A stretch of DNA of 64,000 nt, taken from positions 33,358,001-33,422,000 of the forward strand of contig CM119371.1 of NCBI GenBank assembly GCA_051294905.1, in the 5' to 3' direction. A model generated the notes under the pieces. That model made no database searches, was not told the DNA's origin, and saw only the letters and a list, made by a program, of their open reading frames with translations. The position numbers were made by a program, and so were the translations under genes. The stretch is from Botryllus schlosseri (lineage: Eukaryota). The first letter of the stretch is position 1; each line of letters opens with the position of its first letter. This document shows positions 1 through 64,000 of this stretch, one piece after another.

Positions 1-479
1 TTTTAAACCAACTGCAAAGATGAATGTGCCGCGCTAATTCGCCAATCCATTGCGAATCGTTGCGGTGGTGACGTAAACTTCCACAGAAAGTTGATTGTCG
101 ATATTATATTAAAATTATGACTATTTTTATGTTGCAATAAAACGACCTGCTGAATTACCGTAAATCAACATCAAATACACTTCAGTTCGAGTTTAATGCA
201 GAGTGCACACCCTATTCAAGTGCTTCCAGTTATTATGTAATTCAAATGGACAACCCCTGGCTTGAGCGCTCTCTTGGCTCCAATGAGTCGAAATTTCATG
301 AAGGTGGGAATTGTTGCTATACAATGCCTTTCCCATTATCTACTAGTTGCTGACTATTAACTCGTAGAAGTGTGACCCGTAAATATTCCGGTTTATTTCA
401 ATATGGCCATACTATTTAATCGTATTTCAGATATTATCATACTATCTTTAAGATAGTTTTATGTGCTAAATAAATCTGT

Positions 480-670
480 CTCACTTACAAGAATAACCTC
501 AAGAGTCATATGAATATGCATATTGTTATCAGAAAGTATGTATGTGATGTATGTGGGAAAGCATTTACTAGGAAGCAACACCTGAAGCGTCATATGGATA
601 GGCATGCCGGTATCATGAATGTGATGTATGTGGGAAAGCATTCACTTTTAAAGGTGACCTCACTAAACAT
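480..670 (+). pseudogene. Out-of-frame/degenerate N-terminal zinc fingers of the first array
   Basis: 480-612 reads LTYKNNLKSHMNMHIVIRKYVCDVCGKAFTRKQHLKRHMDRH, then a 7-nt deletion. The next finger ends HMNLY (last His lost). Confidence 0.8.
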
Positions 671-1915
671 ATGAATTTGTATACCGGCATCAAAAATCAT
701 GAATGTGATGTATGTGGGAAGGCATTTACTTGGAAAGGTGGCCTCGCAAAACATATGAATATGCATACCGGCATCAAAAATCATGAATGTGATGTTTGTG
801 GGAAGGCATTTACTTGGAAAGCTGACCTCACGCAACATATGGATATGCATACTGGCATCAGAAATCAGAAATGTGGTGTTTGTGGGAAAGCATTTACTAG
901 GAAGCATGACTTCAAGCAACATATGGATATGCATGCCGGCATAATAAATAATAAATGTGATGTTTGTGGGAAAGCATTTACTAGGAAGCACGACCTCAAG
1001 CGTCATATGGATATGCATACTGGCAACAAAAATCATAAATGTGATGTTTGTGGGAAAGCATTCATTAATAGGAATAAACTCTGGATTCATATGAATGTGC
1101 ATGCTGATATCCGAAATCATGATTGTGATGTATGTGGGAAAGCATTTACTTGGAAGCATTACCTCAAGTATCATATGGATATGCATGCTGGCGTCAAAAA
1201 GCACCAATGTGATCTATGTGGGAAAGCATTCATTAAGAAGAATACCATCATGCATCATAGGAATATACATGCAGGCATCAAAAATCATAATCATGAATGT
1301 GATGTATGTGGGAAAGCATTTACTTTGAAAGGTGAACTCACAAACCATATGGATATGCATACCAACATCAGAAATCATGAATGTGATGTGTGTGGGAAAG
1401 CATTTACCAGAAAGTATGACCTCAAGCAACATATGGATATGCATGCCGGCATCAAAAATCATATATGTGATGTTTGTGGAAAAGCATTTACTAAGAAGCA
1501 GGACCTCGAGGCTCATATGGATATGCATACTGGCAACAAAAATCATAAATGTGATGTATGTGGAAAAGCCTTCACTCATAAGAATTACCTCTGGAGTCAT
1601 ATGAATGTGCATGCTTACAGCAAAAATCATGATTGTTATGTATGTGGGAAAGCATTTACTAGGAAGCAGGGAATCGAGCTTCATATGCTTATGCACGAAG
1701 GTGTCAAAAAACATAAATGTGATGTATGTGGGAAGTCATTTTCTAGGGACCATCACCTCAAGTCCCATTTGGCTAGGCATGCTGGCGTCAAAGAACATGA
1801 ATGTGATGTATGTGAGAAAGCATTTACTACGAAGGGTGAACTCAAGCATCATATGAATATACACGCAGGCGTCAAAAACATAAATGTGAAGTATGTGGTA
1901 AAGCATTCACTCTGA
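671..1915 (+). CDS. Tandem C2H2 zinc-finger protein, 14 intact fingers (core of a longer array frameshifted at both ends; possibly a pseudogene or terminal exon)
   Basis: 14 repeats of CxxCx12Hx3H with ~84-nt period. Upstream finger at 543 is out of frame (77-nt spacing). One A is missing at ~1874-1878, so further degenerate fingers continue out of frame to ~2360. Confidence 0.9.
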   Translation: MNLYTGIKNHECDVCGKAFTWKGGLAKHMNMHTGIKNHECDVCGKAFTWKADLTQHMDMHTGIRNQKCGVCGKAFTRKHDFKQHMDMHAGIINNKCDVCGKAFTRKHDLKRHMDMHTGNKNHKCDVCGKAFINRNKLWIHMNVHADIRNHDCDVCGKAFTWKHYLKYHMDMHAGVKKHQCDLCGKAFIKKNTIMHHRNIHAGIKNHNHECDVCGKAFTLKGELTNHMDMHTNIRNHECDVCGKAFTRKYDLKQHMDMHAGIKNHICDVCGKAFTKKQDLEAHMDMHTGNKNHKCDVCGKAFTHKNYLWSHMNVHAYSKNHDCYVCGKAFTRKQGIELHMLMHEGVKKHKCDVCGKSFSRDHHLKSHLARHAGVKEHECDVCEKAFTTKGELKHHMNIHAGVKNINVKYVVKHSL

Positions 1916-2360
1916 AGATTACCATCATGCGTCATATGAATATGTATGTTGGCATCAGAAATTATGAATGTGATATAGGTGGGAAAGCATTTACTTTGAA
2001 AGGTGACCTCAAGTGTCAAATAACTACTAGGAAGCATCACCCCAGTTCTCATATGGATATGCATGTTGGCATCAAATAACATTAATGTGATGTATGTGGG
2101 AGATCCTTCACTCAGAAGAAACCTTGAGCAACATATTACAATAAATGCTGGATGAAAAAGCATGAATAAAATGTATGTGGGAAAGCATTTACTAGGAAGG
2201 GTGACCACAAGCTTTATATGGATATGCATTCCGACATCAAAAAACATAACATGGATGTGTAATATCATTCACTCAAAAGAATAACCACAGGTGACATATG
2301 CAAATGCATACTGCCATCAACAATCATGTGGGAGAGCATATACTGCGAAGGGTTACTTCA
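1876..2360 (+). pseudogene. Degenerate C-terminal zinc fingers of the first array
   Basis: Shifted frame reads CEVCGKAFTLKITIMRHMNMY...CDIGGKAFTLKGDL, then stops and indels. Repeated tgtgggaaagcatttact motifs. Confidence 0.8.
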
Positions 2361-2632
2361 AGGGTGACCTCATTAATATACATTACTTCTAAGTACCTGA
2401 AAATCGTATGTCTTCTTATTTCTATACGATGAGTCAATTTTCCCTGACGTAAATTCATTGTCGTGTGAGGACATGCATTGCGTATTCACGTGTACAATTG
2501 TAGTTGATATCTGTTGGCCAGCCGCGCTTTATACTGCTACCAGTGAAAGTTATAGTTGTGGTGTCTCCTTTGATAACTGCGTAAGTGGCATCTGCGTGAT
2601 TGGCATCTGGCCGCTTCTGCGGTTGAACGCCT

Positions 2633-2638
2633 AATAAA
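2633..2638 (+). promoter_or_regulatory. Candidate polyadenylation signal of ZNF gene 1
   Basis: AATAAA in a context (..cgc[c/t]taataaagtctct..) conserved in all four copies of the ZNF 3' flank (also 5530-5535 +, 17035-17040 -, 44960-44965 -). Confidence 0.5.
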
Positions 2639-3449
2639 GTCTCTCCAGCAGTTGTTGTATCGTGAGTAATGAACTACAGACGAAGGTGTTTTTTTTACGG
2701 GAATGAGTTCTATTACCTGGTTTGGTATTGAATAGCTGACGTTTTTGAAATCAGGACAATGTGGACATTGGACTTTGGTCATAGCAAACTTCCGTAGGCC
2801 ATGGGTTCATGTGCACAATGTTGCAACATGTGAACCCATTGTTAGGTCAAAGAGTTTGTGAATAGAAAAGGAATTTGAACATTCAAAGGATTGAAGGACT
2901 CATAGCACACAACAAAATAGACTATGAATTAGAACAAGGGCCGGCAACCCTTTTTGCTCTGCGGATCAGTTTCATGACTGAAAAACGTGACCCTAAGGTC
3001 GTTATTTAATATGAGGTGTGACGATGAGGAATATGCTACAACAAAGAAGAAGATCTCGTTCTTTCGCCTTTAAATAAGCACTCGATATCCCACAGGATTT
3101 CACAATTCAAAACGTCAATAACATCATGCTTTATCAAATGTTAGGTCATATGTTAGCTCGTATATTTTATGTTTAAGACAATCAGCATTTTGTGTAGTGT
3201 GCGATACAACATGCATCGTTCACGAAAGTAGTCCGCCTTAGGCTTGCAAAAGAATAAGGTATAGTCGCGATACGTTAAGTACTGTCCTTTTCAACCGTAT
3301 TGACATTATCTGCACTTTTTTGCAAAAAAAATCCTTCGCACAAAGAATCCGAAAGTTGGTTGGAGATAATGAAGAGTAATGCGCTACTAATATAGGCCAT
3401 CAAATGTCTCATTAAAAAGACAACTCTTTGCATTCGCTTCCATTGCGGC

Positions 3450-4900
3450 TTTAGTTCACGCGCACCTTCCTGGAAAATACATTGTTGGGTTTTGCACAAG
3501 AACTTCTAGTGCTTTGAGTGCCATGTCTCTATAAAAACTATATAGCACTCCCATCCAAAATACAGCAGATTTTCCAGCAGCAAAAATGCCTGCTAGAAGT
3601 ATACGGTTTTGACAGTATGATAATACGTTCCGGAAACCCCTGCTCATCGAAAGGTTGCAAAACCCACATCCGTTTTTCATATGCTTCCGCCTGACGGCTT
3701 GGAAAACGTGCTCTAAAACTAACAAGAGAGTGAGCACATTAGAGCTCATCAACTCATTATATGCTGCTCCTGGTTATGTTATTTTATCTTGAATCCCCCA
3801 TTTTCTGACTCGCGAGTGAATGAGAAGAGTAAATCATATCGTGCACTCGCACATCAAAAAGAAAGCAACTTTCATTTTAGTATGCAAAGGTTATTCGTAG
3901 GGCTGGGCACAATGATTCGAGTACTCGAATCTGAATCTAGTAATAGTTTTAATGATTCGAGTCGAGTAGTAAAAGACGATATTTTCGAGTGCTGAAATTA
4001 CAAGCTCCTCGCTACTGAAAGGTAATTTATCAACGAGAATTATAGTTTTGATGCTAGTTTCCAAATTGGAAGGCTTAAAACACTGATTGACTGCATTGAA
4101 GCATACGAAACATAGTACAAAGCTACAAAGCTTACGTTAAATAACACATTTTCGAAGTCATATTGATCCCATAACCTTGTCACGAAGTGCAATGAAATCG
4201 GTACGGTCGAGAAAATATCAAAGCATCATTAATGTGGTATGGATAACAGGCATTATATTCTTTGCTGTGGCATAAAAGGTACATATTTGAACTTTGACAT
4301 ATTACATTCTGTTATGACGTCATAATGTGTGTTACTCGAATACTCGACTCGACTCGAAGCATAATACGTGATTCAGAATCGCATAACTCAGGTACTCGAT
4401 GTTGCCCAGCCCTAGTTATACGGGTGTGTATAATAAGGAGAACGCGAAACTACAGTTGCACGCAACCCAGCTCTATATGAAACATCTCTTACGCACGCGA
4501 TTTCAAATTGGAGTGCATTATATTACTCTGTGGGTCGCATTTGTACTTCATTTTACTACATTTGTCATACTGTCAACTCATATTGCAAGAACGGGACTAT
4601 TTTGTGCCGACCACATAGACTATACTATAGAAATTATCAATATCGAAGGCTTTAGCTAACAGTGGACGGTCGTTTTGACCGGATTTCTTCTCTGCCGATC
4701 TTGTTGGCATCGTACTTTGCCCATCTGTATGATGGCGAAATCTCCATGTCATCGCGTGTCCCAGCGATAAAAAGGTGGGCCTCGAAATACCTGTGTCTCA
4801 TAATTCCGCACCCGCTCGTTGCACAGGCACACCCCTATATAAAACATCACACCGGCTTCCGACAGTGTTTTAAAGAGAACCAATGTTGAACAGATCTTAT
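3450..4900 (+). pseudogene. Decayed membrane-protein (7TM/GPCR-like) relic interrupted by a MITE
   Basis: Homologous to 31450-32120 and 61375-61980. Frame at 4480 reads KHLLRTRFQIGVHYITLWVAFVLHFTTFVILSTHIARTGLFCA, with synonymous differences from the paralogues. Boundaries approximate. Confidence 0.4.
3898..4414. mobile_element. hAT-type MITE (TIR TAGGGCTGGGCA)
   Basis: 12-bp TIRs. 8-bp TSD gttattcg/gttatacg. ACTCG-type subterminal repeats. Confidence 0.85.
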
Positions 4901-5454
4901 TATTAATCCCCAACAATTTGCATTATATAAAGGTCGGCACATTTCCATGATCAAGCCATATTCCAATAACGACTATTTTCGACACGTTAGCTCCGCACAA
5001 GTGCGTACCATCCTACGGGTTAAAACACTGCTGCATATTACATTGTAGTATAACAACACACGCATATTGGGTTGAAATCCGGGCTTCGATCAAGTCACCA
5101 GGTTCCGAGTCACAATTCAGTTTTTCTGTAATAGTTTTACCTCAAGTCAAGGAGTTCTCAATTCTCAACGGATGCCAGTTCGAGTTCAAGTCGGTGGGCA
5201 ACGCTTCTGGTCCGAAACGTAGTGTTAAATCTCAAGTGCGAATCCAAGTCATAGTATTTGTCGTTCATTATCGAGTTCAAGTGAGGTCAGATTCAACTCA
5301 ATTCTGTAACTGATTTGGTTGATATCGAACACCTCGGAATTGTAATACATACTCATTTATCACTCTGAAAATGTTTTTTCGAACAGACTTAAGTGTGTTT
5401 CTGGGCCTATTTTCCAGTTATTGGTTTTGATATACGAGATTTGAATAAGTCATA

Positions 5455-6790
<1,336 letters not shown>

Positions 6791-7327
6791 CTCGATAGTG
6801 ATGTACCAGGTTTCTGCTGTTTAGTTTAAAGCAGAATAAGCTGCGGGGAAAGCAGCATTTATCGCGTATAGTGGTAAAGTGCGCAGTGAAGTCGAAACTT
6901 GGGTTAAAAGTAGCAAAGCTATAAATCATTGATAAATTCATCTAAATTATATTGCACATATAGTTTTAGCTACTAATAAGGCTAAATCTGATTGATAAAA
7001 ATGGGCAAGCGTAAAAGCGTTTTTCGTGACAATTATTAGAGAGAATTCAAAGGTATCAAATGAAGTCGAAGGGTGAGTGTTTCGCACATTGCAATATCTG
7101 CAATTGTGACAATAACCTAGAGGCTGTTAGCGCGCGCGTACGGCTTTGCAGTGTCTCGTGATATCTTGGTGTATTTAATTTAATTGTCTCGTGTTTGATC
7201 ATCATTATCAGTCTCGTTTTCTCTCCCTATATATTCAATTGCTGGACTCGTTTTCGTTGGTTACTTTGCTGAACAGACGGTTGGAGATTCTTGGGATAAA
7301 GCATCGTTGTAAATCCTACTTTGTGCC

Positions 7328-8982
7328 CAGTGGCGGCTCGTCCTATAGGGCAACTGGGGCATTGCCCCACCTGAAATTCTGTTCAATAACAGTTCTTTAC
7401 CATTTATAGACGCAAAGCAATCTATATATACCGAAATCACAGCAAAAATCGTATTCTTCTTGTCCTTTCGCTTGTAAATGCCCATATATACAGCGAAGTC
7501 TCTGCGAAAATCGAATTCTCTTCCGTGTTTTCGCTTTGCAAATGCCTAGCCGGGGCATGCCCCGGTAGCGCTCATAACAAGCTTTCACTGTCTATTCTCT
7601 CAAAGCTGCGCACAATAAAGAAACAGTGATTTACTCTCTCCTATTCATAAAATGACCGAGCAACCGGGGCAACATAGCCTGCTTGCCCTTAAGGTGTGAT
7701 GTAACAATCGTATCTACATCTGAACTCGGTTACCGTCATATGCGTTTAGTCGACCTTTGCTGGTATAGGTCGATTTTGATGGTGTTTCACACCATGATAA
7801 TTCTTGAAACTTGGTATGTCATGTCGTGATGGTGGTATTTAACATTGTCCCAAGTTTCAGGGTTTCTACTTAAAGTTTAGGGTAGTAATTCCGTTTCCGA
7901 TGTTGAGTGTGTGCTGATTCGTCATGTATCGCAAACAGATTTTACTCAAAAGCCGGTATTGGTATCCATTGATTTTGACGATGTTCCATACCGAGATCGG
8001 TCATGACATTTGGTACGGTAAGTCTTAATGTTAGTATTCAACGCGGTACCAAGTTTCAAGTTTGTCACTGTACTGTGTTAGTGGTAATTTCGTTTCCTAA
8101 GTCGAGTGAGAGCTGACTCGTCATTTATCGCAAACATATTTTACGCAAAGCCGGTATTGGTCTCCATTGATTTTAACGATGCTCCTTACCTAGATCCGTC
8201 ATGAGCTTTTGCATGGTATGTCTTGATTTTAGTATCGAACGCTGTGCCAAGTCTCAAGGTTGGCACTCAATGATTAGGGCAGCAGTTTCGTTATCAAGGT
8301 CGAGTATGTTAAAGATGTGCGCTGATCTGACACTTAGCCTACCTAACGCATTGCGGATTTCACGCAAAAGTCGGCGTATCTGTGTTAACGCTAACTGTGT
8401 TCCATACTGAGATAAGTGATGAGATGATGATATCATGAAACAGTTTACTAACATCCTCGGTTTGCATTCAAATATTTACTTTTATTTTATATTCTCCAAT
8501 GTCAATTTTGACCGTGAAATTGTGGCCTTCAGGCCATTTGCTTACAATTACAACCCGTCAAGCGCGATAGCTGTTTCGTTTTCGATGGCGGCTAACAGCT
8601 GATCGCTTGATCAATGATAAGCCTATTCCTCAGTAAATTTTACGCAAAATTCGGTGTTGGTCTGTTTGTATTAATTTTGACAGTGTACCATACCGAAAAC
8701 GGTCATGAGGCTACTTCTCGTTGATTTCATGTAACAGTGTACCAAGTTTTCGGCTTTCATCCACGTATTTATTCGGTAATATATTTTCCAAAGGCGATTT
8801 TGCAGCAGACATATAGACCGTAAGCCGTATGTGTCGTGTGACAGTCTCCAGCATCAAGGCCAAAATATCTCCTATGCTGTATCGGGACCGAATTTCCGAG
8901 GCTGTTATCCGTAGTTCTTCAGAATTATGTTTTGGATTCAATATGACATTGTCCAATCTATGAGATAACAATTGCGTATGTG
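7328..8982. mobile_element. Truncated copy of the non-autonomous hAT element seen complete (inverted) at 53422-55342
   Basis: Begins with TIR CAGTGGCGGCTCGT. Reverse-complement match to 53740-55342. Contains degenerate ~200-bp internal tandem repeats (aaagccggtattggt at ~7950 and ~8147). Ends abruptly at 8982. Confidence 0.85.
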
Positions 8983-9510
8983 CAGGGTTGTAATGACTCG
9001 AGTCATGACTCGACTCGAGTCAGACTCGAGTCACGATTTTTTTATGACTCGACTTGACTCGAGTCATTTTCTTGAAATGGGAAAATGACTCGACTCGACT
9101 CGAGTCAATATTTGGATTGACTCGACTTGTACTCGAGTCATTACGCATGACTCGACCCAAGTCATTGACTCGGCTTATTTTATATGACTTGAAGATGAAG
9201 AAATTTGCGAATCATAATGGCTATAGATCAACGCATCCGACGAATTCTGCCGACATCGCTATTTGTCACCACTGCTTTCTTCGCACTTGTCTCATATCAG
9301 ATATGCCGCCGTAAAAACAACAGAAAATGTACATAGTAGCAATGCATTGTACAAAATCGTCCAGTGATGAAGAGGTAATAGATCCTCCGCAATTAAAGTA
9401 CTCAAGACTTTTCAATTATACAAGCAAGCAATTGAATCAAAATTCAATTAGAGCCAATGAAATGACTCAGATGGTGAAGAGATGATAAGCTCATGTGTAG
9501 ATTTGAAGGC

Positions 9511-9726
9511 GATGATTCTTTGCATTTTTGGGCGACTAGAAAGAATGAGTATTGAATGATATTCAGTGTGGTTCAAAAATGCTTGTCAATTCCTGCATCA
9601 AGTTCTAGTGCACTAGTGGAACGTGTATTCAGTATATGTGGATTCATTTTATGGCCATGCCGCTTTAACATATTTGAGGATCTCCTTTCCACATTAGTAT
9701 TTTTGAGGTGTAACTCATTGATTTGA
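9511..9726 (+). pseudogene. hAT transposase C-terminal dimerisation-domain relic
   Basis: Translates DDSLHFWATRKNEY*MIFSVVQKCLSIPASSSSALVERVFSICGFILWPCRFNIFEDLLSTLVFLRCNSLI*, matching the hAT FW...LSIPASS..ERxFS pattern. Copy at 38979-39194. Confidence 0.85.
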
Positions 9727-10910
9727 TCTGCTGTCTGTGAAAACACACAATGCCCCTCGTCCATTTGACGTTTTGTTAGGTATGTGCATTGTGCACGTGA
9801 GTAATAATGAATGGCTAATGTTATGTGAAGTTTGTACAATATGGCTGTTCTAAAATAACTTCTTTTTTTATTTTACTGGGTGGTTACTTGATAAAATTGT
9901 CATGTTGCATAGAAGGAACACTGAATCTGGCTTAATTTGAAAAAAGTGGAATCAATGATGTAAGAGGAGAATATTTTGGATTTGAAAATAAATGGAGTAT
10001 TTTAGTGAGAAATTCTTTCATATAATATAATACATAGTAGTAAGCCGACTATTTTTTCATATCCAAAACATTCTAATCTAATAACTTCACTTTTTCTAGT
10101 TGGAATGGAGTCACATTTGCTATGAATCATATTTTTACACAATGTAGCAATATCATGAGATAGCCGGTAAAATTCGAAAATATCTATTTGAAATTAGTCT
10201 AAAATTTTCTTTCATAGCATTGCTTTCTACTGGTTGGAATTGAGCCAAATTTGATTTTTTAGGCAATCTAGCAATTTTAAGAAGTAGCCGGAATATTTGA
10301 AAAAATGTTTTTGAACAGCCCCATTGTACAATTATTTCTCCAATGCTGTAACTGCGATGTAGTCTGTAATGCACTTTAGTATAATCAAAAGGTATCTGTT
10401 CTGTTGTCACTGCACAATGTACATAGTTGCATGCACGCTTTTACAGCATGCTGGCCTGTTGCAAATACCTCTACATAAACATGCATCTATTGATTCTCTA
10501 TCAACTATAGTATCTTGACGTGAATTTGTTGGTTCTCTATCAGATAGTATGTAGACGTGAATTCGTTGGCTCTCTATCAGCTATTCGTGAGCTATCGTCG
10601 ATGTGCTCATAATAAAAACTGAATGCTTGTATTGGTGATGTATCAGACTGACAAGAGAGATATTTGATTTTAAGGTCTAAGATTAGTAAAGTTATCTTTA
10701 GCATCGGTAAATGAGGCCAGGACCCGTCCGTTATCTGCCTAAATAAACACTTGTCAAGACTCTGATAGGGGCAAAATGAGCATGTTTCGCAAACAAGGAA
10801 TTCGATATCACCCAAGCAGGATTGAAAATATGAGTTGAACATGACTTCAATACTGTGACTTGGACTCGACTCGAGTCATAACACCATGACTCGGACTTGA
10901 CCCCTTAAAC

Positions 10911-12446
10911 CAGTGGTTCTTAACCTTTTTTCTTCCAGCGCCCCCTTTAAAAAATTATTGTGCTCCAGCGCCCCCCCAACTTCATATTGTAAGGAATGTA
11001 ATAAAGACAATGAGTAAGAGGGAGGACCGTGACAGCACTTCGTTAACCCACCTAAAACGATTGCCTTGCGCACCCATAGCGTGATAAACCGAACTTCTGA
11101 GGGCTTCGCCCCCACGAACCCCATTTCGTGATTTAGATGGTCAGCAAAGTTTGTGTGGCCTGGTCGCCCTAGGTGCCAAAATTTTCCATAATGCATGAAT
11201 GAATAGGTGGTAATTACATATATAAGTCGCTATAAACTTTTTATCCTCTCAGCCCACGTAATCAGATTTACCAGTAGCACTGAGTGAGCTGTTGTATAGG
11301 AAAATAAAGGGCACGTAATTAATAATTGAACATATTCGGGCGTGCCCGCAGGTACAATTATTCGTTACCAGGGCCGTAACAGCACTTCTTCAGCCCCCCC
11401 CCAAACAAAAAACGTTGGTCCTGGGCCCCCATCGGGTGATAAACCAAACTTCCGGGGGACTTCACTCCCAGACCCCCAGTAGGCTGTCCGCTATTTGCTG
11501 ATAGCCTATTAGGTATTTAAATTGGGTGTCCATTTACTGAGGCAGCTATTCTCGCCTATTCGCGCGAAGTGCGAAAAATTTCACTAATTAATGATTGAAT
11601 TGGTCAATATCATCGGGAATTGCATGTAAATTGGGATCAATTTTTATCCTCTCTCTGCTCACGTAAACACATTTACCGGTAGAGCTGAGTGAGGTGCAAT
11701 GTTCCCTCTAAGCTGCGCACGCGCGCAGTGCTGACACGGTCTCTGCACACAGAAAATCTACGTTGCGCACAACAAATCCGGAGTTATTACCTTTTTGTAG
11801 TCGTTACGCACTGTTGTCCAAGGGTCAGCGCAGTGAGTTGTTGAGTGTGCGCAGACTCATCAAAACTTAAAGCGAACATTGTGAGGTTTCTTGGAAACTG
11901 TAGGGCCCGTTACTAATAATTAAACATATTCGGGCGGGCGAACCCGTTGGTATGACTTCGTTGCATGGTGTTATTTCGTGACCCCCTGTCTGCAATATCA
12001 AAAAATATAGAATCGCTCATCGGGGATATCGCCCAACAGCAATATCCCTGTCGCCCAATCGTACTAAACTAAAAGACGCACACGATTTCAGATTGGAATT
12101 TCTTCACTGACATAATTTTTCCCTGCCAGATGGAATTCGTCTTCTGGGGTTCAGATTGCCAAGACAGGAACATTCGGTGTCAGTCATTTAGGCGCCCATG
12201 GACAATCAAACCTATATGTATTTTGAAGGTTATATGTAACGAAGTTTTCGGTGTTAATTTGCTCTGAATACTCATTAAGTATGTCCTATCACCACATCAT
12301 CTACTGCGAAGCCATTTTTCTCCAGCGCCCCCCATACCGCCCCCCTGAGCCCAGCGCCCCCCATATCGCCCCCTGAGCGTTTCCGCCCCCCTTCAAGATC
12401 GCCAGCGCCCCCTGGGGGGCGCTGGGGGCAAGGTTAAGAACCACTG
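10911..12446. mobile_element. Non-autonomous hAT (Charlie/Buster-like) element, present only in copy A
   Basis: Perfect 15-bp TIR CAGTGGTTCTTAACC. Perfect TSD CCTTAAAC. Empty site at 40372-40379. Confidence 0.95.
11697..11881. mobile_element. Small MITE (TIR CAATGTTCCCTCTAAG-like) nested in the 10911 element
   Basis: caatgttccctctaag...cttaaagcgaacattg, flanked by tgaggt on both sides. Related host sequence without it at ~14340. Confidence 0.65.
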
Positions 12447-13686
12447 CCTTAAACGGTGACTTGGACTCGGACTCGAGTCTGTGATGAATTGAAAATGACT
12501 CGACTCGAGTCAATACCACAAAAGTATGATTGACCCGTGACTCGGAACCATGTGACTTGGTTACAACCCTGCTTGGTCGGTAGAGTCTCGATTCATATGA
12601 CTCGGTTCGAGTCATGAACCGTATTTTGAGAAAATGACCCGAGTCGAGTCATCAGAAAGTTGTGACTGGAGTCGGATTCGAGTCATTATAGAACCCTTGT
12701 ATGAACCCGTGCTCGATGGTTGTTATAGCAACCAGGGTTGAAATGACTCGAGTAAAGACTCGACTGGAGTCGAGTCATGTTTTCAAAATACGGAAATGAC
12801 TCGACTCGAGTCAATCTGTGTATTGACTCCACTTGGACTTCATTTCGCATGACTCGAGCCAAGTCATATGACTTGGGAATCAGACGACCAAGACCGACAT
12901 TTCATTGTAATTTCGAAGAATAGTAAAGTCACCGCACTATTGGGATTTCATCTATTGGTACTGGTACTTGAAAATGCGACCAAAAACTGTTCGAAGTGTG
13001 AAAAGTTAGTATGTTATAAATGCGAACCGGAATCGCCTATGCGTAACAAAAACAAATTTCTTTAGTGAGGAACACTGACTCCCAAGTTTTATTTCTTTGT
13101 GGAGCTCATCATTTTCTTCTGCTGTTCGCATATGTACTGTGAAGCTAAAATTGATCGAATGAAGTCTTATTGAATCACGCAGGGCGCGAAGAAAATTTCG
13201 AGATTACTGAATCTCTTAAAGAATTTAGGAGTAAAATCGTGAAGCCCATTTGCAGGTCCACTGCCGTCAACACATAGTAATTGAATCACATGTCAACGGC
13301 CGTATAAATTTACTTCTACGGACGCAGGTTGGCCACCCCTTGCAATATAGGGATAGCATATTTTGAGACCCAAAATCAGGCACTCATTACAAATTCGAAA
13401 TTTATTATATTGGACGCGAATACGGGTAATTTGAAAACCTATATAGGAAATCCTGTTATGTTGCCCTAAAAAAGTTATGTTGACATCTCCACTCCTGCAA
13501 AACCATCGAAGTAGCTCGCAACTCGTAAGTTTAAACAAACTTCGCTAAGTTGCGACCGTACGAGTTCATGACCTTCAGCAGTAGAATAAATGCAAAGTCG
13601 TATTTCTTTGTAGCTGCATAGTCGTAACGGTAATTTGGATGAAATTTTATTGTTATTGACGGCTTACCAGCAAAAAGGTTGAGAGA

Positions 13687-13718
<32 letters not shown>

Positions 13719-14029
13719 ACCATAGCCATAGATGTCAATAGTTTCTCAGTGCTTAGTGCTCAGAATTTCACATCCCTTGGTGGATTTGAGGGGATTTCGG
13801 TATTCTGGCATAGTCAATATTTGGACTTACGGAATCAGTGCGTCGATAGCATTTGATTGATGCTAGTTATTATAAATTATCAGCTGTCCATGATGAATTA
13901 CATTATCGAGGTGAGGCACGACTGGCAATTATCTTATACTTGTCCAGACGACAGGTGAGGTATTGCCTCACTCCCCTTCCTGACTGCACGTCACTGAAAT
14001 GATCCCTCCGCAGTACCATGCTTATTGCT

Positions 14030-15826
14030 TAGGGCCGTAACAGTACGTCGTCAGCCCCCCTCAAAACGGTGGTTTCGGGCCCCCATACGATGATATACCG
14101 AACTGCTGGGGTGCTTCTCCCCCCAGACCCCTCAGGCTGCACGCTGTTTACCGCTACTTGTAATCTACATTGGAGGCCGTTTACTGAAGCAGCATTTCTG
14201 GCGTTAATGCGCGAAGCGCGAAAGATTTCTATTATTCATGAATGAATCGGTCAATAAGATCGGGAGTTGCATGTATATTGTTATTGCAATCAATTTCTTG
14301 TCCTCTCTGCTCACGTAATCAGATTTACCGGTAGAGCTGACTGAGGTGTCTTGGATAGGCTACTGTATGGCCCGTTGGTATGACTCCGTAGCATGATGTT
14401 ATTTCATGACCTCCTGTCTGCTATATCAACAAAAAAAAGAATCGCCCAAACGTAGGCTATTAAACTAAAAGACGCACACGATTTTAAATTGGTATTTCTT
14501 CACTGGCATATAATTTTTCCCTGCGTGATGGTATATGTCTTGTGAGGTTCAGATTGCCGAGACAAGAACATTCGGCAGCCGTCATTTAGGCGCCTATGGA
14601 CAATTAAACCTGTATGTGCATATGTGCATATAACGAAGTTTTCGGTCAGCACAAGGGCAGTCCTTTTCGGCCAAGGTTTTCTCGCTGCCGATCGTTCTGG
14701 CACACTTCTTGGAGTCGCATGTTACATGGCTTAAAACACTGGTTCTCAATTTTTTGTCTTCGCGGACCCCTTTTGGACCACCACGGACCCCGCAGACCCC
14801 CTCAAGTTTTCGTTCAAAATTAGCTCGATTATCGCGCAACCGCCATCTGTCTCGTGCAGATACTGATTGTAGGCTATTGATAAACAGCAACAAAATGGCT
14901 TTTCTTGAAAATAGCATCACAGTATATGTAAAAAATGGGTAGACTTTTATTATATAGTAACGAATTTTGCAGCTGTATTTATTGTCTTGAAAATCCGTCA
15001 CTTCGATTGGATACGAACGAGTGCCAAAAATCCATTTTCACACATATATATTGGTGGCGAATGTAATATTAACGCGTAACGCTTTCGACGACAGATTTTT
15101 GTTGTGAGTTTTTAATAAAAAGTTCACGTCCAGCCTAGTCGTTTCTATCTATGATCTCACCTTGAAGTTATTTAGTGGTTATATCACAGGAGTAAATGGA
15201 TTTCTTGGAGAGGTTTCAATTCCTTCATTGGGACAGATTAGGAAAAAAATAAGGAATTTATATTTAAACGACTGTTTGATAATTTGCTGAGACTGACAAC
15301 TCCAAATCAAAAGTGCTACCTCTAACATTTCATTTTTCCACAGACCCCAACAAAACATCTCTAAACAGTAGGATGTGTCATCTCAGACGACCATTTTAAT
15401 GATGTGAGTCCTAAAGTTTGAGCAATTATGAAGCGAACCCGTCATGCCTTTCCCAATTAAAAAAAGGTTATCAATCACGTTACAAATTTAGAGGTTTCGC
15501 GGACCCCTGAAAATGCTTCGCGGACCCCCGGTTGAGAACCACTGACCTAAAATTTTATATGTGTTGGTGCATCGTGGCGCGGTAATGGCCAACGCCGAAA
15601 TGCCCATTTTTATAAATCTTGCGTGTTTTTTCTTTAGGGAAGGTAACCAAAAATCAAGATATTTGGCAACTTAAAATCGCGCCCAGCGCAAAATGTTTTT
15701 GAAATAGTTTCATAAATATTTTAAAAAAACTCTATAATTTATGCTAATTCACTAAATAATTTTGGGCCCCTGTCGAGCTCGCACCCTCCAAATTGGGGGG
15801 TTTGGAGTGCGACAGTTAAGGTCCTG
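14030..15826. mobile_element. Non-autonomous hAT-like element (TIR ~CAGGGCCGTAAC)
   Basis: tagggccgtaac...gttaaggtcctg. Absent from the paralogue at ~6040-6055. Relatives at 11369-12260, 26573-26937 and 56517-57060. TSD unclear. Confidence 0.6.
14737..15544. mobile_element. Charlie-like MITE nested in the 14030 element (copy at 42658-43467)
   Basis: TIR cactggttctcaa/ttgagaaccactg. TSD gcttaaaa/acctaaaa. CGCGGACCCC subterminal repeats. Empty-site analogue at ~26879. Confidence 0.8.
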
Positions 15827-16317
15827 CTTATATAATAATGGATATTAATATTAATAATTAATAATGCATATATATTAATGCATAGGGCATATACCGTAAG
15901 TCAATCCACACTAGTTTCAATGTGGAACAGACGGTTTGGCAAACGGGTCCACGAAAAGTATTTTGTCTTTGAAACCGCTCCGCAGAGCTAAAATGGTTGC
16001 CGACCCCTTCCTTAATACACACTTTATAGGGTTGTGTTCTGTGCATCCTTCAACTATTTGAAATCTTTTTATATCTGAAAACTCCTCAAAATATCAATGA
16101 CTTTAGACAGACACACATTGAGCAAGCACGTGCATTGCAGTTTTGCACCAAAGCCACCCATGGTATGTATAATTTTGCTATGTCTTAAATTGGAACTTCT
16201 ATGAGTACGTTTCTGTGACTTCATTCTACGCTCAGCTCAGATAAGTGTTCTTGAGATGGTCTATCCACAATGTCTGAATCTCAAAAACTTCAGATATTCA
16301 ATACTAAACCAGCTAAT

Positions 16318-16964
16318 CAGTGGTTCCCAACCGGGGGGGGGGGTTGATATTATTAGGGGGGAATCTGACTTTGGCGTAGTATCGGAAGATACACTGGGTT
16401 CACATGGTTTATAGATTATTGTAGTATTGAACTGTAGAAATTATTTCTTTACAATTGTACCTTTCTTTGGCCGATTTTAAGCTAGGTGGCGGATTTCACT
16501 GTCTTCCGTAGATAATACACCCCCTGATAAAGTGAGGCTCTCGAGACGTTCTCGTTGGGCCCGCGACAGCTTCTCGACCAAATTGCTACTAAGCAGAAAA
16601 AGGCCAAGCCGAATTCAACACAAGGCCGCTGGTGAAATTGTTTAACTTTTTAGCCAACATATGAGCTAACGTGAACATAATAAGCCATAGCAACCGGACT
16701 TGGTGATTTATTTTTCGTCACCGGCTACCCGACCGGTAAAAAAAACAGGTCAAATTTAACTGTACTTTACCGAAGTGTAGTACGGTCCCCAATCGACAGG
16801 AATCGGACATAACTGAATATGTTTGGTCATTAATTGCTCAGTCAACAAGTGGCTGGGCGTTAAAAAGCACCTTTTTTAGTCACAGGCAAATTTTTCATAG
16901 GGGGGAATTTTTGCTTAAATATCGGCCATTGGGGCCACGAGACGAAAAAGGTTGGGAACCACTG
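16318..16964. mobile_element. Charlie-like MITE (copy at 44241-44889)
   Basis: TIR CAGTGGTTCCCAACC. agctaa duplicated on both sides. Empty site in the inverted paralogue at ~5600. Confidence 0.85.
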
Positions 16965-17339
16965 AGCTAACAGAATACATATCTGTAAAAGTATCAGTAA
17001 TAATCACCCACGTTACAAGAACTGCAGCAGAGACTTTATTAAGCGTCTAACCGTCGAAGCGGCTAGATGCGAAAGACACAGGAACAACACAAGACATCAC
17101 TACTATAACCGGGAGCGGTATAGAGCACGGCTGCCACATATCGACTGCAATTGTACATGTGAATATCCCTATGCATTTTATGAAATGTCCATGAATTTAC
17201 GTCAGGAAATATTGGAGAATAAAATCGAATAATTGGACGGAGATGAAAAAAAACGTTTTTCAGATACTTGAATGTAATACATGTTAATGACTTCACCCCT
17301 GGAGTAACCCTTCGCAGTATATGCTGTCCCCCATGCATT

Positions 17340-18608
17340 TCATCCATGATTGTTGCTGCCAGTATGCACATTCATATGTCGCTGGAGGTTATTCTTCTGA
17401 GTAAACGCTCTCCCACATAAATCACATTTATGATTTTTGATGCCACCATGTATATACATATGAAGCTTGAGGAGACCCTTCTGAGAAAATGCTTTACCAC
17501 AAACATCACATTCATGTTTTTTGACACCAGCATGCATATCCATATGTTTCCTGAGATTATTTTTTTGAGTAAATGCCTTCCCACATACATCACACCCATG
17601 ATTTTTGATGCCAGTATGCACATTCATATGTCGCTGGAGGTTATTCTTCTGAGTAAACGCTCTCCCACATAAATCACATTTATGATTTTTGATGCCACCA
17701 TGTATATACATATGAAGCTTGAGGAGACCCTTCCGAGTAAATGCTTTCCCACATACATCACATCCATGGTCTTTGATGCCAGTATGGATATTCATATGTT
17801 GCCTGAGTGCATGTTTATAAGTAAATGCCTTTCCACATATATCACATTTATGTTTTTTGATGCCAGCGTGCATCTTCATATGAACCCCGAGGCTCTTCAT
17901 CTGGGCTAATGTCTTCCCACATACATCACATTTAATACCTTTTCTGCCAATATCCGTTTTCATATGACAATTGCGATCAATCTTCCTAATGAATGCTTTC
18001 CCACATATCTCACATTGATGTTTTTTGACGTCATCATGAGTATTCATATGAAGTTTAAGGCAACGGTTACTAGTAAATGCTTTATCACATACATCACATT
18101 TACGATTTTTGATGCCGGAATGCATCGCCATATGACTATTGACGTCATTCTTCCTCAAAAATGGTTTACCACAAACATCACATTCATGATTTTTGACACC
18201 AGCATGCATATCCATATGATGGTTGAGGTGGGCCTTCTGAGTAAATGCTCTCCCACATACATCACATTCATGTCTTTTGACGTCAGCGTGCATATCCATA
18301 TGAGACTTGAGGTAGCTCTTCAGATGAAACGATTTCCCACATATAGCACATTCAAGACTTTTGATACCAACATGCATATTCATATGTCGCTTGAGGTCAC
18401 CCTTCATAGTAAATGTTCTCCCACATACATCACATATATGAGTTTTGGTGTAGACGTTTCGAGAGAATTCTTTTTTGGCAACATCGCATGGACGATCTTT
18501 CAAGTCGTGATGAATAGATAATTTTTCTGACTCCATGTCGCTCTTTATATGGAAATGACAATGGTGTTTATTTCTTACAGTGGTAATAATATCTGTTTTC
18601 AAGTTCAA
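17340..18608 (-). CDS. Tandem C2H2 zinc-finger protein, 13 fingers (finger 6 has lost its last His)
   Basis: Intact 422-codon frame. The track start is a TTG; the first ATG is at 18536. Possible splice acceptor cag|ATATTAT at 18593/18592, shared with gene 1 (430/431). Confidence 0.92.
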   Translation of the reverse strand: MNLKTDIITTVRNKHHCHFHIKSDMESEKLSIHHDLKDRPCDVAKKEFSRNVYTKTHICDVCGRTFTMKGDLKRHMNMHVGIKSLECAICGKSFHLKSYLKSHMDMHADVKRHECDVCGRAFTQKAHLNHHMDMHAGVKNHECDVCGKPFLRKNDVNSHMAMHSGIKNRKCDVCDKAFTSNRCLKLHMNTHDDVKKHQCEICGKAFIRKIDRNCHMKTDIGRKGIKCDVCGKTLAQMKSLGVHMKMHAGIKKHKCDICGKAFTYKHALRQHMNIHTGIKDHGCDVCGKAFTRKGLLKLHMYIHGGIKNHKCDLCGRAFTQKNNLQRHMNVHTGIKNHGCDVCGKAFTQKNNLRKHMDMHAGVKKHECDVCGKAFSQKGLLKLHMYIHGGIKNHKCDLCGRAFTQKNNLQRHMNVHTGSNNHG

Positions 18609-19175
18609 AGTGGTTATTACATATTTTCCACAATTTCTTCAGTGTATATACCGGTAAGTAGTTCTATGACGGCATGGCACGGTCTGATAATTATGAAACT
18701 ATGAAAGTGTCGAACTGTTGACGTTTTTCGACGTTAAAAAACCTAATTTTGAAAAAATGTTGCCCTAATGTATATAAATTATGAGTTTTCACGCATAATG
18801 CTAGAATTGTACTACTCATCTTCATTTCTGGCTGGAACTGTCTGTCCTCACATCACGAAGTATGGTACAAATACAATTAAAATGTATTGTAGTACAACGG
18901 AAGATACTTTCCTACATTCTCGGGTAGAAAGTGTCTGTCCTTTGTAAGTAGCTTGCCAAGAGTGGAGAAAAAACGTTAAACAGCAGCAGTTGTGCGTACA
19001 CTGCTGGTGAAAATCCGTGTTGCTTCAATGTTGTCTACATCAGTGGTTCTCAACCTCCCCTCCCGCGGACCGGCAAAATTTCAAAAGATATGTGGCGGAC
19101 CGGTGAACCTTGAAAATTGAAATCAACCCCAAATGTAATGTATGCAGCTGTTTTCCTGCAAGTATGGTACTGGAG

Positions 19176-21513
19176 CAGGCGTGGTCAACCTTTTTGCTAT
19201 TCACGGCCACATTTCGATCACTTATACGGCCTACGGCCGCATACCAGGACACACAGTCGTGATGAACTACCTAGACGCGAAATACCCATGTCCATTACTG
19301 GTGAACTCCGGACTAATCGACTTTATGATATCGTCTTACCCTACGCGGGGAAATCACTATATAGTGCCCACGTTATGAATAGTTACTATAGGAACAATGA
19401 TCTTGGCGCGCAACGTGAAAATTCTATTCTATTCTCCAACGAATTTCATCATTAACACTGGTCGTCTCTCGTATTACTATTTATCCTTTCTCAGCCAATG
19501 CGATCAGATTCATCGGTAGAGTTGATGTAGGGAGTGTTTTCGAAAATTTTGGCAATTTATGAATGTTGATGAATCTTCGGGTGGGCCGATTGTTACTGTA
19601 GTCACTTTGTTGCGTGTTGTTATTCCTTGACCTCCCATCAGGATTGTCGGTATAGTGGAAAGAGATTGGAATCTACCAAACGTACCAGAAACAAATTTCT
19701 TTCGCGAGGAGCGTAGACCTATAGTTCCTAGATGGTGTTTCTATATCGCAGTGGTCGGGAACCTATGGCTCTTTTGGTCTAAGATATGGCTCTTTGGGAA
19801 ATTTTTAATTTTTTGCCTAATTTATCAATATTGCAGCAACTTGTTAGTAAATTTTCATGACGGCCAGAATATTATTCTCGTGGCAGCATAAGAACGTATT
19901 TGATAGGTCAAGACAGTGCGGGATATCCACTATCCAAGGTTAGGGGCTCGTACCGCCCTCTTTTCAAAATCCCCAAATATAAGTTGCTGTCACGCCGGCG
20001 ACTAACACCACTCGCGAGTTCGATCAACCTGCCATCGCGAGCTTCGAAATCTTGGATTGCACGATACCTTGGTAGATTAAAGAGAATAGCAGACGTGGCC
20101 ACGCTTGTAGAACAATGCAGTTTTCAAATACACGTTGTCTTCCTGATCCACGCCGACAAATGAATTGCCTTGGAAGTGACATTCATAATTACAAATTCAA
20201 CTTAAAAACAACGCAATAGCTATCCATGTTCTTGACGTATGTGGCCAGAAAAATATGGCGCATATTACGAATCCCACATATTAGTGCAGGGGTGGCCAAC
20301 CTGCAGCCGTAGCAGGGAATTTGTGCGGCCGTCGATACGTAATTCAATTAGTATGTGTTGGCGGCCGTCGACATGCAAAATGAAATTACGAATTCACTCT
20401 CGAATTTTTGAGAGATTTCAATGAATCTTGAAATTTTCTTTGCGCTAGACGCGATTCAATGCGACTTCTTTTCTCGATTTTAATATAGTAGGACACTTTT
20501 CAATCTGTGCCGGATTCGAAATTGTGTGCTCCTCACGAAAATAAATTGTTTATGGTACATTTGGGCGATTCCAATATGTTTCCACTATACCGACAATCCT
20601 GATGAGGGGCCAAGAAATAACAGCATGCAACAAAGTTACTAATAGCAATTTGCCCACCGAAGATGCATTATCATTTTTATCTTAGCCTAAATTTTCAAAA
20701 GCATTCCTTCCCTCTATCAACTCTACCAGTGAATCTGATCACATGGGCTGAGAAAGTATAAATATTTGATAGCATTATGTGATACTGCTACTATTAATGA
20801 CGGAATCGATCGGTGATCTGAAAAGTTTTCATGCTTTGCGCGACTATATCCAAACCCAGTGACTATCCATAACATTACCACTCACGATTGCGGTGCGTAT
20901 AACAGGTCGATATGAAAAGTAGAATAGTGCGAAGTTCAACAGAAATAAACATGGACAGTTTAAGATAGGCATTTTGCGTCCAGTTAGTTCATTGCGGATA
21001 TGCCCTGGAATGCGGCCGTAGGCTACATATGTAATCGAAATGCGCCCGTGATTAGCAAAAAGGTTGCCCACCTCCATAGTAGTTCTACTATCGACTATGT
21101 CATACTCTAAAGTGCTACCAATATGTCACGGATTTTCAATTGTGACGTAACAGTTGATTGACATGTATGGCTCTTTGGGAGTTACAATTGAAAATATTGG
21201 GCCAATATGGCTCTTCGGTAGAAAAAGGTTCCTGACCCCTGCTATATGGGGTGCATCATTTTTTTCGGTTGTTCGCATCTGTACTGTGAGGCCCAGATTG
21301 CAAAGGGCGCTACGACAATATAATAATCGAAAAATGAAGTCGCATTGAATCACGCCTAACGCGAAGAAAGTTTCAAGTTTAATTGAAATATCTCCAAAAG
21401 TAGGCAGTCAACTCGCAAATTAAATTTTCATGTCGACGGCGGCCAACACATACTAATCGAATTACGTGTCCACGGTCGCACAAATTTCCTTCTGCGGCCG
21501 CAGGTTGGTCCTG
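19176..21513. mobile_element. Three-level nest of hAT MITEs (copy at 47101-49438)
   Basis: Outer element TSD tactggag/tactaaag. Middle element 19749-21241, TSD ctatatcg/ctatatgg. Inner 20287-~21076 is an inverted copy of the outer family. Confidence 0.75.
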
Positions 21514-22059
21514 TACTAAAGAGTGACATTCTTTTCGTAATTAATGCATCTCTGGCTTGCACAATCGCCTCTGCATTGGCTTGGTGCTCCCGATATTGAC
21601 TCTGGCCTACATAATCGCATCTGCAATAGTCCTGGTACAAAAGAGATAATCGCTGGCCTAACCATCGCGTCTGCGGGTCCAGCAATGCGTTGGCTCCCAT
21701 CCCTCCGAGGGCTTGGTTGACAATATGCCGTTAAGTGTATTCTGATAAGTGATTGTGAGTAAAGAGCGACATCGCGAAACTGAATGACATCGAATGTTCG
21801 GAAACATGTGTGATTGTTTGTGCGTGCAAGCGTAATTGATTTCCACTAATAGGCCTACTTAATTCGAAAAGAATTGAAACCCAGTCATTTTATTTCAAAC
21901 ACTGCCATCTTATTTTTCGGCTTGCTACGCACCTGATCACGTGAATTTATCAAGGAGGGATTTGAGAGAGATATCACGCCTTCCTCAATTCCGATATAGG
22001 ACAGTATGATTCCAGTATCAGCTACCCGTCCTTCCAGTACTCCGAACCTATACAGACGA

Positions 22060-22278
22060 ATGGTTCAAAAGGAATGCGAAGTGTTTGAAGCTTCCGGGAA
22101 ACGACTTGCCAACCTTTAGTCTCGCTACGAAGTGCTGATTACTATTAGGTTCACTTCTGTGGAGGCGGAAAGAGCATTCAATGCATGCGGACTCTATGTT
22201 ACAAAACTCCAGTGCCGGCTACAGGATGCCACGATTGATGCAATGTGCGTCATAAGGAGGCCGTTGCTGAAGCAGTGA
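22060..22278 (+). pseudogene. Second, distinct hAT transposase C-terminal relic (copy at 49985-50203)
   Basis: MVQKECEVFEASGKRLANL*SRYEVLITIRFTSVEAERAFNACGLYVTKLQCRLQDATIDAMCVIRRPLLKQ*, with a TSVEAERAF motif. TIR-like ...caacccta end at ~22506. Confidence 0.8.
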
Positions 22279-22539
22279 ACATTATATTTGCGTGATTTTT
22301 CTCCTATTCATTTGTACTGCGCGCGTATACATAAATCAATAATAACACTGTGTTATGATTTTGCAATCCATTTTTCATGCACATCTCGTGAAATCGATTG
22401 TCTCACTTAGCAGTTATTATCCGGTTAACCCGTTAGATAAATTCCAAATATACGGATATATCCGTTATCCCGATCATAAAAATTATTGTTTTCCGAACCA
22501 ACCCTAGTACAGGCCAAAGAAAACGGTCATATTTCAGGA

Positions 22540-23520
22540 AATAGACGATCCAAGTTTTGTATGTTAGCAGACTGACGAAGTTAAATATAAATCTTCGAGT
22601 CAATTTCATGGTCAAAATACTGGCACACTCTGAGTTTTTTACAGTTAGCAACAACTGATGTTGACATGACTAGAGTCATGGCTTCAATATAGAAACGTTT
22701 TCGGAAATACCTCAATTAAGTAGCTGCACTAAAATGAGTTGACCTGATTCGAATGTCGACGTATGCATATTTCTGAATGAGTCACGACTTGGGTGCAAAT
22801 AGTCGAGTCATCTTTCAAGTCATCAGCTATAATGCTTCGAAAAACCTCACGATCAGCAGGCCTACTAAAATCCTTTATTCCCTGGATTCGATTTCCGTTT
22901 ACGGTTTGGACGTGGTAAGTTGGATCAGCATGCCGTGACAACACGGATAAAGGAAGCGATATTGGGATGCCATGAATGGCCTTAATAATAGTAGTGACGA
23001 GCATTATAATATCAATAAACCCATGAACAAATATATTCAATCAGTTTGAAAAGAATTGAAGCAATTTCGAAGAAATCTGATAACAATTTGCAATAATTTT
23101 TTATTTCTACATGAATAATTTGTCTACTCTGCCTTCATAGTACTAAGTTTGCAGCCATCCTGCAATTAATGATACTTTCATGGAATTGTGTTCCCAGACA
23201 GCTTTGAATAAAGCATACTTGTTAGGAGCATTCTCATCTCATTACACATATAGAAGACCGATTAATTCGTACAGTGAGCGATGTGTAGTATTATCCCGAA
23301 AGAAGCCAGGTTACAACTAATTACACGCAAGTATAAAAATAATTGAACAAAGTCCGAGGAACCAGAACACTTTCAAAATGAGTCACCCTGGCGCACTTAT
23401 GGTTCGTTACCAAGGTACCAGAATAAGAATGGTATAGAAGAGAACGAATGCCAGCCTGACATAGTCTGTAGCCTACAATATATGCAACAGTTTATCAAGG
23501 TCTCACTAATCCCTTAAGTT
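22540..23520 (-). pseudogene. Decayed membrane-protein (7TM-like) relic (copy ~50465-51420)
   Basis: Paralogous to 28240-29170. Hydrophobic DYVRLAFVLFYTILILV followed, after a frameshift, by LGN. Boundaries approximate. Confidence 0.35.
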
Positions 23521-24657
23521 ACATGGGAATCATCATTGTTAACAAATACGAGATCAGTATGAATCGTATATTATATTCGAGTAAGTATCATAGTCAAAAT
23601 ACTGGTATACTCGGAACTTTTTGACCAGGGACAACTGATATTACAATATTGTCGATATAAAATGTTCTTTTAAATTATGCACTAGTTGCTGGCTATTACT
23701 CCTGACGAGTGTCAACCGAATATATTCAGGTTAATATCACAATAAATATACTAGTCAGTTGTTTATTATAGGTTTATGATAATTTTGTAGTATAACAGCA
23801 GACAAAATATGCATGTTGCGTCGTGCGTATCGCGGTGCAATCAGTGCTCCTCGATGCCATAGACCAGTGGTCCCCAACCTTTTTCGACTCATCGCCCTCT
23901 TATAAAGCTCGAAAAATTTTCATCGCCCCCCTAGAAGGTGACCCAAATTTGAGATCTATTGAGGTCTCGTGACCACCGTTCCCTCTAAGCTGCGCCCGTG
24001 CGCAATTGCGCAGTGCTGACACGGAAAATTTAATCTGCGCAGGAAAAAGCCGAAGGGATGACCTTTTTTAGTTAGCACCACAAAATTAACGAGAAAAGTT
24101 GTAATTCGGCAGTCCGATCAAAGTGATGACCATTTTTTATTTGTTGCGCACTGCTGACCAACGGACCGCGCAGTTAGTCGGTGAATGCGCACAGACAGAG
24201 TTTTGCCAAAACCCCAAACGTTCAACGATAAGTTAGATGGCCATTACTGTACTATTCGGTGTCATAACAACTTATACTGTCCTCCACAAATCTAACCGCA
24301 CAGGGTTATTAACGTTTTGGAAATCGTTGGAGTTACTAGTATGCTAAAAAATAAGGCTACTTCGAGAAGCAATGCTGTTGTGTTACGTCTATAAAGTATA
24401 GACCAGGGGTCGCCAACTCAAAATGGGTCGCGGGCCGCATGACTTCAATATCGAGAATAACATAGCCAACGCAGCTCAACAACTACGTGCTCTCTGCTGT
24501 GCTCTCTTACATGGGCGATGGACATAGTCACCACAAAATAAATGATATTTTATTGAACAAACACAAATACAATAAAAAATATCATGCTCATCAATTTCAT
24601 TATATTTTGAACTATTAGCTGCACACGATACCAGACAACACTATGTAGCAACTAAAA

Positions 24658-25503
24658 CAGGGTGGGCAACCTTTTTGTTATTCACGGCCGCATTTCGATT
24701 ACTCATGTATAGCCCGCGGCTGCATTCCGGTGCATAGTGGTGATAAACAAACTGGGGCCAAATATCCACGTCAAACTCCCCATGTCCATTGCTGGTACAC
24801 TCCGGACAAATCTATTTACGCATATCGGCTTACTATGGGCACCGATACCGTGAATATAGTCATGTTATGAAGAGCTACAGTGATACGCACTGTAGTCGCG
24901 CGAAGCGCGAAAATTGTTTCATGTTTTTGAGTGAATTTCATATTAGTATAGTTTCACATATTACTATCAAATATTCATCCTTTCTCCGCCCATGTGATCA
25001 GATTCACCGGTGGAGTTTATGCAGGGGTGTGTGCAAAAACTTAGAGAACTGCTGGGGTGCATCTTTGGGTAGGCCAATTCTCATTAGTCCCCAATGTTGC
25101 ATGCAGTTATTTCTTGACCTCCCATTAGAATTGTCGTTATATTGGAAATATATTGGATTCGCCCAAACGCAGGCCTACCAGAAAAAAAAAATTCGGGATG
25201 AGTAGAACACGATTCAAAATTGGTATTTCTTTATGGGTCGCATCATTTTCTCCACTGTTCGCATCTGTACTGTGGGACTCAGACTACAAAGGACACTGCT
25301 GTAGTAAAATCAAAAATCAACTCGCATAGAAGCGCACATAGTGCGAATAAAATTTCAAGAATAATTCAAACCTCACATTAATTAGGGAGTCAATTCGTAA
25401 ATTCAATTTGCATAATATTGACAGCCACCAACACATCCTAATTGCATTGAGTAGTGCCGGCCGCATAATTTTTCTTCTACTGCCGCAGATTGGCCGCCCC
25501 AGG
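24658..25503. mobile_element. MITE of the same family as 19176-21513, within a copy-A-specific block (24404-25879)
   Basis: cagggtgggcaacctttttgttattcacggccgc start and colinear body. Degenerate right TIR. Confidence 0.7.
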
Positions 25504-27486
25504 ATTAAAGAATCGATGTTGGGGTTAGTTGTAGACACGGTACGACGATAGCCTATTTGCTGGAAAACTATCTCCTCGTAAAGCACGATTTATTGGAGAG
25601 TCCGAAATCGTTTATCAAGCCTCCCGGTCTTGGCAGTTGTGGGCCATTGCACGCCAAGGCAATATGCCCATTCATATAAGCAATTTATTCCTCCATATAA
25701 TGATATTACCGTGCCGAATCGCAGGAATAGTGATATTGGGCAGAGTAGAATGGCTTATTTTGAACAACAACAACAATATGTTTAAACTGAAATCAATTTC
25801 GGCATTTCGAAATGGCTTTCTGACCGTTCTTCAAATATTTCCCCAAATCAGGCCGCGGGCCGCACAATATGACCTCGTGCTTGATAGTTGAAGGAAATCG
25901 AACGAGCAAAACTAGTGCCAACGTGCCAAACTCGAAATTCTGGTGCCAACTATCGTGAAAATGTGCCAATATTCTTAAATTTGGCCCCGATATGCGCCAA
26001 TTTGCAACACTGGATACTTCGCAACGACACACTAAGGAGCAGTATTAACAGAAAGTGTTCGTGCTTGCTGGCTCACGCAGAAACAGCTGATATTTGATTA
26101 ATTATGATGTAACAACAGCGGTGTATCCATTGAGAATAAACGACCGTCAATGACCGGATGCTACGAGGTTGGTAGAGTTCATAAACAAGTGAAATAGGTG
26201 TAATAGGAGGTAAATTTGCGGGACTTGAAATTCATTTCAGGTATCGCAGGCTGGAATGGGTCAAGTATTGAGCCACTTTTCTATCATCGTCGATCTCACA
26301 TAAATTGAACTGAGCAATAAAGCAAGCACATATTGAATCATTATTTGACTGAAAGTTCTATCGTTTTCGCCCCCTATCGCCCCCGTGTCCGTTTTCGCCC
26401 CCATCGTTATTTTCGCACGCTGGATCACGAAATCGCCCCCTGGGAGGCGGTATCGCCCACGCTAGGTCCCACTGCCATGAACCATATATTCCTTAATTGC
26501 GATTGTGCTATTTTCCCAATGCAAAATACCCCACATACCAAATTACCTGGAAAGCTGGATGAGCCTTACTAACAGGACCGTGTAGCAGCACTTTGTCAGC
26601 CACCGGAAACGTTGGTTCCCCTCATAGGGCGATAAACCGAAGTATTCCTTTAGTGGCATATAATTTTTCTCCACGGGGTAGCAGTTGTCCTGTCGGGTTT
26701 AGATCGCCAGAAAGGGAACATTCAACGCCAACCGTTGATGCGCATATGGACCATTGAACGTATATGTATAGTATATATATTGAAGTTTTCGGCGGTGAGA
26801 ACAAGGGCATTCCTTTTCGGCCAAGGTCGTCTATCTGCTGATCGTTCTGGCACACTTCTCGGAGTCGCATGTTACATGGCCTATAACTTCATATGTGTCG
26901 GTGCGTCGTGGCGCAGTAATCTCCGGTTACGGTCCTGACTCCAATATAGCCGTTTTAACGCGCCATCGCCCCTATCGCCCCCGTCGTTCGTTTTCGCCCC
27001 CAGCCCTATCGCCCCCTAGACCGCCAAATCGCCCACGTTGGGAACCACTGCATTGAGACATATGCCATAAAACCTTGACCTAAAATGACCGTTGCTAGTT
27101 GGTCAAAGTCTTAGATATTGATATGCCCGGTTTAGAAATGGTCGGCACCGAATATATCGTCTCGTCCCGGTACTACAAAATTGGCCAAAAGAGAAAAATA
27201 TTGCATACCGATTTTAAGTTGCGCACGCTATACATGTTTCACATAGCTGCGACTTGGTGTCCGCGCCTTTGTATTCCATGCATGCCAGTAAATACGTAAC
27301 ACACTGACATTAAATGCAATCATGTGGAGGCGTGAGGCTGGGGTCACGAGAGATTTGAGGCGGTCCAGAAAGTTTGAGAACCCGAGTCATACGAGGAGAC
27401 GGTGTCTTGTGACGTCACAATAAACCCGCAGCGGTGACGTCATAGTCACATCAGAACGCACTTTACTCCATGTCGCCGATGTACGT

Positions 27487-27900
27487 CAGAGATGAGCATG
27501 GATTAGGATTAGGTTTTGAAAAAACAGGATTTGTGAAATTTTGCGGATTTGGATTAGACACTTTTTTCAGAACGGATTAGGATTTGCATTGGATTTACCT
27601 ATTTTCTGGCAGATTGAAATGTCGTGTGGCGAATGGCGGCAAACTTTATTCAGATCAGTTATTAATATACTTAAGGTTACTAAGTTATCTTAAATCAAGT
27701 GAATCGTTGATTGTGAAAGAAAATTTTCGAATACTCCCATTGCATAAATTGATATTTTTTCTGAATTTCCAGTTGGAATCGGATTAGGATTGGACATGGA
27801 CTTGAATATGAAAAGTTATGGATTAGTAGTTCGATTTGGATTTGAAGGTTCGGATTTGGACTGGAGTAGTACATAGAAATTTCAAATCCACTCATCTCTG
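27487..27900. mobile_element. hAT-type MITE (TIR CAGAGATGAG, GGATTA/GGATTT repeats); copy at 57644-58058
   Basis: TIRs present. Copy B has a perfect TSD gtgtacgt. Confidence 0.85.
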
Positions 27901-27939
27901 GTATGTACGTACAGTAGGGATATCTAGATATGATCCTGT

Positions 27940-29180
27940 TTCAGGAAATAGACCACCCCACATGTTAGCGTAAGGATTGTGTATTTCCACTCATGTAAAA
28001 ACCCTGATATACGGGTGCCAATATACACCCATGGCACACGAAACAAGAGCCTAACTCACACTCGAGTACAGCATTCTATTCCAAATGATGCATTCGCGTA
28101 CGTGCTTAGGAAGGTATGCACGTAGGCACGTAGGATTTATGACCGTGATGTAATTCTGTGTAAGGTTCTGTCTCCGGCCCTTTGGATGTGAATACGCTAA
28201 GAGTGTAGTTTTATGGATTTAAAAACGAACGAAGTTAAATTTAGATAGTAAAGTCAATCTCATCATCAAAATACTGGCACAGTGGGAACTTTTTTTATCG
28301 AGTACAACTGATATTGACGCGCCTGGAGTCATGGCTTGAATCGATTACCATTTTCTGAAAGACCTGACTTGAATCCATTGAATCCAATTCACTCCACTGA
28401 AATGAATTAACTTGACTTGAATTCGACGCATGCATATTATTGAATGATTCATGACTTGAGCGCGAATTTTTAATAAGTCTTTCAAGTCAACAACTATTCA
28501 GCCTCGCAAAACCTCTCGATCAATAGGCATTCTATAATCCTTTATTCACTGGATTCGACTTCCGTTTACGTTTTGGATGTGGTAAGTTCGATCAGCATGT
28601 AGCGACATCTCATATAAAGGAAACGACATCGGTATGCTAGGAAAAGCCACAAAAATAACTGTTTTCACAGGCACTAAAATATCATTAAATCCAAGACTAA
28701 ATATATTCAATCAGATGGATGAGAAGGGAAGTTTTTCTATCTTGACAATTTCTAAGAAATCTGATTACGATTTAATATTTTCTCAACAAAAGTTTCTCTT
28801 TCACATAAACATGTAATCGGCTTTGCCTCTTTAGCATAAAGCTTGCATCCATCCTGCATTGTTTTCTTAATGAACATTACTTTCACGGAATTATGCCACT
28901 TTTGATAGCGCATAACTTATTTTCAGCATAATCATTCCATTATACGCATAGAAGAGTATATTACAGCAGACCATATTCATTTAGTCACCGAGTGACGTAT
29001 TATACTACCACGGAAGGATCCAGGTTAAAACCAATCATACCTGACTATCGAAACATAAACTTCTCAACCTCTCTCATACTGGTAGACTTATGGTTAGCTA
29101 TCAAGGTTACAAAATATTGCAAAGACTAGTGAATTAGACAGCGAATACAAGCCGCGCACAATATGTGCAATATTGTCCAC
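27940..29180 (-). pseudogene. Decayed membrane-protein (7TM-like) relic (copy ~58100-59105)
   Basis: Copy B reads IAHIVRGLYSLSNSLVFGIFCNL (TM1 GxxGN-like). Nucleotide homology with 22540-23520. Confidence 0.35.
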
Positions 29181-29870
29181 ACCGACTTGCACAAATTACT
29201 GGATTTCCAAAAAGCGCAACTACAATTACTACTACAACTAATCAATTTTGGAAACTAGCAACTAGAATTAAATAAAGAATTAGGCCTACTCACTTTTCAA
29301 ACTACGCAATCATACTAGGACTAGAACTAATCTCCTTTCGAAGCCCGTAGCTAGAACTAGATCTAGCTAGAACTAACGACCTTGCAAAATTAATAGACCG
29401 CAGAATATTGAGCAAAATTTTGACTTGACCCTCGAACCTATTTACTGCTTCTCATTCTCTGAAAAATAATTAAGTTTACTAAGAAACACATTGATTTTTA
29501 TTTTATCGGTAATATTATACGCAGAATCGTCATTTCAAGAGGAAGTGTTTCGAGTTTGAAATAGGAGAGATTTCGACCCCCAAACCTCACCCGTTGGCTA
29601 CGCCACTGTTAGCAGTGATGGCTTTGAGCGACCAATGGCTGCATAAACATCATTCAACAGAACGCCGGTATCTCGAATCGCGCAAAACAACAACACGTGT
29701 ATTCTTGTTATCCGGCAACTAATATTTCTTCAAATGTGAAACCAGAACTAGATCTATAGAACTACTCTTTTTTCAAAATTCGAAACTAGAACTAGAACTA
29801 GAAGTACTCAAAACACCGTTAGTTATAGTTGAACGGCAACAAACTAAATGAGTAGTGTGTACTCTGATTC
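29181..29870. mobile_element. Degenerate MITE-like element with (AGAACT)n subterminal arrays
   Basis: ACTAGA/AGAACT hexamer runs at 29210-29380 and 29740-29830. Inverted relative at ~37600-37792. Confidence 0.5.
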
Positions 29871-31049
29871 AACAGTTTAACCATGACTTAACCCTCCACT
29901 CCAGTAGTCATATAAAAAAATGAACAAATACGAATCCAGGCTGCTTCCTAAATTAAATTCGAGTAGATTTCATAGTCGAAATACCGGTACGCTATATGAT
30001 CTTTTTTTTCTAGCGACACATGATATTGACATGATTTTTGATAAATAATGTTCTGTCAAATTTTACACTGGTTTCTGAAGATTATCCCTGGCGCGTGTGC
30101 CATTATGTGTATGGTAATTTTAGAAGATATCAGGCAAAATGGCAATGTTTCATCACAGGATACGTATCAGAATACAATTAGCACACTTTCCCGATTCCAT
30201 AAATAAGATTCTATAATCGTAATCGCGCTATCTTCCCAATGTAAAATATACCGCAGAGCAAGCTATCTGGAAAGCAGGATTAGCCTAACTAATGCTGACT
30301 ATGAGCTTCCCATAATACTCACGTTCAGATAGACTACCGATATCGTCGCTAATACCGTTAACATGCATAGCGAGCTTTTTCATCGATTTCGCAAGTCCCG
30401 CGACGATGCATGAAAAAGACCGAAGCCGGATGTAATTTAATGCTAAACCCCCACGCACGAATCGCGTGAACGCGCTGCGCGTATACAGCTGTGAAAATGC
30501 TGATAAATCAATGGCCAGTTTCCTTAACACTGAATACTATTAAAAGTGATCTACGTGTGGCGATCAACCATTTTTAAAGTGATCTCTTTATATTGTGTTG
30601 TGCCTACAATTGTTGCAACTTACTTTTATTCCCAAGTATATGACCAGAGATTCATATTAAAATCGAAAATGTACTTTGGACTTTGTCCTGATTGCCTTTA
30701 AATTAACATTGCAAACAGTATATATATAAATTCAATAGCATAAACATTAAATATCCAACCGTTTTCCCTTGACATACTAAATCACATGATCCAACATGCA
30801 CTCATTGGTTATTATTTCAGCTCTACTAAAATAACTATAATTTATAATGTAACGTTTCAGATCTGTACTTTGCTGTACATAGGCTACTGCTACTAGAAAC
30901 AGTGCATTAAATAATGCTCGGAGATCGGGCTACCAACATTGTCTACACAAGCGGGAATCAGTAGATAAAATCTTATGTAGGTGATAATTGAGTCGACAAT
31001 ACCCTGATCTCAATCAAAACAGTTTCAAAGTAATATTCATAGAATGTAC

Positions 31050-32120
31050 AATGTACAAGATGGATAGTAGTGTCTCGATGATTTCATATCATCGCATGTC
31101 ATAGTGAGGTATTTGAAAGCCAACGTCGTCTTCTAGAAACTCCTTTGTACCAATATTCAAACGAACGTTTTAGCAGTGAATTTCACATCCAACGCCGGCG
31201 ACTTCCACGCCATAACCGAGTCTGCAAAAAGTAGCTAGTATGGGAAACTTCATACATGCTCAAAATTGGTCAGTATCAGAACGCAGACATTCAGGAAAGA
31301 CACATTATAACAGTGCTTTTTAACCTTTTTGGATACCGGTGCGCCCTTTGTTTTTGAAAATGAATCTCATTCGCCCACATCAATCAAAAATTGTTATACT
31401 TTGCCCAATGTCTTGGGAAATCAGCTCCAACATGATCACGGAGAGTATCATTGGAGCTCGCTACCTATGATACGTTTCTCAGAATTGTGTTGTGTTTTTA
31501 TTTTTCAATTTACCATTTTCTGTCTCGCGAGTTAATGGGAAGAGCAAAGATCTCCTTCACTTGAAACGTAACAACAGTTCAAAAACCTTCAATAACCAAC
31601 AACCAGATTCTTGGACCACGATAAAAATCAGAGAGTTTGTGACATCTCGCGACCCGATCTTCACACATGAAAAAGAATGCATCATTGATATTCTAGGAGT
31701 ATGCCACGATTTCAAGGACATGCATGACATAGGCTACTGAACGTACATACCACAATAGTACGCAACACGAAACATGTCCGACGCACGCGATTTGAAATAG
31801 GAATGACTTAATTCTTCTGCTCGTCGCATTTGTACTACTGTCGGGACTATTAGGTGCAGACTGCCGACAACGGAGCGCATCCATATCGAAAGGTTTCAGC
31901 CATCCAGCGACGGTCATTTTTCGACGAGGTTTTGTCGCCGCTGTTGCTTTTGGCACCGCCTTTTATCAGTATGTTGGCCAAACTTTACATTTTCAAGTGC
32001 CCCGACAATCCGACTTAGAAGGGTTTGGCCTCGAAATGAATGTGTCTCGCGCTCGTTGCACACACCTACACTGGTTCATCTCAACGGTCTTCGACCACGT
32101 CTTTCAGAAAACCATTCCTA
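31050..32120 (+). pseudogene. Decayed membrane-protein (7TM/GPCR-like) relic (copy ~60980-61990)
   Basis: 31451 reads LELATYDTFLRIVLCFYFSIYHFLSRELMGRAKI. Copy B at 61691 reads KHV*RTRFQMGVI*IPLLVAFVLLSTQIARTGLFGA...WSFLAELLSPLMLLAPYFISGMLAKLYIFRCP. Confidence 0.45.
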
Positions 32121-32962
32121 CAAATCCTATCATGAATTCAAAGCAAAGGTCACAGATTCTCATGAGCAAGCCATATTTTTTGCGTGTCTCGCTTATTAGA
32201 TATAGCATGCAACAACAGTGACCCTGGATATGTAAACACCATCGCCGGATTTTTTGCAATAAATTCAACAAATACTACATACATATCAATAGATAGTCCT
32301 GGCAACGTGTCGAACTAACATCATATACTCTTTGCGGCCAATACCTTAATAACCATTAAAGGGGAGAGAATTTGCGCTGCAGTAACTTGCAAATGTGAGT
32401 CTGTAATGTTGGTACTAATCAATGAGCTCATACATTGTTGTTCAAACGTTATTCGACTCAGCTAGATTGACAGTCATATATACAACAATTTCATGGGGTT
32501 GGCAGCAGTGGCGTAGCAGCAGGTGCGGCCGCCCATGGCTTTTGTTGAAAATGCCGCCCCATAAGCACACCGCAGCAAATTTCGACATGATAGTTTCCTG
32601 TTCAAGCACCCTTTCCAATCAAAATAACTACAAATAATATACCGCGTATCAGAAGCTCTATATTGCTTGAGAAAGAAGCCCATCTTAGCGTTTATAAGGC
32701 CAAAAACAATAATGACAAGAAATGGAGAACGAATGTATTAGTCCAGGGGCGGCCAACCCGTCACCCGCGAGAAGATTTTGAGTGGCTGGCGAAATAATTC
32801 GCGAAATTAACTGTAATATTAAATAATAAATATTCCATGTAATTTATTACTGTTATATATATCTTCTGCTATAGGCGCAACAAAGTATGTAATTTACTGT
32901 GAATTTGCAAGGTCCACCAAAAGTTTGATAAGCTTTACCGCGAAATTTGGGTTGGTAATGAC

Positions 32963-34251
32963 TAGAGCCCGACCGATATTGGATTTCTGAGCCGATACCG
33001 ATAAGACCGATATCCAGTACCTCCACCGATAACACCGATATATTCAGCCGATATTCAAAAGATATGGAATCTAGCTCAAGGCCCATATTTAACACCTTGG
33101 GGCATTTATTTCAACAACTTTACAGCCATTGATATGCTTGAACATGAAAAAAATGATCTAGGGGCTATAAAAATATATCAAATGCACCAATCCAGCAGTT
33201 GCAGATTACAGTTCATGAAGCACAATTTCTCGGCCCTTTCTCCAAGGAGTGAACTTCTGTGGTCTTCCATAAATGATGTATATAGTACTAAACACAGTGA
33301 GCAGTCTTTCACTTGGTACCATAGTTAGTGGCACAGCAAGAATTGGAAATCTTTCTTCATTTCGGTTCCACCGCTCCCTTGCAGGGGATCTTTCCTTCAA
33401 TGGTTTCACCAAATATTGATATTAATATTGATATTCTTCTGGCAGTGCACCTGGAACCTTCAGTACATCATTAACAAATAGCTGAAGAGAATATGCAAAA
33501 CAACTCAAATTGTCCACGTCTGCAACTGCTCCACCCATCCCCCTTGGGCCTTGAACATGACCAGCACTTCAACAATCAATTGATCAATATTTTACGCTCT
33601 TCTGTCAGAATTGGCCAATGTCATCATGGAATAAATAATTTTCGTATCAATTATTGGCTTTACTCCACGTTTGCTTGATTTTCTTGACCTCTATGCTCGC
33701 ATATTTCCTATCATGGTGGCCCCGCAGCCGGCCGCAGGCCTCAGTCAGACGACTTCATACAACACTGGTATAATTAGCTCTGTTGGTACCGAACCAATAG
33801 CACTATCTTCAGAAAAATGTTTCGACGCGACGCTTTCCTCTATCCTCACGAGGGTCAGTCCAGCATGATTGAAGTTCTCATTTCTCTTATTGATCGAACT
33901 CTTCTGCAGACAACTATCCATCCAGCTGCTCTCTGTCTTTGGTGATCGATTACTACAGGGGGATTCCCATGAAGTCAGTGGGGCATAACGGTGGTTAGTT
34001 ATCTATAATATTTTTCAGATAGGCACGCTTACTACCCTGTATGCAGTATGCACTACATGCAGCTTGGCCATTTATTTTTATAATTTACCGTCCTCACGTC
34101 TCCAATCGACTTCTCTGACTCCCTGCCACCATGTTGTGACGTCACGAAAATGGCCGATATTTTTTTACCTTCAATGGCCGATACCGATATTTCTCGCCAA
34201 GCGTGATATCGACTCGATATTATCGGCGAGCCGATAATCGGTCGGGCTCTA
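32963..34251 (-). mobile_element. Internally deleted hAT element with a third transposase relic
   Basis: 15-bp TIR TAGAGCCCGACCGAT. Perfect TSD GTAATGAC. CCGATA repeats. Minus strand ~33180-33400 reads WNRNEERFPILAVPLTMVPSERL and, frameshifted, EDHRSSLLGERAEKLCFMNCNL. Confidence 0.92.
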
Positions 34252-34815
34252 GTAATGACTTGAGCATCATTTCCGACGCAATGGCGTAGCCAGGGGCCAG
34301 CCAGATTTTTCATAAGATCTTCGTATATGATCATAAAGTAGAATATTTCGTGGTAGATTTATTTGACTCGATATTTTTATTAGCACTTAGCGCGATTTAT
34401 TGTCACTCAAATTCTTGCTTATAGTACTCCCTCCTTAAAATTCACCGAATTGAGTCTGACAATACTCGCAATTATGAGAGAACGTGTCGTCCAACATCCG
34501 ATTTCGCATCTGCATTTGTAGAAAGATGATACGTGATGATGAAACATTCGTACAAAATTAGACGCCTCTACGCCGGAATCTACGATATTTATATGCCTAA
34601 GCGCCGAATATTCCTGTCTTGTCAAATGAGCCCAGCGGCATACAAAGGCGACCCGCAATATATGCAAGTGGCATAGGTATTGGCCGAACTCATTCATTAT
34701 AACTTAGAAAAATGTTAGCGCTTGGCGCGGTTAGTTCACGAGCGCACTATGCACGCTGACTTTTCACGACATAATTGTTATCGATTTTGATGCCTAGTAA
34801 TATACGTCTTGTTTC

Positions 34816-35373
34816 CAGGGTTGTAATGACTCGAGTCAGACTCGAGTCACGATTTTCTGATGACTGGACTTGACTCGAGTCATTTTCTAAAAATACGGAA
34901 ATCACTTGACTCGATTCGAGTCAATCTGTGTATTGACTCGACTTGGACTCGAGTCATTGCGCATGACTCGAACCAAGTCATATGACTTGAGACCAAGACG
35001 GCCAAGACCGATATTTCATTGTGATTTCGAAGAATAGTAAAGAAACCACCCTATCGGGTCGGGACTTCGACTATTGGTACTGGTACTTAAAAAGGCGACC
35101 AGAAACTGATAAAAGTGAGGAAAATTAGTATATTACAAACGCGAACCAGTCGATATCACCAAACAGAGTTATAAAAGTGGGTTTAACAAGACTTTAACTG
35201 GAAACTAAGCAGTCAACACGATGACTTGGACTCGGACTCGAGTCACAATACCATGAGTCGGACTCGAATACCGGGTCGATGACTTGGACTCGGTGGTGAA
35301 TTGAAAATGACTCGACTTGACTCGTGTCAAAACTATAAAAGTGAGATTGACTTGTGACTCGGTTACAACCCTG
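34816..35373. mobile_element. MITE of the CAGGGTTGTAA/GACTCGAGTC family
   Basis: TIRs cagggttgtaa/ttacaaccctg. TSD cttgtttc/ctagtttc. Confidence 0.88.
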
Positions 35374-35914
35374 CTAGTTTCCGTATAGTCCGGCTCGCTC
35401 CAATCGAACGACTCAAGAAAGGTCATGAAAATTCAACATCCAAGTGGCCTGCTCAATGATTCCCAAATCTCATGTGGCCCTTTGACCGAAAAGGTTGACG
35501 CCATGTATTGGACAAATAAAAAAAATCAATAGCCGCCTCAAAACTGAACTCTTCGGGCTTTCAGCGGAACGAAATCAGCGACAATATTCTAAAAATCAAG
35601 TTTTTGAACGTAGTCCATTTCTATAAAAAGAATGGATATAGGTGATAGCCGATCCTCATTCATGGTATAACGTAAATAAGACTTTATCAGTTTGAGCTTT
35701 GAGAAGCTCCTCTCAGAGCTCGCAATTGAAACACAAACGGTCAGACACAAATGCTGTCGAATCAAGTACGCGTGATCTAACTAACCACCGTAAAACATCG
35801 AACGCTGTTGCATTACGATCAAAAGTGGTTTCACTGCTCCGCACCAGCCTCTTAAATATGTCAATTTCTTCATCTAACTCTAATTTAACAATAGAATACT
35901 GTTTTTAACAGAAG

Positions 35915-36300
35915 TCTATTGTTGTTGTTCTTAGTATTGTACATATGATGTTCGGCTACAATGGCCTTTTACACCAGGTCTTAAGAGTCTGACAAAGCCA
36001 TTAGAGTCACAACTGTCTGCCGGTGAGGATAACGAATTCAGCCACTGGTAGTAAAATACGTGGATCTGATAACAGCATTGTGAGCTGAAACGGTATGCCT
36101 GGATTCGCCGCTGTCGTCTTCCAGTGATTACGGTGGGTCGAATAGCGTTGGCAATGAATTGAAAAGTGTTCGACCGTCTCGTCGACGTATCGCATAAACC
36201 CATCTCGTGACATACAATTCTGCGAAGGTGCCAGTGGATTTTATAGTGGCCCGTTTGCAATCTTATCAGAATTGATGAGATTGTTCGTGAGGATATGCTG
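35915..36300 (-). mobile_element. 5'-truncated non-LTR retrotransposon 3' end (I-group-like ORF2 C-terminus)
   Basis: LIRLQTGHYKIHWHLRRI then, frameshifted, DETVEHFSIHCQRYSTHR...FVILTGRQL* (TGH + CCHC-type region). Short (AAC)n tail at ~35919-35929. Confidence 0.75.
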
Positions 36301-36933
36301 CAGCTTGGCATGATTGGCCATACAGTGGTGACCCGCAATATATGTGAGTGATATTAGTATCGGCCGAACCAATGTAAAACATCGAGCGCTGCTGCATTAC
36401 GATCAAAAGTGGTTTCACTGCTCCGCACCAGCCTCCTAAAATATGTCAATTTCTCCATCTAACTCCAATTAAACAACAGAATACTGTTCATAATCGAAAG
36501 CTATTGTTTCCTCTTTGATTCCGGCTGGTCGGGACAACGGAACGACCGCGAAATAGCTGTCTAAGTTTGAACATCGGCATTGTTCCGAATATTCGCTCGA
36601 TATAATTTCCATGATCATGGTCAATTTGGTCATCGTGTTGCGGCGCTCCGATTATTCGGAACAATCGGTCTTGATGGCTGTTTCGGATTGGTCCAATTGC
36701 CATGCTCACATTTTAATTTGTGTTTTCGGAATCAGTGCGACACTATAGCTTTTGATTTAGACCAGTTGATTAAATTTGAGGTCTCGAGTCGCCATGCAGC
36801 TATAGGACTACAAATTATACGCTGCTTTTAGCCGGCTGTGTACTCTGTGCACTGTGCAGTAGGGGTCTTCAAAATGACTTCTTTTCTCTATTTGTACTGG
36901 CTACTTGATAAAATTGTGAGGTTAGCTAATTTA

Positions 36934-37449
36934 GGCCTACACGCCAAATTACAACCAGTATAGCCTCAATTCCAACCAGTATAGCCTCATTGCTACAGGA
37001 GAAATAAGTTTCTATTTATCACATAAAAATAAATACCAATATAATTGAAAATTATCTGTTCGCTCCATCAAAGTGTTAGGTTGTCTACAGAAACGATGTT
37101 CACCAAATTTGGTTCAAACCCAAGTCGTGGAAGTGGAGTTATTGCAGTCGCAAAATTTGGATTTGAATAAAATAGTAAATTAGTAATAATAAATATTTAA
37201 AGAATTGGTCACCGTAAATACTATTTTATTCATAATCCAAATTCTTCGACGGCCATAACTCCGCTTCCACTGGTTGGAATTGAACCAAACTTGGTGAACA
37301 TCGTTTCTATAGACAGCCTAACACTTTCATGGGGTGAACAGAAATTTTCAAATGTTTTGGTATTTACTTGTATATAGTAAATAGAAACTTTCTTCTCTTG
37401 TAGCAATGCGTCTACTGGTTGGAATTGAGCCAAAGTTGGTGTGTAGGCT
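36934..37449. repeat. Long imperfect inverted repeat (foldback element), ~240-bp arms
   Basis: For example, gaaacgatgttcaccaaatttggttcaa (~37091) pairs with ttgaaccaaacttggtgaacatcgtttc (~37280). Ends ggcctacac/gtgtaggct. Confidence 0.85.
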
Positions 37450-37998
37450 TGCATTGGGTACGGTTCTCAACATTAAATGACTTGGGAACCCCTGTGGCCG
37501 AGCTGGGCAATTATTTTTCTGAGAATAACAAGCAGAAATACGTTGAAGGATAAGTCAAAAGTTGGCACTATATGTAGTGTATGAATTCTAAAATGATGTT
37601 AGTCTGAGTTTTAGTTCTAGTAGCGGATTTTGAAAAGTGAGTAGTTCTAGTTTAAGTTGCGGATTTTAAGAAGTTGTTAGTTCTAGTTTTAGTTTTAGTT
37701 ATCGTTCCGGGATTGAAAAATAATGAGTAGCTCTAGTTCTAGTTCTAGTTCTAGTTGTCCTTTTTGCATATCGAGTAGTTTGTATAAGTCTGAGCATGAG
37801 TCAGGGTTGTATCCAAATCACAAGGCTTCGAGTCACAAGTAAATCTCATTGATACAGTGTTGAATCGCGTCATTTTCAATTCGACACCGAGTCAAGTCAG
37901 GGTGCAGAGGGTCAAGTCCGAGTCATAGTCTTATGATTCGAGTCCGAGTCTGTGTCATTGTGTTGACTGCTCAGTTTCCTGTTGAAGTCTTGTTATAC

Positions 37999-38281
37999 TA
38001 GGGTTACCATACGTCCTCTTTTAAGAAGATTTGTCCTCTATTTTGAATTTTTTGAAAGTGTCCTCGGAGGACGCCCTTTTGTCCTTTTTTTGAGTCAACC
38101 ACCTGACAATGTGGAGGAAAATCTGTATTTTGGGCGTTGAGCGAGTAAGTTGACTTTTTTTGGTCAACCGACCTCAAAGTAGAAAAAATTTGCCATTTTT
38201 TGAGAATTCACCTCCGGATTTGCAAGTCTGAAAATTCTGAATAAGTGTCCTTTTCAGATTTTCAAAAATGTTGTAACGCTA
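37999..38281. mobile_element. hAT Blackjack-like MITE nested in an inverted CAGGGTTGTA-family MITE (37802-~40624)
   Basis: TIR tagggttaccat with an imperfect right end. Perfect TSD TGTTATAC. Confidence 0.8.
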
Positions 38282-38467
38282 TGTTATACCCATTTTATTA
38301 TAACACTGTTTGGTGATATCGAATGGTTCGCATTTATTAAATACTAATTTTCCTCAATTTTGGCCGTTTCTGCTCGCATTTTCAAGTACCAAACCAATAG
38401 ATGAAATCCCGACAGTATGGTCACTTCACTATTTTTCGAAATTGCAATGAAATGACGGTCTTGGTCG

Positions 38468-40496
38468 CAGGGTTGTAATGACTCGAGTCAGACTCGAGTC
38501 ACGATTTTTTTATGACTCGACTTGACTCGAGTCAATTTCTTGAAATGGGAAAATGACTCGACTCGACTCGAGTCAATATTTGGATTGACTCGACTTGTAC
38601 TCGAGTCATTACGCATGACTCGACCCAAGTCATTGACTCGGCTTATTTTATATGACTTGAAGATGAAGAAATTTGCGAATCATAATGGCTATAGATCAAC
38701 GCATCCGACGAATTCTGCCGACATCGCTATTTGTCACCACTGCTTTCTTCGCACTTGTCTCATATCAGATATGCCGCCGTAAAAACAACAGAAAATGTAC
38801 ATAGTAGCAATGCATTGTACAAAATCGTCCAGTGATGAAGAGGTAATAGATCCTCCGCAATTAAAGTACTCAAGACTTTTCAATTATACAAGCAAGCAAT
38901 TGAATCAAAATTCAATTAGAGCCAATGAAATGACTCAGATGGTGAAGAGATGATAAGCTCATGTGTAGATTTGAAGGCGATGATTCTTTGCATTTTTGGG
39001 CGACTAGAAAGAATGAGTATTGAATGATATTCAGTGTGGTTCAAAAATGCTTGTCAATTCCTGCATCAAGTTCTAGTGCACTAGTGGAACGTGTATTCAG
39101 TATATGTGGATTCATTTTATGGCCATGCCGCTTTAACATATTTGAGGATCTCCTTTCCACATTAGTATTTTTGAGGTGTAACTCATTGATTTGATCTGCT
39201 GTCTGTGAAAACACACAATGCCCCTCGTCCATTTGACGTTTTGTTAAGGTATGTGCATTGTGCACGTGAGTAATAATGAATGGCTAATGTTATGTGAAGT
39301 TTGTACAATATGGCTGTTCTAAAATAACTTCTTTTTTTATTTTACTGGGTGGTTACTTGATAAAATTGTTATGTTGCATAGAAGGAACACTGAATCTGGC
39401 TTAATTTGAAAAAAGTGGAATCAATGATGTAAGAGGAGAATATTTTGGATTTGAAAATAAATGGAGTATTTTAGTGAGAAATTCTTTCATATAATATAAT
39501 ACATAGTAGTAAGCCGACTATTTTTTCATATCCAAAACATTCTAATCTAATAACTTCACTTTTTCTAGTTGGAATGGAGTCAAATTTGCTATGAATCATA
39601 TTTTTACACAATGTAGCAATATCATGAGATAGCCGGTAAAATTCGAAAATATCTATTTGAAATTAGTCTAAAATTTTCTTTCATAGCATTGCTTTCTACT
39701 GGTTGGAATTGAGCCAAATTTGATTTTTTAGGCAATCTAGCAATTTTAAGAAGTAGCCGGAATATTTGAAAAAATGTTTTTGAACAGCCCCATTGTACAA
39801 TTATTTCTCCAATGCTGTAACTGCGATGTAGTCTGTAATGCACTTTAGTATAATCAAAAGGTATCTGTTCTGTTGTCACTGCACAATGTACATAGTTGCA
39901 TGCACGCTTTTACAGCATGCTGGCCTGTTGCAAATACCTCTACATAAACATGCATCTATTGATTCTCTATCAACTATAGTATCTTGACGTGAATTTGTTG
40001 GTTCTCTATCAGATAGTATGTAGACGTGAATTCGTTGGCTCTCTATCAGCTATTCGTGAGCTATCGTCGATGTGCTCATAATAAAAACTGAATGCTTGTA
40101 TTGGTGATGTATCAGACTGACAAGAGAGATATTTGATTTTAAGGTCTAAGATTAGTAAAGTTATCTTTAGCATCGGTAAATGAGGCCAGGACCCGTCCGT
40201 TATCTGCCTAAATAAACACTTGTCAAGACTCTGATAGGGGCAAAATGAGCATGTTTCGCAAACAAGGAATTCGATATCACCCAAGCAGGATTGAAAACAT
40301 GAGTTGAACATGACTTCAATACTGTGACTTGGACTCGACTCGAGTCATAACACCATGACTCGGACTTGACCCCTTAAACGGTGACTTGGACTCGGACTCG
40401 AGTCTGTGATGAATTGAAAATGACTCGACTCGAGTCAATACCACAAAAGTATGATTGACCCGTGACTCGGAACCATGTGACTTGGTTACAACCCTG
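38468..40496 (+). mobile_element. Internally deleted hAT element at its original insertion site
   Basis: TIRs as in 8983-12571. Perfect TSD CTTGGTCG at 38460-38467 and 40497-40504. Confidence 0.93.
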
Positions 40497-43400
40497 CTTG
40501 GTCGGTAGAGTCTCGATTCATATGACTCGGTTCGAGTCATGAACCGTATTTTGAGAAAATGACCCGAGTCGAGTCATCAGAAAGTTGTGACTGGAGTCGG
40601 ATTCGAGTCATTATAGAACCCTTGTATGAACCCGTGCTCGATGGTTGTTATAGCAACCAGGGTTGAAATGACTCGAGTAAAGACTCGACTGGAGTCGAGT
40701 CATGTTTTCAAAATACGGAAATGACTCGACTCGAGTCAATCTGTGTATTGACTCCACTTGGACTTCATTTCGCATGACTCGAGCCAAGTCATATGACTTG
40801 AGAATCAGACGACCAAGACCGACATTTCATTGTAATTTCGAAGAATAGTAAAGTCACCGCACTATTGGGATTTCATCTATTGGTACTGGTACTTGAAAAT
40901 GCGACCAAAAACTGTTCGAAGTGTGAAAAGTTAGTATGTTATAAATGCGAACCGGAATCGCCTATGCGTAACAAAAACAAATTTCTTTAGTGAGGAACAC
41001 TGACTCCCAAGTTTTATTTCTTTGTGGAGCTCATCATTTTCTTCTGCTGTTCGCATATGTACTGTGAAGCTAAAATTGATCGAATGAAGTCTTATTGAAT
41101 CACGCAGGGCGCGAAGAAAATTTCGAGATTACTGAATCTCTTAAAGAATTTAGGAGTAAAATCGTGAAGCCCATTTGCAGGTCCACTGCCGTCAACACAT
41201 AGTAATTGAATCACATGTCAACGGCCGTATAAATTTACTTCTACGGACGCAGGTTGGCCACCCCTTGCAATATAGGGATAGCATATTTTGAGACCCAAAA
41301 TCAGGCACTCATTACAAATTCGAAATTTATTATATTGGACGCGAATACGGGTAATTTGAAAACCTATATAGGAAATCCTGTTATGTTGCCCTAAAAAAGT
41401 TATGTTGACATCTCCACTCCTGCAAAACCATCGAAGTAGCTCGCAACTCGTAAGTTTAAACAAACTTCGCTAAGTTGCGACCGTACGAGTTCATGACCTT
41501 CAGCAGTAGAATAAATGCAAAGTCGTATTTCTTTGTAGCTGCATAGTCGTAACGGTAATTTGGATGAAATTTTATTGTTATTGACGGCTTACCAGCAAAA
41601 AGGTTGAGAGAGAGAGTGAGAGAGAGAGAGAGAGAGAGAACCATAGCCATAGATGTCAATAGTTTCTCAGTGCTTAGTGCTCAGAATTTCACATCCCTTG
41701 GTGGATTTGAGGGGATTTCGGTATTCTGGCATAGTCAATATTTGGACTTACGGAATCAGTGCGTCGATAGCATTTGATTGATGCTAGTTATTATAAATTA
41801 TCAGCTGTCCATGATGAATTACATTATCGAGGTGAGGCACGACTGGCAATTATCTTATACTTGTCCAGACGACAGGTGAGGTATTGCCTCACTCCCCTTC
41901 CTGACTGCACGTCACTGAAATGATCCCTCCGCAGTACCATGCTTATTGCTTAGGGCCGTAACAGTACGTCGTCAGCCCCCCTCAAAACGGTGGTTTCGGG
42001 CCCCCATACGATGATATACCGAACTGCTGGGGTGCTTCTCCCCCCAGACCCCTCAGGCTGCACGCTGTTTACCGCTACTTGTAATCTACATTGGAGGCCG
42101 TTTACTGAAGCAGCATTTCTGGCGTTAATGCGCGAAGCGCGAAAGATTTCTATTATTCATGAATGAATCGGTCAATAAGATCGGGAGTTGCATGTATATT
42201 GTTATTGCAATCAATTTCTTGTCCTCTCTGCTCACGTAATCAGATTTACCGGTAGAGCTGACTGAGGTGTCTTGGATAGGCTACTGTATGGCCCGTTGGT
42301 ATGACTCCGTAGCATGATGTTATTTCATGACCTCCTGTCTGCTATATCAACAAAAAAAAGAATCGCCCAAACGTAGGCTATTAAACTAAAAGACGCACAC
42401 GATTTTAAATTGGTATTTCTTCACTGGCATATAATTTTTCCCTGCGTGATGGTATATGTCTTGTGAGGTTCAGATTGCCGAGACAAGAACATTCGGCAGC
42501 CGTCATTTAGGCGCCTATGGACAATTAAACCTGTATGTGCATATGTGCATATAACGAAGTTTTCGGTCAGCACAAGGGCAGTCCTTTTCGGCCAAGGTTT
42601 TCTCGCTGCCGATCGTTCTGGCACACTTCTTGGAGTCGCATGTTACATGGCTTAAAACACTGGTTCTCAATTTTTTGTCTTCGCGGACCCCTTTTGGACC
42701 ACCACGGACCCCGCAGACCCCCTCAAGTTTTCGTTCAAAATTAGCTCGATTATCGCGCAACCGCCATCTGTCTCGTGCAGATACTGATTGTAGGCTATTG
42801 ATAAACAGCAACAAAATGGCTTTTCTTGAAAATAGCATCACAGTATATGTAAAAAATGGGTAGACTTTTATTATATAGTAACGAATTTTGCAGCTGTATT
42901 TATTGTCTTGAAAATCCGTCACTTCGATTGGATACGAACGAGTGCCAAAAATCCATTTTCACACATATATATTGGTGGCGAATGTAATATTAACGCGTAA
43001 CGCTTTCGACGACAGATTTTTGTTGTGAGTTTTTAATAAAAAGTTCACGTCCAGCCTAGTCGTTTCTATCTATGATCTCACCTTGAAGTTATTTAGTGGT
43101 TATATCACAGGAGTAAATGGATTTCTTGGAGAGGTTTCAATTCCTTCATTGGGACAGATTAGGAAAAAAAATAAGGAATTTATATTTAAACGACTGTTTG
43201 ATAATTTGCTGAGACTGACAACTCCAAATCAAAAGTGCTACCTCTAACATTTCATTTTTCCACAGACCCCAACAAAACATTTGTAAACAGTAGGATGTGT
43301 CATCTCAGACGACCATTTTAATGATGTGAGTCCTAAAGTTTGAGCAATTATGAAGCGAACCCGTCATGCCTTTCCCAATTAAAAAAAAGGTTATCAATCA

Positions 43401-45264
43401 CGTTACAAATTTAGAGGTTTCGCGGACCCCTGAAAATGCTTCGCGGACCCCCGGTTGAGAACCACTGACCTAAAATTTTATATGTGTTGGTGCATCGTGG
43501 CGCGGTAATGGCCAACGCCGAAATGCCCATTTTTATAAATCTTGCGTGTTTTTTCTTTAGGGAAGGTAACCAAAAATCAAGATATTTGGCAACTTAAAAT
43601 CGCGCCCAGCGCAAAATGTTTTTGAAATAGTTTCATAAATATTTTAAAAAAACTCTATAATTTATGCTAATTCACTAAATAATTTTGGGCCCCTGTCGAG
43701 CTCGCACCCTCCAAATTGGGGGGTTTGGAGTGCGACAGTTAAGGTCCTGCTTATATAATAATGGATATTAATATTAATAATTCATAATGCATATATATTA
43801 ATGCATAGGGCATATACCGTAAGTCAATCCACACTAGTTTCAATGTGGAACAGACGGTTTGGCAAACGGGTCCACGAAAAGTATTTTGTCTTTGAAACCG
43901 CTCCGCAGAGCTAAAATGGTTGCCGACCCCTTCCTTAATACACACTTTATAGGGTTGTGTTCTGTGCATCCTTCAACTATTTGAAATCTTTTTATATCTG
44001 AAAACTCCTCAAAATATCAATGACTTTAGACAGACACACATTGAGCAAGCACGTGCATTGCAGTTTTGCACCAAAGCCACCCATGGTATGTATAATTTTG
44101 CTATGTCTTAAATTGGAACTTCTATGAGTACGTTTCTGTGACTTCATTCTACGCTCAGCTCAGATAAGTGTTCTTGAGATGGTCTATCCACAATGTCTGA
44201 ATCTCAAAAACTTCAGATATTCAATACCAAACCAGCTAATCAGTGGTTCCCAACCGGGGGGGGGGGGGTTGATATTATTAGGGGGGAATCTGACTTTCGC
44301 GTAGTATCGGAAGATACACTGGGTTCACATGGTTTATAGATTATTGTAGTATTGAACTGTAGAAATTATTTCTTTACAATTGTACCTTTCTTTGGCCGAT
44401 TTTAAGCTAGGTGGCGGATTTCACTGTCTTCCGTAGATAATACACCCCCTGATAAAGTGAGGCTCTCGAGACGTTCTCGTTGGGCCCGCGACAGCTTCTC
44501 GACCAAATTGCTACTAAGCAGAAAAAGGCCAAGCCGAATTCAACACAAGGCCGCTGGTGAAATTGTTTAACTTTTTAGCCAACATATGAGCTAACGTGAA
44601 CATAATAAGCCATAGCAACCGGACTTGGTGATTTATTTTTCGTCACCGGCTACCCGACCGGTAAAAAAAACAGGTCAAATTTAACTGTACTTTACCGAAG
44701 TGTAGTACGGTCCCCAATCGACAGGAATCGGACATAACTGAATATGTTTGGTCATTAATTGCTCAGTCAACAAGTGGCTGGGCGTTAAAAAGCACCTTTT
44801 TTAGTCACAGGCAAATTTTTCATAGGGGGGAATTTTTGCTTAAATATCGGCCATTGGGGCCACGAGACGAAAAAGGTTGGGAACCACTGAGCTAACAGAA
44901 TACATATCTGTAAAAGTATCAGTAATAATCACCCACGTTACAAGAACTGCAGCAGAGACTTTATTAAGCGTCTAACCGTCGAAGCGGCTAGATGCGAAAG
45001 ACACAGAAACAACACAAGACATCACTACTATAACCGGGAGCGGTATAGAGCACGGCTGCCACATATCGACTGCAATTGTACATGTGAATATCCCTATGCA
45101 TTTTATGAAACGTCCATGAATTTACGTCAGGAAATATTGGAGAATAAAATCGAATAATTGGACGGAGATGAAAAAAAACGTTTTTCAGATACTTGAATGT
45201 AATACATGTTAATGACTTCACCCCTGGAGTAACCCTTCGCAGTATATGCTGTCCCCCATGCATT

Positions 45265-46533
45265 TCATCCATGATTGTTGCTGCCAGTATGCACATTCAT
45301 ATGTCGCTGGAGGTTATTCTTCTGAGTAAACGCTCTCCCACATAAATCACATTTATGATTTTTGATGCCACCATGTATATACATATGAAGCTTGAGGAGA
45401 CCCTTCTGAGAAAATGCTTTACCACAAACATCACATTCATGTTTTTTGACACCAGCATGCATATCCATATGTTTCCTGAGATTATTTTTTTGAGTAAATG
45501 CCTTCCCACATACATCACACCCATGATTTTTGATGCCAGTATGCACATTCATATGTCGCTGGAGGTTATTCTTCTGAGTAAACGCTCTCCCACATAAATC
45601 ACATTTATGATTTTTGATGCCACCATGTATATACATATGAAGCTTGAGGAGACCCTTCCGAGTAAATGCTTTCCCACATACATCACATCCATGGTCTTTG
45701 ATGCCAGTATGGATATTCATATGTTGCCTGAGTGCATGTTTATAAGTAAATGCCTTTCCACATATATCACATTTATGTTTTTTGATGCCAGCGTGCATCT
45801 TCATATGAACCCCGAGGCTCTTCATCTGGGCTAATGTCTTCCCACATACATCACATTTAATACCTTTTCTGCCAATATGCGTTTTCATATGACAATTGCG
45901 ATCAATCTTCCTAATGAATGCTTTCCCACATATCTCACATTGATGTTTTTTGACGTCATCATGAGTATTCATATGAAGTTTAAGGCAACGGTTACTAGTA
46001 AATGCTTTATCACATACATCACATTTACGATTTTTGATGCCGGAATGCATCGCCATATGACTATTGAGGTCATTCTTCCTCAAAAATGGTTTACCACAAA
46101 CATCACATTCATGATTTTTGACACCAGCATGCATATCCATATGATGGTTGAGGTGGGCCTTCTGAGTAAATGCTCTCCCACATACATCACATTCATGTCT
46201 TTTGACGTCAGCGTGCATATCCATATGAGACTTGAGGTAGCTCTTCAGATGAAACGATTTCCCACATATAGCACATTCAAGACTTTTGATACCAACATGC
46301 ATATTCATATGTCGCTTGAGGTCACCCTTCATAGTAAATGTTCTCCCACATACATCACATATATGAGTTTTGGTGTAGACGTTTCGAGAGAATTCTTTTT
46401 TGGCAACATCGCATGGATGATCTTTCAAGTCGTGATGAATAGATAATTTTTCTGACTCCATGTCGCTCTTTATATGGAAATGACAATGGTGTTTATTTCT
46501 TACAGTGGTAATAATATCTGTTTTCAAGTTCAA
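45265..46533 (-). CDS. Tandem C2H2 zinc-finger protein, 13 fingers with all Zn ligands (duplicate of 17340-18608)
   Basis: Intact frame; differs from copy A by 3 amino acids. First ATG at 46461. Confidence 0.93.
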   Translation of the reverse strand: MNLKTDIITTVRNKHHCHFHIKSDMESEKLSIHHDLKDHPCDVAKKEFSRNVYTKTHICDVCGRTFTMKGDLKRHMNMHVGIKSLECAICGKSFHLKSYLKSHMDMHADVKRHECDVCGRAFTQKAHLNHHMDMHAGVKNHECDVCGKPFLRKNDLNSHMAMHSGIKNRKCDVCDKAFTSNRCLKLHMNTHDDVKKHQCEICGKAFIRKIDRNCHMKTHIGRKGIKCDVCGKTLAQMKSLGVHMKMHAGIKKHKCDICGKAFTYKHALRQHMNIHTGIKDHGCDVCGKAFTRKGLLKLHMYIHGGIKNHKCDLCGRAFTQKNNLQRHMNVHTGIKNHGCDVCGKAFTQKNNLRKHMDMHAGVKKHECDVCGKAFSQKGLLKLHMYIHGGIKNHKCDLCGRAFTQKNNLQRHMNVHTGSNNHG

Positions 46534-49500
46534 AGTGGTTATTACATATTTTCCACAATTTCTTCAGTGTATATACCGGTAAGTAGTTCTATGACGGCAT
46601 GGCACGGTCTGATAATTATGAAACTATGAAAGTGTCGAACTGTTGACGTTTTTCGACGTTAAAAAACCTAATTTTGAAAAAATGTTGCCCTAATGTATAT
46701 AAATTATGAGTTTTCACGCATAATGCTAGAATTGTACTACTCATCTTCATTTCTGGCTGGAACTGTCTGTCCTCACATCACGAAGTATGGTACAAATACA
46801 ATTAAAATGTATTGTAGTACAACGGAAGATACTTTCCTACATTCTCGGGTAGAAAGTGTCTGTCCTTTGTAAGTAGCTTGCCAAGAGTGGAGAAAAAACG
46901 TTAAACAGCAGCAGTTGTGCGTACACTGCTGGTGAAAATCCGTGTTGCTTCAATGTTGTCTACATCAGTGGTTCTCAACCTCCCCTCCCGCGGACCGGCA
47001 AAATTTCAAAAGATATGTGGCGGACCGGTGAACCTTGAAAATTGAAATCAACCCCAAATGTAATGTATGCAGCTGTTTTCCTGCAAGTATGGTACTGGAG
47101 CAGGCGTGGTCAACCTTTTTGCTATTCACGGCCACATTTCGATCACTTATACGGCCTACGGCCGCATACCAGGACACACAGTCGTGATGAACTACCTAGA
47201 CGCGAAATACCCATGTCCATTACTGGTGAACTCCGGACTAATCGACTTTATGATATCGTCTTACCCTACGCGGGGAAATCACTATATAGTGCCCACGTTA
47301 TGAATAGTTACTATAGGAACAATGATCTTGGCGCGCAACGTGAAAATTCTATTCTATTCTCCAACGAATTTCATCATTAACACTGGTCGTCTCTCGTATT
47401 ACTATTTATCCTTTCTCAGCCAATGCGATCAGATTCATCGGTAGAGTTGATGTAGGGAGTGTTTTCGAAAATTTTGGCAATTTATGAATGTTGATGAATC
47501 TTCGGGTGGGCCGATTGTTACTGTAGTCACTTTGTTGCGTGTTGTTATTCCTTGACCTCCCATCAGGATTGTCGGTATAGTGGAAAGAGATTGGAATCTA
47601 CCAAACGTACCAGAAACAAATTTCTTTCGCGAGGAGCGTAGACCTATAGTTCCTAGATGGTGTTTCTATATCGCAGTGGTCGGGAACCTATGGCTCTTTT
47701 GGTCTAAGATATGGCTCTTTGGGAAATTTTTAATTTTTTGCCTAATTTATCAATATTGCAGCAACTTGTTAGTAAATTTTCATGACGGCCAGAATATTAT
47801 TCTCGTGGCAGCATAAGAACGTATTTGATAGGTCAAGACAGTGCGGGATATCCACTATCCAAGGTTAGGGGCTCGTACCGCCCTCTTTTCAAAATCCCCA
47901 AATATAAGTTGCTGTCACGCCGGCGACTAACACCACTCGCGAGTTCGATCAACCTGCCATCGCGAGCTTCGAAATCTTGGATTGCACGATACCTTGGTAG
48001 ATTAAAGAGAATAGCAGACGTGGCCACGCTTGTAGAACAATGCAGTTTTCAAATACACGTTGTCTTCCTGATCCACGCCGACAAATGAATTGCCTTGGAA
48101 GTGACATTCATAATTACAAATTCAACTTAAAAACAACGCAATAGCTATCCATGTTCTTGACGTATGTGGCCAGAAAAATATGGCGCATATTACGAATCCC
48201 ACATATTAGTGCAGGGGTGGCCAACCTGCAGCCGTAGCAGGGAATTTGTGCGGCCGTCGATACGTAATTCAATTAGTATGTGTTGGCGGCCGTCGACATG
48301 CAAAATGAAATTACGAATTCACTCTCGAATTTTTGAGAGATTTCAATGAATCTTGAAATTTTCTTTGCGCTAGACGCGATTCAATGCGACTTCTTTTCTC
48401 GATTTTAATATAGTAGGACACTTTTCAATCTGTGCCGGATTCGAAATTGTGTGCTCCTCACGAAAATAAATTGATTATGGTACATTTGGGCGATTCCAAT
48501 ATGTTTCCACTATACCGACAATCCTGATGAGGGGCCAAGAAATAACAGCATGCAACAAAGTTACTAATAGCAATTTGCCCACCGAAGATGCATTATCATT
48601 TTTATCTTAGCCTAAATTTTCAAAAGCATTCCTTCCCTCTATCAACTCTACCAGTGAATCTGATCACATGGGCTGAGAAAGTATAAATATTTGATAGCAT
48701 TATGTGATACTGCTACTATTAATGACGGAATCGATCGGTGATCTGAAAAGTTTTCATGCTTTGCGCGACTATATCCAAACCCAGTGACTATCCATAACAT
48801 TACCACTCACGATTGCGGTGCGTATAACAGGTCGATATGAAAAGTAGAATAGTGCGAAGTTCAACAGAAATAAACATGGACAGTTTAAGATAGGCATTTT
48901 GCGTCCAGTTAGTTCATTGCGGATATGCCCTGGAATGCGGCCGTAGGCTACATATGTAATCGAAATGCGCCCGTGATTAGCAAAAAGGTTGCCCACCTCC
49001 ATAGTAGTTCTACTATCGACTATGTCATACTCTAAAGTGCTACCAATATGTCACGGATTTTCAATTGTGACGTAACAGTTGATTGACATGTATGGCTCTT
49101 TGGGAGTTACAATTGAAAATATTGGGCCAATATGGCTCTTCGGTAGAAAAAGGTTCCTGACCCCTGCTATATGGGGTGCATCATTTTTTTCGGTTGTTCG
49201 CATCTGTACTGTGAGGCCCAGATTGCAAAGGGCGCTACGACAATATAATAATCGAAAAATGAAGTCGCATTGAATCACGCCTAACGCGAAGAAAGTTTCA
49301 AGTTTAATTGAAATATCTCCAAAAGTAGGCAGTCAACTCGCAAATTAAATTTTCATGTCGACGGCGGCCAACACATACTAATCGAATTACGTGTCCACGG
49401 TCGCACAAATTTCCTTCTGCGGCCGCAGGTTGGTCCTGTACTAAAGAGTGACATTCTTTTCGTAATTAATGCATCTCTGGCTTGCACAATCGCCTCTGCA

Positions 49501-51430
49501 TTGGCTTGGTGCTCCCGATATTGACTCTGGCCTACATAATCGCATCTGCAATAGTCCTGGTACAAAAGAGATAATCGCTGGCCTAACCATCGCGTCTGCG
49601 GGCCCAGCAATGCGTTGGCTCCCATCCCTCCGAGGGCTTGGTTGACAATATGCCGTTAAGTGTATTCTGATAAGTGATTGTGAGTAAAGAGCGACATCGC
49701 GAAACTGAATGACATCGAATGTTCGGAAACATGTGTGATTGTTTGTGCGTGCAAGCGTAATTGATTTCCACTAATAGGCCTACTTAATTCGAAAAGAATT
49801 GAAACCCAGTCATTTTATTTCAAACACTGCCATCTTATTTTTCGGCTTGCTACGCACCTGATCACGTGAATTTATCAAGGAGGGATTTGAGAGAGATATC
49901 ACGCCTTCCTCAATTCCGATATAGGACAGTATGATTCCAGTATCAGCTACCCGTCCTTCCAGTACTCCGAACCTATACAGACGAATGGTTCAAAAGGAAT
50001 GCGAAGTGTTTGAAGCTTCCGGGAAACGACTTGCCAACCTTTAGTCTCGCTACGAAGTGCTGATTACTATTAGGTTCACTTCTGTGGAGGCGGAAAGAGC
50101 ATTCAATGCATGCGGACTCTATGTTACAAAACTCCAGTGCCGGCTACAGGATGCCACGATTGATGCAATGTGCGTCATAAGGAGGCCGTTGCTGAAGCAG
50201 TGAACATTATATTTGCGTGATTTTTCTCCTATTCATTTGTACTGCGCGCGTATACATAAATCAATAATAACACTGTGTTATGATTTTGCAATCCATTTTT
50301 CATGCACATCTCGTGAAATCGATTGTCTCACTTAGCAGTTATTATCCGGTTAACCCGTTAGATAAATTCCAAATATACGGATATATCCGTTATCCCGATC
50401 ATAAAAATTATTGTTTTCCGAACCAACCCTAGTACAGGCCAAAGAAAACGGTCATATTTCAGGAAATAGACGATCCAAGTTTTGTATGTTAGCAGACTGA
50501 CGAAGTTAAATATAAATCTTCGAGTCAATTTCATGGTCAAAATACTGGCACACTCTGAGTTTTTTACAGTTAGCAACAACTGATGTTGACATGACTAGAG
50601 TCATGGCTTCAATATAGAAACGTTTTCGGAAATACCTCAATTAAGTAGCTGCACTAAAATGAGTTGACCTGATTCGAATGTCGACGTATGCATATTTCTG
50701 AATGAGTCACGACTTGGGTGCAAATAGTCGAGTCATCTTTCAAGTCATCAGCTATAATGCTTCACGATCAACAGGCCTACTAAAATCCTTTATTCCCTGG
50801 ATTCGATTTCCGTTTACGGTTTGGACGTGGTAAGTTGGATCAGCATGCCGTGACAACACGGATAAAGGAAGCGATATTGGGATGCCATGAATGGCCTTAT
50901 GAATAGTAGTGACGAGCATTATAATATCAATAAACCCATGAACAAATATATTCAATAAGTTTGAAAAGAATTGAAGCAATTTCGAAGAAATCTGATAACA
51001 ATTTGCAATAAAAATTTTTTTCTACATGAATAATTTGTCTACTCGATCTGCCTTCATAGTACAAAGTTTGCAGCCATCCTGCAATTATTGATACTTTATT
51101 GGAATTGTGCTCCCAGACAGCTTTGAATAAAGCATACTTGTTAGGAGCATTCTCATCTCATTACACATATAGAAGACCGATTAATTCGTACAGTGAGCGA
51201 TGTATAGTATTATCCCGAAAGAAGCCAGGTTACAACTAATTACACGCAAGTATAAAAATAATTGAACAAAGTCCGAGAAACCAGATCACTTTCAAAATGA
51301 GTCACCCTTGCGCACTTATGGTTCGTTACCAAGGTACCAGAATAAGAATAGTATAGAAGAGAACGAATGCAAGCCTGACATAGTCTGTAGCCTACAATAT
51401 ATGCAACAGTTTATCAAGGTCTCTCTAATC

Positions 51431-52529
51431 CAGAGGTGGGAAAACTACGGCCCGCGGGCCGCATGCGGCCCGCAACACCGTTCTGTGTGGCCCGCGAGAG
51501 TCTAGAGAAACTTTTTAAAAATATCGAAAATGCGTACTAAAAATCGAATTAATGCAGGGACTTGATTAACTTTTTATTAGTATATTTCACCATGATAATT
51601 CTAAGACAGGGGGCGTGGAAGCATCTGAAGGGGGCGCAAAGATGAGCTCCACTGAAAAAACTTTTCGCGCTAAGCGCGATTTACATCTCGTTCATAGTTT
51701 TTGCTCTGTATTTAGTCTGAATTACATGTTAAAATCTCTCATCCACAGTCGTAACCTTCCATGCCATCAAACTACCCGTTAAGTTTGCTAGCATCCTGGT
51801 TTCGTTTTGTAATATGACGAGAAGGGTGGCGCGAAATATTTCACCATCATCAGGGGGGCGGGTCTTAAAAATTTTGAGAACCATTGACCTAAGGTAAATA
51901 CTTGATATCACAGCGGGATAGCTGCAACGAGAGTGACATAATTTGGATCACGAGTGGGATTTCGGATTGGCCGCTCCATTTTCTATTATTTCAGTGATGT
52001 GCTCATAAAAACGATTCGGGCGTGTCTTAGGTAGATTCGTTGTCTGTATGCGTAGAATTAGGATATTTATATTTTATCTACATATAATAGAAGAGTGTTT
52101 GAAGCTAACATGGTTATGATGCTGTCGCCATTGTGTGTCCTGGAACTGAACCAAAAGTGGAATTAGTACATCTATGAACGGATCGGTGCTCACAGATTTA
52201 AATTTCAATTCTGTTCTAAGAATCGGGCCAACCGATCGGCTTTCATCTCTGTAGTTTTGACAAATTGGTTATTGAGGTCCACCAGCCTATGAAATCTCGC
52301 CACTATATGTTTCTGACACGTGTCGCCACTATATGTTTCTGACACGTGTATCATCAAAGCAATGTTTGGCTTGTTTTAAATAAGCACATATATTATCTCC
52401 ACGTCCTCGCTATATAATCAAATGTCAATATTGCGTTTTGGTTTATAATCCCAATTTTATATAGTGCGGCCCGCGAATGGATCCAGATGTTGAATGCGGC
52501 CCGCGAGCTCAAAAGTTTGCCCACCCCTG
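51431..52529. mobile_element. Non-autonomous Charlie/Buster-like hAT element, present only in copy B
   Basis: TIR cagaggtgggaaaact/agtttgcccacccctg. Perfect TSD CTCTAATC. Empty site cactaatc at 23504-23511. Confidence 0.92.
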
Positions 52530-53421
52530 CTCTAATCCCTTAAGTTACATGGGAATCATCATTGTTAACAAATACGAGATCAGTATGAAGCGTATATTAT
52601 ATTCGAGTAAGTATCATAGTCAAAATACTGGTATACTCGGAACTTTTCGACCAGGCACAACTGATATTACAATATTGTCGATATAAAATGTTCTTTTTAA
52701 TTATGCACTAGTTGCTGGCTATTACTCCTGACGAGTGTCAACCGAATATATTCAGGTTAATATCACAATAAATATACTAGTCAGTTGTTTATTTTAGGTT
52801 TATGATAATTTTGTAGTATAACAGACAAAATATGCATGTTGGGTCGTGCGTATCGCGGTGCAATCAGTGCTCCTCGATGCCATAGACCAGTGGTCCCCAA
52901 CCTTTTTCGACTCATCGCCCTCTTATAAAGCTCGAAAAATTTTCATCGCATCCCTAGAAGGTGACCCAAATTTGAGATCTATTGAGGTCTCGTGACCACC
53001 GTTCCCTCTAAGCTGCGCCCGTGCGCAATTGCGCAGTGCTGACACGGAAAATCTAAGCTGCGCACGAAAAAGCCGAAGGGATGACCGTTTTTTAGTTAGC
53101 ACCACAAAATTAACGAGAAAAGTTGTAATTCGGCAGTCCGATCAAAGTGATGACCTTTTTTTTTGTTGCGTACTGCTGACCAACGGACCGCGCAGTTAGT
53201 CGGTGAATGCGCACAGACAGAATTTTGCCTAAACCCCAAACGTTCAACGATAAGTTAGATAGCCATTACTGTACTATTCGGTATCATAACAACTCATACT
53301 GTCCTCCACAAATCTAACCGCACAGGGTTATTAACGTTTCGGAAATCGTTGGAGTTACTAGTATGCTAAAAAATAAGGCTACTTCGAGAAGCAATGCTGT
53401 TTTGTTACGTCTATAAAGTAG

Positions 53422-55342
53422 CAGTGGCGGCTCGTGACAATATCGGGTTGTGGGGCAAGGGCTGCAAGCGACTTTTTATTAAGATGACGTCACAATGGCG
53501 TTTTCCAACGTAAACAAGTAACTTAATGATGGTACGGTAACATGAATTTGCCGGCAACAGTGGTTTTAACATATGTGCCACGAGAGGTCCGCCGGTGAGC
53601 TGTGACTTGAAGTGTGGTAACTGCGTAAACGGCGTACCGAACAAAGATTCAACACGTTTCATGTTCGCACTAGACCTGGAAATGACTATACCTCGAGAGA
53701 TAACGTAAGCCTATAACTGGAAAAGTCAACGAGTTCGGACAGATACGCAATCGTTATCTCATAGATTGGGCCTGTCATATTGAATCCAAAACATCATTCT
53801 GAAGAACTAAGAATAGCAGCCTCGGAAATTCGGTCTCGGTACAGCATAAGAGATTTTGGCCTTGAAACTGGAGACTGTAACACGACACATACGGCTTTAT
53901 TACTGTCTATAGGTCTGTTGCGAAATCGCCTTTGGAAAATATATTACCGAATAAATACGTGGATGAAAGCTTTAAACTTAGTACAATGTTACATGACATC
54001 ATCGAGAAGTGGTCTCATGGCTCTTTTCGGTATGGTACACTGTCAAAATTAATGTGAACAGACCAACACCGAATTTTGCGCAAAATTTACTGAGGAATAG
54101 GCTGATCAAGTGATCAGCTGTTAGCCGCCATCGAAAACGAAATAGCTATTGCGCTTGACAGCAGGGGGTTGTGAGCAGATGGCTTGAAGGCCACAATTTC
54201 ACGGTGAAATTGACATTGGAGAATATAATATCAAAGTAAATATTTGAATGCAAACTGAGAATGATATCATCATCTCAGTTAACGTTACCGCAGATACACC
54301 GGCTTTTGCGTGAAATCCGCAATGCGTTGTATGCTAAAGTGTCAGATCGGAGCACATCTCTACCATACTCGACCTTGATAACGAAATTACTGCCCTAATC
54401 ACTGAGTGTCAAGCTTGAGACTTGGCACAGCGTTCGGTACTAAAACCAAGACATACCGTGCAAAAGCTTATGACGGATCTAGGTAAGGAGCATCGTTAAA
54501 ATCAATAGATACCAATACCGGCTTTGCGTATAATCTGTTAGCGATAAATGACGAGTCAGCTCTCACTCGAATTAGGAAACGAAATTACCACTAACACAGT
54601 TCAGTGACGAACTTAAAACTTGGTACAGCGTTCGATACTAACATTAAGACTTACCGTGCCAAATTTCATAACCGATCTCAGTATTGAACATCGTCAAAAT
54701 CAATGGATACCAATACCGGCTTTTGAGTAAAATCTGTTTGCGATACATGACGGATCAGCACACACTCAACTTCGGAAACGGAATTACTACCCTGAACTTT
54801 AAGTAGAAACCCTGAAACTTGGGGCAGTGTTAAATACCACCATCACGACATGACATACCAAGTTTCAAGAGTTTTCATGGTGTGAAACACCATCAAAATC
54901 GACCTATACCAGCAAAGGTCGACTAAACTCATATTACGGTAATCGAGTTCAGATATAGATACGATTGTTACATCACACCTTAGGGGCGACCAGGCATATT
55001 TGCCCCGCTTGCTCGGCTATTTTACGAATAGGAGAGAGTAAATCACCGTTTCTTTATTGTGCGCGGCTTTGAGAGAATAGACAGTAAAAGCTTGTTATGA
55101 GCGCTATCGGAGCATGCCCCGGCTAGGCATTCGCAAAGCGAAAACACGGAAAAGAATTCGATTTTCGCAGAGACTTCGCTATATATGGGCATTTACAAGC
55201 GAAAGGACAAGAAGAATACGATTTTCGCTGTCATTTCGGTATATATAGATTGGTGTGCGTCTATAAATGGTGAAGAATTGTTATTGAACAGAATATTAGG
55301 TGGGGTAATGCCCCAGTTGCCCTATAGGACGAGCCGCCACTG
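53422..55342. mobile_element. Complete non-autonomous hAT (Tip100-like TIR) element, present only in copy B
   Basis: 14-bp TIR CAGTGGCGGCTCGT. Perfect TSD TAAAGTAG. Absent at the equivalent site (~24392-24400). Confidence 0.93.
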
Positions 55343-55551
55343 TAAAGTAGACCAATTAAAACTTGATCGAAAATCAACTGTATCGCTTACTTGCGATGTC
55401 ATATATAGGGTTGGCAAATGCAGAAAGGCTCTGGAAGTCATAGGCTATATTTCATAACATAATAGCTTATCAAACTGACTGTAACATAACCAAATTATCC
55501 TCATCGTTCGAGATGTCTTTACATCTTAATAGAGATCAGATAAAATGATTG

Positions 55552-55835
55552 GGGAAATGAGTGGCGCAGTTGGTTAATCACTTCAGTCACGACACCAATG
55601 GTTGCTGGTTCGAGTCTCGGCTCTGCTATGTTTCTATGTGTCGGAGGTTTATCTGGGCTCCTCTTCGCCGATCGCGCTGTACTTCCAGCGCCTTGAAAAG
55701 CTCAGAGGAAGAGAGAGCCGAACTCCAGAAAGATGGCAAAAAAAGACCAGGTTGCGGGCGCATGAAAATCGAACGAGACCGATGGTGGAAGCGCGCGACC
55801 GCGCGTGCATGGACGCCGTCCTTGATAGTTGAAGA
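55552..55835 (+). mobile_element. tRNA-derived SINE with LINE-like 3' part
   Basis: Pol III A box TGGCGCAGTTGG (55562-55573) and B box GGTTCGAGTCT (55607-55617). No convincing cloverleaf. 3' part translates ERDRWWK, resembling RTE-type ORF ends. Confidence 0.6.
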
Positions 55836-58800
55836 AAATCGAACGAGCAAAACTAGTGCCAACGTGCCAAACTCGAAATTCTGGTGCCAACTAACGTGAA
55901 AATGTGCCAATATTCATAAATTTGGCCCCGATATGCGCCAATTTGCAACACTGGATACTTCGCAACGACACACTAAGGAGCAGTATTAACAGAAAGTGTT
56001 CGTGCTTGCTGGCTCACGCGGAAACAGCTGATATTTGATTAATTATGATGTAACAACAGCGGTGTATCCATTGAGAATAAACGACCGTCAATGACCGGAT
56101 GGTACGAGGTTGGTAGAGTTCATAAACAAGTGAAATAGGTGTAATAGGAGGCAAATTTACGGGACTTGAAATTCATTTCAGGTATCGCAGGCTGGAATGT
56201 ATTGAGCCACTTTTCTATCATCGTCGATCTCACATAAATTGAACTGAGCAATAAACCAAGCACATATTGAATCATTATTTGACTGAAAGTTCTATCGTTT
56301 TCGCCCCCTATCGCCCCCTTGTCCCTTTCGCCCCCCTATCGCCCCCATCGTTATTTTCGCCCGCTGGATCACCAAATCGCCCCCTGGGAGGCGGTATCGC
56401 CCACGCTGGGCACCACTGCCATGAACCATATATTCCTTAATTGCGATTGTTCTATTTTTCCAATGCAAAATACCCCACATACCAAATTACCTGGAAAGCT
56501 GGATGAGCCTGACTAACAGGACCGTGTAGCAGCACTTCGTCAGCCACCGGAAACGTTGGTTTCGCCCCCCTCCCATAGGACGATAAACCGAAGTATTCTT
56601 TTATTGGCATATAATTTTTTTCCACGGGGTAGCACTTGTCCTGTCGGGTTCAGATAGCCAGAAAGGCAACATTCAACGCCAACCGTTGATGCGCATATGG
56701 ACCATTGAACGTATATGTATAGTATATATATATCGAAGTTTTCGGTGAGAACAAGGGCATTCCTTTTCGGCCAAGGTCGTCTATCTGCTGATCGTTCTGG
56801 CACACTTCTCGGAGTCGCATGTTACATGGCCTATAACTTCATATGTGTCGGTGCGTCGTGGCGCAGTAATCTCCGACGCCGAAGTATCCATTTCCTAAAA
56901 TCTTTCGTATTTATGTTGGGGTAAGGGTACCCCGAAACCAAGAGATATGACTAGGCTATATTAAATCACGCACAGTGCCAAAATTCTTTGAAAAAGTCAA
57001 GTTCGCGTTCGAGTCCGCCTCTTCCAATTTGGAATTGGGGGAGCGGCAGTTACGGTCCTGACTCCAATATAGCCGTTTTAACGCGCCGTCGCCCCTATCG
57101 CCCCCATCGTTCGTTTTCGCCCCCCAGCCCTATCGCCCCCTAGACCGCCAAATCGCCCTCTGTGGGCGATATCGCCCACGTTGGGAACCACTGCATTGAG
57201 ACATATGCCATAAAACCTTGACCCAAAATGACCGTTGCTAGTTGGCCAAAGTCTTCAATATTGATATGTCCGGTTTAGAAATGGTCGGCACCGAATATAT
57301 CGTCTCGTCCTTGCAATCTTGTCCCGGTACTAGAAAATTGGCCAACAGAGAAAAATATTGCATACCGATTTTAAGTTGCGCACGCTATACATGTTTCACA
57401 GAGCTGCGACTTGGTGTCCGCGCCTTTGTATTCCATGCATGCCAGTAAATACGTAACACACTGACATTAAATGCAATCATGTGGAGGCGTGAGGCTCGGG
57501 TTACGAGAGATTTGAGTCGGTCCAGAAAGTTTGAGAACCCGAGTCATACGAGGGGACGGTGTCTTGTGACGTCACAATCAACCCGCAGCGGTGACGTCAT
57601 AGTCACATTAGAACGCACTTTACTCCATGTCGCCGGTGTACGTCAGAGATGAGCATGGATTAGGATTAGGTTTTGAAAAAACAGGATTTGTGAAATTTTG
57701 CGGATTTGGATTAGAAATTTTTTTCAGAACGGATTAGGATTTGCATTGGATTTACCAATTTTCTGGCGGATTGAAATGTCGTGGGGCGAATGGCGACAAA
57801 CTTTATTCAGATCAGTTATTGATGTACTTAAGGTTACTAAGTTATCTTGAATCAAGTGAATCGTTGGTTGTGAAAGAAAATTTTCGAATCCCTCCATTGC
57901 ATAAATTGGTATTTTTTCTGAATTTCCAGTTGGAATCGGATTAGGATTGGACATGGACTTGAATATGAAAAAGTTATGGATTAGGATTTAGATTTGGATT
58001 TGAAGGTTCGGATTTGGATTGGATTAGGACATAGAAATTTCAAATCCGCTCATCTCTGGTGTACGTACGTACAGTAGGGATATCTAGATATGATCCTGTT
58101 TCAGGAAATAGACCACCCTACATGTTAGCGTAAGGATTGTGTATTTCCACCCATGTAACAACCCTGATATACGGGTGTCAATATACCCCCATAGCACACG
58201 AAACAAGAGCCTAACTCACACTCGAGTACAGCATTCTATTTCAAATGATGCATTCGCGTATGTGCTTAGGAAGGTATGCACGTAGGCACGTAGGATTTAT
58301 GACCGCGATGTAATTCTGTGTAAGGTTATGTCTCCGGCCCTTTGGATGTGAATACGCTTAGAGTGTATAGTTTTATGGGTTTAAAAACGAACGAAGTTGA
58401 ATTTAGATAGTAAAGTCAATCTCATCATCAAAATACTGGCACAGTCGGAACTTTTTTATCGAGTACAACTGATATTGACGCGCCTGGAGTCATGGCTTGA
58501 ATCGATTACCATTTTCTGAATGACCTGACTTGAATCCACTGAATCCAATTCACTCCACTGAAATGAATTAACTTGACTTGACTTGACTTTCACAGGCACT
58601 AAAATATCATTAAATCCAAGACTAAATATATTCAATCAGATGGATAAGAAGGGAAGTTTTTCTATCTTGACAATTTCTAAGAAATCTGATTACGATTTAA
58701 TATTTTCTCAACAAAAAGTTCTCTTTCACATAAACATGTAATCGGCTCTGCCTCTATAGCATAAAGCTTGCATCCATCCTGCATTGTTTTCTCAATGAAC

Positions 58801-61800
58801 ATTACTTTCACGGAATTATGCCACTTTGGATAGCGCATACCTTATTTTCAGCATTATCATTCCATTATACGCATAGAAAAGTATATTACAGCAGACAAGA
58901 TTCATTTAGACACCGAGTGACGTATTGTACTACCACGGAAGGATCCAGGTTAAAACCAATCATACCTGACTATCGAAACATAAACTTCTCAACCTCTCTC
59001 ATATTGGAAGACTTATGGTTAGCTATCAAGGTTACAAAATATTCCAAAGACTAGTGAATTAGACAGCGAATACAAGCCGCGCACAATATGTGCAATATTG
59101 TCCACACCGACTTGCACAAATTACTGGATTTCCAAAAAGCGCAACTACAATTACTACTACAACTAATCAATTTTGGAAACTAGCAACTAGAACTAAATAT
59201 AGAACTACTCACTTTTCAAACCACGCAACCATACTAGAACTAGAACTAATCTCTTTTCGAAGCCCGTAGCTAGAACTAGATCTAGCTAGAACTAACGACC
59301 TTGCAAAATTAATCGACCGCAGAATATAGAGCAAAATTTTGACTTGACCCTCGAACCTATTCACTGCTTCTCATTTTCTGAAAAATAATTTCATTTTACT
59401 AAGAAACACATTGATTTTTATTTTATCGGGAATATTATACACAGAATCGTCATTTCAAGAGGAAGTGTTTCGAGTTTGAAATAGGAGAGATTTCGACCCC
59501 CAAACCTCACCCGTTGGCTACGCCACTGTTAGCAGTGATGGCTGTGAGCGACCAATGGCTGCATCAACATCATTCAACAGAACGCCGGTATCTCGAATCG
59601 CGCAAAACAACAACACGTGTATTCTAGTTATCCGGCAACTAATATTTCTTCAAATGTGAAACCAGAACTAGATCTATAGAACTACTCTTTTTTCAAAATT
59701 CGAAACTAGAACTAGAACTAGAAGTACTCAAAACACCGTTAGTTATAGTTGAACGGCAACAAACTAAATGAGTAGTGTGTACTCTGATTCAACAGTTTAA
59801 CCATGACTTAACCCTCCACTCCAGTAGTCATATAAAAAAATGAACAAATACGAATCCAGGCTGCTTCCTAAATTAAATTCGAGTAGATTTCATAGTCGAA
59901 ATACCGGTACGCTATATGATCTTTTTTTTCTAGCGACACATGATATTGACATGATTTTTGATAAATAATGTTCTTTCAAATTTTACACTGGTTTCTGAAG
60001 ATTATCCCTGGCGCGTGTGCCATTATGTGTATGGTAATTTTAGAAGATGTCAGGTAAAATGGCCATGTTTCATCATAGGATACGTATCAGAATATAATTA
60101 GCACACTTTCCCGATTCCATAAATAAGATTCTATAATCGTAATCGCGCTATCTTCCCAATGTAAAATATACCGCAGAGCAAGCTATCTGGAAAGCAGGGT
60201 TAGCCTGACTAATGCTGACTATGAGCTTCCCATAATACTCACGTTCAGATAGACTACCGATATCGTCGCTAATACCGTTAACATGCATAGCGAGCTTTTT
60301 CATCGATTTTGCAAGTCCCGCGACGATGCATGAAACAGACCGAAGCCGGATGTAATTTAATGCTAAATCCCCATGCACGAATCGCGTGAACGCGCTGCGC
60401 GTATACAGCTGTGAAAATGCTGATAAATCAATGGCCAGTTTCCTTAACACTGAATACTATTAAAAGTGATCTACGTGTGGCGATCAACCATTTTTAAAGT
60501 GATCTCTTTATATTGTGCTGTGCCTACAATTGTTGCAACTTACTTTTATTCCCAAGTATATGACCAGAGATTCATATTAAAATCGAAAAAGTACTTTGGA
60601 CTTTGTCCTGATTGCCTTTAAATTAATATTGCAAACAGTATATATATATAAATTCAATAGCATAAACATTAAATATCCAACCGTTTTCTCTTGACATACT
60701 AAATCACATGATCCAACATGCACTCATTGGTTATTATTTCAGCTGTACTAAAATAACTATAATTTATAATATAACGTTTCAGATCTGTACTCTGCCGTAC
60801 ATAGGCTACTGCTACTCGAAACAGTGCATTAAATAATGCTCGGAGATAGGGCTACCAACATTGTCCACACAAGCTGGAATCAGTAGATAAAATCTTATGT
60901 AGGTGATAATTGAGTCGACAATACCCTGATCTCAATCAAAACAGTTTCAAAGTAATATTCATAGAATGTACAATGTACAAGATGGATAGTAGTGTCTCGA
61001 TGATTTCATATCATCGCATGTCATAGTGAGGTATCTGAAAGCCAACGTCGTCTTCTAGAAATTCCTTTGTACCAATATTCAAACGAACGTTTTAGCAGTG
61101 AATTTCACATCCACCGCCGGTGACTTCCACGCCATAACCCGAGTCTGCAAAAAGTAGCTAGTATGGGAAACTTCATACATGCTCAAAATTGGTCAGTATC
61201 AGAACGCAGACATTCAGGAAAGACACATTATAACAGCGCTTTTTAACCTTTTGGGAAACCGATTCGCCTTTTTTTTGATAACGAATTTCATTAGCTCACA
61301 CAATCAAAAATTGTTATACTTTGCCCGATGTCTTGGGAAATAAGCTCTAACACGATCACGGAGAGAGGCACATTAGAGCTCACTACCTTATGATACGTTT
61401 CTCAGAATTGCGTTCTGTTTTTATTTTTCGATTTCCCATTTTCTGTCTCGCGAGTTAATGGGAAGAGCAAAGATCTCTCACTTGAAACGTAATAATAGTT
61501 TGGAAACCTTCAATAACCAGCAACCAGCTTCTTGGAACACGAGAAAAATCAGAGATTTTGTGGCATCTCCTGACTCGAGCCTCACACATGAAAAAGAATG
61601 CATTTTTAATATTACAGTAGTATGCCCCGATTTTAAGGACATGCACGACATAGGATATCGAAGGTGCAGACCACAATTGTACGCAACACGAAACATGTCT
61701 GACGCACGCGATTTCAAATGGGAGTGATTTAAATTCCTCTGCTCGTTGCATTTGTACTACTGTCCACCCAGATTGCAAGAACAGGACTATTCGGTGCCGA

Positions 61801-62647
61801 ACGCCGACAACGGAGCGTATCCATTTTGAAAGGCTTGGCCATCCAGCGATGGTCATTTTTGGCCGAGCTTTTGTCGCCGCTGATGCTTTTGGCACCGTAT
61901 TTTATCAGCGGTATGTTGGCCAAACTTTACATCTTCAGGTGCCCCGACAATCCGGTGTAGAAGGGTTTGGCCTCGAATCCTATCATGAATTCAAAGCAAA
62001 GGTCGCAGATTCTCATGAGCAAGTCATATTTTTGCGTGTCTCGCTTATTGGATATAGTATGCAACAACAGTGACCCTGGATATATGTAAAAACCATCGCC
62101 GAATTTTTTGCAATAAATTCAAAAAATACTACATACATATCAACAGATAGTTCTGGCAACGTGTCGACCTATCATCATATACTCTTTGCGGCCAATACTT
62201 TAATAACCCTTGAAGGGCTGAGAATTTGCAATGGAGTAACTTGCAAATGTGAGTCTGCAATGTTGGTACTAATCAATGAGCACTTACATTGCTGTGCAAG
62301 TTATTCGTCTCAGGTACATTGACAGTAATATTTACAACAATTTCATGGGGTTGGCAGCAGTGGCGTAGCAGCAGGTGCTGTCGCCCATGGCTTTTCTTGA
62401 AAATTCCGCCGCATAAGCACACCGCAGCAAATTTCGACATAGTTTCCTGTCCGAGCACTCTTTTCGATAAAAATAATTACAAATAATATGCCGCGTATCA
62501 GAAGTTCGGAACACATATAGTATTCGCCTGGTTTCCCGGCACATGTGCAACACGTCCCATTTCATGTTTCCCCATGAAATAATCGATTTCTTTCATGTGA
62601 AACACTAACATGAATCCCCCTTTTTTTAAATCAATTATTCTCTCGTA

Positions 62648-64000
62648 TTAAGTGCACGCCTGCTTATTCAGCATATTTCTAGTGACGCGTTTTAGGTTTT
62701 GTCCAACTGAATACCTCGTGCAGTCCAATCCCTGAAAGTTCAACACAACTATTTTGTGAACACAGAAGCGATCATCCCGCGATATTTTCAATCTCCCAAT
62801 TGCACTAATTTCACCGGTATTGGTCTTGTACACAGCACGACATCGGGATATGGAGAATGTAGCAATTTCAGTCTTCAGGTCCGCCGTATTCATGCTGATA
62901 ACAATCTTCCGGCCTAGCGTCTTTGTCGTATTTGACTTGCTAGGATGAACAAACTTTCTGTTCATCATTTTGATCCCCTCGTTCATGAGAACTTTTGCGT
63001 TCGATTCAGTCGCCATGTGACACAACATGCCGTCACCTCCGTACACCCAGTAGCGGGGAATCGATCCTTTCGTATGTCCGTGTGTCCCGGCCAAACCGTA
63101 GTTCGTGACTACAGCCCTATCGCAACTTATCATGACGTCTTTTATTTCGGTCATTTCAACAATTGATTTCAGTTTGCCTTGTACAATCGCATGTATGTTT
63201 TCCCATTGGTGGTATCCATTTGTCGAGTCTTGGCACTCTGCGTGCCGGTAATGGTACATCAATGTTCGTTGCACCCCTTCTTGTTGATATTCACTCAAAA
63301 TATGGGTTACTTCTTCCTTTTTCGGATTAGCAGCACGGGGATCGTCATCTCCTACTGCCATTCCTATCCAATAGGATCGGGACAATCCATCTGACGCGAA
63401 TACTTGCATCGTGCTGAGATGAATCACTTCCTTTATTTTAAACCTAACTCGTAAGAGAAGTAAGTTACCTTCGGCCGTCTTTGTGCTGAGAGAAATGTAG
63501 GCCTCCATAGCTATTGTATTTTTTCTATCAGCCTGGCCATGTTTTTTTATGTGCTGCTGGTACTTCTCCGTTATTGGTTTCACCGCGAATGACTCCATAT
63601 TTGCTGACCACATGGTTACAGATTCTTGTAAATACTTGGTATGGCTTTCCCCTTTCACATTAGAGGGGCCAGAGACAAATGGCTTAAGTGATGGGTCTTT
63701 TAGTTCGCTGTCGTACTTGTACTTCATAGATTGGGGCGCGCTAAGATGACATCGCAGATCTTCCAGCTCAGTCACAAAAGGTTTGTAGACCTCTGGCCAT
63801 ACGTTGTCGGCAATAATGATATTTTCTGGCGTAGCTGAATCAAGGGGCTTATATAGCCATTTTGCTAGCTCTACTGATTGTGCGCACAGGAGCTCAACTT
63901 CAGTTTTTACCTCAGGACTGGTTCCCTCTTGTAAGACGTACGTGATTACCGGACCGTTTACCTTTCTGTTTGGCTTATGCGGTAATCGGGGTTCTGGTGT
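62648..64000 (-). CDS. Uncharacterised intronless ORF, at least 450 aa, 5'-incomplete; candidate endogenous viral element (possible RNA-virus polymerase C-terminus)
   Basis: The frame stays open from the window edge (TPEPRLPHKPNRKVNGPVITYVLQEG...VWPEVYKPFVTELEDLRC...) to TAA at 62650-62648. Non-repetitive, protein-like composition. No counterpart in copy A. Confidence refers to coding status; the viral identity is much less certain. Confidence 0.75.
   Translation of the reverse strand, partial: TPEPRLPHKPNRKVNGPVITYVLQEGTSPEVKTEVELLCAQSVELAKWLYKPLDSATPENIIIADNVWPEVYKPFVTELEDLRCHLSAPQSMKYKYDSELKDPSLKPFVSGPSNVKGESHTKYLQESVTMWSANMESFAVKPITEKYQQHIKKHGQADRKNTIAMEAYISLSTKTAEGNLLLLRVRFKIKEVIHLSTMQVFASDGLSRSYWIGMAVGDDDPRAANPKKEEVTHILSEYQQEGVQRTLMYHYRHAECQDSTNGYHQWENIHAIVQGKLKSIVEMTEIKDVMISCDRAVVTNYGLAGTHGHTKGSIPRYWVYGGDGMLCHMATESNAKVLMNEGIKMMNRKFVHPSKSNTTKTLGRKIVISMNTADLKTEIATFSISRCRAVYKTNTGEISAIGRLKISRDDRFCVHKIVVLNFQGLDCTRYSVGQNLKRVTRNMLNKQACT

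Follow-up and report, generated by a model that had tools for sequence, protein, structure and literature searches.

Adjacent deletions are known for Ac/Ds and other cut-and-paste elements, hybrid element insertion is known for P elements, and unequal crossover and gene conversion occur in tandem C2H2 zinc-finger clusters. In maize, reversed-ends transposition yields reciprocal deletion and duplication chromatids, and in the tandem duplicates made by transposition the element with an intact TSD comes first and the hybrid element lies between the repeats; that report also mentions alternative transposition of P elements (PMC3744419). Homologous recombination between repeats already present can resolve re-replicated arms (PMC4270019).

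We analysed a window, meaning the whole 64-kb stretch of DNA, in which two tandem copies (A and B) of a segment with a zinc-finger ORF each start at a hAT element (Table 1). The left junction of copy A, at 8982/8983, resembles a scar left by a deletion that came after the duplication, and this kind of rearrangement is already known.

Table 1. Positions of the repeats, elements and ORFs in the 64-kb window.
Feature	Position	Strand	Description
Young tier	A 8983-22836 vs B 38468-50761	+	17/12,289 aligned sites substituted (0.14%)
Old tier	A 22847-32657 vs B 50762-62507	+	320/7,974 sites differ (4.0%)
Young-to-old switch	22837-22856		directly after 1,158 identical bases
Element A	8983-12571	+	classed from sequence as non-autonomous hAT; hybrid flanks; 11-bp TIRs at 8983-8993 and 12561-12571
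Left flank of element A	8975-8982	+	new flank CGTATGTG
Right flank of element A	12572-12579	+	original target copy CTTGGTCG
Relic of hAT transposase dimerisation domain, broken	9481-9723	+	PF05699 (Dimer_Tnp_hAT)
Nested hAT-like element	10911-12446		only in A; 1,536 bp; TSD CCTTAAAC
Element B	38468-40496	+	2,029 bp; TSD CTTGGTCG intact; ancestral insertion site
Host MITE, left-hand part	37802-38467	-	older, same family; element B inserted here
MITE of same TIR family	34816-35373	+	558 bp; perfect TIRs
Second hAT-like element	7328-8982		TIR CAGTGGCGGCTCGT; ends at 8982; lacks last 318 bp and other TIR
Full-length copy of second element	53422-55342		TSD TAAAGTAG; 7.1% from 7328-8982
Older C2H2 zinc-finger paralog	602-1915	+	tail-to-tail with copies A and B
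Zinc-finger ORF A	17340-18638	-	432 aa stop to stop
Zinc-finger ORF B	45265-46563	-	
Spacer between A and B	32658-38467		no counterpart elsewhere in window, repeats apart
Start of large insertion in B	62508-64000		opens GG after AGAAGTTC

Elements and flanks at the left ends of the two copies

Elements A and B can be classed from their sequence as non-autonomous hAT elements by three features: an 11-bp TIR, an 8-bp TSD and a transposase relic recognized by Pfam. The TIR, CAGGGTTGTAA, is perfect at both ends of both elements, and the relic matches PF05699 with an E value of 5.4e-08 and 33 bits against a cut-off of 21.4 (one stop read as X); a shorter 44-aa piece of the relic gave no Pfam family. 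Metagenome contigs scanned for exact matches to the left end of the element yielded 0 stretches, and a literature search gave no match for a Merlin TIR motif. Marine metagenome runs, which contain 16-19% of the words, were given no weight as evidence.

As the initial annotation had described, element B is bordered by CTTGGTCG on both sides (38460-38467 and 40497-40504). When element B is removed, the left-hand part of the host MITE runs on into 40505-40625, giving an empty site that is continuous with the host MITE. In copy A the right-hand target copy is followed by a remnant of the host MITE, and the other half of the MITE is absent. In B the host MITE thus continues on either side of the element, and in A just its right part survives, so that the site of element B is ancestral and copy A is derived.

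The same annotation held that copy A retains CTTGGTCG on its right, that its left flank CGTATGTG lies inside another element (7328-8982) cut off at that base, and that homology begins exactly at the hAT TIR. These descriptions are borne out. The left flanks of A and B have the final G alone in common, and the cut-off element would go on with TCCG where the TIR begins with CAGG; these differing letters place the break at the TIR to within one base (≤1 bp of microhomology). The window holds seven elements with TIRs and 8-bp TSDs, and with these 14 ends in 64 kb a random breakpoint would fall exactly on one of them with odds of a few in 10,000 by our own arithmetic.

The cut-off element aligns with the reverse complement of 53422-55342 as far as base 8982. 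The latter had been put forward as the intact version, and it is indeed a full-length copy of the family, with CGTATCTG at the corresponding place; it is, however, oppositely oriented and differs at 113/1,591 sites, a divergence above most of the old tier, and was rejected as the parent. Within the 64-kb window the missing 318 bp occur nowhere else, the element's own flank TTTGTGCC with these 318 bp was not found downstream, and, as far as position 64000, no target copy with its native continuation follows the second repeat.

We then asked of the letters themselves whether A and B carry one insertion or two family copies. Contigs of four runs were compared with the window, X1 and X2 being from one sample (S1) and X17 from another; joints that skip the nested element, whose site is clean and empty in B, were present in 4/4 runs. 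Among 40 listed differences between contigs and window (355 more exist), 23 lie in the parts of element A that the nested insertion does not occupy, and at 21 of these, spread over 9282-12535, B has the non-family letter of A; at 11 of the 21, sample X17 had no depth for that letter. By these shared non-family letters, A and B descend from one insertion, from 9282 rightwards.

Two differences between A and B, an indel of 17 bp (extra in A at 8995-9011) and a substitution at 9067, lie within the first 85 bp of the element, which by our own post hoc arithmetic has a chance of about 1 in 90 given a background of ~0.2%; clustering above background fits a left tip taken from another copy. At 9067 the letter of A is that of 3/3 relatives in the window and B is derived. 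Neither B nor the three in-window relatives carry the 17-bp extra, which is a near-tandem repeat of the neighbouring 16-mer and could have arisen by slippage.

These observations bear on a possible, though doubtful, alternative in which the same DNA was lost but aberrant transposition played no part: an independent family copy lay at CGTATGTG in the upstream element, and it recombined ectopically, or by single-strand annealing, with the element of the B lineage, with the crossover in the left subterminal repeats at 9068-9281. Both left-tip differences suit a foreign tip, and the family is abundant (at least 207 and at least 245 loose-ended contigs before 8983; agreement 0.35-0.37). The letters at the 21/23 listed sites, however, would leave the crossover no more than the first 14% of the element's length, the substitution density between A and B shows no difference between the element (4/2,028) and its flank (13/10,261; p 0.51), and slippage could account for the 17 bp.

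Divergence tiers, right end and contig depth

The pair had been described as a 24-kb duplication. In agreement with this, copy A measures 23,675 bp and copy B 24,040 bp, but the pair is not one block: a tier at 0.14% is followed by one at 4.0%. By segment the old tier diverges by 2.4-8.1%, with separate insertions in each copy, and divergence over the distal 10 kb is ~29-fold that over the proximal 13.9 kb. The young tier begins exactly at the TIR and stops abruptly at 22836, the next segment differing at 40/1,547 sites against 17/12,289 (Fisher p 1e-25). We infer that the switch marks a homologous crossover. In another sample, contigs depart from the young tier by 4 letters in 196 and by 1 letter and 1 gap in 168, and part of the 4% tier may thus be allelic rather than a measure of paralog age.

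A single transposon-end event by which 24 kb of B gave rise to A, with gain of a zinc-finger gene, would explain why homology starts exactly at the TIR. This explanation is hardly tenable and is largely refuted by the tiers, since one copying gives one divergence level and two are present. In addition, the remainder of the cut-off element is absent after the far end of A, and hybrid and intact elements follow each other in the opposite order to that of the maize model (PMC3744419). The proposal that a transposon end created the junction that delimits a ZNF-raising duplication survives in part, in the precision of the junction at the element end; the two tiers and the reversed order speak against its role in making or delimiting the duplicate.

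At the right, 32655/62504 was dropped as a breakpoint of the duplication. A large insertion in B begins at 62508, where A instead has AGAAGCTC and then continues; its GG start fits a description of GG ends with 8-9-bp TSDs (PMC8101967). What looks like the right end is thus probably DNA inserted later into B, which interrupts, rather than ends, the homology. ORF 62651-64000, within this insertion, matched no Pfam family and nothing in a search of longer proteins only, a result of little weight. The tandem arrangement of A and B needs a second junction somewhere in 32658-37801, and the true tandem junction probably sits in the spacer; a sensitive search of 6800-7400 against the spacer gave no further homology. 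ORFs A and B differ at 3 sites, all of which change the amino acid, and one of these replaces a zinc-ligand His. The 3′ flank of the older paralog (to 6800) has inverted homology with 13343-17339, at 75-92%.

Contig depth was used with restrictions. It is not copy number, and summed bin depths were left out as such; excess noise ruled out the use of A-letter depth at private sites; ratios were taken from X1 and X2 only, and the left-flank contig of X1 has 3 gaps. Two stitched haplotypes would give a ratio of about 2. Per contig, and all in the one sample, young-tier depth in X1 was 3.2 times the median for six contigs from other loci and 4.8 times the left flank; in X2 it was 7.6-8.0 times the left flank. 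The initial annotation had suggested depth as a check for stitched haplotypes, and within these per-contig, single-sample figures it leans against them. Ratios of 4.8-8 are above the prediction for two copies on one haplotype, and more copies may exist.

It is very unlikely that the junction is an assembly artefact, with either two haplotypes placed in tandem or two family copies wrongly joined at the element. The insertion differences and a few percent of divergence could be allelic, and no contig crosses 8982/8983 among the 32 pieces listed (264,081 further pieces exist). The junction had been held to argue against an assembly stutter, which is too strong for the junction by itself, since misjoins at repeats yield hybrid flanks of the same kind. 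The private letters argue better, leaving <300 bp for a misjoin. Moreover, young-tier depth exceeds twice that of the flank in both runs of S1, the window contains no N, and a 1.5-kb insertion together with 17 substitutions should be separable by accurate long reads.

Depth also bears on whether the junction is the middle of a larger tandem duplication made by transposition, with its template upstream of the window. The unit would then comprise A, spacer, B and more, and A and B would be an earlier pair that was homogenised separately. This geometry matches that of maize, with the intact-TSD element first and the hybrid second (PMC3744419), and young-tier depth suggests more than two copies. 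We nevertheless consider it unlikely: the unit would have to exceed 55 kb, homogenisation would have to be a further event of its own, and the left flank should be doubled too, whereas its contig depth is low (7.27 in X1, 27.4 in X2).

A proposed deletion-type join and homologous exchange

We put at about 0.5 the probability that the left end of the element was joined to an upstream target with loss of DNA, and that a 13.9-kb B-type tract was recombined into an older tandem copy. The element first entered a same-family MITE at the B site and then gained private mutations. The two-tier pattern, which is directly visible, would place next a stage at which diverged zinc-finger segments lay in tandem with a period of ~29.5 kb. 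Transposase acting in trans could then have joined the left end of the element, possibly paired with the facing MITE right end at 35373, to CGTATGTG in the upstream element; we infer that these bases were the 8-bp target of the join. The loss would have taken 318 bp of the upstream element, beyond the target, and all sequence up to the TIR, including the left half of the host MITE; that half is missing from A, and the 318 bp are missing from the window.

Features of a deletion product are present, namely a break exactly at the TIR, one original flank that was kept, and loss of the native sequence beyond both the TIR and the target. The perfect same-family right end at 35373, which faces the left end of element B across 3.1 kb in a reversed-ends arrangement, also counts in favour of this reading. 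Against it, neither the reciprocal product of the join nor a source of transposase was found within the 64-kb window.

Homologous exchange at ~22.84 kb would have linked the B-derived arm to older A-type distal sequence. This could have been a meiotic crossover between a deleted and an undeleted chromosome, an unequal crossover that preceded the deletion, or, as part of one and the same event, repair of an arm that had been re-replicated. A further element later inserted into element A. The net effect would be replacement of ORF A by a near-copy of ORF B, and the junction itself would add no gene copy. The idea that the junction made an extra ZNF copy is not supported; the left junction reads as a deletion-type join.

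An improbable variant merges the join and the exchange: a reversed-ends reaction between the left end of B and 35373 would have re-replicated 13.9 kb, and the arm would have been repaired into the older paralog. Such a single event and a deletion followed by ordinary crossover predict the same window. If it took place as one event, this would be transposon-initiated gene conversion in an animal genome, with one finger array overwritten by that of its neighbour, and hAT ends would be a driver of concerted evolution in zinc-finger clusters.

Under the reading of a join with loss followed by exchange, the locus preserves, within a zinc-finger cluster of an animal, the clean natural scar of a rearrangement at a hAT end, ordinary as a single case. 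It illustrates that a repeat which starts at a TIR and has hybrid flanks need not be a duplication made by a transposon, and that deletion can be distinguished from duplication by the order of hybrid and intact elements together with the divergence profile. Should this genome contain further tracts with a TIR on one side and a crossover on the other, replacement of paralogs in zinc-finger arrays would have a measurable cause in old non-autonomous elements.

Comparison with described systems

The maize tandem duplicates resemble this locus in having a hAT element, repeats that start at the element and a facing end of the same family nearby, and in pairing an element whose 8-bp TSD is intact with another that is matched at a single flank (PMC3744419). 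They differ in that the intact element comes first and the repeats are of one age, whereas here the hybrid is first (8983, then 38468) and two ages are present. With the hybrid first, the locus matches the deletion-side product and not the duplication.

The composite insertions P1-rr-E17 and P1-rr-E5, which arose by transposition-mediated re-replication, also have a 10-20-kb tract with an element end at one side and a homologous crossover at the other (PMC4270019). There each side of the insertion carries a copy of the target; at this locus the second of these copies is missing. As the rest of the target element is missing too, the event at this locus amounts to replacement with loss rather than insertion.

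Adjacent deletions of the Ac/Ds type share the retained element, the one old flank and a new flank exactly at the TIR. The present case is, by contrast, a natural scar, in an animal zinc-finger cluster, of a non-autonomous copy at least 1.3% diverged from its family. Crossover and conversion in C2H2 clusters resemble it in the sharp switch from near-identity to several percent between tandem paralogs, but here one end of the tract is the end of an element and not a second crossover.

The break at the hAT element end

The window is animal DNA (GC 40.6%, zero N), crowded with small DNA transposons and carrying three C2H2 zinc-finger arrays. Elements A and B, the paired hAT elements at the left edges of copies A and B of the duplicated zinc-finger segment, had the flanks first noted: CTTGGTCG lies on either side of element B, while element A shows it solely at its right end, with CGTATGTG at its left. 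A second element, at 7328-8982, indeed ends at base 8982, against element A's left TIR, and lacks 318 bp present in the element at 53422-55342; the missing 318 bp are absent from the 64-kb window. Because the left flanks of A and B have only one base in common, the break is placed at the TIR. A TIR-plus-TSD scan of the 64 kb gave 14 element ends, and the chance of a breakpoint meeting one is then a few in 10,000.

Features in the window
Feature	Position	Description
Element A	8983-12571	perfect 11-bp TIR
Element B	38468-40496	perfect 11-bp TIR
ORF A	17340-18638 (-)	zinc-finger frame of copy A
ORF B	45265-46563 (-)	zinc-finger frame of copy B
Older zinc-finger paralog	602-6800	frameshifted; tail-to-tail with A and B; 3′ flank has inverted homology to 13343-17339
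Fragment a little left of the cut-off element	6970-7120	frameshifted, seen in translation
Further element	3898-4414	terminal repeats, 8-bp target duplication
Further element	32963-34251	terminal repeats, 8-bp target duplication; apparent reversed transposase relic inside, by eye
Further element	51431-52529	terminal repeats, 8-bp target duplication
Further element	57644-58058	terminal repeats, 8-bp target duplication
Lone left ends, TIR family of A and B	12733; 40658	160 bp from the element's right TIR

The initial annotation took 53422-55342 for the intact version of the cut-off element. It is a family relative, but differences at 113 of 1,591 sites rule it out as the parent. Where B holds this element (53414-55353), A reads TAAAGTATAGACC at 24390-24402, a clean empty site being TAAAGTAGACC; the additional two bases may be the footprint of an excision or simply an indel.

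Elements A and B are non-autonomous hAT elements, with a Pfam Dimer_Tnp_hAT match at 9481-9723 (E 5.4e-08). Once B is removed, an older same-family MITE (37802 to ~40625, reversed) becomes continuous, and A retains the right part of this MITE only; B thus occupies the ancestral site, and sequence was lost on both sides of the junction. Element A later gained a nested 1,536-bp element (TSD CCTTAAAC), and joints skipping it were seen in 4/4 runs whose contigs were aligned. The TA at the centre of this TSD may place the nested element in the Buster/Charlie clade. The fragment at 6970-7120 may resemble the zinc-binding N terminus of a transposase. No partner right end was found for the lone left ends. 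Of the words sampled across 6500-16400, 16-21% also occur in runs that carry the labels of three other organisms or of metagenomes, most of these marine, perhaps through shared transposons.

Two divergence tiers and one old insertion

Between A and B, 17 of 12,289 aligned sites differ over 8983-22836 (0.14%). In the segment after 22836 the count is 40 of 1,547 (Fisher p 1e-25 against the young tier), and six alignable segments pooled over 22847-32657, where A and B each carry separate insertions, give 320/7,974 (4.0%, range 2.4-8.1%). One copying event cannot yield both tiers, so the single 24-kb duplication originally proposed is abandoned as highly improbable. The switch comes right after 1,158 identical bases, as expected of a homologous crossover.

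Contigs of four runs were aligned to 6500-15500 and sites taken at which at least 98% of family depth disagrees with A (figures from run X17). Among 40 differences listed (355 more exist), 23 lie in element A but not in its nested insertion; B agrees with A at 21 of these and carries the family letter at 9901 and 10829. In X17, which is another sample, the A/B letter was without depth at 11 of those 21 listed sites. These shared private letters show that, from 9282 rightwards, A and B descend from a single old insertion that is at least 1.3% diverged from the family, and any recombination with an independent copy is limited to the element's first 14%. The first 85 bp hold both a 17-bp extra, absent from the three in-window relatives, and site 9067, where A has the relatives' letter, as might follow from a crossover with another family copy in the left tip; we consider such a crossover unlikely.

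A/B homology ends at 32657 in A and at 62507 in B; at this point B has AGAAGTTC followed by GG, and A has AGAAGCTC and continues. The left end of a large insertion in B occupies 62508-64000, with a 450-aa open frame that gave no Pfam family and no match among longer proteins. Merlin elements, as described in part of PMC8101967, have GG ends and 8-9-bp TSDs. Copy B probably runs on past the window, which makes the 29,485-bp period separating the left TIRs of A and B the likelier unit; the tandem-pair junction probably lies inside the spacer, at 32658-37801.

Contig depth

The 8982/8983 junction was crossed by 0/32 contig pieces among the matches listed (264,081 further pieces). In run X1, contig depth was 34.8 in the young tier, 7.27 in the left flank (a contig with three gaps) and 8.4-13.9 in six other-locus contigs. 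Run X2, from the same sample, not necessarily that of the assembled individual, gave 219.3 and 208 for two exact-match young-tier contigs and 27.4 for an exact-match flank contig, other listed contigs ranging from 74 to 249. The young-tier ratios (3.2, 4.8, 8.0 and 7.6), read with the caution that contig depth is not copy number, exceed the ~2 predicted by stitched haplotypes, and we regard an assembly artefact as very unlikely. The per-contig figures weigh somewhat in favour of genuine multi-copy DNA, and ratios above the prediction of our favoured model mean that more copies may exist.

Proposed order of events and comparison with maize

We favour, at a probability of roughly one half, a scenario whose enzyme, partner end and order of events we infer. 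It would start from an older tandem pair of the zinc-finger segment; transposase would join the left end of the element to a target lying upstream, with loss of the DNA in between, and homologous exchange at ~22.84 kb would set 13.9 kb of B-type sequence before A's older distal part. In this scenario the junction would have replaced a paralog and added none. The proposal that it caused zinc-finger copy-number gain is not supported, given tiers of two ages and a hybrid element that stands first. ORF A and ORF B differ in three codons, 3/3 amino-acid changing, with Asp in A at the position of B's final zinc-ligand His in one finger, and Val in A where a second finger of B has its usual helix Leu. 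These changes hint that ORF A is decaying, although three sites prove nothing.

The junction is a real, tidy scar of a kind of rearrangement already known; a search of open-access literature, a weak negative, found no report of such a hAT-end junction within a zinc-finger cluster of an animal. In the sections of PMC3744419 on maize reversed-ends transposition, duplications keep the TSD at the first element and place the hybrid between the repeats (section 10), and the reaction also yields a reciprocal deletion chromatid (section 6); junction sequences are in its Text S2. The Botryllus window differs from those duplications, since its hybrid-flank element stands first. The same view would arise if the window had captured the central part of a far larger duplication whose template lies upstream, a case we think quite unlikely. 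On the maize model as these sections give it, joining a left end to a target on its own left side would give the deletion-side product, as in our preferred scenario. At 35373, in the spacer, a perfect right end of the same family faces B's left end 3.1 kb away, and these facing ends form the arrangement that the maize reaction, as described there, requires.
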